NCBI GenBank assembly: GCA_035354195.1
Contig: DAOQAT010000006.1
Location: 12,842 to 76,841 of the forward strand
Source: Bacteroidales bacterium
GTDB lineage: Bacteria > Bacteroidota > Bacteroidia > Bacteroidales > CAIWKO01
Length of the DNA stretch: 64,000 nucleotides
Direction: 5' to 3'
Shown here: positions 1 through 64,000 of the stretch, piece by piece
Layout: the number at the start of each line of letters is the position of its first letter
Position numbering within the stretch: the stretch's first letter is position 1
The notes under the pieces: model-generated
Seen by the model: the letters and a program-made list of their open reading frames with translations, nothing else
Database searches by the model: none
Told to the model about the DNA's origin: nothing
Program-made: the position numbers and the translations under genes

Positions 1-1086
1 TGCACTGGTTGAATCAGAAAGTCCGGTTGAAGGTGACCAGGTATAGCTGGTTGCACCGCTGGCGTTTAATGTGGTGCTCTGGCCTTCGCAAATGGTGGCA
101 TCCGGGCCTGCATCCAGTGTAAAGACTCCTGATGCAGCCGAAATAATATAATCACATACACATCCTGCATTGCCGTCTATCATGAGGTAGTAAGTCTGAC
201 CGGGTGTAAGCCCCGTGGCGGTAATGGTGCCGCTGACTACGGATGCCGGATTCCAGCAGTTAGAAACCGAGGTGAAGTTATAACAATCGGTGGTAGTATA
301 CACTTCCATTTGTATCCCATAAGCGGTTGAACAGTTTGAAACATAAACGTTTAATACGGAAGTCGTAGCATCAGCAACAAAGGAGAGCCAGGAATTATTT
401 TCAATCGAACCACAAAAAACAGAACCAAGAGGAGCGCTGTCTTCATCAGTTGGGTCGGTAGGGCTGACGGTCGCTGTGTAGGTTGCGCTGGTATTTCCGC
501 AATACCCGTTCAGGTTGCAGATAGGAACTGCCGTTGAGCAGTAATCACCGGCAACGGGGTTTGAAGCACAGGGAGGAGGTGGAGGAATGCTGTATACACA
601 AAGTCCGAAAGTTCCATAAGTACCGCCTCCGTATTCCCAGAATCTGATAAATATGCTGGTGCCGGGGGTTAACCCACTTCTGTATATCATGGGCATGCTG
701 CCATTGCCGTCATTATCATCGCATTCGATAAGGGTCAGAGCGTTGCAACTGCCAGAGTAAATGGCCATACCACCATTGGTGATAACGCCGGCTTCGGTAT
801 CAAACATCAGGGTTCCTCCCGCAGGTACGATCACCTTAAACCAAACATCCGCTGCAGCCGTCGTATAGCTGGCACATGCCGGTAAAGGAGTGTTACTGGA
901 ATAAGTTGCCCCAACATTGGTATAGGTGATATATGAGCAGGATGTTCCAACCGGAATCCCCATGGCATTATCACATTCATCGTTTGAAATCTGGGCTTTC
1001 GCTGTTGAATTTATAAGAAGTAAAAGGGAAAACAAAAAAATGATTTGAAACCGCTTTGGGGACCTATTTAAATGGTGCGTTAACAT
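1..1086 (-). CDS. secreted adhesin-like protein, 3'-truncated by the window edge (N-terminal 362 aa present)
   Basis: Absent from the ORF track because it runs off the window. Manual minus-strand translation from the ATG at 1086 gives MLTHHLNRSPKRFQIIFLFSLLLLINSTAKAQISNDECDNAMGIPVGTSCSY... and stays open to position 1, checked codon by codon. It has a signal peptide, two Cys-rich domains and an IPPPPPC linker. It ends in TLDAGPDATICEGQSTTLNASGATSYTWSPSTGLSDSTSA, a motif type also present in the neighbouring 1276-aa adhesin. Confidence 0.7.
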   Translation of the reverse strand, partial: MLTHHLNRSPKRFQIIFLFSLLLLINSTAKAQISNDECDNAMGIPVGTSCSYITYTNVGATYSSNTPLPACASYTTAAADVWFKVIVPAGGTLMFDTEAGVITNGGMAIYSGSCNALTLIECDDNDGNGSMPMIYRSGLTPGTSIFIRFWEYGGGTYGTFGLCVYSIPPPPPCASNPVAGDYCSTAVPICNLNGYCGNTSATYTATVSPTDPTDEDSAPLGSVFCGSIENNSWLSFVADATTSVLNVYVSNCSTAYGIQMEVYTTTDCYNFTSVSNCWNPASVVSGTITATGLTPGQTYYLMIDGNAGCVCDYIISAASGVFTLDAGPDATICEGQSTTLNASGATSYTWSPSTGLSDSTSA

Positions 1087-1104
1087 TATAAAAGATAAAA
1101 AAGA

Positions 1105-1479
1105 TTAATTGATAGTGTTCATGTTAATTTCCTTGGGATCAATTATTTCCGCATCAATGGGGTTGCCAATCTGTTTCCATAATGATCGGATGTGTTCAAT
1201 GATTTTTTCCGTGTAGTTGAGGTCTTTTATTTCAACTTTACAGATACCTTTCTGGAAATCGGTGCTGGCAGATAGCACCAGGCCGGTTTTCATCAATACC
1301 TCATCAAGGGTTTTTGCGTTATCCTGATTGTTCAATCCATTGATTTTAAAATAAATAGTATCATTAACTGTAATGCAATAATTTTGGATAATCCCATTCG
1401 TTCTTTCATCCGTATTTTTTCCAAAACCAAATACAACAGAAATTAAAATTATAACGATACTCAGACTGATTTTTTTCAT
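1105..1479 (-). CDS. small secreted protein of unknown function (124 aa)
   Basis: ORF track. N-terminal hydrophobic signal MKKISLSIVIILISVVFGFG. Same strand as both adhesin genes and ends 18 nt upstream of the ATG at 1086. No family recognised. Confidence 0.5.
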   Translation of the reverse strand: MKKISLSIVIILISVVFGFGKNTDERTNGIIQNYCITVNDTIYFKINGLNNQDNAKTLDEVLMKTGLVLSASTDFQKGICKVEIKDLNYTEKIIEHIRSLWKQIGNPIDAEIIDPKEINMNTIN

Positions 1480-1729
1480 TTCAATAATTATAAAAACATA
1501 AAAGACAATGTATTACGAAAATAATAATTGCATTTGATCTGTTCTGCAAAAGTACAAAAAGTTGACTACATAGCCAAAAAAATTATGGGAAACTATGTTT
1601 TAAGTTATGGTAGTGACTTTATACCGCCAGGACATACAAAATGGGTCAGGATAAATAATAAAATCATGATACAGGCAAAGTATCAATTTTAATCCTTCCT
1701 TTAGTATATAGCAAGCTTATCTGATTATA

Positions 1730-4700
1730 TTATCTCAGCAATGTAACAGTACCGTTGGATCTATATTCCTTGGCGTCATAGCCATTGGCGCTGAATATAT
1801 AATAATAGATTCCGTCAGCTGCTTTCTGGCCATTAATAGTTCCATCCCATTCGCCGCCAACTTCACTCCATGAAAAAATCTGTTTTCCCCAGCGGTTATA
1901 TATCAACATTTCCTCAGTTTCGAGACCTTCGGATTCTACCCTGAATGTTTCATTTGCCCCGTCATTGTTAGGCGTGAAAACATTAGGAATGGTGACCTTG
2001 GAAGGTTCATGTACGGTGATAATTATTTGAACAGTGTCCGTACAGAAATCCGGAGCGCCGGTACTCACAATCAGCACAACGGTATATTCTCCTGTGGCTG
2101 TGTATGAGTGTGATGGGTTTGGAGAATTGGAAGTAGTGCCGTCACCAAAGTCCCAAAGGTAATCAACCGCCCCGCTTCCTGTGAAATAAAACTGAACGGA
2201 CGTTGGTAAAAAAACAGTTTGTGCATCTGCGTATGCATCAGCATTTATGGGCGAATTGGTGCTGATCGTTGCAGAACCGGTTATGGTACAATTGTTTGAA
2301 TCACTTACGGTGACTGTATAATTGCCTGTACAAAGATTTAATACCTCTGAAGTATTCGAAACGGCACCGGTCCAATTATACTGATAGGGTTGAATTCCTC
2401 CGGTAACATTTACACTAACAGAACCATCACAGCTGTTGGTACATCCTTCATTTTCGTATGTGACGTCAATATCCAGGGCTGTGGGCTGAATGATCTGCAC
2501 GGTATCATATATTATACATCCCAGGTTATCAGTAATGGTAACATAAAATGTTCCGGCAGGAACGTTTGTTGCTGTCTGTCCCGTTTGTGCAGGTGAAGTA
2601 CTCCACAAATAGGTATAAGGTGTTGATCCGTTTATCGGGTAGACAGTGGCAGTGCCGTTACTTTGTCCGTTACATAGGACATCGGTCGTTGTCGGATTGT
2701 TTGTGCTGATATTACTGACCAGTACAGTATGTAAAGTTTGTGTTGATACACAATTGTTTTCTGAAACGGTAAGTGTTATGTCGTAACTTCCGGGTGATGT
2801 CCAGGTTACCTGGTGCGGGCCCTGACCTGAGCCAGGGACAGCGCTACCTCCTGAGAATCCCCATGTGTAAGTTGCCCCCGAAGACCCTGTTCCTGTGTAA
2901 GTAACGGTAGCCGTATTACCAACGCAGTTTGGCGACGATATGGTAAAATCAGAGGTAGGAGCAGGATTAACGGTAACGGAAACTGTAAATGTAGCTCCGT
3001 TACATGTTCCTGCAGTTGGGGTTACCGTGTATACCACAGTTATCGGAGCATTCGTGGTGTTGATTAACGTGCCACTGATGTTGGCTGCGTTTGATCCTGC
3101 AGCAGTACCTGTAATTCCAGCCACAACAGGTGCCGACCAGCTATAAGTTGTTCCAGTGGGGACTACACCATTGGTTATATCTACCGGGCTTGCAGTGAAC
3201 GTGCCTTGGCTGCATATAGTATCTGTCATATTAGTGACGGCAGGTTGCGGGTTAACAGTAATGGTAACTGTAAAGGCAGCCCCTGTGCAGGTTCCTGAAG
3301 CAGGAGTTACCGTATAAACTACGTTTATCGGTGAGCTTGTCGAATTGGTTAATGTGCCGCTTATATTTGAAGCATTTGTCCCTGCAGCTGTCCCGGTGAT
3401 TCCTGCCACAACTGGCGCTGGCCAGGTGTAAGAGGTTCCGGCAGGTACAATGCCATTGGTTCCATTCAAAGGTGTTGCAGTGAAAGTTTCTCCGCTGCAT
3501 ATTGATGCTGTCATATTGGTAATAGCGGGTGCCGGATTAACAGTAACGGTTACTGTAAAAGGACTACCTGTGCATGTTCCTGTTTGGGGAGTAATCGTAT
3601 AAACCACATTTACCGGGGCATTGGTTGTATTGGCCAAAGTCCCGCTAATAGTTGCGGCATTCGAACCTGATGCAGTACCGGTGATTCCGGAAGCAACAGG
3701 TGCCGGCCAACTGTAAGTAGTTCCTGTCGGGACAACTCCATTGGTTCCATTGACCGGTGTTGCAGAGAATGTACCACCGCTGCAAATGGTCGTAGTCATA
3801 GCAGTGACAGCGGGCGCCGGATTAACCGTAACCGTGATGGTAAAAGGAGCACCTGTACAGGTCCCGGAAGTTGGGGTAACGGTATAATCAACATTGATCG
3901 GATTATCGGTTGTATTGTTTAAAGTTCCGCTAATGGTTCCTGCATTTGTTCCTGCGGCTGTGCCTGTAATTCCAGTCGCAACAGGTGCCGGCCAGCTATA
4001 GGTAGTTCCTGAAGGAACAATTCCATTGGTTCCGTTTGCTGGACTTGACGTGAATGTTCCACCACTGCATATGGTTGCAGTCATGTTGGTAATGGCAGGG
4101 ACAGGGTTTACCGTAACGGTCACCGTAAACGGGTTTCCTGTACAGCTTCCCACCTGCGGTGTGACTGTATAAACCACATTTATAGGGGTATTTGTTGTAT
4201 TGGTTAAGGTGCCGCTGATGTCTGCTGCATTGGATCCGGCAGCAGCACCGGTAATTCCGGTAACACTGGGAGCTGGCCAGCTATAGGTAGTTCCGGCAGG
4301 AACAACTCCATTGGTGCCATTCACCGGGCTTGATGTAAAAGTTCCCCCGCTGCAAATGGATGCTGTCATATTAGTCACATCAGGATTTGGATTTACAGTA
4401 ACAGTTATTTGATTTGTAGAGGTGCATCCTGGCGATATTCCCGTAACAGAATATGTTGTAGTGGTTGTTGGTGATGCCGTAACGGTTGACCCGGTGGTTT
4501 GATTCAATCCGGTAGCGGGCGACCATGTATACGTGTCAGATCCTGAAGCCGTAAGGTTGATAGACCCATTAACACAAATAGCCGGGTTGGCCGGAGCCAG
4601 GCTTACACCGCCACTGGCAAGTGAAACGGTAACATTGTCGGTAACGGTTACATCATTTCCTACACAGCAATCATAGACTACTTGTGCAGTATAGGTCGTT

Positions 4701-5560
4701 GCGGAACTGGGGCAGACATTGACGGTCGCCCCGGTACCTATTTGTGTTGCGCCTTGCCACCACGTAAGGGTGTAGTTCGGGCTTCCGGCAGGAGTAAAAC
4801 GCCAGGCTTCATTGCTTGCAGTCCATTGCGAAGTGTTTCTTCCGGGAGCAGTAATACCAAGGGTCCCGTCAGGATTCTGTATGCCCACGATGGCATTACC
4901 GCCATTCCAGGATGTGCATAGAGGTTTGTTCTGGATGTATACTTCAATAACATTCGTGCTCTCATATAGAACGATTTGATGAGTAGCCAGCATGCTATTG
5001 CATTCAGTAGAAAACATGGCAATCTCGTTCCAACTCACAACATATGTCCGGCATGGGTATGAACCTAATATGGCATAATACATCTGCCCGGTAACGGCGG
5101 GATCTATATCATGATATGGCCCGAAAATATTTCCTGCAGGGATGAGGTCAGGAGAAGGACAAGAGGCAGAATATGACCACTCACAGAACGTACCCGCATC
5201 ACCAGTGGCAAATGAAAGAACACCGTTTGAACCTGCAATTATCTGGGTATAACTAACCCCGTAAAAACAAAAAGCAAAAGGAAGGGTGATGACACTGCTC
5301 CAGGTGTCATCAATATTCACCAGGATGGCAGTTCCCGTATTGTAAGCATAGGGAGGTGCATAGGGAATTGATGAAACAGTATAAGTTGTTGTGGCTCCGG
5401 TTGCAAGGCAACTTGCCGTCAGGTTTGTACAGTTTGTTCCGCAATCCAGGGTTACATTATTGCCGGCTTCAACACTGGGGCAACCTGGCTGAGCTTGCAG
5501 ACCCTGAATAATTGCAAAAAGAAATATGTTTGTAAAAAGTAAAGATTTAATAAGTTTCAT
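1730..5560 (-). CDS. 1276-aa cell-surface adhesin with PKD-like tandem modules, SprB-type repeats, a PKD domain and a T9SS type-B (gliding-motility-associated) C-terminal sorting domain
   Basis: Signal peptide MKLIKSLLFTNIFLFAIIQGLQAQ. Five 95-aa modules. SprB-like repeats (TDVLCNGQSNGTATV.., EGCTNSCDGSVSVNVTGGIQPYQYNW). PKD signature WDFGDGTTSNSPNPSHSYTATGEYTV. C-terminus IPNVFTPNNDGANETF...YNRWGKQIF...WDGTINGQKAADGIYYYI...GTVTLLR matches the type-B CTD pattern. Confidence 0.9.
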   Translation of the reverse strand: MKLIKSLLFTNIFLFAIIQGLQAQPGCPSVEAGNNVTLDCGTNCTNLTASCLATGATTTYTVSSIPYAPPYAYNTGTAILVNIDDTWSSVITLPFAFCFYGVSYTQIIAGSNGVLSFATGDAGTFCEWSYSASCPSPDLIPAGNIFGPYHDIDPAVTGQMYYAILGSYPCRTYVVSWNEIAMFSTECNSMLATHQIVLYESTNVIEVYIQNKPLCTSWNGGNAIVGIQNPDGTLGITAPGRNTSQWTASNEAWRFTPAGSPNYTLTWWQGATQIGTGATVNVCPSSATTYTAQVVYDCCVGNDVTVTDNVTVSLASGGVSLAPANPAICVNGSINLTASGSDTYTWSPATGLNQTTGSTVTASPTTTTTYSVTGISPGCTSTNQITVTVNPNPDVTNMTASICSGGTFTSSPVNGTNGVVPAGTTYSWPAPSVTGITGAAAGSNAADISGTLTNTTNTPINVVYTVTPQVGSCTGNPFTVTVTVNPVPAITNMTATICSGGTFTSSPANGTNGIVPSGTTYSWPAPVATGITGTAAGTNAGTISGTLNNTTDNPINVDYTVTPTSGTCTGAPFTITVTVNPAPAVTAMTTTICSGGTFSATPVNGTNGVVPTGTTYSWPAPVASGITGTASGSNAATISGTLANTTNAPVNVVYTITPQTGTCTGSPFTVTVTVNPAPAITNMTASICSGETFTATPLNGTNGIVPAGTSYTWPAPVVAGITGTAAGTNASNISGTLTNSTSSPINVVYTVTPASGTCTGAAFTVTITVNPQPAVTNMTDTICSQGTFTASPVDITNGVVPTGTTYSWSAPVVAGITGTAAGSNAANISGTLINTTNAPITVVYTVTPTAGTCNGATFTVSVTVNPAPTSDFTISSPNCVGNTATVTYTGTGSSGATYTWGFSGGSAVPGSGQGPHQVTWTSPGSYDITLTVSENNCVSTQTLHTVLVSNISTNNPTTTDVLCNGQSNGTATVYPINGSTPYTYLWSTSPAQTGQTATNVPAGTFYVTITDNLGCIIYDTVQIIQPTALDIDVTYENEGCTNSCDGSVSVNVTGGIQPYQYNWTGAVSNTSEVLNLCTGNYTVTVSDSNNCTITGSATISTNSPINADAYADAQTVFLPTSVQFYFTGSGAVDYLWDFGDGTTSNSPNPSHSYTATGEYTVVLIVSTGAPDFCTDTVQIIITVHEPSKVTIPNVFTPNNDGANETFRVESEGLETEEMLIYNRWGKQIFSWSEVGGEWDGTINGQKAADGIYYYIFSANGYDAKEYRSNGTVTLLR
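2969..4393 (-). repeat. five in-frame tandem repeats of 285 nt (95-aa modules) inside the adhesin CDS
   Basis: Modules start NP(N/V/A/Q)P and end FT(V/I)(T/S)(V/I)TV. All are exactly 95 aa with no indels. Recurring nucleotide strings such as ggattaac(a/c)gtaac(g/c)gt appear every 285 nt near 2965, 3250, 3535, 3820 and 4105. Confidence 0.9.
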
Positions 5561-5628
5561 GCTCTTTTTTTGATTTGTTAATAATAATTAGCAGGACGAA
5601 AAAAATACACCTTTAGTTGCCTTTAAAA

Positions 5629-5636
5629 CAAAATTA
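5629..5636 (-). promoter_or_regulatory. Bacteroidota -7 promoter box TAATTTTG (consensus TAnnTTTG) upstream of the adhesin gene
   Basis: The plus strand reads caaaatta. About 69 nt upstream of the ATG at 5560. The motif can occur by chance in AT-rich DNA. Confidence 0.35.
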
Positions 5637-5664
5637 TTTATAAAGTTTTATGAAATTTTAAATA

Positions 5665-5672
5665 TAATTTTG
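5665..5672 (+). promoter_or_regulatory. -7 promoter box TAATTTTG upstream of the DUF2461 gene
   Basis: Matches TAnnTTTG, 38 nt upstream of the ATG at 5710. Confidence 0.4.
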
Positions 5673-5709
5673 TAAAAATAAATAATTTTTGAAATAAAAA
5701 TTAAATACA

Positions 5710-6363
5710 ATGACTAATTTAATAATTGAATTTTTAAAAGAGTTATCGGAAAATAATAATCGCGAATGGTTTGCAGCGAATAAACAAAAATATGAGGCCG
5801 CAAAGAATGCCTTTGTAAGGTTAATAACACCGGTGCATGGAGCAATTTCGGTTTTTGATGCTGAAATCAGGGGAATTAAACCACAGGACTGTATGTTCAG
5901 GATATACAGGGATGTTAGGTTCTCAAAAGATAAATCGCCGTATAAAACAAATTTTGGAGCTTATTTTAATAAAAATGGAAAGAAAATCCACAATGCAGGT
6001 TATTATTTTCACATAGAACCCGGTAATTGTTTTTTATCCGGTGGCATATACATGCCTCCACCACCATTATTAAAATCTTTACGCCAGGAAGTGTATTATA
6101 ATTTTGATGAGTTTAAAAAAATTATTTCCGGTAAGAAATTCAGAGATTTTTTTGGTGATGTCACTGGTGATAAGCTACTAAGACTTCCTCCTGAGTTTCC
6201 AAAAGAATTTCCAGGTTCGGAATACCTTAAACTTAAAGATTATTATGTTGTTCATAATTACAATCCAACTGATTTCACCGAAAAAGAACTTATCAGTTAT
6301 GTCTCCAAGGTTTTTAAAGAGGCCAAACCATTAAATGATTTTCTTAACAGGGCAGTATCCTGA
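5710..6363 (+). CDS. DUF2461 (TIGR02453) family protein
   Basis: N-terminus FLKELSENNNREWFAANKQKYEAAKNAF and the motif YRDVRFSKDKSPYKTNFGA are characteristic of this family. Confidence 0.75.
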   Translation: MTNLIIEFLKELSENNNREWFAANKQKYEAAKNAFVRLITPVHGAISVFDAEIRGIKPQDCMFRIYRDVRFSKDKSPYKTNFGAYFNKNGKKIHNAGYYFHIEPGNCFLSGGIYMPPPPLLKSLRQEVYYNFDEFKKIISGKKFRDFFGDVTGDKLLRLPPEFPKEFPGSEYLKLKDYYVVHNYNPTDFTEKELISYVSKVFKEAKPLNDFLNRAVS

Positions 6364-6414
6364 TAAAAAAATGGTCGTTTTAAAAAAAAATATTTTATTT
6401 TGCTAAAAAAAACA

Positions 6415-7194
6415 ATGACCCAAGGAATTTGCATTTTAAGTGTTGTCCCTGTGCATTCAGAACCATCTGATAAATCTGAAATAGTTACTCAACTGTTGTT
6501 TGGAGAAATGTTTCATGTGACAGAGTTGATAGGATCATGGCTCAAAATTTCCACCGTATTTGATGCATATGAAGGATGGATAGATAGAAAACAATGTTGT
6601 TTCCTGACGGCAGATGAATTCGCTGGTTTGAATAAGGATAACAGTTGTGTTGTGACGGATATTGTGCAATTGATTTTTAATAAAACCCTGAATTTTTATT
6701 TTCCTATTGTAATGGGCAGCAGTTTGCCTTCCTTGTCAGAAAAAAGCATGACCATTGCCGGTTATGAGTATGTATATGATTCGGGATGCTCAAATACATC
6801 AAACAAGACTAACGGTGCGAAAATAACGGAATATGCCAAGCATTATTTGAACGCACCTTATATGTGGGGAGGAAAAACTCCCTTTGGAATAGATTGTTCA
6901 GGTTTTACCCAGATGGTCATGAAGTTGTGTGGCATATACATTTCCCGTGATGCTGCCCAGCAATCGGTGCAGGGTAAAGCCATTGATTTTATTTCAGAAG
7001 CCATGCCAGGCGATCTTGCTTTTTTTGAAAATGATCAAAACCAGATTGTTCATACCGGTATTATTTTGTTCAACCAAAAAATTATTCACGCATCCGGAAA
7101 AGTCCGGATAGATGAAATAGACCATGAAGGGATCTTTAATAATGATCTGCATTGCTATACTCACAAACTACGTTTTATCCGGCGGTTTATATAG
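6415..7194 (+). CDS. NlpC/P60 (C40) family peptidoglycan peptidase with an N-terminal SH3-like region
   Basis: YMWGGKTPFGIDCSGFTQMV (catalytic Cys), then IVHTGIIL and IIHASG (His). ATG at 6415 is preferred over the in-frame TTG at 6400 used by the ORF track. Confidence 0.8.
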   Translation: MTQGICILSVVPVHSEPSDKSEIVTQLLFGEMFHVTELIGSWLKISTVFDAYEGWIDRKQCCFLTADEFAGLNKDNSCVVTDIVQLIFNKTLNFYFPIVMGSSLPSLSEKSMTIAGYEYVYDSGCSNTSNKTNGAKITEYAKHYLNAPYMWGGKTPFGIDCSGFTQMVMKLCGIYISRDAAQQSVQGKAIDFISEAMPGDLAFFENDQNQIVHTGIILFNQKIIHASGKVRIDEIDHEGIFNNDLHCYTHKLRFIRRFI

Positions 7195-7230
7195 AATGTT
7201 GACTGGCATAATAATTGAATCCGGAGTTTT

Positions 7231-7238
7231 TATATTTG
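7231..7238 (+). promoter_or_regulatory. -7 promoter box TATATTTG
   Basis: Exact TAnnTTTG ending 8 nt before the ATG at 7246, which implies a very short or leaderless mRNA. Confidence 0.4.
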
Positions 7239-7245
7239 TCCACAC

Positions 7246-7833
7246 ATGAAAAAGCATATAATTCTATTATTATTTCTTCTGTCTTTTGGTTGCCATAATG
7301 TTAATGCACAGGATACCACCAGCATTGTAACCCGTGCGATCATTATCAATGGAGATACGTTGCCTATTATGTCGCTGACTGAAGTAAAAATTTTCGGGCC
7401 GGTGATTTTTGCCAATAAATATGAAGCACTGCGATTCTCAAAACTCGTGTATCATGTAAAAAAAGTATACCCCTATGCCAAAATAGTGAGTGTAAAAGTT
7501 TTGGAGTATAATTATATCATCAACAAAGCATCCTCCAGGAAAGAACGGAAACAACTCATGAAACAGGCCGAGGAGGAGCTAATTGCACAATTTGAAGATG
7601 ATATAAAAAACATGAGTGAATTACAGGGTGAAATACTCATCAAACTCATCGATCGTGAAACCGGTTCTTCGTCCTACGATCTTATCAAAGAATTCAGAGG
7701 AGGGATCGTAGCGTCACTTTACCAGAGCTTCGGGAGGTTGTTTGGGTACAACCTTAAATCAACGTATGACCCGCTGGGTAAGGACAAGGACATAGAACAG
7801 ATTGTTGTAATGATAGAAAACGGGGAGTTGTAA
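7246..7833 (+). CDS. DUF4294-like secreted protein
   Basis: Signal peptide MKKHIILLLFLLSFGCHNVNAQ. The conserved block LTEVKIFGPVIFANKYEALRFSKLVYHVKKVYPYAKI resembles the Bacteroidota DUF4294 family. Confidence 0.6.
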   Translation: MKKHIILLLFLLSFGCHNVNAQDTTSIVTRAIIINGDTLPIMSLTEVKIFGPVIFANKYEALRFSKLVYHVKKVYPYAKIVSVKVLEYNYIINKASSRKERKQLMKQAEEELIAQFEDDIKNMSELQGEILIKLIDRETGSSSYDLIKEFRGGIVASLYQSFGRLFGYNLKSTYDPLGKDKDIEQIVVMIENGEL

Positions 7834-9258
7834 CTATTTTCCGCGGCCTTGCAATATGATAAGGGCGGTGTAAATCATGATCTTAAAATCAACAGCCAGC
7901 GTCATGTTTTCGATATACAAAACATCAAATTTTAAACGTTCAACCATTTGATCGACGGTTTCGGCATAACCGTATTTTACCTGTCCCCACGAAGTAATTC
8001 CCGGCTTTACTTTATGCAAAAGTTTATAGTGAGGCGCTTTCTGGACGATCTGGTTGATGTAAAACAGTCTTTCGGGCCGTGGGCCTACTATCGACATGTT
8101 TCCTTTCAACACATTATAAAATTGAGGGATCTCATCCAGGCGGACTTTTCGCATAAAACGGCCAAAAGGTGTTATGCGATGATCGTTCTTACTCGAAAGC
8201 TGTGGCCCTTCTTTTTCTGCATCCACATACATCGAACGGAATTTATACATGGTAAAAGGTTTGCCATGAAGGCCGATGCGTTCGTGCGAATAAAACACGG
8301 GGCCTTTTGATGATAATTTTACGCCCAAAGAAACCAGCAAATAAGCCGGTGATAGAATCAACATGAAAATCAGAGAACCAACAACGTCAATACCCCTTTT
8401 AATATAGCGTTGCCAGGCGGGCATGAGTTCCGGGGATATCTGTATCAATGGTGCATGAAAGATAGATGTCATTTTAACGCTTCCAAGCAGGAAGTCTTTC
8501 ATGTCGGGAATGATCTTGATAACCACGTGTGTATCTTCAAGCGAAGAAATGATCTGCTCCACAAAAGAATGTTCTTTTTTATCAATGGCAATAATTACTT
8601 CTTCAATTTCATATTCCGCGATGATGTTTTTTAGGTTTGTGTAATTACCCAAGTGTGGAAGATATTTCTCCATCGGATGTTGATCACCGTTATGCACATC
8701 AATAAATCCGACAAATTTATTACCGGATGATTTCCATTGGCTTTCAATTTCATTATAGATGGCCACGGCATTGCCGTTACTGCCAATCAGCAAGGTGTTA
8801 AAACCAATTATTTTATGGTGTATTTTGTATGCAGTCTGTGACGAAAATATTAAACGCCATGTAAACGTGAATGAAAAATGTAAAATAAAAATAACAAAGA
8901 AATACAGGTAATAATTTTTATATGAAACAACCTGATCATCCAGTATGAACAGGAAGAAAATGACGATCATCCCGATCAGCGAGATCAGGAATGTCTGCCC
9001 AAGTTCTTTTAATCGTGATTTTCTGAAGATTTTCTGATAAGTACCCGTGATAAAATATAAGACAAACCAGAACACCAAAATGAATGCAAGGCCGATATAC
9101 AGGTTTTTATCAGCAAAGATCTGATCAGGATTGTCAAATACTTTGGAGTTGACATGATATTTACGATAAATAAAAAATAATACCCAGGCTGCTCCTGCAG
9201 ATAATGCATCGGCAATAACATACTTGAGTACCTGAACTTTTTTATTCATTTCTGTCAT
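7834..9258 (-). CDS. polyprenyl-phosphate glycosyl-1-phosphate transferase (WbaP/EpsB-type bacterial sugar transferase)
   Basis: N-terminal TM helices. C-terminal domain with KGPVFYSHERIGLHGKPFTMYKFRSM, DEIPQFYNVLKGNMSIVGPRPE and KPGITSWGQV. Confidence 0.85.
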   Translation of the reverse strand: MTEMNKKVQVLKYVIADALSAGAAWVLFFIYRKYHVNSKVFDNPDQIFADKNLYIGLAFILVFWFVLYFITGTYQKIFRKSRLKELGQTFLISLIGMIVIFFLFILDDQVVSYKNYYLYFFVIFILHFSFTFTWRLIFSSQTAYKIHHKIIGFNTLLIGSNGNAVAIYNEIESQWKSSGNKFVGFIDVHNGDQHPMEKYLPHLGNYTNLKNIIAEYEIEEVIIAIDKKEHSFVEQIISSLEDTHVVIKIIPDMKDFLLGSVKMTSIFHAPLIQISPELMPAWQRYIKRGIDVVGSLIFMLILSPAYLLVSLGVKLSSKGPVFYSHERIGLHGKPFTMYKFRSMYVDAEKEGPQLSSKNDHRITPFGRFMRKVRLDEIPQFYNVLKGNMSIVGPRPERLFYINQIVQKAPHYKLLHKVKPGITSWGQVKYGYAETVDQMVERLKFDVLYIENMTLAVDFKIMIYTALIILQGRGK

Positions 9259-10136
9259 TCGGTATACAATAGTTTAATGTTATCAAGTAATATTTCTGCG
9301 GTTGCAATGGTGTCGGGTTTGTATGCCTCAAAGTAAATCCTGAATCCTGTTGTATTAGAACTGACATTTGCAGAGGGCGTTAAATTTATATAGATTTTAT
9401 TCCATGAAGTATTTGGATTAATTATCATGGTTTCAATTTTCTCATTCTGGCCGGTAGTCAATACTGCATACATGCCAATTCCTAAGGGCACATTCGTTTT
9501 ATAGTTGAGTTCGAGTAACACCGCCGACTGATCCTGAGGAATGTCAAAAATATCATCCGATACGCTGCAAACATAGTCGTATGAAGCATCAAGATTGACT
9601 ACTCCGGAGCTTTGCCCTTCAAATACTTTGGTGCTGTCCTGGGTTTGGATGAAATTTGTATCACTGACACTGAATTTTATTAACGAAACACCGGCTGTTT
9701 CAAAATCTTCCATCCAGTGGATTTTATTTTCATAATAAGTCACCGTAGGATTAATAGTATCTATCTGTTCGGCAACCAGGTCAACAGTCGTTTCATAAGG
9801 TTGGTAAAACGGATAATAAGCTCTTGACATAGCTATGCCGTTGAGTTTTATACCTGGCCGTATCATAATGGTATGCTGGCCGGTTGCAAGAATCGGGAAC
9901 GTTGCCGGCAGTTCGTAAATTCCCTGCAAATCACCGTCTACATAAACCCAGGCGTCGGTTATCTTACAGGAGTTTGAGCCAAAAATTTCGTAAACCGTTG
10001 TAAGATCAATTTTGTCAATGTGTATGTACGACGGGACAAGGTCAGTTTTCTTACAAGAAATTAAACTGCTTATAATGAAAAGTCCGGTAAAAGCTAAAGC
10101 TATTTTTCTAAATCCTGTAAAGTAAAATTTTCCCAT
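9255..10136 (-). CDS. lipoprotein of unknown function
   Basis: Lipobox-like FIISSLISC. Its stop overlaps the start of the sugar transferase in an ATGA arrangement (9255-9258). Confidence 0.5.
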   Translation of the reverse strand: MGKFYFTGFRKIALAFTGLFIISSLISCKKTDLVPSYIHIDKIDLTTVYEIFGSNSCKITDAWVYVDGDLQGIYELPATFPILATGQHTIMIRPGIKLNGIAMSRAYYPFYQPYETTVDLVAEQIDTINPTVTYYENKIHWMEDFETAGVSLIKFSVSDTNFIQTQDSTKVFEGQSSGVVNLDASYDYVCSVSDDIFDIPQDQSAVLLELNYKTNVPLGIGMYAVLTTGQNEKIETMIINPNTSWNKIYINLTPSANVSSNTTGFRIYFEAYKPDTIATAEILLDNIKLLYTE

Positions 10137-10197
10137 TCGTACACAAAATTCATTGGTTTAACGAGAGTGTGAGAGATTTATTGTATAGCAGGGAAAT

Positions 10198-11178
10198 TTA
10201 ATCCGGGATATTGATTTTTTCAATGACTTTATAAGCGATATCCAGTGCTTTGTACCCATCAATAATGCTTACAGCCGTATCGGTATTATTTTCAATGGAA
10301 TTGAAAAATGTTTCAAGCTCGGTTTTAATAGCGTTGATGGGAACTATTTCAGGTTTTTCAAAAAATATCTGTTTTTTACCTTTGCCTTCTCCCAGGTCAA
10401 TGATCATATCAAGCGGACCCATACTGCCTTCATCAACAACATTTTTCAGGCGGATTATTTCAGTGTCTTTTTTGAAAAAATCAATGGCGATATAAGCATC
10501 GGGCTGAAAAATGCGGGTTTTGCGCATGTTCTTCATCGAAAGACGGCTTGCTGTGAGGTTGGCCACACAACCATTGTCAAATTCGAGGCGTGCATTGGCA
10601 ATATCTGGTGTGTCGCTCACAATGGCTACACCACTGGCGCTTATTTTCTTTATGTTTGATTTAACAATACTCAAAACAATGTCAATATCGTGAATCATCA
10701 GGTCAAGGATGACCGGGACATCCGTGCCGCGCGGATTGAAAAGCGCCAGGCGGTGCGTTTCAATGAACATCGGTTGCTGAATAAACGGAAAAGCCGCGAT
10801 ATAGGCGGGATTAAAACGTTCCACATGGCCGACCTGCACTTTAACACGTGCCTCATTCGAAATGGCAATAAGCTGTTTCGCTTCATCAAGGGTGGTAACC
10901 AAAGGCTTTTCAATAAATACATGCCGTGCCGATTTCATTGCTTTTGAAGCACAGTCAAAATGAGAAAGCGTAGGCGTTACAATGTCCACCACTTCAACGG
11001 ATGATATAAGATCATCAATGGAAGAAAAGGCTTTTATCCCTAATTCTTCTTCAACCTGTTTAACAACTAGTGGGTCCTGATCGTAAAAACCGCAAAGATT
11101 TATGTGCTCGATTTGTTTAAGGCAATTTATGTGGATCTTGCCCAGATGTCCAGCTCCTAATACTCCTACTGTTAACAT
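10198..11178 (-). CDS. Gfo/Idh/MocA family NAD(P)-dependent oxidoreductase
   Basis: Rossmann N-terminus MLTVGVLGAGHLGKIH and the FIEKPL motif. ATG at 11178 chosen; the 28-codon upstream extension in the ORF track lacks a plausible function. Confidence 0.85.
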   Translation of the reverse strand: MLTVGVLGAGHLGKIHINCLKQIEHINLCGFYDQDPLVVKQVEEELGIKAFSSIDDLISSVEVVDIVTPTLSHFDCASKAMKSARHVFIEKPLVTTLDEAKQLIAISNEARVKVQVGHVERFNPAYIAAFPFIQQPMFIETHRLALFNPRGTDVPVILDLMIHDIDIVLSIVKSNIKKISASGVAIVSDTPDIANARLEFDNGCVANLTASRLSMKNMRKTRIFQPDAYIAIDFFKKDTEIIRLKNVVDEGSMGPLDMIIDLGEGKGKKQIFFEKPEIVPINAIKTELETFFNSIENNTDTAVSIIDGYKALDIAYKVIEKINIPD

Positions 11179-11309
11179 ATACTTGAGATTTTTCCGTAAA
11201 ATTAAATTTTTTATTATAAGGTATTTGACTATTTTCGCATTAGAAATTAACAGGGCAACCATACCATGATGGATGTGTAAGCTCCTGAAATAAATAAATA
11301 TAGTAATTA

Positions 11310-11960
11310 ATGATTGATTCTTATAAACACAAAGGCCTGAGAAGACAACTGGTGGAAACTATAAAAATGAAGGGAATCTCAGACGAGAATATTCTAAGCG
11401 CCATAGATAAAATCCCACGCCACTTATTTCTCGATTCCACCTTTCAGAACCATGCCTACGAAGATAAGCCTTTTCCTATCGGAGCCGGACAAACCATTTC
11501 ACAGCCCTACACGGTGGCGTTTCAAACGGAATTGTTAAAAGTAAAAAAACGGGATAAAATCCTTGAAGTGGGAACCGGTTCAGGATATCAGGCGTGCGTA
11601 TTACTGGAACTTGGGGCGGTTGTCTATACTATTGAGCGGCAGAAAAGCTTGTATCAGAAAACCAAATTGTTCTTACCTTCAATAGGTTATAACCCGAAAT
11701 TCTTTTACGGTGATGGTTATAAAGGCTTACCGGCTTATGCACCCTTTGATAAAATAATTGTTACGGCCGGTGCCCCGCATATCCCTGAAATGTTGCTCGG
11801 GCAGTTGAAACCCGGTGGAATAATGGTTATCCCGGTGGGCATGGCCGATATTCAAAAAATGATTACTGCCACCAAGACCGAAACGGGTGAAGTAATCATA
11901 AAAGAACATGGTACATTTCGTTTTGTACCTTTACTTGAAGATAAAGCTGATGATAAATAG
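11310..11960 (+). CDS. pcm: protein-L-isoaspartate O-methyltransferase
   Basis: GQTISQPYTVA and the SAM motif ILEVGTGSGYQA. Length of 216 aa is typical. Confidence 0.9.
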   Translation: MIDSYKHKGLRRQLVETIKMKGISDENILSAIDKIPRHLFLDSTFQNHAYEDKPFPIGAGQTISQPYTVAFQTELLKVKKRDKILEVGTGSGYQACVLLELGAVVYTIERQKSLYQKTKLFLPSIGYNPKFFYGDGYKGLPAYAPFDKIIVTAGAPHIPEMLLGQLKPGGIMVIPVGMADIQKMITATKTETGEVIIKEHGTFRFVPLLEDKADDK

Positions 11961-12116
11961 TGTCTATAAGAAAACTCGTGTTTGTATAAAGAAAACGTCA
12001 GGTTTGAGGCTTGCGAAGCGACAAAAAGCGGAGTTTACTGTTGTAAAAGAGCATTTTTGTAGCAAGCGTAACGAAAAAATTGGCATTTTCCTACAAACAC
12101 TAAATAAAATCGGATT

Positions 12117-14132
12117 ATGTGCGGTATTGCAGGTATCCTGAAATTAGACACTGCTGCCCCTGGTATAGCATCGTCGCTGCATAAAATGGCCGACAGCATC
12201 AGGCATCGCGGGCCGGATGACGAAGGGTATGTCTGTTTTGGCGGTAATAATATTTATGTATGCGGTGGCAGGGATACGCAAACTGCCTCGCGCGAGATGA
12301 AGCTACCCTATGCTGCTCAACACGATATTGATGCTGTGGGAGCTGATCCAACTCTTGGGCTGGCGCACCGAAGGCTGTCTATTATTGATTTATCTTCAGC
12401 GGGACATCAGCCCATGTGCAACGATAATAAAACGATATGGGTTGTTTTTAACGGGGAGATTTATAATTATTGGGAGATCCGCGAAGAACTGGAAGAAAAC
12501 GCTGTACACTTTGTTTCTTCCACTGATGTGGAAGTGATGCTGAAAGCCTATGAATACTGGGGCATGCGTTTCCTTGATAAGCTTAATGGAATGTGGTCGT
12601 TTGTTTTGTACGATCTGAATTCAAATTTTCTTATCGGATGCCGCGACCGCTTTGGTGTCAAGCCGCTATACTATTACAATTCGAAACAATTCTTCGCTTT
12701 TGCCTCTGAACAGAAAGCCTTGTTGCAACTACCTGTCAACACCAGCGTTAACCCCGATGCTGTTTTTGATTATCTGGTGAACAGCCGTATAGAGCATACT
12801 GAAAATGGGCTTTACTCGAATATTATGGAATTGATGCCCGCACATTATTTTATATATGATTTGAATTCCAATCAGTTTGAAATCACAAAATATTATAACC
12901 TGAGTTATAATAAAAGCCGCGAAAACTTTAGTGCCGAAAAATGCGCAGCCATTGTCAGCCAGGTTGAAGAAAAGATCAACCATGCTGTTACTATTCGTCT
13001 CCGGTCGGATGTAAATGTTGGTTTTTGCCTGAGCGGTGGTATCGACAGCAGCAGTATTATTGGCGTTTCGCAAAAGATCAATGCGCAGCATCCGCTCCGC
13101 CAGCTGAACGGAACACTTCATGCATTTACAGCAAGCTGCGACGATGATTCGGTTAATGAGTCACGCTGGGCTGAGCAGGTAGTTAACAAACACCGGATGA
13201 ACTGGCATAAATATGCGTGTACGTCCTCTGATTTATTTGATGAACTGGAGAAAATCATTTATTACCAGGATTCACCGTTATTTTCGACCAGCACGTATGC
13301 CCAGAGTTCTGTGATGAAACTTGCCCATGAGCACAACATTACCATTTTGCTCGACGGGCAGGGCGGCGACGAACTTTTTGCCGGATATGTGCCTTTTTTT
13401 ATTTCTTATTATTTTGAGTTACTGCACCGGTTTCAAATGAAAACCCTCGGTTCCGAAATTGGAAATTTGAAATACTCCCCGCTGAATTTTAATATATTTT
13501 TGCGGTCGATGGGAAAGGTCCTGCTGAGCGATATGTTGCCAGCAACTTTACAAAGCAAACTCGCAACGAATAATCATAAAGAATTATCTTTTCTCAATAA
13601 AAATTTATTGGAATCCGGGTTGGCCGGTGTAACCTTAAATAGCGGATACAGCAGCAAAGACCTTAATTCCGCCTTATTTGATTATTTTACAAACGGCTAT
13701 CTGCGAAACCTGCTGCGCTGGGAAGACCGCTGTTCCATGCAGTATTCGGTGGAATCGCGTACGCCTTTTGCGGATGATTTTGAGCTGATAGAATATGTAT
13801 TTTCGTTACCTTCTGTGTATAAAATTCATAAAGGCCGGAGCAAATATTTGTTGCGCGAAGCCATGGTTGATGTGCTGCCTGAGAGCATTTACAGGCGTTC
13901 CGACAAACTGGGCTTTTCCACGCCTCAGTCACTGTGGCTCTTACAATCAGAAAAGAAGATGAAAGCTATAATCAGTGAACTGGCGGTGCTGGATACCGAA
14001 AAGTTTGTGAACGTCAACAACATACTTGAAAACTGGGACACTGTTTTTTCCGGAACCAAGAACCCAAAGTTGATGGATTTTACCTGGCGGTACATGAATT
14101 TTTTAATGTGGCGAAAAGTTAACGGGCTTTAA
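12117..14132 (+). CDS. asnB: asparagine synthase (glutamine-hydrolysing) family amidotransferase
   Basis: Ntn start MCGIAGIL, then HRGPDDEG, HRRLSIIDLS and the PP-loop CLSGGIDSS. Confidence 0.85.
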   Translation: MCGIAGILKLDTAAPGIASSLHKMADSIRHRGPDDEGYVCFGGNNIYVCGGRDTQTASREMKLPYAAQHDIDAVGADPTLGLAHRRLSIIDLSSAGHQPMCNDNKTIWVVFNGEIYNYWEIREELEENAVHFVSSTDVEVMLKAYEYWGMRFLDKLNGMWSFVLYDLNSNFLIGCRDRFGVKPLYYYNSKQFFAFASEQKALLQLPVNTSVNPDAVFDYLVNSRIEHTENGLYSNIMELMPAHYFIYDLNSNQFEITKYYNLSYNKSRENFSAEKCAAIVSQVEEKINHAVTIRLRSDVNVGFCLSGGIDSSSIIGVSQKINAQHPLRQLNGTLHAFTASCDDDSVNESRWAEQVVNKHRMNWHKYACTSSDLFDELEKIIYYQDSPLFSTSTYAQSSVMKLAHEHNITILLDGQGGDELFAGYVPFFISYYFELLHRFQMKTLGSEIGNLKYSPLNFNIFLRSMGKVLLSDMLPATLQSKLATNNHKELSFLNKNLLESGLAGVTLNSGYSSKDLNSALFDYFTNGYLRNLLRWEDRCSMQYSVESRTPFADDFELIEYVFSLPSVYKIHKGRSKYLLREAMVDVLPESIYRRSDKLGFSTPQSLWLLQSEKKMKAIISELAVLDTEKFVNVNNILENWDTVFSGTKNPKLMDFTWRYMNFLMWRKVNGL

Positions 14133-16257
<2,125 letters not shown>

Positions 16258-16265
16258 TAAAATCT

Positions 16266-16273
16266 TATATTTG
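16266..16273 (+). promoter_or_regulatory. -7 promoter box TATATTTG upstream of gmhA
   Basis: Exact TAnnTTTG, 18 nt upstream of the ATG at 16291. Confidence 0.5.
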
Positions 16274-16290
16274 CTTCATAAATATCGGAC

Positions 16291-16863
16291 ATGAAAATAG
16301 AACATTGCATCAGGGAATCCATAGAAGTAAAAAAACGCATGCTTGATGATGTAAAGCTTATCAACACTATTGAGAATATCAGTATAAAAGCAGCCGGAGT
16401 ATTGAAAAACCATGGAAGGATCTTGTTATGTGGTAACGGAGGCAGTGCCGCCGATGCCCAGCATATTGCCGCAGAACTTTCCGGACGCTATACTTTTGAC
16501 AGGGAACCGCTGGATGCAGAGGCGCTCCACGTAAATACTTCGTATGTAACAGCGGTTGCCAACGATTATTCATTCAACGATGTATATTCACGCCTTGTGA
16601 AAGCAAAAGGAAGGGCAGGAGACATACTGATCGCCATTTCCACATCAGGCAATTCCCAAAATATTATAAACGCTGTTGAAGCCGCCAAAGAAATTGGGAT
16701 GGTGACCGTTGGTTTCACGGGCGAAAAAGGCGGGAAAATGAAAGATCTCGTGGATTACCTGGTCAATATCCCATCCGATGATACACCACGCATACAGGAA
16801 GCACATATTTTAGCAGGGCATATTTTTTGCCAGGCAGTCGAAGAAAATATTTTCAAACCTTGA
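16291..16863 (+). CDS. gmhA: D-sedoheptulose-7-phosphate isomerase (SIS domain)
   Basis: CGNGGSAADAQHIAAEL and ISTSGNSQN motifs. 190 aa. Confidence 0.85.
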   Translation: MKIEHCIRESIEVKKRMLDDVKLINTIENISIKAAGVLKNHGRILLCGNGGSAADAQHIAAELSGRYTFDREPLDAEALHVNTSYVTAVANDYSFNDVYSRLVKAKGRAGDILIAISTSGNSQNIINAVEAAKEIGMVTVGFTGEKGGKMKDLVDYLVNIPSDDTPRIQEAHILAGHIFCQAVEENIFKP

Positions 16864-16883
16864 TACATTCAATCATCCATTTA

Positions 16884-17453
16884 ATGTTTCCCAGAATTAC
16901 CGACCCTCAGGCCTGGACTTTATTTCTTGACCGTGATGGCGTTATTAACAAAAAACTTCCGGGTGATTATGTTAAATCATGGGATGAATTTGAATTTCTG
17001 CCTGGTGTGTTGACATCCCTGGTGCAATTAAGAAAATATTTCAACCGGATAGTGATAGTAACCAACCAGCAGGGAATAGGCAAAGGCATTATGAATTTTT
17101 CCGATCTTAAAGCGATACACGATCAAATGCTCGATGAAATTGAACAAAACGGCGGGTTGATTGATGCCATTTATTTTTGCCCCGACCTGGAAAATAGCCT
17201 GAGCAGAAACCGTAAACCTGAGACAGGCATGGCAATGCGGGCAAAAAAAGAGTTCCCTGAAATTGAGTTTAAAAATTCTGTTATGGTGGGAGATGCATTA
17301 AGCGATATGGATTTTGCCGGAAAGCTTGGCATGGTGGCAGTTTACCTTGGCACAGATAAACAAATCATCGACAATAATAAAAATAAGATCGATTACGTTT
17401 TTAATAATCTTAAAGAATTTGCTGATTTTTTATATGAAAACAACCAAAAATAA
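16884..17453 (+). CDS. gmhB: D-glycero-D-manno-heptose 1,7-bisphosphate phosphatase (HAD-IIIA)
   Basis: HAD motif I FLDRDGVINK, then VTNQQGIG, RKPETGM and MVGDALSDM. ATG at 16884 chosen; the ORF-track start at 16827 would overlap gmhA. Confidence 0.8.
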   Translation: MFPRITDPQAWTLFLDRDGVINKKLPGDYVKSWDEFEFLPGVLTSLVQLRKYFNRIVIVTNQQGIGKGIMNFSDLKAIHDQMLDEIEQNGGLIDAIYFCPDLENSLSRNRKPETGMAMRAKKEFPEIEFKNSVMVGDALSDMDFAGKLGMVAVYLGTDKQIIDNNKNKIDYVFNNLKEFADFLYENNQK

Positions 17454-18465
17454 AAATTTATTTTTAATCCTGTTTTTATTCGTTTTTTCAGGGATTATCA
17501 ACGCACAACCTACAAATAAGACGGATTCTCTTGGCCGCAAACAGGGATACTGGAAAAAAATTGTCGCCGATACCCTGAAATACGAGGGGAATTTTATCAA
17601 CGATAAACCCACCGGTGAATTCAAATATTATTACCCAAACGGGAAAATAAAAGCTGTTACGGCCTATTCTGACAGTGGGCGCAGAGCCCAGACCATTATG
17701 TATTTTAACAACGGTAAAAAAAATGCAGAAGGGTTGTATGTCAACAAGATGAAAGACGGACTGTGGATTTATTATGGTACCAACGAAGTGAAGATTTCTG
17801 AAGAAAATTATAAAAATGGGGTAAAAGAAGGTACCTGGAAGTATTTCTATGATGATGGTAAAATTAACAGGGTCGAAAATTATAAAAACAACCTGCTAAA
17901 CGGTGAAAGCCTGGATTTTTATGCAGACAGTATCCTGAAAATAAAATGTTCATTCCTGAACAATAAACTTAATGGCAAATATCAATATTTCTATATTTCA
18001 GGAAAGATACTATTGACCGGAAGCTATAAAAATGACCTCAAGGAAGGTGAATGGATGTTTTTTGACGAAAATGGGCTGGGGAATAGGAAACTGCTATATA
18101 AAGAAGGATCTCTTGTGAAAGAGGAAATACTGGTGTCTTCAAAAGGTATGAATACCTTTGTTGCTGTGGGCGATATTGCTTATTGCTATACGGAAAAAAA
18201 TGAAGTCCACATCAAGAAAAGTTCGGGTGAAGAGTTTATTGCCACCACTTCGCTGGATGACCTGGAAAAGCTGCTTGATCAGTTCAATTTTTTCAGGATC
18301 AGCCCAGACTTTGTCATCGCAAGATGGTCACTTAAAAACAGAAAAGATTTTAATAAAGAAAATCCGGTACTGGTTCTCAATCCTGACCCCGGGAAACCAG
18401 TGAAGGTGCATCCCGACAAGATCGAAGCCTTTATGTCGTGGGCTTCGTTGATGAAATATGAATAA
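17434..18465 (+). CDS. exported MORN-variant (YwqK-like) repeat protein with a C-terminal LytTR-like domain
   Basis: Signal peptide MKTTKNKNLFLILFLFVFSGIINAQ. Repeats of the G.W..YY.NGK type (GEFKYYYPNGKIK, DGLWIYYG, GTWKYFYDDGKI, GKYQYFYISGKI, GEWMFFDENG). The C-terminus FVAVGDIAYCYTEKNEVHIKKSSGEEFIATTSLDDLEKLLDQFNFFRISPDFVIA follows the LytTR pattern but lacks HRS. Confidence 0.6.
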   Translation: MKTTKNKNLFLILFLFVFSGIINAQPTNKTDSLGRKQGYWKKIVADTLKYEGNFINDKPTGEFKYYYPNGKIKAVTAYSDSGRRAQTIMYFNNGKKNAEGLYVNKMKDGLWIYYGTNEVKISEENYKNGVKEGTWKYFYDDGKINRVENYKNNLLNGESLDFYADSILKIKCSFLNNKLNGKYQYFYISGKILLTGSYKNDLKEGEWMFFDENGLGNRKLLYKEGSLVKEEILVSSKGMNTFVAVGDIAYCYTEKNEVHIKKSSGEEFIATTSLDDLEKLLDQFNFFRISPDFVIARWSLKNRKDFNKENPVLVLNPDPGKPVKVHPDKIEAFMSWASLMKYE

Positions 18466-19552
18466 TAAAAGTCAAAAAGGGCGGGTGCTGGTAGCCATGA
18501 GTGGCGGCGTCGACAGCTCCGTTGCAGCTATTTTATTGCAGGAACAGGGGTATGAACTTGTGGGTATTACCATGAAGGTATGGGATTACGAATCATCCTG
18601 CTCCTCCATCAAAGAAAGCGGATGTTGCAGCCTGGATGCGGTAAACGATGCGAGAAAAGTCGCTGTAAATCTTGGATTTCCACATTATACGCTTGACCTG
18701 AAAAAGGAATTTGAAGAAAAGGTCATAAGCAATTTTATTTACGAATACATGAATGCCCGCACACCCAATCCCTGCGTACTCTGTAATAAGCTCATGAAAT
18801 GGGAAGATTTGCTTCAAAAGGCGGATGAACTGGATTGTCAGTTTATTGCTACGGGCCATTATGCCCGTATCGCTTTTGAAAACGAACGATATTTTTTACG
18901 TAAAGGCCTGGATGACAATAAAGACCAGACATATGTGCTCTGGGGCCTGAGTCAGCGCCATTTGAGCCGTACCATTTTTCCGTTGGGGTCTTATCATAAA
19001 AAAGATATTAAACAGCTTGCCCAAAAACATGGACTAACCCGTATAGCCGAAAAAAGCGAAAGTTACGAGATATGTTTTATTCCTGATAACGATTACCGCG
19101 GGTTCCTGAAAAGGCGTGTTGCCGGACTGGAAGCTAAAGTGGATGGCGGAAATTTTCTGGATGAAAATGGAAAAATTCTGGGCAAACATCACGGATACCC
19201 CTTTTATACCATAGGGCAGCGCAAGGGGCTGGAAGTGGCTGTGGGGCATCCGCTTTATGTGAAAGCGATCAATGCCGCGGAAAACACAGTCGTGTTGGCT
19301 GAACGGGAAAGCTTGTTGCAGGCGGAACTATACGCCGATCAGATCAATCTGATGAAATATGCGGATATTGCCGAAATGAAAGGCGTGGTCAGCCGGATAC
19401 GTTATAAAGATAAAGGTGCCCTAAGCACCCTAAAAAAGCAGGACGATATGATACATGTCCTGTTTGATGAACCGGTAGCCGCTGTTACTCCCGGCCAATC
19501 CGTAGTTTTTTACGAAGGCGATGATGTGATCGGAGGAGGAATTATTAAATGA
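18458..19552 (+). CDS. mnmA: tRNA 2-thiouridine(34) synthase
   Basis: PP-loop VAMSGGVDSSVAA, NPCVLCN and KDQTYVLW. Confidence 0.95.
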   Translation: MNNKSQKGRVLVAMSGGVDSSVAAILLQEQGYELVGITMKVWDYESSCSSIKESGCCSLDAVNDARKVAVNLGFPHYTLDLKKEFEEKVISNFIYEYMNARTPNPCVLCNKLMKWEDLLQKADELDCQFIATGHYARIAFENERYFLRKGLDDNKDQTYVLWGLSQRHLSRTIFPLGSYHKKDIKQLAQKHGLTRIAEKSESYEICFIPDNDYRGFLKRRVAGLEAKVDGGNFLDENGKILGKHHGYPFYTIGQRKGLEVAVGHPLYVKAINAAENTVVLAERESLLQAELYADQINLMKYADIAEMKGVVSRIRYKDKGALSTLKKQDDMIHVLFDEPVAAVTPGQSVVFYEGDDVIGGGIIK

Positions 19553-19591
19553 AATCACAGTATTTTTTGTAACTTCGCATAAAGTTTGATT

Positions 19592-20266
19592 ATGAAGTAC
19601 TTCAGGTTTTTGTTTGTCATCATAATTATTCCGGTATTTTTTTCATCCTGCAAAAAAGAAACGGCTGAGCCGGTGGAGATGGGATATAAATATTTTCCTG
19701 TAAATACCGGGCATTGGGTAATCTACAATGTGGATTCGATCAGTTACAACGATTTTACCGGTGAAACAGATTCCTTCCGTTACCAGATAAAAGAATATGT
19801 CGAATCAGTTTTCATTGATAATTCGGGGCGGACAAGCCAGCGGCTTGAGCGATACATCAGGTATTCCGAAACTGCCGACTGGACCATCAAAGATGTATGG
19901 TTTGAAACGTTGACCGCTTCCTGTGCTGAACGTGTAGAAGAAAATTTGCGTATGGTAAAACTGATATTCCCGGTAGAAGAGTCACAGACATGGGATGGGA
20001 ACGCCTATAATACGCTTGGTGCCCAGACCTATAAATTTCAGGATGTTCATACCCCTGCCGTGATAAACAATGTTTCCCTTGATTCAACACTCACGGTTAT
20101 TCAAAAGAGCAGTACCACTCTTATCAGCGAAGACTTCCAGCAAGAAATTTATTCGGTCAATATCGGCATGGTTTATAAAAAATATGTTTCATTGGTTAAG
20201 GAACCTACTGGCGAAATCACTAGTGGCATTGACTATTCATACACTTTGCAATCATACGGAAATTAA
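19592..20266 (+). CDS. lipoprotein of unknown function
   Basis: MKYFRFLFVIIIIPVFFSSC lipobox. ATG at 19592 preferred to the TTG at 19586. Confidence 0.5.
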   Translation: MKYFRFLFVIIIIPVFFSSCKKETAEPVEMGYKYFPVNTGHWVIYNVDSISYNDFTGETDSFRYQIKEYVESVFIDNSGRTSQRLERYIRYSETADWTIKDVWFETLTASCAERVEENLRMVKLIFPVEESQTWDGNAYNTLGAQTYKFQDVHTPAVINNVSLDSTLTVIQKSSTTLISEDFQQEIYSVNIGMVYKKYVSLVKEPTGEITSGIDYSYTLQSYGN

Positions 20267-20277
20267 CACTTATAAAA

Positions 20278-22002
20278 ATGAAAAAGATTTTTCTTACAGC
20301 TGCTTTATGCTTTATTATATTCATAGTTGGAGCGCAGAATGTTGTTTCAAAATACCGGGTAACTTTTACGGATAAAAATAATTCGCCTTATTCCATCGAA
20401 AATCCTTCTCAATATTTATCTGAACGGGCCATCGAACGGCGCACACGTCAGAATATTCAGATACAACCCAATGATTTGCCGGTTAATTCCTGGTATATTG
20501 ACAGTGTCAGAAATACCGGAGCGGTGGTTTATACAGTTTCAAAATGGTTTAACTGCATTACGATCCGTACCACTGACACTGCTGTTTTGGCAAAAATATT
20601 GGCCTTTCCGTTTGTTACAGGTATAGATTCCCTGGCCGAAAGTACCGTGAAAAAAGGCGAAAAGCTGAAAAGGAGGGAAGATACGATGGAGGGAACTAAA
20701 AGCCTGGATGGATTATTTGCATTTAATGACATAAGTAGCACAAAGAATTTGGAAAATCAGGAATCCATGTTTGGTGCCGACAGGTTTGATTATGGAAAGG
20801 CTTATAACCAAGCGCATATGATTGGCACCGACTACCTTCACAATCAGAATTATTGCGGCCAGGGGATGGTCATTGCCATCCTGGATGCTGGCTTTTTTAA
20901 TGTCGATTCCATTGCTGTTTTTGATTCTCTTTGGCATAACAACCAGATTTTAGGTACTAAGGATTTTGTTCAGCCCGGCGGTGATGTTTTTAGCCGCAGT
21001 ACGCACGGCATGATGGTTTTGTCGATCATAGGCGGAAATGTCCCCGGTACTCTGGTGGGGACGGCTCCAAAAGCAAAGTTCTGGCTGTTGCGTTCTGAAG
21101 ATTCCGACAGTGAATATCCGGTTGAAGAAGACAATTGGGTTGCCGCAGCGGAATTTGCCGATAGCGTAGGCGTTGATGTGATAAATTCTTCGCTGGGCTA
21201 CACCGATTTTTTTAATCCTGACTGGGATCATTCCTATGCGCAAATGAACGGCAATAGTGCCAGATCATCAATTGGGGCTAAATTAGCTGCCAGCAAAGGT
21301 ATTCTTGTTTGTAACAGTGCCGGAAATTCCGGGAATGGCCCCTGGCATTATGTGGGTGCACCGGCAGATGCCGAAAATATTCTGACTGTGGGCGCTGTGG
21401 ATCAAAATGGTAAAATAGCTGCATTCAGCTCACGCGGGCCAACATCAGATGGGCGAATCAAGCCCTCAGTATGTGCCATCGGGCAGGGAACATTTGTATC
21501 ATCAGTTTCCGGGACTGCCATGTCAGGAAATGGAACTTCATTTTCTTCACCGGTAATGGCCGGATCAGTGGCTTGCTTATGGCAGGCAAACCGCTCCATG
21601 AGTAATCTTAAAATTATGGAGGCTGTTATTGCTTCTTCAAGCAGGTTTATGGATCCTGACTCCGATTATGGTTATGGTATTCCCAACATGGCAGCCGCCA
21701 ATATCATCCTGAAAGGGGGCGAAATTCATAATCTTGATAATGAAAACGCCATTACTGTTGCCCCAAATCCCTTCACAGATTCTTTTCAGATCGTTTTTTA
21801 TTCAAAAGATACTTCAGCTGTTGATGTCCAACTTGTGGATCTGTCAGGAAAAATTGTTTATGAAAGAACCAAAATTTCAAGAACACCGGGATGTAACTAT
21901 ATTAATGTGGCCCTTGCTGATGAATTGGCCAAAGGATATTACATGCTAAAAGTTGTATCTGAAACAAATACCTTTACCTCGAAAATAATGAAGATACAAT
22001 AG
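20278..22002 (+). CDS. S8 family serine peptidase with a T9SS type-A C-terminal sorting domain
   Basis: Catalytic triad contexts VIAILDAGF, STHGMMVLSIIGG and GNGTSFSSPVMAG. The C-terminus ITVAPNPFTDSFQIVF...VDLSGKIVYE...GYYMLKVVSETNTFTSKIMKIQ is Por_Secre_tail-like. Confidence 0.9.
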   Translation: MKKIFLTAALCFIIFIVGAQNVVSKYRVTFTDKNNSPYSIENPSQYLSERAIERRTRQNIQIQPNDLPVNSWYIDSVRNTGAVVYTVSKWFNCITIRTTDTAVLAKILAFPFVTGIDSLAESTVKKGEKLKRREDTMEGTKSLDGLFAFNDISSTKNLENQESMFGADRFDYGKAYNQAHMIGTDYLHNQNYCGQGMVIAILDAGFFNVDSIAVFDSLWHNNQILGTKDFVQPGGDVFSRSTHGMMVLSIIGGNVPGTLVGTAPKAKFWLLRSEDSDSEYPVEEDNWVAAAEFADSVGVDVINSSLGYTDFFNPDWDHSYAQMNGNSARSSIGAKLAASKGILVCNSAGNSGNGPWHYVGAPADAENILTVGAVDQNGKIAAFSSRGPTSDGRIKPSVCAIGQGTFVSSVSGTAMSGNGTSFSSPVMAGSVACLWQANRSMSNLKIMEAVIASSSRFMDPDSDYGYGIPNMAAANIILKGGEIHNLDNENAITVAPNPFTDSFQIVFYSKDTSAVDVQLVDLSGKIVYERTKISRTPGCNYINVALADELAKGYYMLKVVSETNTFTSKIMKIQ

Positions 22003-22018
22003 GGTTAGATGATTTTTT

Positions 22019-22270
22019 TTATTTTCTTTTGTTACCGTAGCCGGGAACGCCCCTTGTGTTTCGTTTGTTTTTAATAATGTAATTTTTATTGATGGGGATA
22101 ATGTTCTTTTTTAATTTTTTCTGATAAGGAGAATGATATCTTTTTACCATGGCTGTTCGCCTGCGTTTAATCATTCGTTTATAACGGTAGTGCCTGTTGC
22201 ACGAATCAAATGCAATTTCTGCAATAAAAACCGCCAGTAATAATATGTACCATTTTTTTAAGTACTTCAT
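22019..22270 (-). CDS. possible small basic membrane-anchored protein (83 aa), doubtful
   Basis: ORF track only. One N-terminal hydrophobic helix followed by a Lys/Arg-rich tail. No recognisable family. Confidence 0.3.
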   Translation of the reverse strand: MKYLKKWYILLLAVFIAEIAFDSCNRHYRYKRMIKRRRTAMVKRYHSPYQKKLKKNIIPINKNYIIKNKRNTRGVPGYGNKRK

Positions 22271-22572
22271 AACTCGTTATTATCTTTTTTTCGAGAACCC
22301 TTTTACAGTATAAATATCAGACAGTAAAACTAATAATATTTTTTAACAAACAAATAAAAAAAATATCGACTTTATTTTAATATCGTGTTATACTGCTTAT
22401 CTCAAATTAATGTTACAAAAGAAAAACATTTTTTTTTACAAAAAACAGAAAAATGAAAAATAATAATAACATTTTTATTAAAAAGTATATGAAATCACAT
22501 AAAATCATTACAAATAACTTTTTTCATTCGATAAACAGTTGAAAAAATATTTTTCGTTTTCATTTTTTTTTA

Positions 22573-22580
22573 TATTTTTG
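22573..22580 (+). promoter_or_regulatory. -7 promoter box TATTTTTG
   Basis: Matches TAnnTTTG, 20 nt upstream of the ATG at 22600, at the end of a 330-nt very AT-rich spacer. Confidence 0.4.
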
Positions 22581-22599
22581 AACAAAACTAAATACCATT

Positions 22600-24831
22600 A
22601 TGATGAAAAAAATTTCATTTTTTGTTTTAATACTGTCCATGACAGTCATTAATATTCATTCTGTTTTCGGGCAGTTGAGCGGTAGTTTGGTCATTGGTGG
22701 CGCACCATCTGATTATTTAACATTTTCTGATGCTGTTTCTTCTCTAAATACCGTGGGTGTAGCCGGGAATGTTGTATTTGATGTAAAACCCGGTACTTAT
22801 ACCGAACAATTTTCAATAAATCAGATCACAGGTGCCGGTCAATCAGCTACTATTACGTTTCAACCTCAAAATGGGGACAGTACTTCCGTTATTCTTCAGT
22901 TCCCGTCTTCTTCCGGGTCAGCAAACAATTATACAGTACAACTGAATGGCGCCGATTATATTACATTTGACAAGTTGACGATTAAAAGATCCGACACCCT
23001 GAAATATTGCAAAGTTGTTGATTTTGCCGGAGGGGCCAGAAAGAATACATTTTCGAATTGTATTATTGAAGGTAACGCCAATCCTGGTAATACGCAACTT
23101 ATCAGTACTGTCATTGGCTCTAACAATACAGGGTTTAAGAGCCGCAATACCTTTCAGAACAACATCATCAGAAATGGTTCTTATGGGCTTTATTTTGTTG
23201 GACAGAACAGCACTACACCCGATTCTAATATTCTAGTCAGGAATAATAAATTTATCAATCAAACCAATCAGGGAATTCATATAGAATCCCATCGTTTTGC
23301 CTTTATCGAAGCCAATGAGGTGGTAAATAATACCACCAATAATTCTTATAATGCAATTTTTCTGCGTTATTCAAACGACACCATGCGCATTGTACAAAAC
23401 AAAATTGCGTTAACCGTTGGTTACGGGATATACATCTGGAACTGCAACGAAGCAATAACAGCTGATGCACTGATTGCGAACAATTTTATTTCTGTTGGCG
23501 GATCTTCAAATGCCATTGGAATTTATATTTTGAGCAGTAAACGCCTGCACATATTGCATAACAGTATTAATATTTATAATACCGTTACCATTCAGGGATC
23601 ATGTATTCATATCAACGGGAGTTCTACGGCAAACCTGTATATAAAAAATAATATTTTTGCTAATGCGGGAACAGGACAGGGGTATACCTATTATGTTGCC
23701 GGCACCACGAACACCCCAATTGCTGAAGCTAATTATAACGACTTGTTTGTTAACAGCGGAGTGTGGATTGGATATTGGAAAACCGCCGGTGTAACATCAC
23801 TTGCCAATTGGCGTACCACATCTTCTCAGGACGCTAATTCCTTTATTGCAAACCCCAATTATTTTTCTGACAGCGACCTGCATACGGTCAGTGGCGGTGT
23901 TAATGGAATGGGGACACCTAATTTATCCCCATTTGTTATTACTACTGATATTGATAACAATATGAGAGATGCCTCCACCCCTGATGTGGGGGCTGATGAA
24001 TTCAATGTCGGCGATCTGGGGATAACTAAAATTGAATTACCTGCGGCAGGAGTTTATTGCAAAAACACCGCTTTCAATGTAAAAGTTTTTATTACCAATC
24101 ATGACGTTACCGGCTATAATGGCAATGTCCCTGTTTACTATAAAGTTGGCGGCTCAGCTACTGTCAATGAAACAGCCATGAACCTTACTATTCCTGCTGG
24201 TGATTCTGTGTCTTATACTTTTGCAACGGACGAAATTGTCCCTACAGCGGGGAATTTTAAACTTTTGGCCGGCACAGACCTGGAAGCAGATAACAATATA
24301 AATAATGACACCATGAGCAGGATGGTTGAGGTAATTGAGCCAGCGGTGGCAAATTTTACTTATGTTCCCGGCATTTATGAGGTGGTTTTTACTAATACCT
24401 CAACTAATGCAGTAAGTTATTCCTGGGATTTTGGAGATGGAAATAATTCAGTTGAACAAAACCCGACCCATACTTATACCGGCGCCGGTAACTACATGGT
24501 GGTACTTGAAAGTTCAAATATATGCTCAAGCGATACAGCCTCTCAACTAATCAGTCTTTCAGGTGTCAATGAACTTAGTGAGGTTTACGGAATTAATTGG
24601 TGGCCTAATCCTGCAACCAATTATTTGAATTTCGAATTTGCAAATTGCAAAGCAAATTTAAGAGCCATAACCTTATTCAATAGTTCTGGAGAATTGATTT
24701 TGAGGAAATTTTTAGAAAGTAATAATACCTTGCAAACCATTGATATTTCATTCATGAATAACGGAATGTATGTTATAATGTTCGAATTTGGAAATAAAAT
24801 TTTATATCAAAAAGTATTGATAAACAAATAA
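22600..24831 (+). CDS. secreted right-handed parallel beta-helix repeat protein with a CARDB-like domain, a PKD domain and a T9SS type-A CTD
   Basis: Recurrent beta-helix rungs (FSNCIIEGNA, FQNNIIRNGSYGLYF, VRNNKFINQTNQGIHI, IANNFISVGG, ILHNSINIYN, IKNNIFANAG). PKD signature WDFGDGNNSVEQNPTHTYTGAGNYMVV. CTD is WWPNPATNYLNFEF...GMYVIMFEFGNKILYQKVLINK. Confidence 0.8.
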   Translation: MMKKISFFVLILSMTVINIHSVFGQLSGSLVIGGAPSDYLTFSDAVSSLNTVGVAGNVVFDVKPGTYTEQFSINQITGAGQSATITFQPQNGDSTSVILQFPSSSGSANNYTVQLNGADYITFDKLTIKRSDTLKYCKVVDFAGGARKNTFSNCIIEGNANPGNTQLISTVIGSNNTGFKSRNTFQNNIIRNGSYGLYFVGQNSTTPDSNILVRNNKFINQTNQGIHIESHRFAFIEANEVVNNTTNNSYNAIFLRYSNDTMRIVQNKIALTVGYGIYIWNCNEAITADALIANNFISVGGSSNAIGIYILSSKRLHILHNSINIYNTVTIQGSCIHINGSSTANLYIKNNIFANAGTGQGYTYYVAGTTNTPIAEANYNDLFVNSGVWIGYWKTAGVTSLANWRTTSSQDANSFIANPNYFSDSDLHTVSGGVNGMGTPNLSPFVITTDIDNNMRDASTPDVGADEFNVGDLGITKIELPAAGVYCKNTAFNVKVFITNHDVTGYNGNVPVYYKVGGSATVNETAMNLTIPAGDSVSYTFATDEIVPTAGNFKLLAGTDLEADNNINNDTMSRMVEVIEPAVANFTYVPGIYEVVFTNTSTNAVSYSWDFGDGNNSVEQNPTHTYTGAGNYMVVLESSNICSSDTASQLISLSGVNELSEVYGINWWPNPATNYLNFEFANCKANLRAITLFNSSGELILRKFLESNNTLQTIDISFMNNGMYVIMFEFGNKILYQKVLINK

Positions 24832-24983
24832 TAAGGGCTGATTTTACCTGGCTCCTTTGATTTTGTAGCAAAAAATGCTTGCCGGTTTGCAGAAAATTGT
24901 ATTTTTGTAAAAGTGTAATTGATCATTACTTCTGAATGGCCTCATTTCAATAAGTAATGCATCAGACATGGGTTTAACATAGC

Positions 24984-25901
24984 ATGATAAGGAAATTTTT
25001 TATTACGTTGGTAGTTGGTTTTTCAGGGTTATTCATACCTTGCTCCCTTTCATATGCTCAGGAAAACGGAGAGCCTTTTGAGATTATTGAGAGTGCGAAC
25101 GACAGTATTGATCTTCATTCGAATTTTTATGATGATACCGATTCGTTATCTGAGTATTTTCCGGCAAGTGAGCTCTATGAATCCTGGGATAATAATGGGA
25201 TATATTATCCGCATATGGATTTTTCGAAAAAAACAGATACAACCATATTGCCTTTATGTGACGGAAAAACCAACTTTTTTGTGCCACCAGTAAAAGGACG
25301 TATCAATTCAGAGTATGGATACCGGCACCGGCGTTTCCATTATGGTATTGATATTGACCTTAATACCGGAGACAGCGTTAAATGTGCGTTTGATGGGATG
25401 GTTAGGGTTTCAAAATATCACCGTGGTTACGGTAATGTTATTGTAGTGAGGCATTTTAATGGCCTCGAAACAGTTTACGGGCATTTATCCGGTTCAAGGG
25501 TTCGGGAAAACCAGATGGTTAAGGCCGGTACCTTGCTCGGTTATGGAGGCAGCACCGGCCATTCCACAGGCCCGCATCTGCATCTGGAAATCCGTTATCT
25601 CGGTACACCAATGAACCCCAAAAAAGTAATTGACTTTGATAAGTTTAAATTATTAAATGATACCCTGTACATTACGAACAGGACCTTTGATAAATCACGC
25701 AGTAAGACATATGCCAGTAAATCAAACTCATCCGGAAAAAGTACCTATAAAGGTACCGGTAGTTATCACTATGTGAAAAAGGGTGATACGCTGGGACATA
25801 TTGCTGCGAAATACGGCACTTCTGTTGCAACCCTATGCAAGCTAAATAAACTTTCACAGAAAAGCCTCCTGCAGATCGGGCAGAAAATCCGAATACGTTG
25901 A
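24984..25901 (+). CDS. M23 family metallopeptidase with a C-terminal LysM domain
   Basis: HYGIDIDL and GSTGHSTGPHLHLEIR. LysM is YHYVKKGDTLGHIAAKYGTSVATLCKLNKL. Confidence 0.9.
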   Translation: MIRKFFITLVVGFSGLFIPCSLSYAQENGEPFEIIESANDSIDLHSNFYDDTDSLSEYFPASELYESWDNNGIYYPHMDFSKKTDTTILPLCDGKTNFFVPPVKGRINSEYGYRHRRFHYGIDIDLNTGDSVKCAFDGMVRVSKYHRGYGNVIVVRHFNGLETVYGHLSGSRVRENQMVKAGTLLGYGGSTGHSTGPHLHLEIRYLGTPMNPKKVIDFDKFKLLNDTLYITNRTFDKSRSKTYASKSNSSGKSTYKGTGSYHYVKKGDTLGHIAAKYGTSVATLCKLNKLSQKSLLQIGQKIRIR

Positions 25902-25964
25902 TTTATCAACACCCTTTTTTTTATAACTATTTTCTCTCAGGTGTCGGGTGAACTAAAAATAGAT

Positions 25965-25972
25965 TACTTTTG
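25965..25972 (+). promoter_or_regulatory. -7 promoter box TACTTTTG driving the riboswitch leader
   Basis: Matches TAnnTTTG a few nt upstream of the first riboswitch helix. Confidence 0.5.
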
Positions 25973-25975
25973 TTT

Positions 25976-26150
25976 CCGAAATGGTGTCCGTAGAAATTAA
26001 TTTTACGGTAAAGGGAATCAGGTGAAATGCCTGAACAGTACCCGCTGCTGTAGGTCCTATTAAACTTGTAGGCACTCTTTGTCACTGTTCGCTCACCGGC
26101 GAATGGGAAGACGCCTGAAAGGGGACAAGTCAGAAAACCTGCCGTTTCAT
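25976..26150 (+). ncRNA. cobalamin (B12) riboswitch
   Basis: Conserved core AAGGGAATCAGGTGAAATGCCTGAACAGTACCCGCTGCTGTAGG, then GTCACTG...GGGAAGACGCC, and the B12 box AAGTCAGAAAACCTGCC (26128-26144). Closing helix CGAAATGG / CCGTTTC. Lies upstream of a TonB-dependent receptor. Confidence 0.85.
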
Positions 26151-26258
26151 GAACATATTATTTAAGGCTTTCGGGGAAAAAAGCTTAAATGGATAACATT
26201 ATAAAATTATCTGTTTTTTTCTCAAAACGCTTTTAAATAATACAAAAAGATTTGTATT

Positions 26259-28178
26259 GTGAAAAAAGGTGCCCTGATTTATGTTTTCTTTCTTTGGCTT
26301 GGCGTCGGCGCTGCAGCCCAGAAAAACCTTACCGATACCATTCTTCCTTTAACAGGTGTGGAAGTGAAAACAGACCGTTTTTCAAATACCCTGGGCGGTG
26401 TAAAAATTGAGGAGATCGATACGGTTTCCATGAGAACTTTTTCGGAGGGTAATGTAAGCCAGCTCCTGTTACAAAACTCCTCTGTGTATATTAAATCAAA
26501 TGGTATCACAGGATTAAGTTCTGTATCAATAAGAGGTACAGGAACCTCACAAACAGCCGTTTTATGGAACGGATTCAATATTCAGAACCCTATGAATGGC
26601 GGCATGGATATTTCGCTGATCCCGGTAAATTTTATGAATAAAATTTCCATCCAGTACAATGGCATGGCGGCATTATATGGCGGAGGGGCCATGGGTGGTG
26701 CCATTCACCTCACCAACGAACTTGAGTACGACAAAGGCTTGGATGTTTCCATCGGAGGATCATACGGCAGTTTCGGAAATTATTCGGTCAATATGAAGTT
26801 AGGCCTGAGCAGGAAGAAAACGTCTTTCATGGTAAAAGCGTTTTACCAGGAAGGTAAAAATGATTTCACATTTATTAATGATGCCAGCCTGGGCTCACCA
26901 AAGGTCCGTCAGACTAATGCTGAAATGGTCAGCTATGGTGTAATGCATGATAAAGCCTATAAAATAAATGATAACAACCTGCTGACTTTTCGTTTGTGGA
27001 TACAGGACAGCAAAAGGCAGATCCCGCCATTAATGACACAGGAATTCAGCAGCGCCTGCCAGCGTGATGAGTTTTTCCGGCCATCGCTGGAGTGGGTCAA
27101 CAAAGGGAAAAAGTATAAATTATTTGTACGGACCGCTGTGCTTATCGACAATTATAAGTATGCCGATCCCGACAAACAGATAAATTCTTCAAGCGGAACA
27201 ACAGCATCGGTTTCCGAAAGTGAAATTTATTTCAAATTATTCCCTTATCACACCATGAATGTGGGCGTTCACTATAAATATACATCCGGGTATTGTGATT
27301 ATTATATTCAGAAACAATCACAACAGGAAATTTCTGCTTTCGTCTCCTACACGGCAACAGGGAAAAGCGATAAATGGAAACTGAACCTTGGTTTGCGTGA
27401 AGAATACAGTAACAACAGCTTTGTCCCCGTTTTACCTTCAGCGGCAATGGATATTAAGTTGTATAAGGATATGTTTTTATATGTCAACTTCAGCAGAAAT
27501 TACAGGATACCCACACTTAACGATTTATACTGGAACCCGGGAGGCAACCCTGACCTGAAACCTGAAAGCGGCTTTGCAGAGGAATTAGGGATCAGGTACC
27601 AGAAAACCTGGGATAAATTCACGCTCAAATACATGGTTTCCGGCTTCAACAATAATACGCGGAACTGGATCATCTGGCTGCCGGAATCGTCTTATTGGTC
27701 ACCTGAGAATATCCAGGCTGTGTGGAGCAGAGGCGCAGAATTAAATGTGAATTTAGCTGCTGATGTAAAAAAACTCGGTTTAATTTTTTCAGGAAAGGCG
27801 GCCTATGTGAAAGCTACTGTTGAAAAAAGCAATAACGAAAGCGCCCTTGGCCATCAGTTGATTTATACGCCCGAATGTATTGCAAATGGAAGTATAAATA
27901 TAATTTACAAAACCTTTAATTTTAATATCAACGTGGAATACAATTCCAGATGCTACACTTCCCCGGATAACCTGGATTTTATTGCCCACTATATGCTTGG
28001 AAATTTTTATGCTTCCAAGGATTTTTATTTTAAAAATTTCGGGTTTAATATTTTTCTGCAGGTCCATAATTTCTGGAATCAAAAATATCAAGCCATTGCC
28101 TGGCAGGCGATGCCTGGCATAAATTTCAAAACAGGAGTCCAAATAAATTTTAAACATTCTTTAAAGAAAAAAACATGA
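26259..28178 (+). CDS. btuB: TonB-dependent receptor, BtuB-like (riboswitch-controlled)
   Basis: GTG start. Signal peptide VKKGALIYVFFLWLGVGAAAQ. Plug-domain motifs (SVSIRGTGTSQTAVLWNG). Barrel motif YRIPTLNDLYWNPGGNPDLKPE. Sits directly downstream of the cobalamin riboswitch. Confidence 0.8.
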   Translation: MKKGALIYVFFLWLGVGAAAQKNLTDTILPLTGVEVKTDRFSNTLGGVKIEEIDTVSMRTFSEGNVSQLLLQNSSVYIKSNGITGLSSVSIRGTGTSQTAVLWNGFNIQNPMNGGMDISLIPVNFMNKISIQYNGMAALYGGGAMGGAIHLTNELEYDKGLDVSIGGSYGSFGNYSVNMKLGLSRKKTSFMVKAFYQEGKNDFTFINDASLGSPKVRQTNAEMVSYGVMHDKAYKINDNNLLTFRLWIQDSKRQIPPLMTQEFSSACQRDEFFRPSLEWVNKGKKYKLFVRTAVLIDNYKYADPDKQINSSSGTTASVSESEIYFKLFPYHTMNVGVHYKYTSGYCDYYIQKQSQQEISAFVSYTATGKSDKWKLNLGLREEYSNNSFVPVLPSAAMDIKLYKDMFLYVNFSRNYRIPTLNDLYWNPGGNPDLKPESGFAEELGIRYQKTWDKFTLKYMVSGFNNNTRNWIIWLPESSYWSPENIQAVWSRGAELNVNLAADVKKLGLIFSGKAAYVKATVEKSNNESALGHQLIYTPECIANGSINIIYKTFNFNINVEYNSRCYTSPDNLDFIAHYMLGNFYASKDFYFKNFGFNIFLQVHNFWNQKYQAIAWQAMPGINFKTGVQINFKHSLKKKT

Positions 28179-29158
28179 AAAAATTTTTTAGTTTTATCAG
28201 CGCATGTGCCGTTATAAGTATTCTTATTTCAGGCAACCAGTTAAAAGCACAGACCATTTCTGACTTTGAGGACCTTACCTTGCCGGCAGACAGTTTCTGG
28301 AACGGATCGGATTTTACCGGCGGTTTTAACGATGGGAACGCTTTTTTTACCAATACATTTCTTTATGATTCGCTTTACGGCGGATACTGGGCCAGCGGAT
28401 TTGCCTATTCCAATATGAAAGATTCAACGAATGGAAGCTATACCAACCTTTATAGTGCAAGGGCTGGTGTGGGGTATAACGACTCTCCGAATTACGGCGT
28501 GGGCCAGAATTATGCGATGCTGAAATTAACCGGAAATGCTGCGGGAAAGGTTGTGGATGGGTTTTATGTCAGCAATACTACGTATGCTGCCCTCAGCATG
28601 CAAAATGGTGACGCGTTTGCCAAGAAATTTGGTGGCGTTTCCGGAGATGATCCCGACTGGTTTAAGTTAAGTATTACCGGTTATCTCGGCGGCAGTCCTG
28701 TTGGAGATACGGTGCATTTTTACCTCGCTGATTACAGATTTGCCGACAATTCACAGGATTATATTTTGAAAACCTGGCAATGGGTGAATCTTAGGCCATT
28801 AGATAACATTGACAGCCTTATCTTCCTTTTAAGCTCTTCGGATACGGGCCAGTTTGGTATGAATACACCGCCTTTCTTTTGCCTTGATAATTTTGAAACA
28901 CTTGATTCCCCTGCAAGTATTGACAAAATAGAGGCTAATAATTTTTCAGTTTATCCGAATCCGGCAGATGGCTACATTTATATTGAACCGGTTAATAACA
29001 ATATCATTCATAAGCTGTTTATTCGCGATATTTGCGGGAGAACTCTGATGAACCTTGAAAATGTTGATCCTAAAAATTACCTTGATATAAGTAATTTTGC
29101 AAAAGGGACGTATATTCTTACCATAGATGGTACTTCACAGAAACTGATTGTCAGGTAA
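28175..29158 (+). CDS. DUF4465-like secreted protein with a T9SS type-A CTD
   Basis: The start overlaps the receptor stop (ATGA). Signal peptide. TISDFEDLTLPADSFWNGSD...YWASGFAYSNMKDSTN resembles the DUF4465 family that co-occurs with btuB in Bacteroidota. CTD is FSVYPNPADGYIYIEP...GTYILTIDGTSQKLIVR. Confidence 0.6.
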   Translation: MKKFFSFISACAVISILISGNQLKAQTISDFEDLTLPADSFWNGSDFTGGFNDGNAFFTNTFLYDSLYGGYWASGFAYSNMKDSTNGSYTNLYSARAGVGYNDSPNYGVGQNYAMLKLTGNAAGKVVDGFYVSNTTYAALSMQNGDAFAKKFGGVSGDDPDWFKLSITGYLGGSPVGDTVHFYLADYRFADNSQDYILKTWQWVNLRPLDNIDSLIFLLSSSDTGQFGMNTPPFFCLDNFETLDSPASIDKIEANNFSVYPNPADGYIYIEPVNNNIIHKLFIRDICGRTLMNLENVDPKNYLDISNFAKGTYILTIDGTSQKLIVR

Positions 29159-29159
29159 T

Positions 29160-30143
29160 ATGAAAAAATATATTCTGGTATTTTTCACATCGTGTCTTTT
29201 CCCTATTGCAGTTTTCGCACAGTTTCCTCCTGCCGCAGGGCAGGCGGGCAGTACAGCCATTTCTAAGGACAGCGCCATTTTTACGTCCTGGGCCACCCGC
29301 TGTGAAATTCACCGGGGTTGGCAGAATATCGCCGATACTTCTCTTGGAAAAGCCGATGTGGGTGATAGTTCGATGGCATTAGGCATGGCCGGAACCAATG
29401 GCGTCGTGAGCCTTGGAGATGCCGGTTTCGCGGTGCTCACATTTGACAGGCCTGTTGAAAACGGCGAATCATGGGATTTTGCCGTTTTTGAGAATTCCTT
29501 TTCCGACCTGTTTCTTGAACTGGCCTTTGTGGAGGTGAGTTCCGACGGCATACATTATTTTCGGTTCCCATCAACTTCTTTAACAGATACGATGGTTCAG
29601 GTTGGCGCATTTGATGAACTTGATCCGACGAAAATCAATAACCTGGCCGGGAAATACCGGGCCTTGTATGGCACTCCCTTTGACTTGCAGGAGCTTGATG
29701 GAATCCCGGGACTTGATATCAATAATATTACCCATGTGAAAATAATTGATGTTGTTGGCTCGCTTGATTCAAACTTTGTTTCGTACGACGCTTATAACCA
29801 TAAAATCAATGATCCCTGGCCGACACCTTTTAATTCTTCCGGCTTTGACCTGGATGCAGTTGGGGTCATTCATCAGGCGCCTGCTGCTGTTCCTGAAGAT
29901 ATGTTTGTAACGAATATTTCGGTCTATCCCAACCCTGCCAATGGAATACTGCACATTAGGTTTATGAATGAAAATCAATATTCAGTGATTTCCTTAACCA
30001 CAATTAAGGGCGAAATAATAAAAGAAATCCGTCGTTTCGGGTTGGATGAAACGATTGACTTGTCAGGCGTTCCGGCAGGTATTTATATTTTATCTGTAAA
30101 AGATAATCAAACGGTTTACTGCAAAAAAATAATTAAATACTGA
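29160..30143 (+). CDS. secreted protein of unknown function with a T9SS type-A CTD
   Basis: ATG lies 1 nt after the previous stop. Signal peptide MKKYILVFFTSCLFPIAVFAQ. The core WDFAVFENSF...ELAFVEVSSDGIHYFRFP is not assigned to a family. CTD is ISVYPNPANGILHIRF...GIYILSVKDNQTVYCKKIIKY. Confidence 0.6.
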   Translation: MKKYILVFFTSCLFPIAVFAQFPPAAGQAGSTAISKDSAIFTSWATRCEIHRGWQNIADTSLGKADVGDSSMALGMAGTNGVVSLGDAGFAVLTFDRPVENGESWDFAVFENSFSDLFLELAFVEVSSDGIHYFRFPSTSLTDTMVQVGAFDELDPTKINNLAGKYRALYGTPFDLQELDGIPGLDINNITHVKIIDVVGSLDSNFVSYDAYNHKINDPWPTPFNSSGFDLDAVGVIHQAPAAVPEDMFVTNISVYPNPANGILHIRFMNENQYSVISLTTIKGEIIKEIRRFGLDETIDLSGVPAGIYILSVKDNQTVYCKKIIKY

Positions 30144-30144
30144 T

Positions 30145-31185
30145 ATGAAAAAGTATCCTTTTATTTTACTTCTCGCTGCTTTTCTGATGTTCCTTGCCGG
30201 TTCATGCAAAAAAGAAACACCACCGGATGACGATAATACTGATATCACCACCAACCATGGTGTCTTCATTGTGAATGAAGGTAATTTTCAGTGGAGTAAT
30301 GCCTCCGTTACTTTTTATGATTTTGCCAACGGCAATTATGTCGAAAATATTTTCCAGCAAGTCAATAACAGGCCGCTGGGCGATGTGGCCCAATCGATCT
30401 GTATTTATAATGGGTTGGCATACATTGTCGTGAACAATTCAAACAAGATTGAGGTGGTAAACCTGAGCAATTTTGCATCCACCGCCGTGATCAGCGGGCT
30501 TGTTTCCCCGCGTTATTTTTTGCCGGTGAGTGCAGCGAAGGCCTATGTCACCGACCTGTACAGCAACAGTATCAGCATTATTGATTTAAATACCAATGCA
30601 AAAACAGGTGAAATAATGTGCAAAGGAAGTACTGAAGAAATGGTGTTGCACGACCAAACTGTTTTTGTAACGAATACCAGAAAAGACAAGATTTATCTGA
30701 TCAATACGATGACGGATGAGATTACCGACAGCATTCAGGTGGGTTTTGCCTCCAATTCGCTCCAATTGGATAAAAATGGAAAATTATGGGTGATGTGTGC
30801 CGGGGATCAGACAAACAGTATTAATGCATCACTTTACCAAGTGGATGTTCAGCAAAAGGTTGTTGAACAAAGCTTCCAGCTTGGTACTCCCCTGAATATC
30901 TGGGATAAAATGAGAATGAACACAACCAAAGACACCATTTATTATTTGTGTAACGGCGTTTATCGCATGCCTGTTGCTGATACTGTTTTGCCCGATGAGA
31001 CATTTATTCAACAAGGAAGCAGCTTGTTTCACGGGCTGGCGGTCAATCCGTTAAATAACAACATTTTTGTAGCCGACGCCGTTGATTACGTTCAGAAGGG
31101 CAGGGTTAATTATTACGATGCAAATGGGACGTTGCTGGGAACCATCAATACAGGGATAATACCCGTAGATTTTTATTTTTATTAA
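30145..31185 (+). CDS. beta-propeller lipoprotein (YncE/DUF5074-like, candidate BtuG-like corrinoid-binding protein)
   Basis: ATG lies 1 nt after the previous stop. Lipobox FLAGSC. GVFIVNEGNFQWSNASVTFYD...LGDVAQSI...YIVVNNSNKIEVV is the pattern of YncE-like propellers found in Bacteroidota B12 loci. Confidence 0.6.
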   Translation: MKKYPFILLLAAFLMFLAGSCKKETPPDDDNTDITTNHGVFIVNEGNFQWSNASVTFYDFANGNYVENIFQQVNNRPLGDVAQSICIYNGLAYIVVNNSNKIEVVNLSNFASTAVISGLVSPRYFLPVSAAKAYVTDLYSNSISIIDLNTNAKTGEIMCKGSTEEMVLHDQTVFVTNTRKDKIYLINTMTDEITDSIQVGFASNSLQLDKNGKLWVMCAGDQTNSINASLYQVDVQQKVVEQSFQLGTPLNIWDKMRMNTTKDTIYYLCNGVYRMPVADTVLPDETFIQQGSSLFHGLAVNPLNNNIFVADAVDYVQKGRVNYYDANGTLLGTINTGIIPVDFYFY

Positions 31186-31195
31186 GAAACTGCTT

Positions 31196-31834
31196 CTAAA
31201 GCCTGTCCAGATATACAATTCCATTCAGGTGGTCGATCTCATGCTGAAAAATAACAGCAGTGAAATTACTTCCTGAATAACCTTCAATAAGCTCGGTATT
31301 ATGAGTCCCGTCGGGCCTGTCATAATCTACCACAACAGCAGAATAGCGATGGCTTGTTCCGGACATGCCGGGAACAGACAAACATCCATCACCGACAAAA
31401 CTGATGGCCTTATTGGAATAGAGGATGATTTTCGGATTCAGGTAACATTCAAAAGGCATCCCGGTCTTGTCGCGGCGCTGAACCCAGATGATGTTACGGT
31501 TAATTCCCACCTGCGGGGCGGCAATCCCGACGCCATCCTCGGCAAGTACCGTTACCTTCATCCGTGCGGTTAGCCGGTTCAGGGTAGCGGTATCGTTAAA
31601 ATTAACATCAATGGATTGTTTCCGTAAAATGAGTGAGTCAGCATGGATAAAATAGTTCATCACGTACATGGCAGAATCACTGCTGTTGTTGTAAATGAGC
31701 GCTTTTTCCGCATCGGTAAATGCCAGTTCATCAACCGGTGTATTATCTTCAGGCTCGTCTTTTTTGCATTGGCCGAAAACCAGCATGGTGCTGAACAGCA
31801 GAATAATCAAATAAAACCTGGAATCTATTTTCAT
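31196..31834 (-). CDS. peptide deformylase-like protein with a lipoprotein-type signal peptide and an N-terminal extension
   Basis: PDF motifs GVGIAAPQVG, DGCLSVPG (E to D in motif 2) and HEIDHLNG. N-terminus MKIDSRFYLIILLFSTMLVFGQCKKD plus an extra ~60 aa. Confidence 0.75.
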   Translation of the reverse strand: MKIDSRFYLIILLFSTMLVFGQCKKDEPEDNTPVDELAFTDAEKALIYNNSSDSAMYVMNYFIHADSLILRKQSIDVNFNDTATLNRLTARMKVTVLAEDGVGIAAPQVGINRNIIWVQRRDKTGMPFECYLNPKIILYSNKAISFVGDGCLSVPGMSGTSHRYSAVVVDYDRPDGTHNTELIEGYSGSNFTAVIFQHEIDHLNGIVYLDRL

Positions 31835-32038
31835 TTTTCTAAAATTGGTTTAATACCTGCAAATATAAAATTATTTGCTTACAAAACAATGAAACAAAAG
31901 ATTGATCATCAATGGATTTAAACCGGGTTTTATGTTGGGGGAAATTATTAAAGCTCTATTGGGTAACGGTAGCATCCCTAAATTTGTTTTTTATGATTTG
32001 CGTCAAAACAAACCATTTAGTTAAATCATGAAAAATAA

Positions 32039-32046
32039 TAACTTTG
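32039..32046 (+). promoter_or_regulatory. -7 promoter box TAACTTTG upstream of the GT2 gene
   Basis: Matches TAnnTTTG, 31 nt upstream of the ATG at 32077. Confidence 0.45.
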
Positions 32047-32076
32047 TACATCTGATCATCGAAAATAAAAGGAGAC

Positions 32077-33003
32077 ATGAAACTAATTTCTATCGTAATA
32101 CCTTGCTATAATGAAGGCGAGAATGTGGACCTTATTTGTAACAAAATATTTGAAAACGACTTATCCGAAAGTAAAGTCGAAATATTATTTGTGGATGACG
32201 GCAGCATGGACGACACATTATCACGGATTAAACGCCTGTCAGAAATTTATACCGATAAGGTAAATTACATTTCATTATCCCGGAATTTTGGTCATCAGAA
32301 TGCTTTATTTGCAGGCATTTCAAAAGCAAAAGGCGATTGTGTCATCATGATGGACAGTGACTTGCAGCATCCGGTGGAATTAATACCGGAGATGATCAAA
32401 AAATGGAACGAAGGTTATGAGATTGTTTATACAATCCGGGAGAAGGATCCTTCACTTTCTTTCTTTAAAAATGCCACATCCAAAATCTACTATAAACTGC
32501 TGAATGCTTTTTCTGATGTTCAGGTTGATGCCGGAGCAGCTGATTTCAGGCTGATTGACAAGAAAGTAGCAACTGTGTTACAACAGGATATCAATGAGAG
32601 TTTTTTGTTTTTAAGGGGCATTTTTAATTGGGTTGGCTTCAACAGGTACGCCATAACTTATAAACCAAACAAACGGGTTTCGGGCGAAACAAAATACACC
32701 TTTAAAAAAATGCTGACACTGGCAACCAGCGGTATATTTTCGTTTTCTATTAAACCTTTGAAGTTGGCTACCTACCTGGGATTGATCGTGTCTGCACTGT
32801 CATTTTGTTATGGGTTTTACGCGCTGATGATGAATATTTTTTCAGATAAAACGGTCAGCGGCTGGACCTCCGTAATTATCAGTGTATTGTTTGTTGGCGG
32901 TATCATTATGATTTTGCTTGGGATTATCGGCGAATATATTGGCCGGATATATCTGGAAGTCAAAAAACGGCCTCGGTTTCTAATCAAGGAAACCAATTAT
33001 TGA
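32077..33003 (+). CDS. GT2 polyprenyl-phosphate glycosyltransferase (GtrB/ArnC/DPM1-like)
   Basis: ISIVIPCYNEGENV, VDDGSMDDT and the DXD motif MMDSDLQHP. Two C-terminal TM helices, as in GtrB/ArnC. Confidence 0.85.
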   Translation: MKLISIVIPCYNEGENVDLICNKIFENDLSESKVEILFVDDGSMDDTLSRIKRLSEIYTDKVNYISLSRNFGHQNALFAGISKAKGDCVIMMDSDLQHPVELIPEMIKKWNEGYEIVYTIREKDPSLSFFKNATSKIYYKLLNAFSDVQVDAGAADFRLIDKKVATVLQQDINESFLFLRGIFNWVGFNRYAITYKPNKRVSGETKYTFKKMLTLATSGIFSFSIKPLKLATYLGLIVSALSFCYGFYALMMNIFSDKTVSGWTSVIISVLFVGGIIMILLGIIGEYIGRIYLEVKKRPRFLIKETNY

Positions 33004-33106
33004 AAAAGGCGTATGATTTATCTGATGTCAATAACATTGTAAAAATGATAACTATTTATTACGGTATTAAATTCCCCAAAGCTTTAACTTTTTAATATTT
33101 TTTCTG

Positions 33107-34714
33107 ATGTTCTTCAATAAACTTAAAAAAAATTTGAAAAGGATTAAAATCCCTCAAAACATAAAATTTAGTCTCATTATAATTAGTATTGCTTTTTTAT
33201 ATAATTTTCAAAGCATCATAAAGTATCCTCCATATTCTACGCACCGCTGGAGACAGGCGGATGCTTATTCCATTACTTTGAATTATTATGAGGAAGGAAT
33301 GGGTTTTTTTGAGCCCAAAATGCATTTTCAGGGCTCAATTGAAGGAAGGGGAGTGGGAGAATTTCCGATTATTTATTTTTTGAATGCATGTATATGGAAA
33401 ATTACCTCTCCAAATTACATAACATTCCGGTTGATTAATCTTATCATTGTCTTTTTGGGTCTGCTCTGTTTGTTTAAGACAGCCTTGTTCATCCTAAAAG
33501 ATTTTTTTTGGGCCTGTGCCATTCCTTTGATCTTAATTTCCTCACCACTTTTTGCGTATTATTCAAATAACTTTCTTGTGAATGTACCTGCACTTAGTTT
33601 TATTTTTATTGCGTGGTATTTTCTTACTTTGTTTTCTTCAGGAAAAAAGATGCGGTACTTATGGTTTTCTGTTGTATTTATGGCGCTTTCTTTCCTGTTG
33701 AGGCCTTCAATGATAATAGCTGTTACGCCGGTATTTTTACTATTATTTCTGGAATTATTCGGGCTGCTCAAATCGAACATTTTTTATAAAAAAACCATTC
33801 ACCTGCCGGTATTATTATTGCCGGTTGTTATATCTATTGCCTGGATACTGTTTTCAAAACATTATAATGAGGTAAATAATTCCGAATATTTTCTGACCAC
33901 CATCAGGCCTTCCTGGAAAGCTGAGAATGTTGAACATATCTGGTCGCAATTTTATAATGTTATTTTACCTGTTTTTCATTTTCCCGGAATGTTATTTATT
34001 ATAACTACATTGTTAATTGGCATGATGGTCACATGGAAAAAGCAAAACAAATATTTTTTAATTTTTACGTTAACGCTTAGTCTGGAATTGATTTTTTATA
34101 TTATGCTTTGGTTTGAAAATCTTGATGTTCATGATTATTATTTGATAGAACTATTCCTGATCATTGCACCCTTGTTCATAGGCTTTTTATTATTTCTTAA
34201 AAATGAAAACCCACATATTTTTTATTCGAAAAAAATCAAAATACTGGTATTTATTGTTCTTCTATTTTTCACATATTCTTGCGCCATAAAAGTGAGAATC
34301 AAATATAATGTTGACCATCCGATTTTCGGGACGCATATTGTTTTATCTGAAGAAGAAATAAAATATTGGGAGTATATTAAGTGGGATAATGATACCAGGT
34401 ACAAAGCTTATGAAACGGTAACTCCTTACATCCGTTCTCTGGGAATCAACCGCAAGGATATCGTGGTCAGCATTACAGATCCAAGCCCAAATATTTCCTT
34501 GTCACTCATGGATCAGAAAGGATTTACTTCGCTTTATTATACCGACATGTCCGAAGATGAACGGATCAGGATGTTTATCCAGAGAGGTGCAAAATACCTG
34601 TTTATCAATGATCCAAAACTATATGAAAATCCAAAATTAGCTGATTTTACAAAAAATAAAATCGGTCAATTTATGAATATTGATATATACGATCTTCGGG
34701 GTGTTCGATTTTGA
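33107..34714 (+). CDS. polytopic membrane protein, GT-C-like glycosyltransferase candidate (paralog 1, 535 aa)
   Basis: About 11-13 hydrophobic helices. Conserved first loop YPPYSTHRWRQADAYSITLNYYEEGMGFFEPK...GEFPIIYF. C-terminal soluble domain YKAYETVTPYIRSLGINRKDIVVSITDPSPNISLSLMDQKGF. Paralogous to 34755..36839. Confidence 0.55.
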   Translation: MFFNKLKKNLKRIKIPQNIKFSLIIISIAFLYNFQSIIKYPPYSTHRWRQADAYSITLNYYEEGMGFFEPKMHFQGSIEGRGVGEFPIIYFLNACIWKITSPNYITFRLINLIIVFLGLLCLFKTALFILKDFFWACAIPLILISSPLFAYYSNNFLVNVPALSFIFIAWYFLTLFSSGKKMRYLWFSVVFMALSFLLRPSMIIAVTPVFLLLFLELFGLLKSNIFYKKTIHLPVLLLPVVISIAWILFSKHYNEVNNSEYFLTTIRPSWKAENVEHIWSQFYNVILPVFHFPGMLFIITTLLIGMMVTWKKQNKYFLIFTLTLSLELIFYIMLWFENLDVHDYYLIELFLIIAPLFIGFLLFLKNENPHIFYSKKIKILVFIVLLFFTYSCAIKVRIKYNVDHPIFGTHIVLSEEEIKYWEYIKWDNDTRYKAYETVTPYIRSLGINRKDIVVSITDPSPNISLSLMDQKGFTSLYYTDMSEDERIRMFIQRGAKYLFINDPKLYENPKLADFTKNKIGQFMNIDIYDLRGVRF

Positions 34715-34754
34715 AAAGGTTAACAAAAGCAGATGATTTTAAAGTGAATAAAAA

Positions 34755-36839
34755 TTATTCAGGAATACCTGAAAGGCAAATTTCAATATCATCAAAATAA
34801 ACATTTTTACCACTTCCAGGATTAAAAACATAAATGGAGAGGTCCTTACCATCCATATTTTGCGGGACTACAATTTCTGATGAAATCTGTTGCCAGTCTT
34901 TGGATTCTCGAGTATCTGTCATTGAATTAAAATTATAATAATCATCAGGATTGGCCGCGGATATGCATATTCCGGCATCACTGCCAGTTTCTGAATATCG
35001 CCAGACTGTTACTCTGATGATCTGATTTGCATGTACAGCCTGAATAATGGCCGTAAAACCATAGCGGTTATTCTCATCCAGAAAAATGGAGAATTTGCCG
35101 CTGTGCGATTTCAATTGGGTTCTTAAATTTGTATTAGCAAATTTAATCAGGTTGGGGGTGCTTCTAAAAAAATTAGTGTCTATATCCAATGCTTCTGCAT
35201 TGCAGGAGATTTTTTTGCAAGGTAAATATTTGTTACTGATATCGTAAATGGAAATATTTTGATATTGCCCAATTTTATTAGAAAGTACCTTATTAATAAT
35301 CGAATCATGCAACAATGTAGTATCACTAAGAACAAAATATTTTATTTTAAGGTCTTTATAATAATCCAGATATTTCAATAATTCCACCCCGTTATCCCTT
35401 GGTACCGGAACACCCCATTGACCCATCAGGTATAAGGTAACATTAGGAGTTGGGTCGGGAAATGTAAACACAGGATCTTTTTCGCTTATCCCGATAGAAC
35501 GTAAATATGGGGTAATGGTTTCGAAAGCTTTTCTTTCAATCGGATAAATCCAATGCTGGTATTTATATGCATCAACTTCATGCCTTGAAAGCAAAGCGGA
35601 ATATTCGTAATCCGGGTTGTTGCCATCCGCATACCTGGCGCCAATTTTTACATGCCCCCAATAAATAGATATCAGGACAATAACCAACATGGGGATTTTC
35701 AGTTTTAGCGATCGAAATAATCCGGGATAATCTGTCTTAAGATATTTAAAAAAAGTAAGGCAGGTTGCCGGGATAAAGATCAAATAGTTTATCAGGTGGT
35801 AATCATGGTCATTGTATGCCTGAAACCATAATGACATTCCTGAAATACAGGTAATGAAAATGAAAATATTAATAATGATTAATCGGGAGTCTTGTTTTTT
35901 ATAGTTCAGAATAACAATTATGAAAAATGTCATTATGGTGAACAATCCCAAAATATTGAAATAATTACCTGACTGATAATCTAAAAGAATTCGGAATGTC
36001 AATATTATTTTTGCGAATTCTAAATCCCAGATGGGTAAAAGGCCGGTCTGAAATAATTTACTATCCGTAGGGCCAAAATGGATTTCATTGTAATTAATGG
36101 CGTAAATATACCAGGTAAGTACAATGGTACAAACTAAAATAAAAAGAATAAGAGTTACCAGCGGTTTTTTAAAAAGTGGTTTTTCAAATCGTTTTATTTT
36201 AGTCCATTCGAGTATGAAAAGGCTTAGCAGAATAAGAAAACTGATACCGGATGTTATTTTGATCAGCATAGCCAGACAAAAAAATGCCAGCACGCAAATC
36301 AGGTTAATAAGTTTGTAATTATGAAGATACCTGATAAAAAAATACCAGCCAATAAAAGCAAAACTCAGGCCCGGAACGTCAGTTAAGAAATTGTTTCCAT
36401 AATAAATCAGAATGGGTGAAGAAAATAACCATAAAGGAAGGATGATCTGCCAGAAAGGCTCATTAAGTATGTACTGGAAAACTTTGAAAAGGGCGAGCAA
36501 TCCCAGAAACATGATCAGAACTACGAATAATCTGTAAATCCACTCATGATAACCGAAAACTTTCCATAGTTGTGCAACGATAAAATATATTATCGGGAAT
36601 TCAGCTGTCGCCTTACCTTCGAAGTTTTTTCCGGTTTTATAGTTGATCTGAGGTTTGAAAAAATCATTACCACATTTATAGTAGTTGTAAGTAAACGAAA
36701 GGCAGTCGCATTGCCTGTGCTGATGAATGGATGTTGGCCGGTATGTGAAAATTTTATCATACCTATAAAAAAAACACAATACGGTGAAAAAGAGTATAAA
36801 AAGCACTAAACTGTATTTCGCGGATAATAGTTTTTTCAT
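34755..36839 (-). CDS. polytopic membrane protein, GT-C-like glycosyltransferase candidate (paralog 2) with an extra C-terminal ~154-aa beta-rich domain
   Basis: Shares YRPTSIHQHRQCDCLSFTYNYYKCGNDFFKPQ...AEFPIIYF and RKAFETITPYLRSIGISEKDPVFTFPDPTPNVTLYLMGQWGV with paralog 1. ATG at 36839 (MKKLLSAKYSL) preferred over the TTG at 36854. Confidence 0.55.
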   Translation of the reverse strand: MKKLLSAKYSLVLFILFFTVLCFFYRYDKIFTYRPTSIHQHRQCDCLSFTYNYYKCGNDFFKPQINYKTGKNFEGKATAEFPIIYFIVAQLWKVFGYHEWIYRLFVVLIMFLGLLALFKVFQYILNEPFWQIILPLWLFSSPILIYYGNNFLTDVPGLSFAFIGWYFFIRYLHNYKLINLICVLAFFCLAMLIKITSGISFLILLSLFILEWTKIKRFEKPLFKKPLVTLILFILVCTIVLTWYIYAINYNEIHFGPTDSKLFQTGLLPIWDLEFAKIILTFRILLDYQSGNYFNILGLFTIMTFFIIVILNYKKQDSRLIIINIFIFITCISGMSLWFQAYNDHDYHLINYLIFIPATCLTFFKYLKTDYPGLFRSLKLKIPMLVIVLISIYWGHVKIGARYADGNNPDYEYSALLSRHEVDAYKYQHWIYPIERKAFETITPYLRSIGISEKDPVFTFPDPTPNVTLYLMGQWGVPVPRDNGVELLKYLDYYKDLKIKYFVLSDTTLLHDSIINKVLSNKIGQYQNISIYDISNKYLPCKKISCNAEALDIDTNFFRSTPNLIKFANTNLRTQLKSHSGKFSIFLDENNRYGFTAIIQAVHANQIIRVTVWRYSETGSDAGICISAANPDDYYNFNSMTDTRESKDWQQISSEIVVPQNMDGKDLSIYVFNPGSGKNVYFDDIEICLSGIPE

Positions 36840-36884
36840 ATTACGAAAGCCCAAAAGTTATTTTTATCCCTTTATAAATCATTG

Positions 36885-36892
36885 CAAATATA
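36885..36892 (-). promoter_or_regulatory. -7 promoter box TATATTTG (minus strand) upstream of GT-C paralog 2
   Basis: The plus strand reads caaatata. 46 nt upstream of the ATG at 36839. Confidence 0.4.
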
Positions 36893-37067
36893 CATAAACC
36901 TGATAAAAACTTCTTGTTTTGAATGTTTCGTCTAAGGGTGTCAGGAATTCATTGCAAAACACCAAATATAACAAAGCGATCCGGTGCTGCTGTGGGAGTA
37001 TGGCCATTGAATAGTTTTCAATAATAAATTTGGCGGATTACATGCAGTTTTTACAAATAATACAGTT

Positions 37068-37712
37068 TTATTTTGATATTCTTTCATAGTCTTTTAACAA
37101 TTCAGCAAACTCACTTAATATCATAGCCGTGGCTCCCCAGATGGTCAAATCCTTAACATCATAATATAAGGTGTCAAATTCACTTCCGTTTTGGATGCGG
37201 ATCTTTTTTGAACGGACATTTTTGTTTCCTGCAAATTCATTGATTTCAACCGGAATGATTTTTTTTACTTCATGTTTATCGGGGACCAGTTCGTTCATTT
37301 CTGTACAATAGGCAATAAAGGGCCTTACCCTGAAATTGCTGGGGGGAATATACAGATCGGTGAGGCTCCCAATGATATGAACCCTGTCGGGTTGCAAACC
37401 AATTTCTTCTTCAGTTTCGCGAAGCGCCGTATGTTCAAGTGACCCATCTGATGTATGATAACTGCCCCCCGGAAAAGAGATCTGGTCGCTGTGTACACCT
37501 TTATATGTATGCCTTTGGGTAAGGATCGTGCATATTTTATTATGGTCTTCGAAAAGCAGTAACAAAACGCTGCTTTTCCTGGCCTTCTCAGGAATAGGAT
37601 CGAATTCCGGTAATCGTACCAATGGCAGCATTTTAAAGTGTGCCTGCTTACCGGGAAGTTCGTGAGCTAGTCTAATTTTTAGAAAATCAGTTAATTGTAT
37701 AAGTCCTGACAT
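37068..37712 (-). CDS. NUDIX hydrolase, CoA pyrophosphatase-like
   Basis: ILTQRHTYKGVHSDQISFPGGSYH...ALRETEEEIGL contains the Nudix box plus the upstream CoA-pyrophosphatase-type motif. Confidence 0.75.
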   Translation of the reverse strand: MSGLIQLTDFLKIRLAHELPGKQAHFKMLPLVRLPEFDPIPEKARKSSVLLLLFEDHNKICTILTQRHTYKGVHSDQISFPGGSYHTSDGSLEHTALRETEEEIGLQPDRVHIIGSLTDLYIPPSNFRVRPFIAYCTEMNELVPDKHEVKKIIPVEINEFAGNKNVRSKKIRIQNGSEFDTLYYDVKDLTIWGATAMILSEFAELLKDYERISK

Positions 37713-37849
37713 GGTTTCAAATAAATTTTGTGGTCGTTTATCAGATTATGAAAGCAACTTTTTATGATAAAAATGGTAATTATAGTTACTAACAAATTGG
37801 GGTGTTAGTAAAAATTTCATAAAAAATGTTAAAATGAAAAAAATATTAT

Positions 37850-37857
37850 TACCTTTG
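37850..37857 (+). promoter_or_regulatory. -7 promoter box TACCTTTG
   Basis: Matches TAnnTTTG, 41 nt upstream of the ATG at 37898. Confidence 0.4.
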
Positions 37858-37897
37858 CGGAGTTAAAATTGAAATTAATAACCAAAAAAAAAGAAAC

Positions 37898-38329
37898 ATG
37901 AAAAAATTATTTAGTTTAGTAATTGCAGCTATCGTAGTTGTAGCATTCGCATCATGCGGCGACAAAGCAAACACTCCAGAAGCAGTGGCAGAAAAATATC
38001 TGAACCACCTGAACAAAAAAGAATTTGACGAAGCTAAGAAAATTGCTACTGAAGAAACCGGCCAAATGCTTGATATGATGAAAAGTTTTTCAGGTGTTGG
38101 TGGTGCTCAGGAAGTAAAAGAAGTAAAAATTGAAAACCTGAAATGCGAAACAACTGAAGATAAATCAGTATGTAAATACACCGCTGAAGGTAAAGAAGAA
38201 AGCCTTGATTTAGTAAAAAAAGATGGCAAATGGTTAGTTGATCAGAAAAAAGAAGGTGCTGGCGAAACTCCAACCACTGAAGAAGTACCAGCAGATTCAA
38301 CTGCAACTACTGAAGCTCCTGCCGAATAA
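37898..38329 (+). CDS. DUF4878-like lipoprotein
   Basis: Lipobox VAFASCGDK. PEAVAEKYLNHLNKKEFDEAKK is typical of DUF4878. Low-complexity acidic/Thr tail. Confidence 0.6.
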   Translation: MKKLFSLVIAAIVVVAFASCGDKANTPEAVAEKYLNHLNKKEFDEAKKIATEETGQMLDMMKSFSGVGGAQEVKEVKIENLKCETTEDKSVCKYTAEGKEESLDLVKKDGKWLVDQKKEGAGETPTTEEVPADSTATTEAPAE

Positions 38330-38357
38330 TTAATAGTTGTACTATGCGCATTGATAA

Positions 38358-39014
38358 ATGAAAAGAACAATTGTAATAATTTTCATTATCATTTTATCGA
38401 TAGCAGCATCATTAAGGTTGTTCCTGTATGCCTATGAACATCATAGCATGCAGGAACAATCTTTTTATAGATATACCCTGTCCAAAGAAGAATTGGCTAA
38501 AATCCAGGACGGTGACATCATTCTACGACATGGTTACGGGCTGGTCAGCGATATGATCGTGGAGCAACTGGATGAAAAGTATGATATTTCTCATTGCTCT
38601 ATTGTTTGTAAAACTGATACTAATTATACGGTGATCCATTCCGTTTCCAGCTCGCTTTCAGATGTAGACGGAGTGCAATCACAGGACCTGAAAAATTTTA
38701 TTAACGAAAGCCAGTATAATTCTGTTATTGTAATCCGGTATAAGCCAAAAATTGATAAGCCGCGGTCGGCAATCAGCCGTAAGGCAAAATATTATCTTGG
38801 CCAGCATATCCCGTTTGACAATGCCTTTGATATAAATGATAGTTCTGAATTTTACTGCACGGAACTATTGTGGAAAGTCATCCTGAACGAATACGGCGAT
38901 GACATTATGCAGGGTAAAAACAACGAACGTAAAGACCATTTGCGCTTCGATACCTTTCTCGATACCACAAGATTTGACATAATAATTAACCACCACCTCA
39001 GAAAAAAATCCTGA
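38358..39014 (+). CDS. YiiX/YaeF-like permuted papain-fold (C92) amidase with an N-terminal TM anchor
   Basis: GDIILRHGYGLVSDMI...SHCSIV...VIHSVS and a late catalytic-type Cys in EFYCTELLWKV. Confidence 0.65.
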   Translation: MKRTIVIIFIIILSIAASLRLFLYAYEHHSMQEQSFYRYTLSKEELAKIQDGDIILRHGYGLVSDMIVEQLDEKYDISHCSIVCKTDTNYTVIHSVSSSLSDVDGVQSQDLKNFINESQYNSVIVIRYKPKIDKPRSAISRKAKYYLGQHIPFDNAFDINDSSEFYCTELLWKVILNEYGDDIMQGKNNERKDHLRFDTFLDTTRFDIIINHHLRKKS

Positions 39015-39033
39015 AGCGCGCCGGTTAATTTTT

Positions 39034-39480
39034 CTAATCTTTCAACCGCACATCTGCATTTCCTTCCTGAACAGTCCAGCAAATGGAGTCACACACATAA
39101 TTCTCAATTTTTTTTACATTATCCCCACCGATACCATAAATGATTTTATCTCCTGAAACATAACGGGCAGAAACGGTATAATAATGATCCGGATCAAGCA
39201 AGGCCGAATATGTTGAAGTAGTTGCCGTATCAGTCAAAACAATTATATTGTCTTCAAATTTTCCCTGATAAATAGTGATCGGGACTTTAGGGTTTTCGTT
39301 ATTGATGGTAAGTTTGATATTCAAAGCCACCAGGCTTGGCTCTGAAGTATTACAGTCGGAATAATCATAGTTCGCACAGTCCTGGGAGTTGCTGAAATAG
39401 CTGTTTTGTTCGCAAGCCTGCATAAGAATAAGACAACTCAGCAAGATAAAATAGTGGAGCGTATTAAATGTTTTCATCAT
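39034..39480 (-). CDS. lipoprotein of unknown function (148 aa)
   Basis: Lipobox CLILMQAC. Its start overlaps the stop of the upstream ankyrin gene in an ATGA arrangement (39477-39480). Confidence 0.5.
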   Translation of the reverse strand: MMKTFNTLHYFILLSCLILMQACEQNSYFSNSQDCANYDYSDCNTSEPSLVALNIKLTINNENPKVPITIYQGKFEDNIIVLTDTATTSTYSALLDPDHYYTVSARYVSGDKIIYGIGGDNVKKIENYVCDSICWTVQEGNADVRLKD

Positions 39481-40769
39481 TCAGTCCAGTATATGTTTTT
39501 TTGAAGTTTGTTTTTTGATAAGTTGATAGAAAGGCCTGCTGTTATTGTTATCCAGTGGTTCATACCGTTGTAAATTCCCAGATCGCAGTATTCGTAAGCG
39601 GCTTTTAAAAACCATGTTTTAAACATGTAACTGTAACCGGCACCGGGTGTGAATACAAAACGGCCTTCAGGCTTTCGGCTGAGGCCCTGGTAAGAGCCAA
39701 AAGTATATAAGCCCCTGGCACGTATAAAAATTCCCTGACGGTGGTTGTTGTTTTTTGTTTTAAAACGGATCAGTTTTTCAGCGCCAAGGTATACATACCT
39801 TCGTTTTTCCCAAAGCTGCAGGTACTCATTTTCTGAAAGTGGTTCCAGTACCCGCTTTTGTGCCACCCGTCCGTTCAGGCCAAATTCAAAACTGAGATCG
39901 TATTTTGAATCATATATCCCAATGCCTGCACCCATGAAGTAGTCTTTGGTGCTGAAGGAACCAATATTATAATTCAATGTTAATTTGTTGAAAAACGGCC
40001 AGAAGGAGCCGTGCATCCCTAATTTTTTAAGCTTTTTTACAATCGGTTTTTGGTTATAAATCCTCGCATAATCAACCATGTTGATTGAAGGATGATCTTT
40101 GAAATAAGTTTTAAAGTCGGATTGATGCCTGATCAGGGTATCGGCCAGCAAGCCGTCGTTGTTCTGTATAGCCACTGTGAAAGGTGTAAACCCGGAGTAA
40201 TCTTTTGTATTAACATCAGCATTGTAGCTGCAAAGCAAGGATACAATGTCGGAATTACCGAAATAGGATGCAGCCAGTAAGGCATCCGTTCCATCCTGTG
40301 CCTTAATAACATGCTGTGCACCGTTTTTCAGCAGGTAGTCCACCATATCGTAGAGATTATATGAAGCGGCATACATTAACGCTGTGACCCCATATTCATC
40401 CGTTGCGTTGATATCAGCGCCATATACCAAAAGCAGGTAAACGATCTCCTGATAATTTTGCATGGCGGCGCTCATCAGAGCAGTACGCCCGTTGGCGGGT
40501 TTCAGGTTGGGGTCCGCCATATTATACAATAATATCTTTACGATCTCTGTAAAACCTTTTTCCGAGGCGTACATGAGTGCAGAAATACCTTCGTCGGTAG
40601 CGGCATTAACATCAGCACTGTCTGCAAGCAGTTGTGAAACCTCCTTGGCATCTCCTTTATAAACTGCCAGGAGTAATTTTTTGTTTACATCTGCCTGCTC
40701 CTGCGCATGAAGTATTTGGAATGAAAATATTAAAAATACTAAGAAAAAAAAACGATAGGTGATTTTCAT
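39477..40769 (-). CDS. exported ankyrin-repeat protein with a C-terminal beta-barrel-like domain
   Basis: Signal peptide MKITYRFFFLVFLIFSFQILHAQ. At least 5 ANK repeats (GISALMYASEKGFTEIVKILL, GRTALMSAAMQNYQEIVYLLL, GVTALMYAASYNLYDMVDYLL, ...). The last ~180 aa show an alternating hydrophobic/aromatic pattern. Confidence 0.75.
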   Translation of the reverse strand: MKITYRFFFLVFLIFSFQILHAQEQADVNKKLLLAVYKGDAKEVSQLLADSADVNAATDEGISALMYASEKGFTEIVKILLYNMADPNLKPANGRTALMSAAMQNYQEIVYLLLVYGADINATDEYGVTALMYAASYNLYDMVDYLLKNGAQHVIKAQDGTDALLAASYFGNSDIVSLLCSYNADVNTKDYSGFTPFTVAIQNNDGLLADTLIRHQSDFKTYFKDHPSINMVDYARIYNQKPIVKKLKKLGMHGSFWPFFNKLTLNYNIGSFSTKDYFMGAGIGIYDSKYDLSFEFGLNGRVAQKRVLEPLSENEYLQLWEKRRYVYLGAEKLIRFKTKNNNHRQGIFIRARGLYTFGSYQGLSRKPEGRFVFTPGAGYSYMFKTWFLKAAYEYCDLGIYNGMNHWITITAGLSINLSKNKLQKNIYWTE

Positions 40770-40839
40770 AAAAAGGAAAATGTGGTTACATTTGTTATTA
40801 TCATGAAATAACTAAACTCAAAATTATAAATTTAATTAT

Positions 40840-40847
40840 TAATTTTG
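40840..40847 (+). promoter_or_regulatory. -7 promoter box TAATTTTG upstream of fabG
   Basis: Matches TAnnTTTG, 15 nt upstream of the ATG at 40862. Confidence 0.45.
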
Positions 40848-40861
40848 ATAAAAAATTGACT

Positions 40862-41608
40862 ATGAAACTACTTGACGGAAAAACAGCCTTAATTACAGGC
40901 GCCTCCAGGGGGATCGGAAAAGCAATCGCCCTTGCCTTTGCCAACAACGGATGTAACATTGCATTTACAGACCTGTTTTACGATGAATCCATGACAAAAT
41001 TGGAAAAAGAACTACTCGAAATTGGAGTAAAAGCAAAAGGTTATGCTTCTGATGCAAGCTCCTTTACGAAGAGCGAAGAAACAGTAAACCAGATCATCAG
41101 CGACTTTGCTGTCATTGACATTCTTGTTAATAATGCAGGCATAACCCGTGATAATTTATTACTCAGAATGAACGAAGCCGATTGGGATATGGTGATAAAT
41201 ATCAATCTGAAATCGGTGTTCAACCTTACTAAAGCATGCCAGAAGATCATGTTAAAACAACGATTCGGATCGATCATTAATATGAGCTCTGTGGTAGGAG
41301 TGAGCGGTAATGCCGGGCAGTCAAACTATTCGGCATCCAAGGCTGGAATTATCGGCTTTACAAAATCTATAGCCAAAGAACTGGGGTCACGTAATATCCG
41401 TTGCAATGCCATCGCACCGGGATTTATAGAAACAGAGATGACTCATAAAATTCCTGAAGAAGCCAGAATAAAATGGCTCAATGATATTCCGTTGAAACGC
41501 CCGGGGACACCTGTTGATGTTGCTAATGCGGCTTTGTTCCTAGCATCTGACTTGTCTTCTTATGTGAACGGACAGGTGATCAATGTCTGTGGAGGAATGA
41601 ATACCTAA
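40862..41608 (+). CDS. fabG: 3-oxoacyl-ACP reductase
   Basis: TGASRGIGKA, NNAGIT and YSASKAG (SDR catalytic YxxxK). ATG at 40862 preferred to the TTG at 40856. Confidence 0.9.
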   Translation: MKLLDGKTALITGASRGIGKAIALAFANNGCNIAFTDLFYDESMTKLEKELLEIGVKAKGYASDASSFTKSEETVNQIISDFAVIDILVNNAGITRDNLLLRMNEADWDMVININLKSVFNLTKACQKIMLKQRFGSIINMSSVVGVSGNAGQSNYSASKAGIIGFTKSIAKELGSRNIRCNAIAPGFIETEMTHKIPEEARIKWLNDIPLKRPGTPVDVANAALFLASDLSSYVNGQVINVCGGMNT

Positions 41609-41654
41609 TCTTTGTAATAGTTCCTGAAAAAAAAGCGGATCCGCTGGAAATGGT

Positions 41655-42695
41655 TTAGTATAAGCTTTTGTTGGCTTTGGTAAACAAGGGCGTGATGTAC
41701 CTCAGGGAGACTTCCAGTCCTCCTGCGCTCTTGCTTGCTGCAGCCAGCTTCGATGTGTTGACATCATAACTTAATGAAAGCAGGAAATTCCGCCATTCTA
41801 ACTGTCCGGAAACGATGAATGCATCTTTCAGACGATAGTACACACCTAATGCAACTGCCGTTTCTGATATAAAGCTCGTATATTTTGACGGATCGTTAAG
41901 CCTGTATCTGAATAAGGACCCAAAGATCACTTCGTTGGACGGGCCCTGCATAAACCATGCAGCAGTCGGTACCAAGGCAAAGTTGGAATTTGAAAAACCA
42001 ATAAAAGAATTTGCATGTACGGTTAATTTCATTTTCATCTTGTTGGATGAAATATCAGAAAATGTTTGCTTAGGCCTGTTCAAATGCATAAGTGAAACTC
42101 CCACACTTACTTTTTTAGAATCATTGGCAGATAAAGTAGTGGCGTTGGAATTATAGGACCAAAGCAATCCGGCTCCTATGTCTCCATAAAATAAACTATT
42201 AAAAGACATAGTTTCGTTTGTAGGTAATGACGGATTATAACCGTCGGTATAGCTGGGATCGTATTGACTGTCCCAATGCATGGTACCCATGTTTACTCTT
42301 TTTTGGGCAAAGCCGCCCTGTATAGCTGCGGTAAGTACATTAAACCTGTTTAGAGGTAAATGATAGGCCACTGAAATATTTACCATGGTTTGCCCCATTT
42401 TATTGTCACCCGCCTGATCATTGAAAAGCTGAAACCCAAGGCCAAGAACACCTCCATTGAGCTTTCCTTTTAATATGCCTGCATCATATGAGAGCCCATA
42501 CGTAGTATATGAACGGGAAACACTTTTCCATTGGCTTTTGTAATTCGCAATAATCCGGTGATCGGCATTAAATGCTCCAGCCAGTGCAGGGTTTAACGAT
42601 AAGGGGGCGTAGTTAAACTGTGAAAAATGTATGTCCTGTCCAATCACAAAATAAGAACTTAAAATAAGTCCGGTAAGTATTAATATTTTTTTCAT
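41655..42695 (-). CDS. PorP/SprF family type IX secretion system membrane protein (copy 2)
   Basis: QDIHFSQFNYAPLSLNPALAGAF...HRIIANYKSQW, ending GGLEVSLRY. This is the classic PorP/SprF N-terminal signature. Confidence 0.85.
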   Translation of the reverse strand: MKKILILTGLILSSYFVIGQDIHFSQFNYAPLSLNPALAGAFNADHRIIANYKSQWKSVSRSYTTYGLSYDAGILKGKLNGGVLGLGFQLFNDQAGDNKMGQTMVNISVAYHLPLNRFNVLTAAIQGGFAQKRVNMGTMHWDSQYDPSYTDGYNPSLPTNETMSFNSLFYGDIGAGLLWSYNSNATTLSANDSKKVSVGVSLMHLNRPKQTFSDISSNKMKMKLTVHANSFIGFSNSNFALVPTAAWFMQGPSNEVIFGSLFRYRLNDPSKYTSFISETAVALGVYYRLKDAFIVSGQLEWRNFLLSLSYDVNTSKLAAASKSAGGLEVSLRYITPLFTKANKSLY

Positions 42696-42715
42696 TTTTA
42701 CAAGTGATTGTTATA

Positions 42716-43771
42716 TTAATAAAGGTTTTTGTTACCTGCCGTAGCTACTGTCGGAGAATATCTTAATGACACTTCAAAGCCCCCCGATCCATTACTTACA
42801 TTAGAAAATTTAGAGATGTTGATATCATAGCTTAATCCGAGTAAAAAGTTTTTCCAGTCAAGCTGTGCCATTAAAACCACGGCATCACCAACCCTATAAA
42901 AGCCGCCAATGCTGATAAAAGTTTCCGGATTGAATTTGGTGTAATAAGAGCTATTACCCAACCTGTATGAGAAAAGGCTGCCCAATAATATATCATAGGC
43001 CTCTCCCTGTATGAAAGCAACTCCGGACGGCTGGAGTGAAAACTTACTGCCCTTAAAACCGATGGAAGAATTGACATGGAATGCGAATTTCATCCGTTCC
43101 CTAAAAGTGTTATCGTTTCCGATTGGATAATAGTAATAAGTCTGCCTTGGGCGGTTGATATGAAAAATGGCTAATCCTGCCGTAACTTTTTTTGTTTCCG
43201 GAGTATTAACAGTTGACTGCTTTGAATTGTAATGCCAAAGTATACCTGCGGAAAAATCACCATAATCAATATTTACAAAAGGCGAGGATTCATTAGTTGG
43301 GAGTGATGGGTTGTAGCCACCGGGGGAAAACGGATCGTACTGGCTCCCGTATATCATCTTTGAAACCGTTGTCCTGCGCTGTCCCCAACCGGTTTGAAGC
43401 CCCACCGCAAGCATATTATTGGCGTTAATACCCAGATGATAAGCCGCTGTCAGCTTTACTTCTGTGACCCCTAAATTTACATCGCCGGACTGGTCGTTGA
43501 ACACCTGGAGCCCGACAGCTAAAAAGCTGGATTTGAGTTTTTTCTTTAAAAAACCAACATCATACGATAAACCATAGGTCATGTATGCTTTTGTGACCAA
43601 TTTCCATTGGCTGCGGTAATTCGCAATGATCCTATGGTTACCCGCAAAAGCTCCGGTTAGCGCCGGGTTTGTCTGCATGGGTGTATTGTTGAACTGCGAA
43701 AAATGCATGTCCTGGGCCGAAACAGTATAAGAAATAACAATAATGATAAGTGTATGTATAATTTTTTTCAT
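42716..43771 (-). CDS. PorP/SprF family type IX secretion system membrane protein (copy 1)
   Basis: QDMHFSQFNNTPMQTNPALTGAF...HRIIANYRSQW, ending GGFEVSLRY. A tandem paralog of the downstream gene. Confidence 0.85.
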   Translation of the reverse strand: MKKIIHTLIIIVISYTVSAQDMHFSQFNNTPMQTNPALTGAFAGNHRIIANYRSQWKLVTKAYMTYGLSYDVGFLKKKLKSSFLAVGLQVFNDQSGDVNLGVTEVKLTAAYHLGINANNMLAVGLQTGWGQRRTTVSKMIYGSQYDPFSPGGYNPSLPTNESSPFVNIDYGDFSAGILWHYNSKQSTVNTPETKKVTAGLAIFHINRPRQTYYYYPIGNDNTFRERMKFAFHVNSSIGFKGSKFSLQPSGVAFIQGEAYDILLGSLFSYRLGNSSYYTKFNPETFISIGGFYRVGDAVVLMAQLDWKNFLLGLSYDINISKFSNVSNGSGGFEVSLRYSPTVATAGNKNLY

Positions 43772-43781
43772 AAATGCTGAT

Positions 43782-44435
43782 TTATCGGATTAATGTGAAA
43801 TTCCCCTTTATCCTGTCCACTTCACCATCTCTGTAAATGACATCAATGTAATAAATATAGGTTCCCTGTTCAGCCTTCTGGCCATTAATTTCTCCGTTCC
43901 ATTCTGATTGTCCGTCGGTGGTCTCAAATACTTTTTTTCCCCAACGGTCGTAAATATACATGTGAAAATCTTTCAAATTGGTGCTTCTTACAATCAGGAC
44001 GTCATTGGCCCCGTCTTCGTTGGGAGTGAAAATATTAGGTATAAAAACATAGTTCTCAGCACAAACTTCTTCAACAGTGATATAATCGGTTATAACAAGC
44101 GTGTCATTACCGCTGGCATTTCCTACGATCAAGGTCACATCATAGTTACCCGGATTATTGTATAAAATACTTGGGGGCGTGTTTAACGTATCCGTCTCAG
44201 GAGTCCCGCCTTCAAATATCCAAATGCACGAGTTGGTGTTGTGACCGGTTGATAAATTTGTAAAAGTCACAAATTGTCCCGGGCAAATGACCGTATCGCT
44301 GGTTGCGAAATTTGCAACCGGTAAAACTTTTGTGTTTATCTTAGGGCCTTCATTGCCTTGTTTTTCATTCTGGGCAAAAATACCCCGGCTGAAAAATAAT
44401 ACGAAAACCAGCTGTAACAGTAATACTTTTTTCAT
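43782..44435 (-). CDS. small PKD-domain protein with a T9SS type-B (gliding-motility-associated) C-terminal domain
   Basis: Signal peptide MKKVLLLQLVFVLFFSRGIFAQ. One PKD-like domain (ANFATSDTVICPGQFVTFTNLS...GNYDVTLIV). CTD is IPNIFTPNEDGANDVL...YDRWGKKVFE...WNGEINGQKAEQGTYIYYI...GNFTLIR. Start at 44435 preferred over 44477. Confidence 0.85.
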   Translation of the reverse strand: MKKVLLLQLVFVLFFSRGIFAQNEKQGNEGPKINTKVLPVANFATSDTVICPGQFVTFTNLSTGHNTNSCIWIFEGGTPETDTLNTPPSILYNNPGNYDVTLIVGNASGNDTLVITDYITVEEVCAENYVFIPNIFTPNEDGANDVLIVRSTNLKDFHMYIYDRWGKKVFETTDGQSEWNGEINGQKAEQGTYIYYIDVIYRDGEVDRIKGNFTLIR

Positions 44436-44588
44436 ACAAATAGTAGTAAATTTCTTCCTGATAATTTTCTGAATCAAAGATAGAAAAAAATATATTAGTT
44501 ACACAAACATTATTGTATCAATTTTTTTAAATGATATTTAAATACATAAGTCTGAATGGTTGAACGAACAGCGTGTGCATTTTTTTTA

Positions 44589-44596
44589 TATTTTTG
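44589..44596 (+). promoter_or_regulatory. -7 promoter box TATTTTTG upstream of cdaA
   Basis: Matches TAnnTTTG, 48-63 nt upstream of the candidate starts. Confidence 0.4.
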
Positions 44597-44643
44597 CTTT
44601 TGATTTAAAACAAGTTTTGATAACAATCTCTGCTTTTATTTAA

Positions 44644-45447
44644 TTGATAGCTGGTCTTATGTTGCTGTTTATTGCTGATTTTCTTTCGTTCCAGATTACC
44701 GATGTCATTGATATTTTATTGGTGGCCTTGTTGCTTTATCAGATCTACCGGCTGATGAAAGGGACTGCTGCTATCAATATTTTTATCGGTATCGTTTCGA
44801 TATATTTTGTTTGGAAACTTGTCAATTTGCTCCAGCTGAATTTGCTTTCTGAAATTCTCGGACAGTTTGTGAGTGTGGGCGTTATAGCGCTGATTGTAGT
44901 TTTTCAGCGTGAAATCCGCCAGTTTTTATTGTTGCTTGGCTCCCCGCGTTTTTTGTCCCGCCGGCAAAAGTGGTTGGCATTCTGGAAACTCAATGTACAG
45001 CAAAGCGGCATTATTAATCTCGACCATATTGTAAAAGTTTGTGAAACATTTGCATCATCGAGGACAGGGGCCTTAATCGTGATTTCAAAAAGAAGTAACC
45101 TTGATGAATATGTGAATACCGGCGAGTTGATTGATGCCAGGATCTCAGAGCAACTTATTGAAAATATCTTTTATAAAAACAGCCCGTTGCATGATGGGGC
45201 CATTATTATTTCAGGAAACCGCATCGTTGCTGCCAGATGTGTGTTGCCGCTGACGCGAAATGAAAAATTCCCCAACACATTGGGCTTGAGGCACAGGGCG
45301 GCTGTTGGTATTTCCGAAATTACGGATTCCATTACCATTGTGGTCTCTGAGCAAACCGGACATATTTCATACACCAAAAACGGAACACTTTACGCTAATA
45401 TCAAAGCGGAAGCATTAAAGGTTTTTCTCGAATTGGAATATGCCTGA
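44644..45447 (+). CDS. cdaA: diadenylate cyclase (c-di-AMP synthase), membrane-anchored
   Basis: Three N-terminal TM helices. DAC domain motifs GALIVI, PLHDGAIII and GLRHRAAVGISE. The start is uncertain: TTG at 44644 or ATG at 44659. Confidence 0.85.
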   Translation: MIAGLMLLFIADFLSFQITDVIDILLVALLLYQIYRLMKGTAAINIFIGIVSIYFVWKLVNLLQLNLLSEILGQFVSVGVIALIVVFQREIRQFLLLLGSPRFLSRRQKWLAFWKLNVQQSGIINLDHIVKVCETFASSRTGALIVISKRSNLDEYVNTGELIDARISEQLIENIFYKNSPLHDGAIIISGNRIVAARCVLPLTRNEKFPNTLGLRHRAAVGISEITDSITIVVSEQTGHISYTKNGTLYANIKAEALKVFLELEYA

Positions 45448-45458
45448 TAGGGATAGCT

Positions 45459-45923
45459 TCATTCCAACCGTATCAGTTTCAGGATTTTTTCAAGATAATA
45501 CGCATCAGTTTCATCAAATGAATTGATTTCCTTGCTGTCAACATCCAATACTGCCACGGTATCTCCCAGTCTGTTGTGAAGTGGCACCACAATTTCTGAT
45601 TTTGACCTTGAGTCGCAGGCAATGTGTCCGGGAAAGGCATGAACATCAGGGACAATAATGGTTTTGTTTTGGTTCACTGCCGCCCAGCAAACGCCGGTAT
45701 TTTTTGGAAGCAGCTGGCAGGCCAGCGGGCCCTGGTAAGTGACAACAATCAGATTTTCCGGTTCAACCCGGTAAAACCCGCACCAAAAGAAATAGGTTAA
45801 TTTATGATAAAGGACAGCCGAAATGGTGGCCATTTGAGCGTTAATGTCGTCAGTTTTGCCCAATAGATCAGAAAGTTGCTTATAGAGGCGTTCGTAACGA
45901 AGGGATTTTGAATTTTCTTTCAT
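45459..45923 (-). CDS. msrC: GAF-domain free methionine-(R)-sulfoxide reductase-like protein
   Basis: WCGFY...YQGPLACQLLPKNTGVCWAA...VPDVHAFPGHIACDSRSKSEIVVPL...VLDVDS follows the YebR/MsrC pattern closely. Confidence 0.75.
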   Translation of the reverse strand: MKENSKSLRYERLYKQLSDLLGKTDDINAQMATISAVLYHKLTYFFWCGFYRVEPENLIVVTYQGPLACQLLPKNTGVCWAAVNQNKTIIVPDVHAFPGHIACDSRSKSEIVVPLHNRLGDTVAVLDVDSKEINSFDETDAYYLEKILKLIRLE

Positions 45924-45940
45924 AATGTGGATGTTTAAAT

Positions 45941-45978
45941 AAAAAAACCGTTTCCGAACGGCAGAAACGGTCTTTTTA
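45941..45978 (-). terminator. rho-independent terminator (usable in both directions) downstream of the TPR lipoprotein gene
   Basis: AAAAAAA-ACCGTTTC-cgaacggca-GAAACGGT-CTTTTTA. The minus strand has an 8-bp stem followed by TTTTTTT. Confidence 0.7.
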
Positions 45979-45998
45979 TAATAGGATTCACCTGATAA

Positions 45999-46553
45999 TT
46001 ATTTTTTCTTTTCAGCAAGAGCTGCAGAATCCGACTTTTGTTTCATTTTCAATTCAATTTCTTTAACGATTTGTTCGGGAGTCTTTCCAAGGTTATCAAT
46101 GGAAATCATGGCGTCGTCGGCAAGGTCATGTTTTGGAAATTTCTGAAGAAAATCGGTATAGGCGGTCCGTGCTTTACTGATATTTTTGATATTATTATCA
46201 TAAATAAAAGCTTTGAGGAAATAAGTTTCCGGTAGTTTGGAATAGCCTTGATAATCTTTAATGACACGGTCCAGCAACGTTATGGCTTCTTCATTCTGGG
46301 CAACGCTCATCTGAAGGCTGGCGGCGCGGTATAAATATTCGGGAGCCAGCGAATCTTTTGAATGCTTATCGGCAAATTTCAAATAAAGGGCAACCATTTC
46401 ATTTACCTTGGTTTTGTCGGGAATGGGATTATCTGCGGTAAATAACGTCTTTTCCTTTTCGGTGATTTCTTTTATCATTTTTTCCCTCGATTGTGTACAA
46501 CCGGCAAGAAGTACCCCAATAATAATGCAGCTGATAAGTTTAATTGTTCTCAT
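45999..46553 (-). CDS. TPR-like lipoprotein
   Basis: Lipobox GVLLAGC. Helical repeat content (YLYRAASLQMSVAQNEEAITLLDRVIKDY, AFIYDNNIKNISKARTAYTDFLQKFP). Confidence 0.55.
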   Translation of the reverse strand: MRTIKLISCIIIGVLLAGCTQSREKMIKEITEKEKTLFTADNPIPDKTKVNEMVALYLKFADKHSKDSLAPEYLYRAASLQMSVAQNEEAITLLDRVIKDYQGYSKLPETYFLKAFIYDNNIKNISKARTAYTDFLQKFPKHDLADDAMISIDNLGKTPEQIVKEIELKMKQKSDSAALAEKKK

Positions 46554-46568
46554 ATGGATGGAATTTTT

Positions 46569-47141
46569 TTAGTTAATATGTTTCTTTTGTGACGGAAATA
46601 TCATTTTATATTTTGGCTTGATCACCCCTTTAGAGATGTCGGTAAGTTTGCGTTTGATGATCATCTTTTTCAGGGAACTCAGGCGGTCCACAAATAAAAT
46701 ACCTTCTGTATGATCGTATTCATGCTGGATGACACGGGAGCGGATGCCTGAAAAAGTTTCGGAATGAAAAACAAAATTTTCATCGTAATAGTCAATCTGG
46801 ATGGTTTCGCATCTCATAACATCTTCCCTTACTTCAGGTACACAGAGGCAACCTTCGTTAAAGGCCCATTCTTTACCGCTGGATTCGTTGATTACCGCAT
46901 TGATAAATACACGTTTGAAGCCTTTGCCATCCGGATAATCTTCAGCAAAAGGGCTGGTGTCGACAACAAAGAGCCGTATATTAAGTCCTACCTGAGGTGC
47001 GGCAAGGCCCACGCCAACAGAGGCGTACATGGTTTCAAACATATCGTCGATAAGTTTTTTTAAATCAGGATAATCAGGCTCAATGTTCACTGATTTTTTT
47101 CGCAGGGAAGGAGTCCCGTAAGCAAGAATCGGAAGTTTCAT
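46569..47141 (-). CDS. def: peptide deformylase (canonical cytoplasmic copy)
   Basis: GVGLAAPQVG, EGCLCVPE and HEYDHTEG. No signal peptide. Confidence 0.9.
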   Translation of the reverse strand: MKLPILAYGTPSLRKKSVNIEPDYPDLKKLIDDMFETMYASVGVGLAAPQVGLNIRLFVVDTSPFAEDYPDGKGFKRVFINAVINESSGKEWAFNEGCLCVPEVREDVMRCETIQIDYYDENFVFHSETFSGIRSRVIQHEYDHTEGILFVDRLSSLKKMIIKRKLTDISKGVIKPKYKMIFPSQKKHIN

Positions 47142-47144
47142 AAG

Positions 47145-47561
47145 TTAATGGTGTAAGGTTTCCATGTATGATTGTAAAATTATGGTGGCGCTTATGGTGT
47201 CTACCAAAGCTTTGTCGCGGCGTTTTTTCTTACTGATACCCGAATCTATCATGGTTTGAAAAGCCATTTTGGAAGTGAAACGTTCATCGAGGCGGATTAT
47301 TGGAATTTTCGGATATTGTTTCTGAAAATTTTTCACAAATGGCCCGATAAATTTTTCGGATTCCGATTCGGTATTGTTCATTTGCATGGGCTTGCCGATA
47401 ATAACAAGTTCTATTTTTTCTTTATTAAAATAATCTTTTAAAAACGGCATCAATTCAGCTGTGCCTACAGTGGTAAGAGAGTTGGCAATAATCTTAAGTT
47501 CATCGGTTACTGCAAGCCCGCATCTTTTTTGTCCGTAATCAATAGCTAAAATTCGTCCCAT
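47145..47561 (-). CDS. ruvX: Holliday junction resolvase-like / pre-16S rRNA nuclease
   Basis: MGRILAIDYGQKRCGLAVTD N-terminus and DERFTS motif. ATG at 47561 chosen. Confidence 0.85.
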   Translation of the reverse strand: MGRILAIDYGQKRCGLAVTDELKIIANSLTTVGTAELMPFLKDYFNKEKIELVIIGKPMQMNNTESESEKFIGPFVKNFQKQYPKIPIIRLDERFTSKMAFQTMIDSGISKKKRRDKALVDTISATIILQSYMETLHH

Positions 47562-47655
47562 AATAATAATGACCGCAAAGTTACAAATTTTGACACAAAC
47601 TCTTAATGAAACCAATGATTTGTTTATAATAACATGATCATAAATGTATTTTTTT

Positions 47656-47663
47656 TAACTTTG
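47656..47663 (+). promoter_or_regulatory. -7 promoter box TAACTTTG upstream of dapD
   Basis: Matches TAnnTTTG, 26 nt upstream of the ATG at 47689. Confidence 0.45.
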
Positions 47664-47688
47664 ACCACTTGCTAAAAAACACCTAAAT

Positions 47689-48507
47689 ATGTATCAGGAT
47701 TTAAAGTTGTCGATAGAAGCAGCCTGGGACGACAGGATGTTGCTTAAAAATGAAAACACCTGTACCGCCATCCGTTCGGTTATTGATTTACTGGATCTGG
47801 GAAAAATCCGCGTCTGTGAACCTGCCGGTGATTCCTGGGTGTTGAATGAATGGGTGAAAAAGGCCGTGTTGCTTTATTTTCCTATTCAGCAGATGGAAAC
47901 CATGGAAGTTGGCCCATTGGAATTCCGGGATAAAATAAAACTGAAGAAGAATTTAGAATCCCTGGGTGTTCGGATAGTCCCTCATGGATTGGCCCGTTAC
48001 GGTTCTTTCCTGGCTCCGGGCGTGGTGATGATGCCGTCCTATGTGAATATCGGCGCTTATGTCGACAGTGGTACCATGGTGGATACCTGGGCTACGGTGG
48101 GTTCATGTGCACAAATCGGAAAAAATGTCCATTTGAGCGGCGGCGTGGGTATTGGCGGTGTGCTGGAACCCGTCCAGGCAGCTCCTGTGATTATCGAAGA
48201 TCATTGTTTTATAGGCTCCCGGGCTATAGTTGTTGAAGGCGTTCATGTAAAAACCGAAGCCGTCCTTGGAGCAAATGTGGTCATCACAAAATCCACCAAG
48301 ATCATTGATGTCAGCGGTAAAGAACCTGTTGAATTTCATGGCTTCATTCCCGAGCGCTCCGTGGTAATTCCGGGCACTTACCTGAAAGAATTTCCTGCCG
48401 GGAAATACCCGGTTGCCTGTGCGCTGATCATTGGCAAACGCAAGGAATCCACCAACCTGAAAACATCGCTGAACGAAGCATTACGCGATTTTAACCTGTC
48501 TGTTTAA
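47689..48507 (+). CDS. dapD: 2,3,4,5-tetrahydropyridine-2,6-dicarboxylate N-succinyltransferase
   Basis: Left-handed beta-helix hexapeptide repeats (GAYVDSGTMVDTWATVGSCAQIGKNVHLSGGVGIGGVLEP). Length and N-terminal domain are typical of the Bacteroidota DapD. Confidence 0.85.
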   Translation: MYQDLKLSIEAAWDDRMLLKNENTCTAIRSVIDLLDLGKIRVCEPAGDSWVLNEWVKKAVLLYFPIQQMETMEVGPLEFRDKIKLKKNLESLGVRIVPHGLARYGSFLAPGVVMMPSYVNIGAYVDSGTMVDTWATVGSCAQIGKNVHLSGGVGIGGVLEPVQAAPVIIEDHCFIGSRAIVVEGVHVKTEAVLGANVVITKSTKIIDVSGKEPVEFHGFIPERSVVIPGTYLKEFPAGKYPVACALIIGKRKESTNLKTSLNEALRDFNLSV

Positions 48508-48517
48508 AAAGTCTTTT

Positions 48518-49192
48518 ATGAGTATAGAAGATAACCTTAGAAATCTATTAAAAACCATCCCGGATCATGTAAAGCTGGTTGCAGTTTCCAAAACCCAGCC
48601 GGTTGAGCGGATCCTGCTTGCCTATAATGCCGGCCAGCGGATCTTCGGAGAGAACAAGGTGCAGGAATTAACGGAAAAGCAAACGCAATTGCCTAATGAT
48701 ATTAAATGGCATATGCTGGGACACCTGCAAACCAATAAGGTAAAATATATCGCACCGTTTGTTTCACTCATACACAGCGTGGACAGCATGAAATTACTGA
48801 AAGAAATTGACAAAGAAGCGGCAAAAAACAAGCGGATGATCGATTGCCTGTTGGAGTTTTACATTGCAAGGGAAGAAAGCAAATTCGGGTTGTCTATGGA
48901 AGAAGCCCTGGATATACTGAATTCAGAAGATTACCAAAACATGAGTAACATCAGGATCTGCGGCGTTATGGGAATAGCCAGCTTTGTGGACGACCCGGCC
49001 ATTGTTCGGGCTGAGTTCAAAACACTATCGGGAATTTTTTCCGAATTGAAATCGGAATTTTTCCCTGACAAGGAATATTTTTCTGAAATATCTATCGGCA
49101 TGAGCAGCGATTACCGGATTGCCATTGAAGAAGGCGCTACCATGGTGCGGATTGGTACAGCTATTTTTGGTGAACGGGACTATTCTAAATGA
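48518..49192 (+). CDS. yggS: YggS family pyridoxal-phosphate homeostasis protein
   Basis: LVAVSKTQP (PLP Lys), FGENKVQE, WHMLGHLQTNKV and MSSDY...VRIGTAIFG. Confidence 0.9.
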   Translation: MSIEDNLRNLLKTIPDHVKLVAVSKTQPVERILLAYNAGQRIFGENKVQELTEKQTQLPNDIKWHMLGHLQTNKVKYIAPFVSLIHSVDSMKLLKEIDKEAAKNKRMIDCLLEFYIAREESKFGLSMEEALDILNSEDYQNMSNIRICGVMGIASFVDDPAIVRAEFKTLSGIFSELKSEFFPDKEYFSEISIGMSSDYRIAIEEGATMVRIGTAIFGERDYSK

Positions 49193-49199
49193 AATAACT

Positions 49200-49874
49200 G
49201 TGGGTAAAAAGCTTTATTTAACAATCATTGTTTCTTTACTGTGCTTGTTTGGTGCAAAAGCACAAATCGGGATCAGCTATTTTTTTCCAGAAAAAGGCAC
49301 TTTCTCATTTCCGGTAGCTCCATTTTATTACAGCTATCCAATTCAGCCGGTTAAATACCTCAGATTAATTCCAACAGGCTCTATTTATAGTATTGGCGGG
49401 ATGTCTGTCAGGGGAATCCCGGCCGAATATGACAATTCCAAACCGTTGACAGGCCCGTTTTATGCTTTGGTGCTTAGTTTTATGCCGGCTTTATCCATTC
49501 CGATAAAAAATGTGGATATTGATCTGGGAGCAGGGTATTTCGGGGCTTACCAGTTTTTTCAGAAAATCAATTACGCGAATATGGATCGTATGATGCAGAA
49601 ATACGAAGGCTGGGATGCCTGTTCTTCTGATTTTACCTTTAAAAATAATATTTCGCACGGTTTTATTTTTGGACTGACCGTCACTATCTGGATCAATAAA
49701 AATGTGGCGATAAGCCCGGGACTGGCCTATTATTACGGGGGAAGCAAACTGGATTTGAAAGGTACCTACACCGGCGGTAAAATCAATGATCCGGTGGTAA
49801 CAAAGTATGTTGAATTTCCTGATTCAAAACTGAATTTTCGGGGTTTTGAAGCCCAGATCGGAGTGAGTTTTTAA
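49200..49874 (+). CDS. putative outer-membrane beta-barrel protein of unknown function
   Basis: GTG start at 49200 gives the signal peptide VGKKLYLTIIVSLLCLFGAKAQ. Alternating beta-strand pattern with a terminal ...AQIGVSF (C-terminal Phe). The ORF-track start at 49119 would overlap yggS. Confidence 0.5.
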   Translation: MGKKLYLTIIVSLLCLFGAKAQIGISYFFPEKGTFSFPVAPFYYSYPIQPVKYLRLIPTGSIYSIGGMSVRGIPAEYDNSKPLTGPFYALVLSFMPALSIPIKNVDIDLGAGYFGAYQFFQKINYANMDRMMQKYEGWDACSSDFTFKNNISHGFIFGLTVTIWINKNVAISPGLAYYYGGSKLDLKGTYTGGKINDPVVTKYVEFPDSKLNFRGFEAQIGVSF

Positions 49875-49879
49875 TTTTT

Positions 49880-50989
49880 ATGAAAACATTTAGGCTTTGT
49901 TTTTTTTTATTATTGGCGATCACCTTAAATTCATGCGGGATTGCCACACGGATTTTATTCTATAACAAAGCAGAACTTGATGATTATAAAAAATTTCCCA
50001 ACCGGCAGATACACAAAGGTGATTATACGTTCCGTTTTTATGAAAAAAACGCTACAAATAAGCTAGACTGCACGATCCCTTCAGAACTGTATCAGGATCA
50101 GCCGGGGTCTTTTGAAGACATTCTGAAATCAGACAAAACCGTGGCTTTCCTGATTATCCGGAACGATAGTATCATGTACGAAAATTATTTTGACGGTTAC
50201 GGCAAATCAGAAATCATAAATTCATTTTCCATAGCGAAATCGTTTGTAGCTGTCCTTGCCGGTATTGCTGTTAGTGAGGGCTATTTAAAAGATATTCATG
50301 TAAAAGTTACGGATTATGTTCCTGAACTTAAAGGTGATGGTTTCGGTCAGATAACCTTGGAACACTTGCTGAATATGTGTTCCGGAATCAAATACAACGA
50401 CGGAATTTTAATTCCTTATACCAACGTGGCCACCTATTATTACGGGACTCACCTGTTGAGTTATCTGAAGCATTTGAAAATGAAACAAAAACCGGGTGTC
50501 AAATTTGAATATAAGGATGTAAACACCCAATTATTAAGCATCATTATTTCGCGTGCTACCGGAAAAACGTTATCAGCATATTTGCAGGAAAAAATCTGGA
50601 TCCCGCTTGGTATGGAAAGCGATGCTAATTGGGTTGTTGATAATAGGAAAAATGGAATTGAACGCTCATTTTGCTGCCTGAATGCCGTCGCACGCGATTA
50701 TGCCAAGTTGGGAAGGCTTTGTATGAACAAAGGAAAATGGGAGGGTGACCAGATTGTACCTGAGGAATGGATGGAAAAATGCGCCCACCCTTCGATACCC
50801 GGGTTTAATGAATATTCCTATGATTTTTGGCAATACAAAAACGATACGTATTTTGCAAACGGCTATCGCGGACAGTTTGTTTTTGTAAACCCGAAAACGA
50901 ATACGATCATTGTCCGTCTTGGTGATAAAGAAAAAAATGTAAAATGGAAAGAAATGCTGTATTACCTTTCTGAACTCAAACAATTTTGA
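49880..50989 (+). CDS. serine hydrolase (beta-lactamase/transpeptidase-like family)
   Basis: SxxK motif SFSIAKSF. Lipoprotein-like N-terminus LAITLNSC. Late motif YANGYRGQFVFV. Confidence 0.75.
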   Translation: MKTFRLCFFLLLAITLNSCGIATRILFYNKAELDDYKKFPNRQIHKGDYTFRFYEKNATNKLDCTIPSELYQDQPGSFEDILKSDKTVAFLIIRNDSIMYENYFDGYGKSEIINSFSIAKSFVAVLAGIAVSEGYLKDIHVKVTDYVPELKGDGFGQITLEHLLNMCSGIKYNDGILIPYTNVATYYYGTHLLSYLKHLKMKQKPGVKFEYKDVNTQLLSIIISRATGKTLSAYLQEKIWIPLGMESDANWVVDNRKNGIERSFCCLNAVARDYAKLGRLCMNKGKWEGDQIVPEEWMEKCAHPSIPGFNEYSYDFWQYKNDTYFANGYRGQFVFVNPKTNTIIVRLGDKEKNVKWKEMLYYLSELKQF

Positions 50990-50990
50990 A

Positions 50991-52025
50991 TCATTTGTAA
51001 TAATTCTTAGAAAACCCCTGTGCGGTTTTTTTTCCGGCCCATACTTGTAACAGGCCTTTCCACATGCCCAGCCCGTACGCGATGATCTGAATGTATAATG
51101 TGATGATCGAGAGCAATGAGGTTTTAAGATTTTTATAAGTGGCAAAAGATTGGAAAAACGCAATGGCTGCTATGCCGACCATTCCTGCAGCAACAATCAG
51201 CCAAAGCCATTTCGGGAAAAACGGAAAGGGCGTGAGAATAACAAGTAATACGAACCCCGCAATGAGCAATGCGGGAATAAAATGCACCGGTTTGAACATC
51301 TGTTTGTCAATGCGTCCCAGGTTCACACGGGCAACGCCCCAGTTGAATATCTGCTTGTAAAACCGTTTCAGCGAGGTGCGGCGTTTATGGTAAACAAAAG
51401 CATTGGCTATCAGTCCAACTTTAAAACCGTTATTGTAAATCCGTGATGAAAACTCCATATCCTGTCCGTGCCGCAGGCTTCCCATGCCGCCAATTGTTTC
51501 GTAGACTTTTTTCGAAATGCCCATGTTGAAACTGCGCGGGTAGAATTTTTTCTGCACGGATTTTTTACTTCCGCGCGTACCGCCGGTTCCGATGAAGGAG
51601 GTCATGGAATAGTTGATGGCTTTCAGCAAAGGAGAAAAACTTTCATGGCAGGTGTCGGGGCCTCCCCAGGCATCCAGGGCGTTTTTTGTGATTTCTTCAT
51701 CTGTTTTCCGCAGCCATTCCGGTGGCAACATACAATCCGAATCAACAAAAATAAAATAGTCCCCTTGCGATTCACGCATGCCGCGGTTGCGGGCTTCACC
51801 GGGACCTTTGTTCTGTTGAAAAAGATAACGGATATTTAACCCCGATCCGGAATGATAATTTTTTATAAAATCTTCAGTGCCATCGGTTGAACCGTCGTCC
51901 GAAATCACAAATTCAAACTGTTCTCTCGGAAAATCAAGCTTCTCAGCCGAATCCAGCAGTTCTTTAATTTCTTCCAGCCGGTTATATGTTGCTATAATAA
52001 TGGAATATTTCATCTTATTTGTCAT
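50991..52025 (-). CDS. family 2 glycosyltransferase with C-terminal TM helices
   Basis: YSIIIATYNRLEEI, SDDGSTDGT and the DXD motif FVDSDC. 3-4 C-terminal hydrophobic helices. Confidence 0.85.
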   Translation of the reverse strand: MTNKMKYSIIIATYNRLEEIKELLDSAEKLDFPREQFEFVISDDGSTDGTEDFIKNYHSGSGLNIRYLFQQNKGPGEARNRGMRESQGDYFIFVDSDCMLPPEWLRKTDEEITKNALDAWGGPDTCHESFSPLLKAINYSMTSFIGTGGTRGSKKSVQKKFYPRSFNMGISKKVYETIGGMGSLRHGQDMEFSSRIYNNGFKVGLIANAFVYHKRRTSLKRFYKQIFNWGVARVNLGRIDKQMFKPVHFIPALLIAGFVLLVILTPFPFFPKWLWLIVAAGMVGIAAIAFFQSFATYKNLKTSLLSIITLYIQIIAYGLGMWKGLLQVWAGKKTAQGFSKNYYK

Positions 52026-52277
52026 TGCGCCTCTGCGTCTCCGCCGCGGCGGAGCGTCTCTGCGAGAACATTAAATAAAAAAATGTTGTTTTGTTTTTCT
52101 TTCCTTTCACTGCGTCTTTGCGTCTCTGCGAGAACATTAAATAAAAAAATTGACTTTTGTTTCTGTTTCCCTTTCTCTGCGTCTCCGCCGCGGCGGAGCA
52201 TCTCTGCGAGAACATTAAATAAAAAATAATGTTGTTTTGTTTTTCTTTCCTTTCATTGCGTCTTTACGAGAATAATT
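52023..52277. repeat. composite intergenic tandem repeat (about 3.5 units of 66-78 bp) carrying two copies of a GC-rich 16-bp palindrome
   Basis: The core TCTCTGCGAGAACATTAAATAAAAA starts at 52057, 52123 and 52201, with a degenerate copy at 52261. AATGTTGTTTTGTTTTTCTTTCCTTTCA occurs at 52082 and 52228. CTCCGCCGCGGCGGAG occurs at 52039-52054 and 52183-52198. Confidence 0.9.
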
Positions 52278-52278
52278 A

Positions 52279-54216
52279 TCAAAAATAGTTTTTAAGGTCA
52301 GCTTCTTTTGTTTTGTAATTGTCCGAATCTATGTACATCTTCTGCCAGATAGCCAATCCCGTCACGATCCACAAATAATTATAATGCCAGCGCATCTTCG
52401 GATGTGGCGAATGGTCCAGTATCCGCTTGATGTACCGGTAATTAAAAATTCCTTGTTTCTCTATAAATTCAGGTGTGAGAATAGCTTCGGCCGTACTTTT
52501 TAAATCTTTTTGAAATTGAATATAAGGATTGACACTGAACCCCCACTTTTTCTTGCTGATGATTTTTGGCGGAAGCTTTTGTGCCATGGCTTTGCGGAAC
52601 AGGTATTTGGTCTGGTTGTTTTTTATTTTAAGGTGAACCGGAATGGAAAAACCAAAATTTACCAAATCCAGATCAAGGAACGGAACGCGCTCTTCTACAG
52701 AATTGGCCATCGACATGCGGTCTTCCGTAAGCAGGTAATCATTGACCATTTTGCTCTGAAACTCGGTGAATAACACCTGATCCAGCGCATTTAAATGTTT
52801 GGAACGTTCAAAGAATTCATCAAATTCGGTATGGACTTTCTGACATTGTTCCTGCATTTGTTTGTAAAAATCCTGATGGTATATCTCTTTGTAAAAGCCG
52901 TTATCGTAATCCCATACATTACGCAGAATCAGATAAAAACGTTCTATATCGCCAATGGCAAGCAACATTTGCAACCCCCGCCGGTATTCATCTACTGACA
53001 AGATATGCGTGGGGCTTTGCATGTTGAACAACAGCCTGGATTTCCAACGGAAAACTTGTTGCAGCCAGGCAGGTGTGTGCTTATGATATTTGTTGAACGG
53101 ATAAATAAATTTATGGATGTCGTATCCGGCAAAAAGTTCGTCGCCGCCCAGCCCGCCAAGGACAACCGTAATATCTTTTCTTACAAATTTCGACATGTTG
53201 AAACCCTGCAACAGGTTTATTTTAGGTTCTTCGGCGTGCCATATCACTTCCGGGAATTGCTGCATCGGGTTCAACGTAAGGCTGAGCGTATGATGGTTGG
53301 TGCTGAAATGCTTTGCTATTTGCTCCGCATCAGGAAATTCATCCGTTGGTTCGTTGAAACCCATGGTAAACGTGTTGATCTGCGGCACACCAAGTTCATG
53401 CATTTTTTGAACTATGGTTGACGAATCCATTCCTCCCGAAAGGTAAACGCCCAGCGGAACATCGCTCATCAATTGCCGGTCGATAGCCTGTTTGATGTAA
53501 AAATGCATTTTTTCAACGGCTTCATCTTCGTTCATTTTTAAATCCACCTCGGGCTTTAACTCCCAGTAGCGCTGAATATGCACCTGGCCGTTTTCAAACA
53601 ACAAAAAATGGGCAGGCGGCAGGCGTTTAATTCCATCAAAAAGTGTTTCGTTTCTTTGGGTATAGCGCAGGTTCAGGTGGGAGTGGAGCGCGTTTAAATT
53701 TATGTTGCGGCTGACAGCCGGATGCAGCAATATACTTTTTTGTTCCGAGCCGAAGATCAGCAATCCGTTATGGAAGTAATAATGTACAGGTTTTACGCCA
53801 AAATGGTCGCGTACCAGCAGCAGCCGGTCGTTGTTCTTGTCTAACAAGGCAAAAGCAAAAATGCCGTTCAGCTTGTGAAAAAACGTACTGCCTTCTTCCT
53901 CGTATAAATGCACAATTACCTCGGTATCACTGGTGGTGTAGAACGTATGTCCTTTCTTTACCAGCGCTTCTTTTAGTTCTTTGTAATTGTATATTTCACC
54001 ATTAAAAATAATGCAGATGCTTTTGTCTTCATTGAAAATAGGCTGGTTGCCGGTGTTCAGGTCTATGATGGAAAGACGGCGGTGGCCCAGGCAGAAATCT
54101 TTATAGGTATGAACGGAGAAATCATCCGGGCCGCGGTGCTCGATAATTTTGAGCATATCCACCATCAGGGATGAATTGTCTTTGTTTTTTTCAACGATGC
54201 CGCAGATGCCACACAT
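52279..54216 (-). CDS. asparagine synthase-like glutamine amidotransferase (polysaccharide-locus copy)
   Basis: Start MCGICGIV at 54216 (Cys2 is required for Ntn chemistry). HRGPDD, HRRLSIIDL and the PP-loop YLSGGMDSS. Confidence 0.85.
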   Translation of the reverse strand: MCGICGIVEKNKDNSSLMVDMLKIIEHRGPDDFSVHTYKDFCLGHRRLSIIDLNTGNQPIFNEDKSICIIFNGEIYNYKELKEALVKKGHTFYTTSDTEVIVHLYEEEGSTFFHKLNGIFAFALLDKNNDRLLLVRDHFGVKPVHYYFHNGLLIFGSEQKSILLHPAVSRNINLNALHSHLNLRYTQRNETLFDGIKRLPPAHFLLFENGQVHIQRYWELKPEVDLKMNEDEAVEKMHFYIKQAIDRQLMSDVPLGVYLSGGMDSSTIVQKMHELGVPQINTFTMGFNEPTDEFPDAEQIAKHFSTNHHTLSLTLNPMQQFPEVIWHAEEPKINLLQGFNMSKFVRKDITVVLGGLGGDELFAGYDIHKFIYPFNKYHKHTPAWLQQVFRWKSRLLFNMQSPTHILSVDEYRRGLQMLLAIGDIERFYLILRNVWDYDNGFYKEIYHQDFYKQMQEQCQKVHTEFDEFFERSKHLNALDQVLFTEFQSKMVNDYLLTEDRMSMANSVEERVPFLDLDLVNFGFSIPVHLKIKNNQTKYLFRKAMAQKLPPKIISKKKWGFSVNPYIQFQKDLKSTAEAILTPEFIEKQGIFNYRYIKRILDHSPHPKMRWHYNYLWIVTGLAIWQKMYIDSDNYKTKEADLKNYF

Positions 54217-54329
54217 AATATTATTCGGATTGAAGAACAAAGATAGAATATTTTAATTTTAGTATTAGCATTTTAGATTTCAAAACCTGGTGTTGTGATA
54301 TTTTAATTAATTGTTTTGTGAAATTTTTG

Positions 54330-54337
54330 TACGTTTG
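54330..54337 (+). promoter_or_regulatory. -7 promoter box TACGTTTG
   Basis: Matches TAnnTTTG, 16 nt upstream of the ATG at 54353. Confidence 0.45.
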
Positions 54338-54352
54338 TTTCAAAAGAACATT

Positions 54353-55474
54353 ATGCCAGTAACTATAAAAATTGTCAGTTCAAAATCTGAACTTAAAAAA
54401 TTCATCTATTACCCGCTTGAGCTTCATAAAGATCACAAAAACTGGGTTCCTCCAATATTTTCTGAAGAATTTGCCTTTTATGATCCTACCAAAAATAAAA
54501 GCCTGCTTACCAACGAGCACATTCTGGCTCTTGCTTATGAAAATAACCGCATTATCGGGCGGGTAATGGGCATTATCAACAAACATTATAATGAGATTTA
54601 TAATATTAAAGATGCCCGTTTTTTTGCCATCGAATGCATCAATGATCAGCAGGTGATGCATGAGCTGATTGAATTTATAAAAAAATGGGCAGTATCCAAA
54701 GGAATGACCCGGCTGGTAGGGCCTTACGGATTTTCTGACAAAGACCCACAGGGTTTTATGATCGAAGGGTATGATCAAATGCCTTTAATTGCCACGAATT
54801 TCAATTTTCCATACATGGTTCAGTTATTGGAAAATGAAGGATTTTCAAAGGAGGTGGATTGTTTGTCATATAAAATGATGATCCCCGATACCATTCCTGA
54901 ATTGTACGATCAGATTCTGCAACGCACACTGAAAAATCATAGGTTGAGACTGCTGGAATTTAAACACAAGCGCGACCTGAAGCAGTATATCGTCCCGGTA
55001 TTTCGGCTGGTAAATCAAGCTTACAGCCCGATTTACGGTTTTGTGCCGCTGGACGAACAGGAAATGAAAGAAATGGCCGAAAAGTATTTTATGATACTTG
55101 ACTGTGAATTCGTAAAAGTGATCCTCGACGAAAACAACGAAGTCGCTGCTTTTATTGTTGCCATTCCGAACATGAGCAAAGGAATTATAAAAGCCAAAGG
55201 GAAATTATTCCCGTTCGGATTTATCCATATTTTAAAAGCTGCCAGGAACACCGACCAGCTTGATTTATTTCTTGGCGCTGTGAAGGATAAGTATCGCAAC
55301 CTGGGACTGGACGCCATGATGGGAAAAAGTGTCTTCGAATCAGCTTACAAAAGAAATCTCAAAATTATTGACAGCCACCTGATTTTAGAAAATAATGAGC
55401 TGATGAAGGCTGAAATTGAGAAACTTGGCGGTGTTGTTTATAAAAGATACAGGGTTTATCAGAAAAATATTTGA
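54353..55474 (+). CDS. GNAT-fold (double acyl-CoA N-acyltransferase-like) protein of unknown specificity
   Basis: The N-terminal pattern KKFIYYPLELHKDHKNWVPPIF...FYDPTKNKSL recurs in a Bacteroidota/Leptospira family annotated as N-acetyltransferases. ATG at 54353 chosen. Confidence 0.5.
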   Translation: MPVTIKIVSSKSELKKFIYYPLELHKDHKNWVPPIFSEEFAFYDPTKNKSLLTNEHILALAYENNRIIGRVMGIINKHYNEIYNIKDARFFAIECINDQQVMHELIEFIKKWAVSKGMTRLVGPYGFSDKDPQGFMIEGYDQMPLIATNFNFPYMVQLLENEGFSKEVDCLSYKMMIPDTIPELYDQILQRTLKNHRLRLLEFKHKRDLKQYIVPVFRLVNQAYSPIYGFVPLDEQEMKEMAEKYFMILDCEFVKVILDENNEVAAFIVAIPNMSKGIIKAKGKLFPFGFIHILKAARNTDQLDLFLGAVKDKYRNLGLDAMMGKSVFESAYKRNLKIIDSHLILENNELMKAEIEKLGGVVYKRYRVYQKNI

Positions 55475-55536
55475 TAAGTTTTCACAGTGTATAATCCAAA
55501 TAATTTAGAAATACTTATACAATACTATTGAATTGT

Positions 55537-55567
55537 AAAAAAAAAGCCGGAGAAAACCGGCTTTTTT
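55537..55567. terminator. bidirectional rho-independent terminator between convergent genes
   Basis: AAAAAAAAA-GCCGG-agaaaa-CCGGC-TTTTTT. The A-tract and T-tract allow termination from either direction. Confidence 0.7.
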
Positions 55568-55594
55568 GAATTGGATTAATTTTTCACGCTACTA

Positions 55595-58003
55595 TCATTT
55601 CAATTGAAAATGGATCGGTAACGTCATTTTGGAATTGGTGTTTTTACCATTTTGTTTTCCGGGTTTCCATTTTTTGTTCATCATTTTTACAACTCGCACT
55701 GCTTCTTCATCACAGCCACCGCCAATGCCTCTTTTCACGGTGACATTCGCGACGCTGCCGTCAGCTTTAACAGTGAATTCAATATAAACAGTACCTGAAA
55801 TTCCTTTGGTTTTTGCCTCTGCCGGATAGACCAGGTGAAGTTTAATAAACGCGTCCATAGCCGTTTGTCCTCCAATAAATTCAGGCATTTCTTCAACAGC
55901 ATTAAAAACTACCGGGCTTTGTTCTTCGGTATCATCAAGCTCAACCTTACGTTCCATAACAACACCGTGCGAAGGCATTACTTTCATGCACGACTTGTTA
56001 CCGCTGGCAGATCCATACCCGCCTACTGCATAATCGCTCACGTTTTCCGGTAATGGCAGAGGCTGTTTAACGGTAGCCTGTTTGCCTCCTTTGTTTCTGA
56101 CAATAGAATCTATGGCAATAAATGAGGTGTAGTTGGTCAGCAGGTTATATTTTAAACCCAGTCCGGTGATTTGTTCGGTAAGTTTGGGATCGTTGGCTGC
56201 ATTGTTGAAATCGTCCAGCATCCTTATCTTTTGCCTTGCCCACAAATATTTCAGCGCCCTGTTCGAAGGTGATGCTTCGGCTTTGCTGACGTCCAGCACG
56301 TATTCAAAATCTTCCTTACCGCTTTTACCTGTAATTTTAATCTTTCCAGTTGGATTTCCTTTCCATTTACCGAAAATGATCACCGGCCGCTCGGCAAGCA
56401 CATCGGGAACATTGGATGGTTCCAGATCATAAACGTCAAAACCTTCATACGTTACTTTTATATCCGTCAACACCGGGCTTTGAATATATGACCTGAATTT
56501 TTCTGCTTTAGCGTCAGCTTCTTCCTGTTTGGTTACAATAAATGATTCCCCCATACCTGCATGGGCAATGCCTTCAATCAGAAAACGGTTTACCGAAGAT
56601 CCAATGCCAAAGGCAAAGAAATTGGCTTTGTTGAGGTTGTTTTGTATCAGTTCAAACGATTCTTTTTCAACATCCACATAACCGTCAGTGGCAATGACGA
56701 ACGTTCTCGAAAACCCTTTTTGTTTTTCTACAGACAAGGCTTTTTTCAGGGCTGTCAGGAGTTCTGTACCGCCCGACCCTTGCTGTTCATCAATCATTTT
56801 TAAAGCCTTTTTCAGGTTTTCTTCGGTAGCAAAAACCGATTGCGGCATGAACATATTGGCGCATCCGGCAAACAACAATACATTGAACTTGTCCGTGGAA
56901 CGTAGGTTTTTAATAAGGTTTTCCAACACTTTTTTAGACGTTTCAATCGGATAACCGTTCATGGAACCGGATACGTCCATGATGAAAATATATTCCCTGG
57001 GAGGTATCTGGTCAACGGTGGGTTTTGGAGGTGGCTGCACCATGGCCAGGAAAAAATTTTCGCCCGGGCTAACGTTTTTGTAAAGCAAGAGCCCTGATTC
57101 TATTTTGTTGTCCGCAAGGCGGTATTGCACAATCACATCACGGTTGCCCTCCGATGTTCCTGTGTTTTTTAATTTCAGCATGGCAGAAGCCGGATTCTCG
57201 TAGTTGATCGTCATCTCGTGCGACGGGCAGCGGACATCTTTTATCGGCATGCCGGCAGCGAGGTTGATCCCGATGTTGAAGCTATAGTCTGGCTTTTCAC
57301 CGGCATGTGTGTATGGATTTGACACCCATTTGTCATTGGTAGAAGCAGTAGCTTCGGGTTTGTTTGAATAGCGCGGGCCGACGACAGTCGGATATACAAA
57401 TTCATAAACACCTTGTTCAGGGATCAAAAGTTCGGTGTAACACATTTCAATACTGATGGTGTCGCCGGGCATGATGTTGGCGACATTCATCTGAAACACG
57501 TTGGGACGCTGTTGTTCCAGCAGGGACGCGTTTTTTCCTTCACTTTTGGCCTGGTCGTATTCCTGCCGTGCCTTCTGCTTTTCCTGAATTTTGGCCGTAA
57601 TCAGCCGGTCGCCGACTTTCATTTTCATGCTGTATACGGCGGCACGCGTGGAAGCCGGGAAAATATAAATGGCTTCTATGACGTTTTTTCCACTGTTTAC
57701 ATACACCTGTTTCACGGTGACATCGGCAATAACACCGGCTATGTTCACATCGGCCGAAGTGGCTTTCAATGGCAACTGCTCGGTTTCGCTGCCTTCACTT
57801 TTTACAAAAAAGTAAGGCGACAATGTTTTGTCATCATCTTCTCCTGTTGTTTTAACAATCAGTGATTTGTTGTTTACCAAGGCCAGTTTGTCATTTGTTC
57901 TGTAACTAATTTGTGAAATGATGCTGGCCGGAATGATGAAGAAAAGAAACAGCAGTATGCAACTTACTGCCAGATTTTGATTGAAAAATTTTTGTGTTTT
58001 CAT
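55595..58003 (-). CDS. VIT domain + von Willebrand factor A domain protein fused to a C-terminal TonB_C domain
   Basis: N-terminal hydrophobic anchor/signal. VIT region (VNIAGVIADVTVKQVYVNSG...IYIFPAS...). vWA MIDAS motif FIMDVSGSM. C-terminus EEMPEFIGGQTAMDAFIKLHLVYPAEAKTKGISGTVYIEFTVKADGSVANVTVKRG...WKPGKQNGK matches the TonB C-terminal domain pattern. Confidence 0.8.
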   Translation of the reverse strand: MKTQKFFNQNLAVSCILLFLFFIIPASIISQISYRTNDKLALVNNKSLIVKTTGEDDDKTLSPYFFVKSEGSETEQLPLKATSADVNIAGVIADVTVKQVYVNSGKNVIEAIYIFPASTRAAVYSMKMKVGDRLITAKIQEKQKARQEYDQAKSEGKNASLLEQQRPNVFQMNVANIMPGDTISIEMCYTELLIPEQGVYEFVYPTVVGPRYSNKPEATASTNDKWVSNPYTHAGEKPDYSFNIGINLAAGMPIKDVRCPSHEMTINYENPASAMLKLKNTGTSEGNRDVIVQYRLADNKIESGLLLYKNVSPGENFFLAMVQPPPKPTVDQIPPREYIFIMDVSGSMNGYPIETSKKVLENLIKNLRSTDKFNVLLFAGCANMFMPQSVFATEENLKKALKMIDEQQGSGGTELLTALKKALSVEKQKGFSRTFVIATDGYVDVEKESFELIQNNLNKANFFAFGIGSSVNRFLIEGIAHAGMGESFIVTKQEEADAKAEKFRSYIQSPVLTDIKVTYEGFDVYDLEPSNVPDVLAERPVIIFGKWKGNPTGKIKITGKSGKEDFEYVLDVSKAEASPSNRALKYLWARQKIRMLDDFNNAANDPKLTEQITGLGLKYNLLTNYTSFIAIDSIVRNKGGKQATVKQPLPLPENVSDYAVGGYGSASGNKSCMKVMPSHGVVMERKVELDDTEEQSPVVFNAVEEMPEFIGGQTAMDAFIKLHLVYPAEAKTKGISGTVYIEFTVKADGSVANVTVKRGIGGGCDEEAVRVVKMMNKKWKPGKQNGKNTNSKMTLPIHFQLK

Positions 58004-58318
58004 GGCTTTGGGATTTAAAATAATTAGTATCAGAAATTATTGAATGTGGTTAAGATGTTATTTTAAAATTTTTCCATAAAATTTTTTAATAAACTTAGTT
58101 GATGGCTGAAGATCAGATATTCGTGTTAATGAAACCGGCCATTCAAAATCAGTAAAGCGTACCATTATTCAAGTTAAAGGTGGCCGGATAGTTATTGTTT
58201 TACTTTCAATTGAAATTCTATGAATTCCTCCCCGGTACTTAAATTCAAATTATGCTTTCAGGTTTGAAATTGTATTTGGCTATACACATTATTTGTATTT
58301 TTACACAAATATTTTTGA

Positions 58319-59503
58319 ATGGTACAGAATATCGAAAAAATCGAACAGTCACTCTCAAAAGTTCTGGCATACGCTGACAGCCACGATTACAAAGGCTATA
58401 ACAAATACGATGCACTCGATAGTAAATTCCTCTGGTTTATGTCCTTTGGAAGCAAGTTTTTGCGCCTGTTATACAGCCAGGTGGTGATGCGTGCCCCGGT
58501 CAATATCAGGCCGCTGTTTTTTGTCCCCCAAACCCGCAATCCGAAAGGTATAGCACTGTTTTCACTGGCTTATATGAACCGCTACAAAGCACATGGGAAT
58601 GCAAAAGATCTTGCAGAAGCCGAACTTCTACTTGATTGGCTTTTGCAAAATCCATCCAAAACAGAATGGGGAATGTGCTGGGGTTATCAGCACCCATGGC
58701 AGGATGTTGGCTTTTTTGCACCGGCCCACCTGCCCAACCGCGTGGTAACCTATTTTGTTACAACTGCTATGATGGACGCCTATGAAATTACCGGAAACGA
58801 AAAATACCTGCAAGCATCAGAATCTGCGCTTACATTTTTGTTAAAAGCTCCAAAAGTGCTGTACGAAGATGATACTATGAAATGCCTGAGTTATGTGCCT
58901 TCCGAAAAGATCAACTGGATCGTGATGGACGTTAGCATACTAACGGGATCTATCGTGGCGCGTGTAAATAAATATCTTAAAGATGAAGATCTTGCAAAAG
59001 AAGCGCGCAAACTGGTGAATTTTGTTGTCGACAAACAAACTGATTACGGCGCCTGGTACTACACGCATCCGGCCGGTGACCACCCGCGCAAACATGATAA
59101 TTACCACACCGGTTATATTGTAGACGCTATCCTTGATTACATGGACCATTCCGGCGATCAGTCTTTTATGGAGCAATACCTGAAGGGCGTGAAATATTAT
59201 AAAGAGAATTTGTTTTTACCCGATGGCGCGCCCAAATGGGCCAACGACAAGACGTATCCCTTTGATGTGCACGGATCCGCACAAGGAATTATCTCCTTTG
59301 TGAAAGCCTCAAGGTTTGATAAAAGCTATGTTGAACTGGCTGAAAAGATCGCCAACTGGGCCATAGATAATATGCAAAACCAGAAAAAAGGATTTTTCTA
59401 CTATCAGAAAACGTCGTTATTCCGTAAACCTTATACACTGATGCGCTGGTCGTGTGGATGGATGGGCCGGGGACTAAGTGAGTTGGTAAATAGTAAATTA
59501 TAA
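58319..59503 (+). CDS. conserved hypothetical protein, alpha-helical repeat (possible alpha/alpha-toroid, glycan-modifying enzyme-like)
   Basis: 394-aa ORF with no signal peptide. Recurrent aromatic-rich helical hairpin pattern (WGYQHPWQD, DYGAWYY, HTGYIVDAI, FDVHGSAQGI). The fold assignment is a guess. Confidence 0.4.
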   Translation: MVQNIEKIEQSLSKVLAYADSHDYKGYNKYDALDSKFLWFMSFGSKFLRLLYSQVVMRAPVNIRPLFFVPQTRNPKGIALFSLAYMNRYKAHGNAKDLAEAELLLDWLLQNPSKTEWGMCWGYQHPWQDVGFFAPAHLPNRVVTYFVTTAMMDAYEITGNEKYLQASESALTFLLKAPKVLYEDDTMKCLSYVPSEKINWIVMDVSILTGSIVARVNKYLKDEDLAKEARKLVNFVVDKQTDYGAWYYTHPAGDHPRKHDNYHTGYIVDAILDYMDHSGDQSFMEQYLKGVKYYKENLFLPDGAPKWANDKTYPFDVHGSAQGIISFVKASRFDKSYVELAEKIANWAIDNMQNQKKGFFYYQKTSLFRKPYTLMRWSCGWMGRGLSELVNSKL

Positions 59504-59506
59504 TTA

Positions 59507-59576
59507 AATTCAGAATGCAGAATTCAGAATGCAGAATTCGGAATTGAGAATTCAGAATAAATTTGGAATTAAATTT
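59507..59576. repeat. 14-bp-period tandem array A (unit AATTCAGAATGCAG, decaying copies)
   Basis: AATTCAGAATGCAG AATTCAGAATGCAG AATTCGGAATTGAG AATTCAGAATAAAT TTGGAATTAAATTT, between the stop at 59503 and the ATG at 59591. Confidence 0.85.
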
Positions 59577-59590
59577 AAATTTTATCTTTT

Positions 59591-59953
59591 ATGGTTGATT
59601 TTGATTTAAAATTACGAACAAGAAAATTTGCGATTCAGGTTTTCAGGTTTGCTGAAAAAATGCCGAGAACCATTGGTAATGATATTGTTTCTAAACAAAT
59701 CATTCGATCATCAAGTTCCGTTGCTGCTAATTACAGATCAGTTAATCGTGCAAAATCTCAGGCAGATTTTATTAATAAGCTGGTTATTGTCCAGAAAGAG
59801 GCTGATGAAACATTATTCTGGCTGGAATTTATATCTGATTTGGAAATTATTACAAATAAATTGGAATTAACCTCCCTGATGAATGAAAGTGAACAAATTT
59901 TATCTATTATTACAAAATCAATAATTACTTCAAAAAATAAATTTAAAAAATAG
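59591..59953 (+). CDS. four-helix-bundle protein (23S rRNA intervening-sequence protein / Avd-like family, TIGR02436)
   Basis: 120 aa. FAIQVFRFAEKMPRTIGNDIVSKQIIRSSSSVAANYRSVNRAKSQADFINKLVIVQKEADETLFWLEFI follows the family consensus (QllRs.tSi.aN..Eg..r.s..df..kl.ia..Ea.Et..wl). Confidence 0.8.
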   Translation: MVDFDLKLRTRKFAIQVFRFAEKMPRTIGNDIVSKQIIRSSSSVAANYRSVNRAKSQADFINKLVIVQKEADETLFWLEFISDLEIITNKLELTSLMNESEQILSIITKSIITSKNKFKK

Positions 59954-59997
59954 TTTGTTTTCAAAATTTCCCAATTAAAAAATAATTTACGTGTTAA

Positions 59998-60107
59998 AAA
60001 TAATTCTGAAATTTGACTTCTGATCCGCCGCGGCGGACTGACTTCTGAAATCTAACTTCTGAAATCTAACTTCTGAAATCTAACTTCTGAAATCTGACTT
60101 CTGAACT
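59998..60107. repeat. 14-bp-period tandem array B (unit CTAACTTCTGAAAT) interrupted by the palindrome TCCGCCGCGGCGGA
   Basis: AATAATTCTGAAAT TTGACTTCTGA[TCCGCCGCGGCGGA]CTGACTTCTGAAAT (CTAACTTCTGAAAT)x3 CTGACTTCTGAACT. It ends 3 nt before the ATG at 60111. Confidence 0.9.
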
Positions 60108-60110
60108 AAT

Positions 60111-61412
60111 ATGAAAAAAGTCCTTTTTATAACATACTATTGGCCGCCGGCAGGCGGTGCGCCTATCAACAGGATACTGAAGTTTTATCAATACCTGCAT
60201 GAGTTCGGCTGGGAACCTGTAATACTCACTACCGAAGGTGGCGACTTCCCTTTTGAAGATGAAAGTTTATTGAAAGAAGTTAAGCCGGAAACAAAGATAT
60301 ATCGATCTAAAGGCTTGAGCCTGCATAAAATCTTCAGCAAGGTGTCGCCGAAATCAAAAAAGAATTTTGTGCCTTATGGATTTACCGATGCCTCAAAAAG
60401 TTCGTTTATGGACAAATTGTCGCGCTGGGTGAAATACAACTTTATTCCGGATACACGCTTCCCCTGGTATTTCTCGACGGTGCGCAAGGCAGTAAAAATT
60501 ATCAATGATGAAAAAATTGACCTGATCTTCAGTTCATCACCGCCGCAGACCAACCACCTGATCGCCCGCAAAGCTGCCAGAAAGACCGGCTTGCCCTGGG
60601 TTGCCGACTTCCGTGATCCGTGGACCGATGTGTTTTGGTTGCTGAATAATTCAATTCGCTGGAAATGCATACATAATATTGACAAACGAATTGAACGGAA
60701 AACCATTGCGAAAATGGATGCCGTGATAACTGTCGGGCCTTCACTTGTCGAAATACTTCAGCGCAAGACGTCCAAAAAGATCAACCTGATCAGCAATGGT
60801 TACGATGATAAATACTTTGCGGGCTTCCATTACAAACCCAATCAAAAATTCAGGATTACTTATGCCGGCAGCCTGAGCAAAGAGCAGGACCCTGTTTGTT
60901 TTTTCAATGCGCTGGAATTGCTGAAAGACAACAAGGATTTTTATGAAAATTCAGAATTGTTGTTTCTGGGCAATTTCCCCGTGTACCTCAAAGACCTGAT
61001 TGAAAAATCATCGTATAAGGAAAAAACCATTTTTCTTCCGTATACTTTTTATACAGATTCTCTGGAAAGCATTGCTAATTCTGAATTGTTGCTCTTGATC
61101 GTCCCTAAAACCTCCGATAATAAATGCATCATCACCAGCAAACTTTTTGATTATATGGGAGCACAGCGGCCAGTGCTGGCTTTTGGCCCGACAGACGGTG
61201 ATGCAGCTGTGATCCTAAGTGATGCGGGAGCCGGCGCCATTTATGATTATCCCGATAGCCGGAATGCGGCAGATTTTATTCTTAAGAATTTTTCTGCATG
61301 GAAAAACAAAGAAGAAAGTACATTGGTTCAGAAAGAAAAAATAGAACGCTTCACCCGCCGCAACCTGACCAAACAGTTAGCTGAAATTTTTGATAATGCC
61401 GTTAACTCCTGA
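60111..61412 (+). CDS. GT-B fold glycosyltransferase (family 4 / group 1-like)
   Basis: N-terminus KVLFITYYWPPAGGAPINR, and a C-terminal nucleotide-sugar-binding-type region SKLFDYMGAQRPVLAFGPTDGDAAVIL. Confidence 0.75.
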   Translation: MKKVLFITYYWPPAGGAPINRILKFYQYLHEFGWEPVILTTEGGDFPFEDESLLKEVKPETKIYRSKGLSLHKIFSKVSPKSKKNFVPYGFTDASKSSFMDKLSRWVKYNFIPDTRFPWYFSTVRKAVKIINDEKIDLIFSSSPPQTNHLIARKAARKTGLPWVADFRDPWTDVFWLLNNSIRWKCIHNIDKRIERKTIAKMDAVITVGPSLVEILQRKTSKKINLISNGYDDKYFAGFHYKPNQKFRITYAGSLSKEQDPVCFFNALELLKDNKDFYENSELLFLGNFPVYLKDLIEKSSYKEKTIFLPYTFYTDSLESIANSELLLLIVPKTSDNKCIITSKLFDYMGAQRPVLAFGPTDGDAAVILSDAGAGAIYDYPDSRNAADFILKNFSAWKNKEESTLVQKEKIERFTRRNLTKQLAEIFDNAVNS

Positions 61413-61430
61413 GTTCAGCAATACCTCAAT

Positions 61431-61587
61431 CCTAATTCTGCCCTGTCCGGCTGATCCGCCATCTGGCGGACGTTCAGGCGGGCTTCCTAATTCTGAATTC
61501 ACATCCGCCGCGGCGGACTGCATTTTCACTTCTGCCTTCTAATTCTGCCTTCATAATTCTGAATTCATACTTCATACTTCTGCCTTC
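61431..61587. repeat. degenerate TTCTG(A/C)-type array C with embedded palindromes
   Basis: (C/T/A)(C/T)TAATTCTG occurs at 61431, 61486, 61538 and 61552. The tight 14-bp-period part is TTCTGCCTTCTAA TTCTGCCTTCATAA TTCTGAATTCATAC TTCATACTTCTGCC. It contains TCCGCCATCTGGCGGA (61455-61470) and TCCGCCGCGGCGGA (61504-61517). It fills the whole convergent spacer. Confidence 0.8.
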
Positions 61588-63945
61588 CTAAAATTCTATC
61601 CTATACGATGCCACCGGAATCAAAGGCAAATCCTGAATGTAATCAATCTCATTGGTGTATGGATTGAAGCGGATTCCGGCAATATTTTTCCGGTTCAGAA
61701 TATTTCCCAGCTCAAACGAGAATTCATGAGAACATTTTTTTGCATTCAGCCGGTAACGTAAGCGGAAATCAATTTTGAAAAAATCTTTGGTCTTTTTTGT
61801 AAAAGCCAAAGAGTCAATATACACAGCACGGTGCTGTATAGCTGATTGTTCCAAATCAATAGGAGTGTAGCGCTGCCCGCCGATCTCAACAAGCTTTAAA
61901 CTAAAACCGATGATGCTGTTTTTCTTCTTTCCGATCTTAAATTCTTTCCCGCCAAGCAAATTAAAAGCATAATTGCTGTTATACCTGGTGTTTCGTTTAA
62001 CACCGTTTGCATCAAAATATTTTGAGTCGTACACCGAAGCGGTGAACAAAATATAATACCCGTGGCTTAGGAATTTTTCGACCGTCAGTTCCGTACCATA
62101 GTTTCTCCCGCTTCCTTTATTGACAAGGATTTTGTTGGCAAAGGCATTATCGGAATTACTGAAATTCACCAATGATAAAACCGGATTGTCAGTCGCAACA
62201 GGTATTTGCCGTAAATCCTGATAATAGATTTCTAATTTAGATCGCCAGAATTCTGAGAACAACCAGTCATAGCTTAGAACAGCCTGATAACTTTTTGTGA
62301 AGTCAAGAGAACTATTCGGGTGAGTGATCTCGCTGCCGGAAAGAACCTCCGCATAATATATTTGCGAAGGTTGTGTCTGTCCGTGAATCCCGAAGCCCAG
62401 GGTTAATGCGTGCCGGTTGTTTATGGCCCATCGGAATGCAAGCCGCGGCTCAAAACTCAACCGGCCGTTGTTCAGCAGGTACAAAGCATGAAATCCCGGA
62501 GTTACAGAGAATTTTTCATTGATGGTATACTTGTACTGCATATACGCCTGTAAGAGATTGATGCTGCCCTTGTAATCATTGACGGTGTGTTTGGTTTGTC
62601 CGCCATTGTATGTATAATAATAGGAGTTGTCTGTAAAATTCTGATTTTTGAAAATGATACCGGTCCTGATGATGTGCCTGACATTTATTTTGCTGTTGAA
62701 CAACACCGACACGATATTATTTTGCTGGGTTGTTGACAACCTGTTCAGTTGATATACCTTGTAATCACTGCCTGTTGAATCTTCCTTATAATCGGGATTG
62801 AACCAGGACGAAGAAACAATGGTTTTAAAGTACGAACTTTTTCCTACGGGGCAGAACCATGTCAAGGCACTCACAGCGGTGCGCGAACCTGAAACATCAC
62901 CAAAACGGTCGCCATCATTAACCCATTCGCCTGAATCTTTGGGAGCTTTGTAAATGGCTTTGCTGATGCCGCCAACACCGAACAAGGAAATGTACCCTTT
63001 CTTCAACGGAAAATTCAGTTTAAACGAAAGGTCCTGAAAATCGGGTGATGCGTCAACAATTTTTATCCCGATCAATCGTAATAAAGCCACCGTAGAATAA
63101 CTGTACGAAGCCAGATAGGAAGCTTGTTTGCCTTTAACAAAAGGGCCTTCGGCGCCGACTTCCACGCCTCTTGCCCCGATCTGAGCGATGTATTCCCGCT
63201 TCTCATTATTTCCGTTCCGGAGTTTCAGGTCGAAGATGGCCGCCGTAGCATTGCCGTATTCCGGGGCAAAGGCGCCCGACAGGAAATCAGAATTGTCCAG
63301 AAGGTTGTTGTTGATCATGCTGATGGCGCCACCTGAGCTGCCAACTTCGGCAAAGTGGTTCGGGTTGGGAATTTCAACGCCGTCGAGCCTCCATAAAATT
63401 CCCATTGGAGAATTTCCCCGGACCACGATATCGTTGCGTTCGTCGGAAGCCACAGAAACACCTGCAAAATTTGAAGCCATGCGCGAAATATCGCCCCATG
63501 CGCCGGCATATTTGTTGGTTTCTTCCACAGAAAACTGCCGGGTGCTGATCACCGACATCTCATTGATGTTGTTTTGTTTCTCGTTTTTTGCGGAGATGAC
63601 CACTTCGTTGCTGGTATATATTTTTTCATGGAGCCCGATGTTTAAAACCATTTCATGTGCTGAGCTCACCTCAATATTGTTCAACACGTATTCATCATAA
63701 CCCAAAAAGGACACTTTCAGGCTTTGCCGGCCTATCGGAACATTTTCCAGGCGAAATTTTCCATTTAAATCTGTGGTGGCTCCTTTAATAGGGTTTGAGT
63801 TGACTAATATTACGTTTGCCCCGGGCAGCGGTGCTTTCGTTTCATTGTCGGTAACAGTTCCGCGTATGGTTTGAAATAAATTCTGGGAAAACCCTGAGCA
63901 CGAAAGAAATAATAACAGAAAAAGAAAAATTACACGGGTTTTCAT
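61588..63945 (-). CDS. TonB-dependent receptor with an N-terminal carboxypeptidase-regulatory-like domain
   Basis: ATG at 63945 gives MKTRVIFLFLLLFLSCSGFSQ. IRGTVTDNETKAPLPGANVILVNS...GKFRLENVPIGRQSLKVSFLGYDE. Plug motif IVVRGNSPMGILWRLDGVEIPNPNHF. Terminal ...ASYRIEF. Confidence 0.85.
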   Translation of the reverse strand: MKTRVIFLFLLLFLSCSGFSQNLFQTIRGTVTDNETKAPLPGANVILVNSNPIKGATTDLNGKFRLENVPIGRQSLKVSFLGYDEYVLNNIEVSSAHEMVLNIGLHEKIYTSNEVVISAKNEKQNNINEMSVISTRQFSVEETNKYAGAWGDISRMASNFAGVSVASDERNDIVVRGNSPMGILWRLDGVEIPNPNHFAEVGSSGGAISMINNNLLDNSDFLSGAFAPEYGNATAAIFDLKLRNGNNEKREYIAQIGARGVEVGAEGPFVKGKQASYLASYSYSTVALLRLIGIKIVDASPDFQDLSFKLNFPLKKGYISLFGVGGISKAIYKAPKDSGEWVNDGDRFGDVSGSRTAVSALTWFCPVGKSSYFKTIVSSSWFNPDYKEDSTGSDYKVYQLNRLSTTQQNNIVSVLFNSKINVRHIIRTGIIFKNQNFTDNSYYYTYNGGQTKHTVNDYKGSINLLQAYMQYKYTINEKFSVTPGFHALYLLNNGRLSFEPRLAFRWAINNRHALTLGFGIHGQTQPSQIYYAEVLSGSEITHPNSSLDFTKSYQAVLSYDWLFSEFWRSKLEIYYQDLRQIPVATDNPVLSLVNFSNSDNAFANKILVNKGSGRNYGTELTVEKFLSHGYYILFTASVYDSKYFDANGVKRNTRYNSNYAFNLLGGKEFKIGKKKNSIIGFSLKLVEIGGQRYTPIDLEQSAIQHRAVYIDSLAFTKKTKDFFKIDFRLRYRLNAKKCSHEFSFELGNILNRKNIAGIRFNPYTNEIDYIQDLPLIPVASYRIEF

Positions 63946-64000
63946 TGAAATAGTCAGGAATTTGCCAATCAAAGTTAATAAAAAACTACGATTTTTTAGC

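Follow-up and report, generated by a model that had tools for sequence, protein, structure and literature searches.

Most bacteria have to scavenge vitamin B12, a keystone micronutrient. To our knowledge, work on surface capture by BtuG, BtuH and BtuJ comes almost entirely from gut Bacteroides, where these proteins are lipoproteins. The closest described systems are Btu loci 1 and 2 of Bacteroides thetaiotaomicron, which combine a BtuB-BtuG core with BtuH, BtuJ, BtuK and BtuL lipoproteins (PMC13616437, PMC10404256, PMC8941943), and an 'extracellular relay' from BtuJ via BtuH and BtuG to BtuB has been proposed for this species. The btuB gene of E. coli likewise encodes a TonB-dependent B12 receptor under a cobalamin riboswitch, but without surface capture proteins.

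Here, we analyzed a 64,000-nucleotide stretch of DNA from an uncultured Bacteroidales bacterium (the window) carrying a four-gene operon, which shares with the B. thetaiotaomicron loci a riboswitch, BtuB, an adjoining BtuG, a DUF4465/BtuJ protein and a BtuH-type domain, the latter being shorter and much diverged. The predicted logic is also the same, namely extracellular capture followed by hand-off. In contrast to the B. thetaiotaomicron loci, the capture proteins in the window carry SPI signals and type-A C-terminal domains (CTDs) of the type IX secretion system (T9SS) instead of lipoboxes, and the operon is compact, comprising four genes and lacking BtuK, BtuL and BtuFCD. In kind, the locus is familiar and matches the Bacteroides Btu relay; what sets it apart is its predicted deployment by T9SS and a new family of BtuH-like proteins. 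We consider it probable that the operon is a cobalamin-riboswitch-repressed outer-membrane corrinoid acquisition system of a T9SS-bearing Bacteroidales bacterium, with gene 3 providing a BtuH-fold capture protein.

A cobalamin riboswitch precedes four tightly packed genes

The original prediction had placed a promoter box, a well-formed cobalamin riboswitch and its B12 box ahead of the operon. An Rfam scan recovered the aptamer at full length (RF00174, model positions 1-189 of 189) as the sole Rfam match within the window, and its alignment bore out the position of the B12 box (Table 1). The promoter box also fared well, as the motif TAnnTTTG recurs at -3 to +1 nt of the position equivalent to TACTTTTG in 33 of 57 related riboswitch loci, 21 of which have it at the exact position. 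This recurrence indicates a conserved element and no chance match, making TACTTTTG a candidate promoter box. Scanning for sigma-70 promoters and terminators is uninformative for Bacteroidota; no convincing intrinsic terminator was seen after the aptamer. The leader, a putative expression platform, retains its spacer length and its conserved element across seven close loci, and RNAalifold predicted a hairpin of weak energy in which the A-rich element pairs with the U-run (27 pairs, five compensatory).

Downstream of the riboswitch, the four genes lie on the same strand and are joined by an ATGA overlap (28175-28178, -4 nt), followed by TAA-T-ATG (29156-29162, +1 nt) and TGA-T-ATG (30141-30147, +1 nt), exactly the spacing that had been described. 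The GTG start originally proposed for the receptor gene agrees with a good signal peptide encoded from this codon and with homologs aligning from residue 1. For gene 3, homolog starts support the ATG listed in Table 1; the mechanical list of open reading frames (ORFs) begins at a TTG at 29148. As had also been noted, btuFCD is absent from the operon, and the same holds for the 34 window ORFs scanned. The operon is found again, at 99% identity and in unchanged gene order, in a second metagenome (L128).

Table 1. Positions of the riboswitch and operon features within the window
Feature	Position	Strand	Description	Evidence
Candidate Bacteroidota -7 promoter box	25965-25972	+	TACTTTTG, fits TAnnTTTG	Direct reading
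Cobalamin riboswitch aptamer, RF00174	25965-26160	+		cmscan, 97.2 bits (gathering score 31.5), E 5.3e-23
B12 box	26128-26144		AGTCAGAAAACCTGCCG	Aligns with RF00174 B12-box consensus AGCCAGGAGACCuGCCg
Leader / expression platform	26161-26258	+	About 100 nt; conserved GCUUUCGGGGAAAAARGC and U-run	
btuB (gene 1)	26259-28178	+	Predicted TonB-dependent corrinoid transporter, 639 aa, GTG start	Pfam plug and barrel, PDB matches
btuJ-like (gene 2)	28175-29158	+	DUF4465 jelly-roll with T9SS type-A CTD	PF14717, PF18962
btuH-like (gene 3)	29160-30143	+	N-domain, 29220-29894 (225 aa, residues 21-245); T9SS type-A CTD, 29922-30134	
btuG (gene 4)	30145-31185	+	Predicted seven-bladed beta-propeller surface lipoprotein	PF16819, PDB matches, lipobox

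Genes 1, 2 and 4 resemble btuB, btuJ and btuG

In the gene 1 product, Pfam detected both the plug (PF07715) and the barrel (PF00593), and the PDB matches 8p98_A, 8p97_A and 8bmx_C (E about 1e-54) are Bacteroides BtuB chains from BtuBG complexes. TonB-B12 was the top NCBIfam match, yet it remained under the equivalog cut-off. The scores stayed below the cut-offs of TIGR01779 (80.1 versus 599.7 bits) and NF007926 (55.3 versus 836 bits), models that were built on proteobacterial BtuB. The E. coli receptor belongs to a different BtuB subfamily. We assign gene 1 as a Bacteroides-type BtuB.

The gene 4 product matched PF16819 (DUF5074, E 2.4e-25; 89.8 bits versus a gathering score of 27.2) and, in the PDB, the propeller proteins 8bmx_D (E 8.6e-63) and 8p97_B (E 3.7e-56). 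These chains share their PDB entries with Bacteroides BtuB, forming BtuBG complexes (PMC10404256). Its signal ends in a lipobox followed by an acidic stretch (...FLAGSC/KKETPPDDD, the slash marking the cleavage site), which is the only lipobox encoded in the operon, and we assign the protein as a BtuG propeller lipoprotein.

Gene 2, in turn, encodes an SPI signal (...LKA/QT), a DUF4465 jelly-roll at residues 69-240 (PF14717, E 1.5e-48; 165.9 bits versus a gathering score of 25) and a T9SS type-A CTD at residues 259-325 (PF18962, E 1e-9). DUF4465 corresponds to the BtuJ family, not to BtuH (PMC13616437, PMC13398666), and eight divergent members bind B12 experimentally (PMC13398666). The product matched the DUF4465 structures 9qpm and 9fct (E about 4e-21) as well as 9hmu (E 1.5e-17), 9fct being BtuJ1 (PMC13398666), and aligned across the whole jelly-roll with BtuJ1, BtuJ2 and other members (PDB 9FCT, 9I2L, 9HMU). 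Its identity to B. thetaiotaomicron BtuJ1 (26% over 234 aa, E 9e-21) is on par with that between BtuJ1 and BtuJ2 (27%). Unlike these two proteins, it carries a T9SS CTD and no lipobox. We thus classify it as a BtuJ-family jelly-roll with a T9SS tail and predict that it binds B12.

The gene 3 product has a similar export signature, combining an SPI signal (...VFA/QF) with a CTD; TIGR04183 scored 34.4 and 46 bits in the two proteins, against a cut-off of 23. With SPI signals and T9SS type-A CTDs, neither protein is a lipoprotein, and gene 2 presumably relies on T9SS instead of a lipid anchor for surface delivery. Elsewhere in the window lie two genes for PorP/SprF proteins and several more for proteins with CTDs. 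Literature searches on T9SS-linked Btu proteins, PEP-CTERM together with cobalamin riboswitches, marine BtuG and DUF6580 returned nothing relevant.

The core of gene 3 is remotely related to the BtuH B12-binding domain

The original prediction could assign the gene 3 product to no family. This stood as far as domain databases are concerned: outside the T9SS CTD, Pfam, NCBIfam and PDB sequence searches returned nothing, and phmmer as well as hmmsearch with a shallow first profile (A1) matched PDB entries by the CTD alone. The protein had stayed nameless because Pfam and NCBIfam hold no model for BtuH or for the gene 3 family. Profile and structure comparisons, however, connected it to BtuH. BtuH proteins bind B12 through a C-terminal domain of ~270 aa, present in BT1488, BT1490 and BT1956. 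Its sequence came from gut metagenome contigs, in which a 27-nt pattern taken from a published BT1488 cloning primer (PMC12751083 supplement) located the B. thetaiotaomicron operon.

Aligning the gene 3 family to BtuH (41 sequences) with hhalign gave a probability of 97.3% (E 1.8e-11) over 62 columns, and 96.3% over 159 columns at a relaxed threshold; the homologous core is common to the BtuH2 domain (BT1956, PDB 7BIZ) and BtuH1/BtuGH. N- and C-terminal segments of gene 3 alone showed no independent hhalign signal against BtuH, the firm alignment comprises a core of ~60 residues only, and BLASTP was marginal (E 0.003 over 34 aa). The relationship was reciprocal. Among 177,635 PDB sequences, the family profile ranked residues 422-474 of 8blw_B first, which lie in the BtuH domain of BtuGH, and tblastn of BtuH1 and BtuH2 against 84 loci returned gene-3 homologs only.

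An AF2 model built from a 150-sequence alignment including the deltaproteobacterial clade reached a pLDDT of 94.8 and a pTM of 0.93; an earlier model of the full-length protein, based on 38 close homologs, had been discarded (pLDDT 63.7). In a Foldseek search of the PDB, BtuH2 (7BIZ) yielded the highest query-normalized TM-score (TMq 0.47, prob 0.99), with weak E-values (7e-3), a TM-score below 0.5 and no PDB match at E ≤ 1e-3. Together with the CTD-only HMMER matches, this could be read as a generic beta-sandwich resemblance, gene 3 then being an unrelated T9SS cargo gene within the operon. We regard this as highly improbable in view of the hhalign E-value, the reciprocal specificity, and synteny and riboswitch linkage conserved across two phyla, and assign the N-domain a distant, core-level homology to the domain with which BtuH binds B12.

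We then compared the B12- and metal-contacting residues of BtuH (Q333, F334, N399, F401, E406, Y475, H476, Y510, D522, W577, S582 and E584). N399/F401/E406 of BtuH2 correspond to the conserved N92/F94/E100 of gene 3, an N-x-F...E motif from which BtuH draws ligands of its metal site and a Phe that stacks on the corrin. D522 tentatively pairs with D135, and plausible counterparts of S582/E584 and Q333/F334 are D210/D212 and the PAAGQ motif, respectively, at positions without terminal-segment support from hhalign. The gene 3 domain is shorter (~225 versus ~270 aa) and lacks a BtuH insertion of ~60-100 aa bearing the corrin contacts Y475, H476 and Y510, in place of which it has motifs peculiar to its family (NNLAGKYR..YGTPFDL and DPWPTPF). 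The binding mode of gene 3, if any, must therefore differ. We take gene 3 to be a short and divergent version of the BtuH fold that is expected to bind corrinoids.

The missing insertion would also suit a protein that belongs to the B12 regulon without binding corrinoids, acting as an accessory or scaffold, for example by tethering BtuJ-like proteins or the complex to the surface or matrix via a calcium-dependent, lectin-like beta-sandwich. The carbohydrate-binding beta-sandwiches CBM32, CBM6 and F5/8-C appear in the Foldseek results at E-values similar to that of BtuH2, and B. thetaiotaomicron Btu operons are known to encode non-binding accessory proteins, BtuK2 and BtuL (PMC13616437). Yet the highest query-normalized TM-score belongs to BtuH2 and not to a CBM, and the conserved motif is the one contributing phosphate-binding metal-site ligands in BtuH. 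Overall, we rate a scaffolding role as unlikely, if still worth considering. As for the identity of gene 3 itself, BtuL, a receptor-L-domain protein, and BtuK, a PKD-plus-propeller protein, were both ruled out.

The gene 3 family is widespread and linked to cobalamin riboswitches

The gene 3 family comprises 1853 clusters at 50% identity and occurs in at least 575 species genomes, compared with 37 gut Bacteroidota reported for BtuH. We examined 80 species-level loci with gene-3 homologs, using a six-aptamer model that combined the window aptamer with five homologous aptamers confirmed by Rfam. A cobalamin riboswitch lies upstream of the homolog on the same strand in 60 of these loci, BtuB and/or BtuG adjoins it in 58, and a BtuG gene follows in 55. 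The complete order BtuB-DUF4465-gene 3-BtuG behind a riboswitch is found in 32, lending comparative support to the original proposal of a single corrinoid-capture machine, made up of all four proteins and controlled by the riboswitch. Twelve of the 80 homologs lack both a riboswitch and Btu neighbors within 8 kb. The strong riboswitch linkage makes the family a well-supported candidate corrinoid binder.

Like BtuH, gene-3 domains are encoded in btuB operons and may stand on their own, follow PKD domains or be joined to a second Btu domain; fusions to DUF4465 exist in both orders, alongside tandem forms. Such fusions and duplications are frequent in ligand-binding modules and speak against a pure scaffold, as do 10 loci in which a lone homolog lies 62-374 nt 3' of the riboswitch, an awkward arrangement for a scaffold of proteins encoded elsewhere. 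In favor of a scaffold, the surface anchors of the family are diverse, with T9SS CTDs, PEP-CTERM and dockerins where BtuH is lipidated. In Deltaproteobacteria, homologs with PEP-CTERM reside in riboswitch-DUF4465-TonB-receptor operons. Judging from the loci, culturable carriers of the family would include Chitinophaga, Chryseobacterium, Owenweeksia and strain UKL13-3.

On balance, we lean towards gene 3 defining a large, unannotated, cross-phylum family of extracellular corrinoid-binding domains, a compact 'mini-BtuH' that is more widespread than canonical BtuH. Its anchors would vary by lineage (T9SS CTD in Bacteroidota, PEP-CTERM in Deltaproteobacteria, dockerin elsewhere), and it would often stand alone behind a riboswitch. 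If so, BtuH-type B12 scavenging would be a general environmental strategy, not a speciality of gut Bacteroides, and the way of binding or the preferred ligand may be distinct. The assignment would also give a name to thousands of hypothetical proteins annotated as 'T9SS type A sorting domain-containing' or 'PEP-CTERM', and experimentalists now have a compact 225-aa domain at hand.

A proposed T9SS-deployed version of the Btu relay

By analogy, we regard the operon as equivalent to the BtuJ-BtuH-BtuG-BtuB relay of B. thetaiotaomicron, in presumably the same order. At low intracellular cobamide, the leader would be unliganded and the four translationally coupled genes would be expressed from the TAnnTTTG promoter. 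BtuB would reside in the outer membrane, capped by the lipoprotein BtuG, while the BtuJ-like and gene 3 proteins would cross the inner membrane via Sec and be exported by T9SS through their CTDs, either to remain attached to the surface or to be released. There, both would bind corrinoids, gene 3 through the motif retained from the metal site of BtuH, which holds the phosphate of the nucleotide loop, and pass them to BtuG-BtuB for TonB-driven import; genes for inner-membrane transport would lie elsewhere in the genome. The locus suggests that T9SS-bearing Bacteroidota from the environment also operate a Btu relay, in which two of the capture modules leave the cell by type IX secretion.

The ligand of gene 3 could be more specific. 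Homologs lie inside DUF6580-4HBT-gene 3-CobT-CobS-CobC clusters in three loci (L036, L037 and L047) and upstream of such cluster genes in two others (L014 and L016), and the region in common with BtuH is the nucleotide-loop/metal site, not the corrin-contact insertion. Both observations would fit a salvage-feeding family that is specialized not in complete B12 but in loop precursors or incomplete corrinoids (cobinamide, alpha-ribazole or lower ligands), which is a variant of the corrinoid-capture explanation rather than its opposite. We find this specialization rather improbable: the metal site of BtuH binds the loop phosphate, which is absent from cobinamide (PMC13616437), and cobTSC is absent from the surroundings of most loci and from the window. 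Within these clusters, DUF6580 emerges as a possible inner-membrane partner.

Operon architecture and leader

As proposed in the original prediction, a cobalamin riboswitch precedes the operon, and all particulars of that observation were borne out. An Rfam scan of the region returned a full-length RF00174 match (model 1-189; 97.2 bits, gathering score 31.5; E 5.3e-23), the sole Rfam family in the whole 64-kb window, and the expected B12 box was read where predicted (see table). The anticipated promoter box at the 5' end of the riboswitch fits the Bacteroidota -7 motif TAnnTTTG. Of 57 related riboswitch loci, 33 carry this motif at an offset of -3 to +1 nt from the corresponding position, 21 of them without any offset; fixed flanks around variable middle bases are the pattern expected of a promoter element. 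Aptamer and start codon are separated by roughly 100 nt, a conserved distance. This stretch carries a conserved GCUUUCGGGGAAAAARGC with predicted pairing to a U-run downstream, a putative control element of either transcription or translation.

The near-zero spacing of the four genes was verified at all three junctions (ATGA overlap, TAA-T-ATG and TGA-T-ATG) and couples them translationally. A 99% identical operon copy exists in an independent metagenome (L128). Ten nucleotides past the last operon stop begins a convergent peptide-deformylase gene, also convergent in L128, whose product is unusual in being extended N-terminally by about 60 aa that include a lipoprotein-like signal (…VFGQC). 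The operon lacks btuFCD, as had been noted, and none was found among the 34 window ORFs scanned. Regarding the type IX secretion system (T9SS), the window encodes two PorP/SprF components and further cargo with C-terminal sorting domains (CTDs).

Coordinates of features in the window and in related loci from other genomes or metagenomes (L numbers)
Feature	Sequence	Position	Strand	Remarks
T9SS-related gene cluster	window	20278-24831 and 41658-44477		S8 peptidase with CTD; beta-helix/PKD protein with CTD; two tandem PorP/SprF genes, adjoined by a PKD protein with type-B (CHU_C) CTD
Promoter box	window	25965-25972		TACTTTTG
Cobalamin riboswitch	window	25965-26160	+	RF00174
B12 box	window	26128-26144		AGTCAGAAAACCTGCCG
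Gene 1 (BtuB)	window	26259-28178	+	ORF, GTG start
Gene 2 (BtuJ-like)	window	28175-29158	+	ORF
Gene 3 (BtuH-like)	window	29160-30143	+	ORF, 327 aa
Gene-3 N-terminal domain (conserved core)	window	29220-29894
Gene 4 (BtuG)	window	30145-31185	+	ORF
Peptide deformylase	window	31196-31834	-	PF01327
DUF805b RNA motif	L012	2719-2751		RF02914, 39.3 bits; upstream of Btu locus, Bacteroidia MAG
Second cobalamin riboswitch	L021	10305-10497		downstream of Btu operon, ahead of genes including 4HBT and CobT homologs
Desulfobacteraceae operon	L081	4924-8876		NCBI name of last gene: PEP-CTERM sorting domain-containing
Desulfobacteraceae operon	L083	4816-8795		NCBI name of last gene: PEP-CTERM sorting domain-containing
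BtuGH gene (BT1490) of B. thetaiotaomicron	L102 (gut-metagenome contig)	6998-8988		two overlapping ORFs, 6998-7609 and 7561-8988
DUF6580 (PF20221)	L014	10038-10595
DUF6580 (PF20221)	L016	4849-5406
DUF6580 (PF20221)	L036
DUF6580 (PF20221)	L037
DUF6580 (PF20221)	L047	6695-7273
DUF6580 (PF20221)	L129	737-1303

Gene 1 combines Plug and TonB-barrel domains, and among solved structures it is closest to the Bacteroides BtuB chains 8p98_A, 8p97_A and 8bmx_C from BtuB-BtuG complexes (E ~1e-54); it scores below the NCBIfam equivalog cut-offs for BtuB, which were set for the proteobacterial protein. Gene 4 encodes a propeller of the DUF5074 type, with an acidic stretch behind its lipobox (LAGSC). It matches 8bmx_D (E 8.6e-63) and 8p97_B (E 3.7e-56), the propeller chains in the same entries as Bacteroides BtuB; PMC10404256 describes these BtuBG complexes. 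Gene 2 joins a DUF4465 domain (E 1.5e-48) to a T9SS type-A CTD, and shares 26% identity with B. thetaiotaomicron BtuJ1 across the whole jelly-roll (E 9e-21), about the similarity between BtuJ1 and BtuJ2 (27%; bioRxiv 10.1101/2025.07.01.662609). BtuH and DUF4465 had tentatively been grouped together; this needs correction because the literature equates DUF4465 with BtuJ, which binds corrinoids at nM to pM levels, with B12 binding reported for eight distantly related DUF4465 proteins (PMC13616437; PMC13398666). In both T9SS cargo proteins, encoded by genes 2 and 3, the predicted mature N-terminus is Gln (LKA/QT at 28250, VFA/QF at 29220), and Gln21 is invariant in a 38-sequence gene-3 alignment. 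An N-terminal Gln would fit the tendency of secreted Bacteroidota proteins to begin with pyroglutamate.

Gene 3 as a diverged BtuH relative

The original prediction could name no family for the middle protein. This stands for Pfam, NCBIfam and PDB sequence searches, which matched only its T9SS CTD, and neither Pfam nor NCBIfam holds a model for BtuH or for the gene-3 family; the N-terminal domain, however, resembles BtuH. We retrieved BtuH sequences with a 27-nt pattern from the published BT1488 cloning primer, which led to the B. thetaiotaomicron operon in human-gut metagenome contigs, verified by matches to 7BIZ (E 8e-62) and 8BLW_B. Profile-profile comparison of 150 gene-3 family sequences with 41 BtuH sequences gave Prob 97.3% and E 1.8e-11 over 62 columns, and Prob 96.3% over 159 columns at a relaxed MAC threshold. 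Among 177,635 PDB sequences, the best match of the gene-3 profile was the BtuH domain of BtuGH (8blw_B residues 422-474, E 0.018), and pairwise BLASTP of gene 3 against BtuH1 aligned a 34-residue core only (E 0.003). In tblastn searches of 84 loci and the window with BtuH1 and BtuH2, the sole matches were the core of gene-3 homologs; no canonical BtuH was found there, and gene 3 therefore holds the BtuH slot. A purely coincidental resemblance is unlikely in view of the profile-profile E-value, the tblastn matches confined to gene-3 homologs and the BtuH domain as top PDB profile match. Judged by sequence, gene 3 is a BtuH relative through its core, and it is a member of the B12 regulon. In L102, the split of the BtuGH gene is either an assembly frameshift or a pseudogene in that strain.

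AlphaFold2 gave no usable gene-3 model from the 38-sequence alignment, whereas the 150-sequence input, covering both clades, yielded pLDDT 94.8 and pTM 0.93. A Foldseek search of this model against the PDB returned nothing at E <= 1e-3; the top query-normalised TM-scores belonged to the two chains of 7BIZ (0.47 and 0.44, prob 0.99), the B12-binding lipoprotein BtuH2, and generic CBM32, CBM6 and F5/8-C beta-sandwiches also matched (TM 0.3-0.4).

With BtuH2 numbering verified, the counterpart of N399-x-F401-(4)-E406 in gene 3 is the conserved N92-x-F94-(5)-E100; the BtuH2 motif provides a corrin-stacking Phe and two ligands of the Na/Ca site that holds the phosphate of the nucleotide loop (PMC13616437). 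D522 tentatively pairs with the nearly invariant D135. By eye, S582/E584 perhaps correspond to D210/D212 (GFDLDAVGV) and Q333/F334 to a PAAGQ motif, and separate alignment of the termini lent support to neither. Y475, H476 and Y510 sit in a 60-100-residue BtuH insertion absent from gene 3.

Family distribution and association with B12 genes

The strongly conserved N-terminal domain of about 225 aa matched 1853 representatives of 50%-identity clusters at E <= 1e-3 (813 at E <= 1e-30), with relatives encoded in at least 575 species-level genomes; the identification of so large a BtuH-like family, found in more than one phylum, offers a lead open to direct testing. Most commonly, the domain is followed by a CTD. 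Other architectures are tandem domain-domain-CTD, fusions with DUF4465 in both orders (DUF4465-domain-CTD and domain-DUF4465-CTD), PKD-domain-CTD and very long multidomain proteins. A divergent clade reaches beyond Bacteroidota, with annotated PEP-CTERM proteins of Deltaproteobacteria/Desulfobacteraceae and dockerins in some; in five family proteins (P0271, P0280, P0285, P0286, P0303), a type I dockerin (PF00404) replaces the T9SS/PEP-CTERM anchor. The gene-3 core and two family proteins (P0142, P0361) also weakly matched NCBIfam NF033170, the Leptospira 'LIC_13355 family lipoprotein', below its cut-off (best E 3.6e-7), which hints at a wider superfamily including BtuH.

We scanned 80 related loci by tblastn and with a covariance model based on six aptamers that Rfam confirmed, one from the window and five from related loci. 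A same-strand cobalamin riboswitch lay upstream in 60. The window arrangement, riboswitch-BtuB-DUF4465-gene3-BtuG, occurred in 32 loci, riboswitch-BtuB-gene3-BtuG in 11, riboswitch-gene3-BtuB-BtuG in 4, and a lone gene-3 homolog 62-374 nt behind a riboswitch in 10, one of these riboswitches (L053) being confirmed by Rfam. No riboswitch was found in 20 loci, eight of them contigs cut inside the operon. Two deltaproteobacterial loci (L081, L083) showed riboswitch (127.6 and 81.2 bits)-DUF4465-TonB receptor-gene3 (PEP-CTERM) without BtuG, which looks like a Btu-like capture system beyond Bacteroidota. Given these operons and the riboswitch/Btu linkage across the 80 loci, the link to B12 biology does not depend on the particular operon of the window and extends over two phyla. 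Three typical Bacteroidota Btu operons (L015, L017, L043) lie on contigs labelled Woesearchaeota, Competibacteraceae and Bifidobacteriaceae MAGs, probably binning errors.

Gene 3 might instead be an accessory protein that binds no corrinoid, comparable to BtuK2 or BtuL, as its missing corrin-contact insertion and similarity to lectin-like sandwiches would allow; we regard this as improbable. Riboswitch control of gene 3 as sole gene, its fusions to DUF4465 and its conserved metal motif all speak against it. In three lone, riboswitch-less loci (L036, L037, L047), gene 3 lies within DUF6580-thioesterase-gene3-CobT-CobS-CobC clusters, the last three being nucleotide-loop assembly genes, and in L014 and L016, DUF6580 and cobTSC follow BtuG. 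This linkage suggests a family specialised for incomplete corrinoids, a reading opposed by its restriction to a minority of loci.

Proposed mechanism and comparison with Bacteroides

The riboswitch identity, the family assignments, the T9SS CTDs on genes 2 and 3 and the lipobox on BtuG are plain from the matches. By analogy with the B. thetaiotaomicron model (PMC13616437, PMC10404256, PMC8941943), the leader would be unliganded and the operon expressed when cobamide is low; BtuG would cap BtuB, and the BtuJ-like and BtuH-like proteins would be exported by the T9SS, remain surface-attached or be released, bind corrinoids and pass them on to BtuG-BtuB, which would import them in a TonB-dependent manner. 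The operon is ordinary for Bacteroidota B12 uptake, sharing its working and largely its protein families with Bacteroides Btu loci. It departs from these in three respects: two capture modules belong to the T9SS cargo instead of being lipoproteins, the module of BtuH type is a shorter domain that has diverged strongly, and the operon is compact, without BtuK, BtuL or BtuFCD. No description of T9SS- or PEP-CTERM-anchored Btu proteins was found in the literature searched.

DUF6580, a small membrane protein without a PDB sequence relative or a mention in the literature searched, is absent from the window. In related loci, it often immediately follows BtuG or immediately precedes a gene-3 homolog or a DUF4465-gene-3 fusion, beside cobT-cobS-cobC; because of this recurrence, it may be a candidate for the missing inner-membrane corrinoid transporter or partner.

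Follow-up and report, generated by a model that had tools for sequence, protein, structure and literature searches.

The palindrome TCCGCCGCGGCGGA (PAL in the following; 14 nt, or 17-18 nt counting the flanking CTG) is read here, with a little more confidence than doubt, as a very small non-autonomous module, copied into non-coding DNA. It is extragenic, associated with tandem arrays and spread across phyla; at corresponding positions it may be present or absent, and it takes the place of a short stretch of sequence. Since it is found in at least five bacterial phyla, where it lies in heptamer arrays, in hairpin repeats and in broken copies of tRNA genes, PAL behaves like one of the smallest mobile modules known, and we infer that its copies arose at the DNA level, by copy-in.

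The window, i.e. the whole 64-kb stretch of DNA analysed, contains four exact copies of TCCGCCGCGGCGGA, at 52040, 52184, 60024 and 61504. All four are intergenic, and fall within three spacers (52026-52278, 59954-60110 and 61413-61587). No additional copy is found in the window when up to two mismatches are allowed, and the 12-mer core CCGCCGCGGCGG has no other occurrence there. Shuffling gives an expectation of 0.10 matches versus the 4 observed, and 0 of 100 dinucleotide-preserving shuffles reach 4. Position, intergenic location, uniqueness of the core and non-random number of the copies had all been claimed in a preliminary description of this DNA, together with a relaxed variant, TCCGCC-ATCT-GGCGGA, at 61455-61470, and a link to short-period repeat arrays: these claims are borne out. 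A second JGI metagenome has the same four copies, and a Logan assembly has one of them, so that they are not assembly artefacts. The features of the locus are the following:

52031..52285, no strand: units of 60-78 bp repeated in tandem; the spacer has the GT2 gene on one side and the asparagine synthase gene on the other
52039..52054, no strand: PAL copy 1, TCCGCCGCGGCGGA extended to CTCCGCCGCGGCGGAG; within repeat unit U1
52183..52198, no strand: PAL copy 2, within unit U3; duplicate of copy 1 via a 144-bp tandem duplication
59507..59558, + strand: heptamer array on the upstream side (AATTCAG x7.4); its motif is the reverse complement of that in the downstream array
59591..59953, + strand: 23S rRNA-intervening-sequence protein gene (four-helix bundle, PF05635)
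59999..60107, + strand: downstream CTRA-NNN heptamer array (14-mer ACTTCTGAAATCTA x4.6), host of PAL copy 3
60024..60037, no strand: PAL copy 3, between two CTGA motifs (ttCTGA-PAL-CTGActt)
61448..61480, + strand: relaxed hairpin CUGA-UCCGCC-aucu-GGCGGA-cgu-UCAG, predicted energy -18.1 kcal/mol
61504..61517, no strand: PAL copy 4; its spacer separates the convergent genes for GT4 and a TonB-dependent receptor
61530..61587, + strand: array of 7- and 14-bp units (TTCTGCC / CTTCATA), adjoining PAL copy 4

Copies 1 and 2 both extend to a 16-bp palindrome. The units containing them share 98% identity over 52 nt, at a distance of 144 bp, indicating a tandem duplication: the window therefore features three independent sites, not four, and the two flank subfamilies distinguished in the preliminary description stand only in part, being partly a product of this local duplication. 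PAL sits in units U1 and U3, where U2 and U4 have TTT; a spurious small ORF, of 59 aa, is called across these repeats. Inverted heptamer arrays bracket the 23S rRNA-intervening-sequence protein gene, and within the downstream one copy 3 takes the place of the AAT linker present in the last array unit. The array next to copy 4 is complementary to the 59.5-kb array. The relaxed hairpin, starting 36 nt downstream of the GT4 stop codon, is composed of the PAL stem, a 4-nt loop and an outer stem, with a 3-nt 3' bulge. PAL and its host arrays also break assemblies: one Logan contig ends in PAL.

Orthologous Bacteroidales spacers keep the heptamer arrays, but PAL is missing from them. This holds for the relatives L244 and L371, where the adjacent GT4 is 92% and 91% identical, respectively, as well as for L245/L246 (84%) and L247/L248 (80%). 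The spacers are thus insertion-polymorphic, a behavior envisaged in the preliminary description, and PAL is, as judged from this comparison, a recent gain in this Bacteroidales lineage. Where the window has copy 4 and the relaxed hairpin, relatives have an extra ORF of 266-283 aa.

All matches outside the window were obtained by exact-match patterns, including the A and CTG flanks; the flank rule is therefore only partly independent, and rests on the filled/empty pairs described below. The 18-mer A-PAL-CTG occurs in at least 120 stretches of species-representative genomes, and a PAL-containing 21-mer in at least 118 stretches of metagenomes; the chance expectation for such matches, by our own arithmetic, is about 1e-12 per position in 40%-GC DNA. 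An identical 14- to 18-mer is found in Ignavibacteriota, Chlorobiota, Acidobacteriota, Planctomycetota, Verrucomicrobiota and other groups, and several MAGs have at least 2-4 matches each. The matches listed include 112 unique low-GC sites; in a count covering 98 low-GC sites of these matches, 88 lie outside ORFs of at least 120 aa. Decayed forms are also seen among these matches: 17 variants carry one or two mismatches, and several retain CTGA...CTG flanks. A phage origin was considered and discarded: the bare 14-mer is found in IMG/VR mostly on high-GC contigs, with AT-rich flanks in only 5 loci among the matches listed.

Of the 112 unique low-GC sites among the matches listed, 39 (35%) have a tandem array no more than 25 bp away, while arrays account for 2% of bases; 31 of these 39 arrays are of period 7. 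Pairs of filled and empty sites are available within single genomes or between close relatives. In an Acidobacteriota REP, the empty form GTAG-GGGCACAG-catg-CTGTGCCC corresponds to the filled form GTAG-GGGCACAG-PAL-TGCCC, both orientations being found; the 'CSMAG' REP provides another such pair, and empty counterparts are available for L228 (GTTGCAG-gtg-TTAT...) and L280/L293 (CAG-act-TCAG). In pseudo-copies of tRNA-Met, PAL is located in the T-loop, the D-arm or the anticodon-arm, with intact tRNAs adjoining; it lies in truncated pseudo-tRNA pieces as well as in tandem pseudo-tRNA units. It is also nested in a MITE-like repeat of about 150 nt and, in L144/L231, marks the boundary of a paralogous region. 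Small mobile repeats are characterized by size (less than 30 nt, dispersed, hairpin-capable), by embedding in heptamer arrays or nesting in other small repeats, and by presence or absence at orthologous or paralogous positions: PAL, with its 14-18 nt and predicted stem-loop, exhibits all of these traits.

Target-site duplication is rejected: 48 of 53 sites among the matches listed are without a direct repeat, and left and right flanks are uncorrelated (Fisher p = 0.34). Nor is PAL invariably the apex of a larger hairpin, as flank complementarity at low-GC sites does not exceed that of permuted flanks; an apical location holds only for the REP/stem-loop subset. That PAL is the scar of an excised larger element, with TCCGCCG...CGGCGGA ends, finds no support: the half-sites resemble random coding occurrences, and a search for long elements ending in PAL halves found none.

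PAL shows no preference for transcriptional context. Among the matches listed, it is sense in 26 and antisense in 17 co-directional gene pairs, so that an orientation bias relative to transcription is not significant; 14 PAL spacers are convergent and 9 divergent, the latter holding PAL at the expected frequency. Many of these sites lie 20-100 nt downstream of stop codons. PAL does not have the make-up of an intrinsic terminator, a GC hairpin with a T-run oriented along transcription: in addition to the unbiased orientation and context, a T-run is absent from three of the four window copies, the remaining one, copy 4, having a weak T-rich tail only and being flagged as weakly terminator-like, and a canonical terminator is located elsewhere in the locus. 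Small ORFs near PAL belong most often to the 23S rRNA-intervening-sequence protein family (5 of 150, among the matches listed); an obligatory link is discarded, as the window, L171 and L274 are the only loci among these matches with this gene directly beside PAL, and the association is probably indirect, via common heptamer arrays. No RAYT-like gene, in agreement with the preliminary description, is detected by Pfam among 10 genes of the 49-64 kb region and 9 further small ORFs; a RAYT/Y1 transposase is also absent from the 25 commonest Pfam families of small ORFs near the PAL sites listed, and neither set includes a mobilising gene. Literature matches to CCGCCGCGGCGG are limited to primers and unrelated sequences.

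The preliminary description had suggested that PAL may be a REP-like palindrome of Bacteroidota. Extragenic location and association with arrays stand; a restriction to Bacteroidota does not, given the identical sequence in several other phyla, nor does the REP-like character of the window copies. PAL shares with REP/REPIN sequences, which are mobilised by RAYT (TnpA_REP), the extragenic, palindromic nature, and may share the multiple copies per genome, but it is a perfect palindrome of 14-16 bp, where a REP is a short imperfect one, and the window copies lack an extended imperfect stem. GTAG or CTAC is found next to none of the four, the motif being seen only in other phyla, with PAL inside a pre-existing GTAG-REP. 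Inverted doublets of the REPIN kind are also absent from the window: copies 1 and 2 are direct duplicates, 144 bp apart, and copies 3 and 4 are separated by 1.5 kb. Genuine GTAG-plus-hairpin REPs of differing sequence contain PAL as a replaceable apex in Acidobacteriota, Planctomycetota and an unclassified lineage; REPs are lineage-specific, whereas PAL is not. In genomes with GTAG-REPs, PAL has replaced the apex of the REP secondarily, and does not constitute the REP.

REPs and cyanobacterial small dispersed repeats (SDRs) may be regarded as the closest precedents, the SDRs being compared by description. SDRs are reported as very small mobile repeats, with SDR5 inserting within HIP1, and as absent outside Nostocaceae. 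SDR1-8 resemble PAL in being very small, hairpin-capable, dispersed, and present or absent at orthologous sites, as well as in the precise insertion into other short repeats and in having no identified mover; they differ in length (21-27 nt) and in being confined to Nostocaceae, whereas PAL is a perfect GC palindrome of 14-18 nt, with one invariant sequence in several phyla. The SDRs of Elhai et al. reportedly often lie within tandem heptameric repeats or minitransposons, and nesting is said to be possible. Short GC-rich palindromic inserts in the loops or spacers of AT-rich DNA are also known as GC clusters of yeast mitochondria and as Rickettsia palindromic elements: these share with PAL an unknown mover, but feature other hosts, greater length (about 30-150 nt) and lineage-restricted families.

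The arrays hosting PAL resemble cyanobacterial STRR and TAACTGA-type heptamer arrays: in the window and at 31 of the 39 array-associated sites they have period 7, and they are intergenic, often just 5' of start codons, with up to about 44 copies among the matches listed, and are absent or different in close relatives. TAACTGA-type repeats are described in Beggiatoaceae, Cyanobacteria and Bacteroidetes, and the Bacteroidetes arrays are absent from orthologous spacers of close relatives (MacGregor 2015, PMC4679880). Papers on heptamer arrays describe the arrays and not an inner GC palindrome, PAL being a guest in them; the words 'palindrom' and 'GC-rich' are absent from PMC4679880.

According to the favored interpretation, the 14-nt PAL (17-18 nt with the flanking CTG) would be copied into non-coding DNA, and would have entered the three spacers after the split from relatives with a 91-92% identical adjacent glycosyltransferase; one copy would then have been doubled by local tandem duplication. 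Preferred targets may be, in heptamer (STRR-like) arrays, the 3 variable nt linking one CTRA core to the next, as well as the apex of pre-existing hairpins (REPs, other stem-loops, the MITE-like repeat) and duplicated tRNA gene fragments. A short stretch between A and CTG, usually of 3 nt and up to 14 nt, would be replaced, with no target-site duplication. A trans-acting enzyme might move it, or else template switching, guided by microhomology, from one hairpin-prone site to another; with 14 nt, the unit is below the size of every element known to have transposase-binding ends, which speaks against this interpretation.

The exact identity across phyla could alternatively reflect selection for function. 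PAL may be a selected RNA hairpin, acting as 3'-end stabiliser, processing site or insulator between genes, and providing a useful GC apex in AT-rich spacers. It is predicted to form a GC stem of 5-6 bp with a tetraloop, reaching -8 to -14.5 kcal/mol with flanks; REPs act as mRNA 3' stabilisers, and the frequent location past stop codons, shared by the relaxed hairpin, and the weakly terminator-like copy 4 fit such a role. The lack of orientation bias and the normal frequency in divergent spacers do not, nor does the missing T-run in an organism having a canonical terminator in the same locus (55540-55570). Close relatives lack PAL in the same spacers, it lies within pseudo-tRNA pieces, and neither the window nor any of 32 loci carrying PAL has an Rfam family overlapping it: this role is considered unlikely. 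More unlikely still is a double-stranded site whose GCCGCGGC core would be recognised by a protein dimer, such as a ParB/Noc-like protein, a regulator, or a nuclease of the restriction-modification or homing type. A perfect 14-bp palindrome has the typical size of a dimer operator, the core includes the CCGCGG hexamer, and other palindromes with this core (TCGCCGCGGCGA in L209, ATTGCCGCGGCAAT in L229) occur in the same kind of spacer; but the position of PAL relative to genes and promoters is variable among the matches listed, its location in arrays, REP apices and pseudo-tRNAs and its absence from relatives' spacers are hardly those of an operator, and relaxed copies keep the stem and vary the centre (ATCT, TTT, AGA, others), which a hairpin fits better than a duplex.

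Alternatively, PAL might be a templated filler with no enzyme of its own: a replication-stalling hairpin, copied by microhomology-mediated template switching and marking the junctions of local duplications and rearrangements. Replacement between shared bases (A ... CTG), with no clean insertion, is in line with this, as are the duplicated segments carrying PAL (the 52031-52285 units, the tandem pseudo-tRNA units, the L144/L231 boundary) and the extra ORF of relatives in the place of copy 4 and the relaxed hairpin. For microhomology, however, 1-3 nt is very little, the template switching is putative, and the recurrence of one 14-mer in many phyla, where any hairpin of the locality might have served as filler, is left unexplained; this origin, too, seems improbable.

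The copying of a very small module, favored above, may be extended to one near-invariant module of 14-18 nt, hopping among heptamer arrays, REP apices, MITEs and tRNA-gene fragments of at least five phyla: this extension is possible, if rather doubtful. Should it be true, no mobile DNA described so far would be as small as PAL, and PAL would be shared by several lineages, where REPs and SDRs keep to one; this would point to a widespread, as yet unrecognised mobilising activity, or to a DNA-repair pathway pasting one hairpin beside CTG. REPs and cyanobacterial SDRs are thought to be lineage-specific, each with its own mover, in contrast with one exact 14- to 18-mer, recently gained in this lineage and always placed in similar surroundings, in the non-coding DNA of distant phyla. 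The movement of repeats below 30 nt, the nature of heptamer (STRR-like) arrays and the reason why they attract inserts, and a common enzyme or repair pathway behind PAL become testable questions. Agriterribacter humi YJ03 (L202), which carries PAL and is in culture, provides an entry point.

The 14-bp GC-rich palindrome TCCGCCGCGGCGGA (PAL) occurs in the window in four exact copies, all in spacers separating called genes.

PAL copies in the window: start, copy number and genes bounding the spacer
52040, copy 1 (palindrome length 16 bp): GT2 glycosyltransferase gene and asparagine synthase gene
52184, copy 2 (palindrome length 16 bp): same spacer as copy 1
60024, copy 3: gene of the 23S rRNA-intervening-sequence protein (IVP) and GT4 glycosyltransferase gene
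61504, copy 4: GT4 gene and TonB-dependent receptor gene

A search of the window allowing up to two mismatches returned no further copy, and the 12-nt core is limited to the same four sites. Dinucleotide-preserving shuffles yield a mean of 0.10 matches, and none of 100 reaches four. A relaxed hairpin, with a PAL-type stem and another loop (TCCGCC-ATCT-GGCGGA), lies at 61455-61470; its predicted folding energy is -18.1 kcal/mol, and the fold also includes an outer stem (CUGA/UCAG) and, on the 3' side, a bulge of 3 nt. The preliminary description is borne out in its positions, non-chance occurrence, confinement of the core, relaxed variant and intergenic location.

Copies 1 and 2 lie within tandem units of 60–78 bp. 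Units U1 and U3 both contain PAL and share 98% identity over 52 nt; U2 and U4 are PAL-less. This points to a 144-bp duplication of a unit pair bearing PAL. The two copies are thus not independent, and the window represents three acquisitions plus one relaxed hairpin. In this repeat, the TTT of a PAL-less unit stands where PAL sits in a filled one. A 59-aa gene, called in the source annotation over the same tandem repeat (locus L001, 1912-2091; window about 52022-52201), is almost certainly spurious. The window corresponds to the end of a JGI metagenome contig of 248,758 bp; the same locus is found with all four copies in a second metagenome, and with one copy in a Logan assembly. The source records of GT4 protein homologues bear the name Bacteroidales.

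Copies 3 and 4 are hosted by arrays of 7-nt units. Upstream of the IVP gene, which codes for a four-helix-bundle protein, stands (AATTCAG)x7.4; downstream of it come CTRA-NNN heptamers (ACTTCTGAAATCTA x4.6), and one array is the reverse complement of the other. Copy 3 has a CTGA core on either side (ttCTGA|PAL|CTGActt), at the position taken by an AAT linker in the last array unit. No T-run follows copies 1-3, and a weak one is present at copy 4; a bidirectional intrinsic terminator of canonical type, aaaaaaaaagccggagaaaaccggcttttttg, is found at 55530-55575 between convergent genes. Compared with Rfam, this terminator gives weak, non-significant matches to enterobacterial sRNA families; no Rfam family covers PAL in the window or in 32 other loci bearing it.

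Loci of relatives were chosen along a graded series of GT4 orthologues. In L244 and L371 (92% and 91% GT4 identity) the IVP gene, both its flanking heptamer arrays and the receptor-gene arrays are kept, and neither PAL nor a TCCGCC...GGCGGA hairpin is present across 12.7–13.9 kb. L245/L246 (84%) have no IVP gene, and array remnants there surround a different hairpin element; in L247/L248 (80%) the IVP gene is present, accompanied by short arrays; no PAL was found in either pair. The insertion polymorphism considered in the preliminary description is therefore observed. Since relatives have arrays without PAL, the arrays predate it: as judged from these spacers, PAL is a gain of the window's lineage.

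In large collections, the bare 14-mer is swamped by matches in high-GC coding DNA. The 18-mer ATCCGCCGCGGCGGACTG, which includes the flanks seen at copies 3 and 4, has by our own arithmetic a chance probability of about 1.3e-12 per position in 40%-GC DNA; it is found in at least 120 stretches of one-genome-per-species contigs, and a 21-mer with CTGA as left flank in at least 118 stretches of JGI metagenomes. Among the matches listed, about half of the genome loci with the 18-mer have a GC content below 0.5, and low-GC sites fall outside long ORFs in 32 of 36 and 88 of 98 cases (two counts). High-GC matches, which sit in long open frames, are coding matches due to chance. Named carriers, among the matches listed, include many Ignavibacteria and one Chlorobiota MAG with three matches; several MAGs have two to four each. 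Bacteroidota carriers belong to Chitinophagaceae, Ferruginibacter, Flavobacteriia and Bacteroidia, and include the isolate Agriterribacter humi; Acidobacteriota, Planctomycetota, Verrucomicrobiota and other groups are also represented, so that PAL is not specific to Bacteroidota. In IMG/VR, AT-rich flanks are seen at five loci only, among the matches listed. One mismatch is found at 5 sites and two at 12, versus 112 exact sites, a class enlarged by ascertainment; several of these variants retain the CTGA...CTG flanks.

The association with repeat arrays, first noticed in the window, holds more widely: a tandem array lies within 25 bp of PAL at 39 of 112 unique low-GC sites, arrays making up 2% of bases. 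In 31 of these 39 cases the array has a period of 7; unit sequences are highly diverse, and copy numbers reach 34–44. Three array-associated loci (L294, L302, L313) come from a metagenome also containing the window's organism. In Bacteroidota and Ignavibacteria-type genomes, single spacers contain several different short-period arrays adjoining one another; heptamers there reach 44 copies (about 300 bp), and the unit sequence differs from copy to copy.

Multi-array spacers in retrieved loci
L205, 3290-3790
L150, 1990-2480
L313, 4060-4480
L302, 6720-7010
L270, 3140-3380

PAL is also found within other repeats. In Acidobacteriota, a PAL-less REP, GTAG-GGGCACAG-catg-CTGTGCCC, coexists on the same contigs with the filled forms GTAG-GGGCACAG-PAL-TGCCC and, in opposite orientation, GTAG-GGGCA-PAL-CTGTGCCC; in an unclassified lineage, GTAG-GTCAGGTTCC-ttgg-AACCTGAC is found alongside GTAG-GTCAG-PAL-TTGTGGTCCTGAC. 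Stem-loops show the same alternation: GTTGCAG|gtg|TTATCACCTGCAAC versus GTTGCAG|PAL|TTAT... in L228, and CAG|act|TCAG versus CAG|PAL|TCAG in L280/L293. In Ferruginibacter, PAL occupies the centre of a MITE-like repeat of roughly 150 nt. A further context is given by pseudo-copies of tRNA-Met genes (promoter and 5' half, or 3' half), in tandem or near an intact tRNA-Met gene; the GGG/CCC anticodon stem of these copies resembles the one of an initiator tRNA.

tRNA-Met pseudo-copies in retrieved loci, and the part replaced by PAL
L164, 4426-4967: T-loop triplet
L181, 4727-4944: T-loop triplet
L224, 3750-4005: D-arm
L202, 975-1150: D-arm
L222, 1780-1936: segment after the anticodon
L189, 1-330: segment after the anticodon
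L370, about 9780-9970: 14 nt of a tRNA-like pseudo-copy, with a PAL-less counterpart 130 bp away

Small GIY-YIG nuclease ORFs accompany the pseudo-copies in L164 and L222; in L164 the ORF and a tRNA 3' piece are tandemly repeated as a unit.

In all filled/empty pairs, PAL replaces a short stretch between A and CTG, mostly of 3 nt and at most of 14 nt. One pair has CAC in the base sequence and CAG in the filled copy: at least the G, then, moves together with PAL. Target-site duplication was rejected, left and right flanks being uncorrelated (p = 0.34) and most sites having no direct repeat. A general outer stem was also rejected: flank complementarity at low-GC sites does not exceed that of permuted flanks, so that the description of PAL as a hairpin apex fits a subset only. 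Larger elements ending in PAL halves were looked for, and none was found.

These results are consistent with PAL being a very small, non-autonomous module, which would be copied in at the DNA level in place of the stretch between A and CTG. That PAL is an RNA hairpin retained for its function seems unlikely: relatives dispense with it, and orientation or context bias is absent, no transcription bias being seen among co-directional pairs (26 sense, 17 antisense) or the others (14 convergent, 9 divergent). Templated filling, by template switching at hairpins, would account for the replacement geometry and agrees with the association with duplications; it leaves unexplained, however, a single sequence across phyla, and we give it a small probability. 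A duplex protein-binding site is also improbable, because the centre varies in relaxed copies and positions are scattered. What surprises in PAL is that its sequence stays invariant from phylum to phylum and that it so strongly favours arrays of period 7.

The host arrays match known heptamer repeats: the STRR of Cyanobacteria, with 7-bp units, and those known in Beggiatoaceae, Cyanobacteria and five Bacteroidetes, whose long arrays lie between genes, in many cases ahead of start codons; close relatives lack them in the orthologous spacers (PMC4679880). That paper nowhere mentions a palindrome, and the string TCCGCCGCGGCGGA was not reported in the literature collection searched. The REP-like nature first proposed holds in that PAL lies outside genes, is polymorphic and favours arrays; it is too narrow otherwise, PAL being neither lineage-specific nor itself a REP. 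In the window it differs from REPs by having neither GTAG nor a doublet; as already noted from the sequence, no RAYT-like ORF is present among the window ORFs screened, nor is there one among the top families near PAL. In other lineages, PAL shares sites with REPs. The closest concept, as described in papers citing it, is that of the Nostocaceae SDR, "very small mobile repeated elements", of which SDR5 is inserted precisely within HIP1; SDR-like repeats are reported not to have been found beyond Nostocaceae, and Bertels and Rainey count the SDR among short repeats of unexplained origin. We rate PAL as a variety of "very small dispersed palindromic repeat".

Relaxed hairpins, with the PAL stem and other loops, lie about 100 bp or less from PAL in the window, L198, L229 and L184. 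Other short perfect GC palindromes are found in array-rich spacers: TCGCCGCGGCGA (L209, about 6343-6354) and ATTGCCGCGGCAAT (L229, about 2846-2859) have the core GCCGCGGC in common with PAL, while TCGCGATAGCTATCGCGA (L150, about 2058-2075) has an unlike core. A wider set of such palindromes may exist, with PAL as its commonest member.

The IVP gene is bracketed by inverted heptamer arrays in the window (59507-60107), L244 (845-1430) and L274 (5250-5780), with pairing predicted across the whole ORF (z = -3.8, -2.0 and -1.9). The predicted pairing is likened to a ribosomal intervening sequence stem, and gene and arrays together have the look of a cassette, mobile or processed by RNase III. At the place of this gene, L245 has a MITE-like insert (9700-9840). 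Its inverted repeats, at the termini, read gagattcctca...tgaggaatctc, and it includes a perfect, GC-rich stem of 23 bp (ggaggaggaaagcagcggagcgc) with the loop atag. The GT4-to-receptor spacer, just 175 bp in the window (61413-61587, with relaxed hairpin, copy 4 and arrays), contains in relatives an extra ORF of 266–283 aa, with no Pfam match.

Extra ORF in relatives
L244, 2789-3589
L371, 3952-4767
L245, 11354-12205

In L245, a ParE-like toxin pair is also inserted after the asparagine synthase gene; the spacers around the GT4/receptor and asparagine synthase genes are hot spots of small-gene gain and loss. Finally, window 2957-4402 contains 5.1 repeats of a 285-bp unit (71% matches), inside a 1276-aa ORF (1730-5560, minus strand), presumably coding for a repeat-domain surface protein.

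Follow-up and report, generated by a model that had tools for sequence, protein, structure and literature searches.

Complementary heptamer arrays around a PF05635 four-helix-bundle gene in a Bacteroidales bacterium: a candidate intervening sequence outside ribosomal RNA

Layout of the locus and its three arrays

The stretch of DNA analysed here (64,000 nucleotides; the window) carries three co-directional genes on its forward strand. The first encodes a GH88-like protein of 394 aa (58319–59503; Pfam PF07470, 28.8 bits), the second a four-helix-bundle (4HB) protein of 120 aa (59591–59953), and the third a GT4-family glycosyltransferase of 433 aa (60111–61412; PF13439 and PF13579). Further neighbours are a TonB-dependent receptor gene, convergent with GT4, and a gene for a VIT/VWA protein. 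The 4HB protein matches PF05635 (1.1e-15, 58 bits; cutoff 33.8 bits), TIGR02436 (2.2e-22, 79 bits; cutoff 24 bits) and the structure PDB 2RLD (7e-17), an entry with five chains; it has no match to the bAvd-like family PF22296. By these matches, it belongs to the S23p family of 23S rRNA intervening-sequence proteins. PF05635/TIGR02436 is a very large family without an assigned function and, to our knowledge, 23S rRNA intervening sequences (IVSs) and their S23p ORFs have gone without explanation for about 30 years.

The 4HB gene lies between two tandem arrays. Upstream, array A (59507–59566, forward strand) consists of about eight heptamers of the forms TNCAGAA, TTCGGAA and TTGAGAA, with a GAAT core (TRF period 7, 7.4 copies). 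At 59507–59562 it reads AATTCAGAATGCAG twice, then AATTCGGAATTGAG and AATTCAGAATAAAT, as first described, and an AT-rich leader (59567–59590, forward strand, read from the sequence) connects this 5′ arm to the 4HB ATG. Downstream, the 3′ arm begins on the same strand with the units AATAATTCTGAAATTTGACTTCTGA (59998–60023), is interrupted by a GC palindrome, TCCGCCGCGGCGGA (60024–60037), and continues as the main part of array B (60038–60107), which has five 14-nt units (TRF period 14, 4.6 copies, 98% matches). Copies of the local unit (TGACTTCTGA) stand in direct orientation on both sides of the palindrome. The main part of array B reads CTGACTTCTGAAAT, three copies of CTAACTTCTGAAAT and CTGACTTCTGAACT and ends 3 nt before the GT4 ATG (60111), in agreement with the initial annotation.

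Two generalisations in that annotation needed revision. The period of 14 holds only as a pair of heptamers, which in each unit of array B are CTTCTGA + AATCTAA; the basic period is 7 nt, as TRF found for array A. The motif TTCNGAA, said to be in every unit, occurs only twice in array C. Over the window this motif is found 61 times (26 ± 5 expected), and 12 of these occurrences fall in the three arrays. That the arrays replace all normal intergenic DNA was an overstatement, since 59567–59590, 59954–59997 and 61413–61483 are non-array sequence. The rest of the 64-kb window contains no second 4HB gene and no other 7- or 14-nt periodic array.

Array C (61484–61587, forward strand) is a solo array oriented as B. 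It is loose (TRF period 14, 3.2 copies, 87%; period 7, 76%), is built of the heptamers TTCTGCC, TTCATAA, TTCTGAA and TTCATAC, and, as noted earlier, runs up to the stop codon of the convergent TonB-dependent receptor gene (61588). It also contains the GC palindrome TCCGCCGCGGCGGA, at 61504–61517, so that this element is indeed shared by arrays B (60024) and C (61504). In array C the hairpin is followed by CTGCATTTTC, a terminator-like arrangement, and a variant GC hairpin, TCCGCCATCTGGCGGA (61455–61470, forward strand), lies in the same spacer between the GT4 and TonB-receptor genes.

The arrays were independently assembled in at least seven metagenomes, and identical sequence in contigs from JGI, ENA and Logan samples removes the suspicion of an assembly artefact. 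A search of 58000–64000 against Rfam, rRNA included, returned 0 matches at E ≤ 1. No reverse transcriptase and no template or variable repeat, such as would accompany the Avd module of a diversity-generating retroelement, was found at the locus.

Pairing of the arms and variation among relatives

Arrays A and B stand in opposite orientation on the two sides of the 4HB gene, as the initial annotation had proposed. Comparison by hand finds 10 of 14 positions identical between unit B and the reverse-complemented unit A, and the first units of the 3′ arm form inverted pairs with array A (I4 and I7, 74–81% complementary). In RNA folds of 59490–60112, A and B pair in register in blocks of 7, 4, 7, 3, 7, 3 and 7 bp, in both the MFE and the centroid structures (z −3.5), while the GC palindrome of the B arm folds as a local hairpin. 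The A–B duplex has an energy of −41.6 kcal/mol (z −3.9); in the orientation control, with A set against B's reverse complement, z is 0.0. The inverted pairs, folds and duplex agree in placing paired terminal inverted repeats around the ORF, which is the arrangement of an IVS. The same fold was obtained for the relative L107 (4HB 75% identical), whose arms are different and longer (z −4.6), and the terminal stem is retained in L013 although its spacers measure only 52 and 28 nt. The GC palindrome is missing from the B arms of L106, L107 and L013.

Array C is complementary to A as well (inverted pairs I1–I3, 78–85%; A–C duplex −45.5 kcal/mol, z −6.0). It is absent from L107, which has only a 12-nt spacer at that place, and it has a 19-mer, CTGCCTTCATAATTCTGAA, in common with the B arm of L106. 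Array C, a solo array specific to this lineage, belongs to one heptamer family with arrays A and B. It may be a later, lineage-specific copy of a B-type arm, apparently set down together with a pair of GC hairpins in the spacer where GT4 and the TonB-receptor gene converge. There it could offer A a second pairing partner or simply be part of a terminator region.

Orthologous loci do not bear out the suggestion that the arrays delimit a movable GT4 cassette. The GH88-like, 4HB and GT4 genes form a syntenic trio in relatives with 65–88% identical 4HB proteins, and L107 has the trio without array C as a boundary. The GT4 gene is syntenic in all relatives compared, and the GH88-like gene is the conserved upstream neighbour in L013, L103, L106 and L107 and at the P0016 locus, the last compared by gene map alone. 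Within this fixed order, array lengths change quickly and by whole repeat units, giving spacers of 52, 87, 130 and 205 nt upstream and 28, 88, 96 and 157 nt downstream.

Unit number also varies between samples, as had been anticipated. The central 14-bp units of array B number three or two in different samples, and between two samples a single 14-bp indel in this array is the sole difference over 9.4 kb (the part of contig L004 from inside GT4 onward is chimeric and was left out). Glycosyltransferases are classic phase-variable genes. The indel, the variable unit number typical of a contingency locus and the position of array B directly 5′ of the GT4 ATG could all be read as a slipped-strand switch that tunes a surface-glycan gene, the second option of the initial annotation. 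We consider this very improbable: the tract lies outside the coding sequence, arrays A and C are constant across same-strain contigs, and in other taxa such arrays stand before housekeeping genes (see below). No promoter spanning array B was found, sigma-70-like matches being no more frequent than in shuffles, in a scan that is uninformative for Bacteroidetes promoters. Moreover, heptamer number also varies in the Coxiella IVS, inside rRNA, where no such switch is possible (PMC4990558).

Inverted arrays at PF05635 loci across phyla

We next turn to PF05635 genes elsewhere, using local alignment scores of their flanks against shuffles, non-cognate pairs and the direct orientation; raw RNA duplex energies on 130-nt flanks were dropped because GC content and length distorted them. 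At 59 of 69 usable loci from many phyla, the heptamer arrays on the two sides of the gene were reverse-complementary to each other (z > 4 against shuffles). Cognate flank pairs scored far above non-cognate ones (Mann-Whitney p = 7e-18), and the inverted orientation outscored the direct one (Wilcoxon p = 2e-7). At lag 7, identity reached 0.65 in the upstream and 0.59 in the downstream flanks; lags 6 and 8 gave about 0.4. The heptamer itself varies by locus (GGATTTA, CGGAATG, GATTTGT, GTACGAA, GGTAAAT, GGTGATC), and complementarity is retained throughout. The linkage of arrays to TIGR02436/PF05635 genes, proposed from this one locus, is therefore real and strong in the flank survey.

These results bear directly on whether the arrays are neutral simple-sequence repeats, products of slippage in AT-rich spacers that hitch-hike near 4HB genes without function. 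Among long simple-sequence repeats, heptanucleotides are the most frequent class in many bacterial genomes (Mrazek 2007, cited in PMC4679880), length turnover is fast, and 30 of 46 internal heptamer-type matches have no partner array, all of which such a reading accommodates. However, slippage cannot yield reverse-complementary arms around one gene family at 59 of 69 loci, nor can it preserve pairing while the heptamer changes. Arrays are also concentrated about 5-fold near the 4HB ORF (42 of 67 within 13% of the sequence). The neutral reading is strongly disfavoured by the flank complementarity tests and this concentration.

Neighbouring genes are mostly on the same strand as the 4HB gene (downstream at 57 of 65 loci, upstream at 60 of 66; median spacers 57 and 67 nt), as expected for a promoterless element that depends on read-through from its host. 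Genes downstream of other 4HB elements include enolase, NADH-dehydrogenase chain 4L (nuoK type), dxr, a histidine-biosynthesis gene and a class II tRNA synthetase. Because the same architecture flanks 4HB genes upstream of enolase, dxr and other genes, and thus stands before housekeeping functions, the arrays are not about a glycosyltransferase phase switch or the shuffling of cassettes between glycan loci, and both glycan-locus readings of the initial annotation find no support.

The arms nevertheless share more than complementarity. In 40 of 54 5′ arms a GAWT core is repeated at intervals of 7 nt, across phyla and irrespective of GC content; GATT is enriched 9.7-fold, and the 5′ arms contain only 10% C. 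The core and the scarcity of C are not predicted by pure selection for pairing, and the conserved core may leave room for a putative binding factor. The heptamers could accordingly be protein-binding iterons, phased sites for a regulator or packager such as the 4HB protein itself (as a pentamer), IHF/HU, CsrA or S1, which is close to the first option of the initial annotation. PF05635 is related to Avd (PMC10053308), and two metagenome PF05635 ORFs weakly match the bAvd-like PF22296, below its cutoff; an arrangement 5′-(TTCAGAA)n ... (TTCTGAA)n-3′ is preferred 22:4 over the opposite one. About a quarter of the arms, however, lack the core (GTACGAA, GGTAAAT, GGTGATC) and still keep complementarity, common descent could explain the shared core, and solo and ORF-less arrays occur with no 4HB gene nearby. 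In particular, a dimeric DNA-binding site with 14-bp phasing, as first suggested, appears to fit poorly with locus-specific arms that retain complementarity. We regard the binding-site reading as quite unlikely.

Searching metagenomes from the array side gave a complementary picture. An HMM built from alignment A1 found the 4HB family at only 1 of 120 metagenome array loci; it missed a WQKAxxL...NIAEG subfamily. With an iterative search and Pfam, PF05635 was found in every gene-sized loop. Among the metagenome array-pattern matches, all three inverted array pairs with loops of 380–460 nt enclose a PF05635 ORF, and one 173-nt loop between inverted arrays holds a PF05635 remnant. Most metagenome heptamer arrays of the TTCTGAA type are solo or ORF-less. 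The association therefore runs one way: arrays accompany nearly every 4HB gene, and many arrays have no 4HB gene.

Such a series of ORF-less inverted pairs, the 173-nt remnant and solo arrays resembles decay, as would follow if the arrays were terminal inverted repeats of a selfish 4HB cassette that inserts in spacers, with arms acting in DNA recombination or hairpins. Occurrence in the unrelated spacers listed above agrees with a DNA-level mobile element of this kind, as does array C, which shares its 19-mer with the L106 B arm yet sits at a new place. Mismatches between the arms are also compatible with it (G:U 66 against A:C 79): with no excess of G:U over A:C, selection at the RNA level and at the DNA level is not distinguished, and because transversions dominate, the stems are imperfect. 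Transposition has long been suspected in the IVS literature (PMC4990558). What makes a mobile element unlikely is its behaviour at the locus itself. It occupies the same position in all relatives with 65–100% 4HB identity, with no empty site seen, and has one copy in 64 kb, so that neither the site polymorphism nor the multiple copies of a transposable element or MITE were found. A transposase site would be conserved from locus to locus, which the arms are not; there is no recombinase among the neighbours, a non-rigorous look noticed no target-site duplication, and strong co-orientation with neighbours is not expected from insertion alone.

Relation to known elements and a possible intervening sequence in an operon

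The initial annotation knew of no described element with this organisation. Two published systems show otherwise. In Coxiella burnetii, the helix-45 IVS of 23S rRNA carries an S23p ORF within a 28-bp stem of terminal inverted repeats; this stem is cut in vitro by RNase III, with the 5′ cut at the start of the first heptamer repeat, and three or two tandem GACAGAT heptamers, depending on the strain, precede the ATG (Warrier et al. 2016, PMC4990558). The locus described here has the same PF05635/S23p gene inside a stem of terminal inverted repeats, and tandem heptamers just 5′ of the ATG (array A). Unit number differs by strain in both, in the upstream heptamers of Coxiella and in the 14-bp units of the 3′ arm here (three or two in each case). 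Neither has an evident promoter, and co-transcription with the host RNA would be common to both. IVSs with S23p ORFs are also present in the 23S rRNA of Leptospira, Brucella and Haemophilus.

The differences are equally clear. The host is an operon spacer between protein-coding genes rather than helix 25 or 45 of 23S rRNA; with no Rfam or rRNA match and protein-coding flanks, the element is IVS-like but not an rRNA IVS. Its arms are longer than those of the Coxiella IVS and consist almost wholly of heptamers, and it has the third array (C) and the GC palindromes, which the Coxiella IVS lacks. RNase III cleavage is demonstrated for Coxiella and only predicted here.

The second system is in Geobacter metallireducens, where 'class 3 global regulator sites' of five tandem heptanucleotides (consensus MTYCTGA) pair on opposite strands between co-directional genes (moaA/mosC, proB/proA) and were interpreted as IHF/HU-type binding sites (Aklujkar et al. 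2009, PMC2700814), an interpretation that lends the iteron reading some weight. MTYCTGA is the same heptamer as that of array B, so paired inverted arrays of this type had already been catalogued. The members of one such pair (Gmet_I301A/B) are about 100 bp apart, too close for a 4HB ORF (PMC2700814). Intergenic TAACTGA heptanucleotide repeats in Beggiatoaceae, Cyanobacteria and Bacteroidetes, the cyanobacterial STRR and long simple-sequence repeats are likewise tandem heptamers in spacers with variable copy number, often ending a few nt before a start codon, but they are direct repeats of one fixed heptamer, with one inverted set among 170, and neither an enclosed gene nor a link to PF05635 is reported for them (PMC4679880). 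A homologous four-helix-bundle fold is also seen in Avd, the accessory protein of diversity-generating retroelements (PMC10053308). In the full-text literature searched, subscription journals being outside its scope, no paper described inverted heptamer arrays as a general feature of the flanks of PF05635 genes beyond rRNA. We know of no Avd genes enclosed by heptamer arms.

The stem here and in orthologues, the pattern across the family, the co-orientation, the search from the array side, the instability of the arrays and the likeness to the Coxiella IVS together point to the following reading, to which we give about even odds (roughly 0.5): an IVS-type element in an operon, its ends a long, interrupted inverted repeat with array A as the 5′ and array B as the 3′ arm, whose RNA stem is a probable RNase III substrate. 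The arms would loop out a 4HB gene lying co-directionally between two operon cistrons, as in the ORF-bearing IVSs of 23S rRNA. The GH88-like, 4HB and GT4 genes would be read through as one transcript, and the arms would then form a double-stranded RNA stem that RNase III could cut, by analogy with Coxiella. The upstream message, the 4HB RNA and the GT4 message would be parted by the cut, the last of them keeping a very short processed leader; as long as it was intact, the stem would also bury the sequence immediately 5′ of the start codon of GT4. Replication slippage may best explain the heptamer build, since it could lengthen or shorten both arms and any register would still pair.

One feature upstream of the 4HB gene could complicate this scheme. 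The Bacteroidetes −7 promoter consensus is TAnnTTTG, and TAAATTTG (59558–59565), 5′ of the 4HB ATG, matches it. There may thus be an internal promoter at this site, and if the 4HB gene were transcribed from it, no single RNA would carry both arrays A and B.

The 59 of 69 loci suggest, from comparison of flanks, that ordinary operons too harbour the kind of element known from ribosomal RNA. A broader proposal is possible but tentative: PF05635 genes with their heptamer arms would be widespread, promoterless 'operon intervening sequences' cut at a dsRNA stem, with the 23S IVS as a special case. A pentameric, Avd-related protein might recognise the GAWT repeats and aid processing, protection or spread, and ORF-less pairs and solo arrays would be relics.

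That most family members outside rRNA have covarying, heptamer-built arms and a co-directional place in operons, housekeeping ones included, brings rRNA elements, orphan 'four helix bundle protein' genes and several intergenic heptamer repeats so far without explanation (the Geobacter pairs, solo arrays) together in one testable picture, and RNase III processing sites are predicted inside many operons. It also explains a recurrent annotation artefact, in which arrays are translated as N-terminal extensions (e.g. MRNAECGMRN). For the bacterium studied here, the arrays in the window should not be read as a glycan-specific switch.

Inverted heptamer arrays around a four-helix-bundle gene

Three co-directional genes precede the arrays' convergent neighbor in the window: a GH88-like protein gene (58319-59503), the four-helix-bundle (4HB) gene of the PF05635/TIGR02436 family (59591-59953; 120 aa), and a GT4 glycosyltransferase gene (60111-61412), which faces a minus-strand TonB-dependent receptor gene (61588-63972). 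The 4HB protein is similar to PDB 2RLD, a five-chain entry whose protein is probably BT_0352 of Bacteroides thetaiotaomicron, and its family is related to Avd. The arrays are essentially as the initial annotation described them, except that the period is 7 nt rather than 14 nt and array C is looser than the others. Array A (59507-59566), upstream of the 4HB gene, comprises about eight heptamers (TTCAGAA, TGCAGAA, TTCGGAA and TTGAGAA; TRF: period 7, 7.4 copies). Array B (59998-60107), downstream of the 4HB gene, consists of five near-identical 14-mers, each a pair of the heptamers CTTCTGA and AATCTAA, and ends 3 nt ahead of the GT4 ATG. Array C (61484-61587) is a run of TTCTGCC, TTCATAA, TTCTGAA and TTCATAC that ends at the stop codon of the receptor gene. 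Both B and C are broken up by the palindrome TCCGCCGCGGCGGA. The motif TTCNGAA is in excess across the window (61 seen vs. 26 ± 5 expected), with 12 occurrences inside the arrays; neither comparable periodicity nor a second 4HB gene was found elsewhere in the 64 kb. Between array A and the 4HB ATG lies TAAATTTG (59558-59565), which we take to be a possible Bacteroidetes −7 promoter box.

Arrays A and B are predicted to pair. In folds of the RNA spanning 59490-60112, both the minimum free energy and centroid structures contained in-register A-B pairing, in blocks of 7, 4, 7, 3, 7, 3 and 7 bp, so that the loop contains the 4HB ORF (z = −3.5). The isolated A-B duplex reached −41.6 kcal/mol (z = −3.9) and the A-C duplex −45.5 kcal/mol (z = −6.0); the orientation control, A against the reverse complement of B, gave z = 0.0. 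In the orthologous locus L107, the arms are longer and different in sequence and form the same fold (z = −4.6), and the minimal arms of another relative, L013, still close the terminal stem.

Two other repeats occur in the window. The spacer between two minus-strand genes at 52026-52278 is filled by three copies of a ~66-72 bp tandem repeat and holds TCCGCCGCGGCGGA twice (at 52040 and 52184), each copy, like the one in array B, sitting between short direct repeats of the local unit; this palindrome gives the impression of a small hairpin that becomes inserted into repeats. A 285-bp tandem repeat at 2957-4402 (5.1 copies, 71% identity) probably represents repeated protein domains.

Array turnover within a conserved operon

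The window comes from a digester community. Contigs assembled from samples in JGI, ENA and Logan contain the same locus, which rules out an assembly artefact. The variation in unit number anticipated by the initial annotation was seen in array B, where most samples carry three central CTAACTTCTGAAAT units and the ERZ27257449 and ERZ27257423 contigs carry two; arrays A and C did not vary among contigs of this locus. One matching contig, L001, aligned with the window over 9,410 bases; the alignment has no mismatches and only one gap, a 14-bp unit of array B. Because this unit is their sole difference, array B mutates much faster than the DNA around it. One of the ENA contigs, L004 (ERZ27257423 k141_1318716), departs from the locus partway through GT4, continuing as unrelated, GC-rich sequence (6013-7227), and is most likely a chimeric assembly.

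The order GH88-like, 4HB, GT4 is kept in relatives whose 4HB proteins are 88, 85, 75 and 65% identical to that of the window. Among the related lineages, the spacer 5′ of the 4HB gene measures 52, 87, 130 or 205 nt and the spacer 3′ of it 28, 88, 96 or 157 nt; the heptamer family is constant, NNCAGAA-type upstream and TTCTGNN-type downstream. Thus, the 4HB gene has long been part of this operon rather than having inserted recently, and we reject the earlier proposal of a mobile, array-bounded cassette that includes GT4. In L107, the same convergent receptor gene follows the GT4 gene after only 12 nt, so the 175-nt spacer containing array C is specific to the window's lineage. Array C and the B arm of the relative L106 have the 19-mer CTGCCTTCATAATTCTGAA in common.

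Heptamer arms across the PF05635 family

A genome collection was scanned with an alignment of 4HB relatives, yielding 80 loci, 69 of them usable for flank statistics, from Bacteroidota, Cyanobacteria, Planctomycetota, Verrucomicrobiota, Acidobacteriota, Nitrospirota, Chloroflexota and Desulfobacterota, among others. PF05635 genes number ~10^5 in reference genomes, and cultivable carriers of the element include Flavobacterium granuli DSM 19729, F. laiguense LB2P30, Roseivirga seohaensis SW-152 and Roseithermus sacchariphilus (L100). Heptamer arrays lie upstream of these genes and their reverse complements downstream, and the heptamer itself varies by locus (GGATTTA/AATCCTA, CGGAATG/ATTCCGC, GATTTGT/AATCGTA, GTACGAA/TTCGTAC, GGTAAAT/ATTTACC, GGTGATC). 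Reverse-complementarity of the two flanks exceeded shuffled sequences at z > 4 in 59 of the 69 usable loci, cognate flanks scored higher than non-cognate ones (mean 17.0 vs. 9.1; Mann-Whitney p = 7e-18), and the inverted orientation outscored the direct one (Wilcoxon p = 2e-7). At lag 7, identity was 0.65 for the upstream and 0.59 for the downstream flanks, compared with ~0.4 for lags 6 and 8. The arrays cluster near the 4HB ORF, with 42 of 67 detected within 150 nt, or 13% of the sequence. Arm mismatches were symmetric (66 G:U vs. 79 A:C) and so do not demonstrate selection at the RNA level.

The 4HB gene tends to share the strand of its neighbors, both downstream (57/65) and upstream (60/66), at median spacers of 57 nt and 67 nt, respectively. 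Downstream neighbors checked against Pfam include enolase, NADH-dehydrogenase chain 4L (nuoK type), a class II tRNA synthetase, Dxr, a HisF-family protein and an RNA methyltransferase-domain protein. Since the same architecture precedes such genes, the arrangement is not specific to glycan loci, and the glycan-specific readings offered initially are not supported. The chain 4L gene lies directly 3′ of the 4HB gene in two loci, L050 (Pfam-confirmed) and L084 (near-identical protein), and, judged by eye, in a third, L073; the gene upstream of 4HB resembles, by eye only, that for the preceding subunit, nuoJ. This placement reflects either an ancient insertion or a recurrently targeted spacer.

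In L100 (2363-2500), and also in L030, L042, L058, L082 and L094, ORF finding extends the 4HB protein N-terminally into the upstream arrays (MQNAECRMGNVECRMGNGECRMRN is one such extension). Arrays translated in this way probably give rise to low-complexity ‘hypothetical proteins’ and misplaced start codons in annotations.

Starting from the arrays, a scan of metagenome contigs for three TTCTGAA at 14-nt spacing returned 120 loci, comprising 77 heptamer-type arrays and 43 unrelated 14-mers. An inverted partner within 700 nt accompanied 16 of the 46 heptamer-type arrays situated well inside contigs vs. 0 of 23 other arrays. Among all 120 hits, the loops of pairs with an upstream partner were mostly 1-37 nt, some 80-173 nt, and three 380-460 nt; all three gene-sized loops contained a PF05635 ORF and no other gene type, and the 173-nt loop of L157 (around 3330-3570 of the oriented copy) held a PF05635 fragment. 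The suggested linkage of arrays to TIGR02436/PF05635 genes is confirmed: arms occur at essentially every 4HB gene (59/69 loci), but many arrays are ORF-less hairpins or solo. ORF-less or ORF-remnant hairpins of the same heptamers were seen in L157, L058 (4129-4302), L082 (1032-1216) and L165 (1080-1260), a series that suggests decay of 4HB-bearing elements to bare hairpins. Solo (AAATCTT)n arrays also sit in spacers 0.5-2.4 kb 5′ of the 4HB gene in L050 (63-123 and 1911-1962) and L084 (1883-1937); they share their heptamer family with the 4HB arms of their own locus and are analogous to the window's array C.

The order 5′-(TTCAGAA)n...(TTCTGAA)n-3′ outnumbers its opposite 22:4. In the family survey, 40 of 54 loci have 5′ arms in which a GAWT core recurs every 7 nt; GATT is enriched 9.7-fold in the 5′ arms, and C makes up only 10% of them. 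Such polarity and composition are not accounted for by selection for pairing alone; the polarity hints at a sequence-specific partner or common descent.

A proposed operon-embedded intervening sequence

The initial annotation knew of no described element organized in this way, yet the Coxiella burnetii 23S rRNA intervening sequence (IVS) has a closely similar plan. This 428-nt element encodes S23p, has terminal inverted repeats that pair into a closing stem of 28 bp, and carries GACAGAT heptamers just 5′ of the ATG, as a tandem of three or, depending on the strain, two (Warrier et al., 2016; PMC4990558). It is cleaved in vitro by Coxiella and E. coli RNase III, the 5′ cleavage site being the start of the first heptamer (PMC4990558). 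Other heptamer repeats have also been reported. Geobacter has eight opposite-strand pairs of five tandem heptanucleotides between co-directional genes, whose consensus, MTYCTGA, is the heptamer of array B and for which IHF/HU binding was guessed (Aklujkar et al., 2009; PMC2700814), and TAACTGA direct repeats can end just ahead of start codons (MacGregor, 2015; PMC4679880). Full-text searches of literature outside subscription journals turned up no statement of a general inverted-heptamer-arm rule for 4HB genes, and a family-wide rule is, as far as could be found, undescribed.

The best-supported reading of the window element is an operon-embedded variant of an S23p-type IVS. The anatomy, the covariation of arms across loci, co-orientation with neighbors and array instability are observed, and there is experimental precedent in rRNA; co-transcription, a stem in living cells, its cleavage by RNase III and any influence on GT4 are inferred. 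The element would be transcribed by read-through within the operon, and its arms would pair into double-stranded RNA whose stem RNase III would cut, separating the upstream message, the 4HB RNA and a GT4 message that keeps a short processed leader. Before cleavage, the stem would occlude sequence lying 5′ of the GT4 ATG. Slippage affecting both arms, under selection that demands no more than sufficient pairing, would be consistent with the heptamer build and the length turnover. Finally, ‘23S rRNA IVP’ is named in a figure legend as one of the proteins newly linked to CRISPR adaptation modules or arrays (PMC10910872); we speculate that the heptamer arrays flanking these genes may contribute to its associations with CRISPR arrays.
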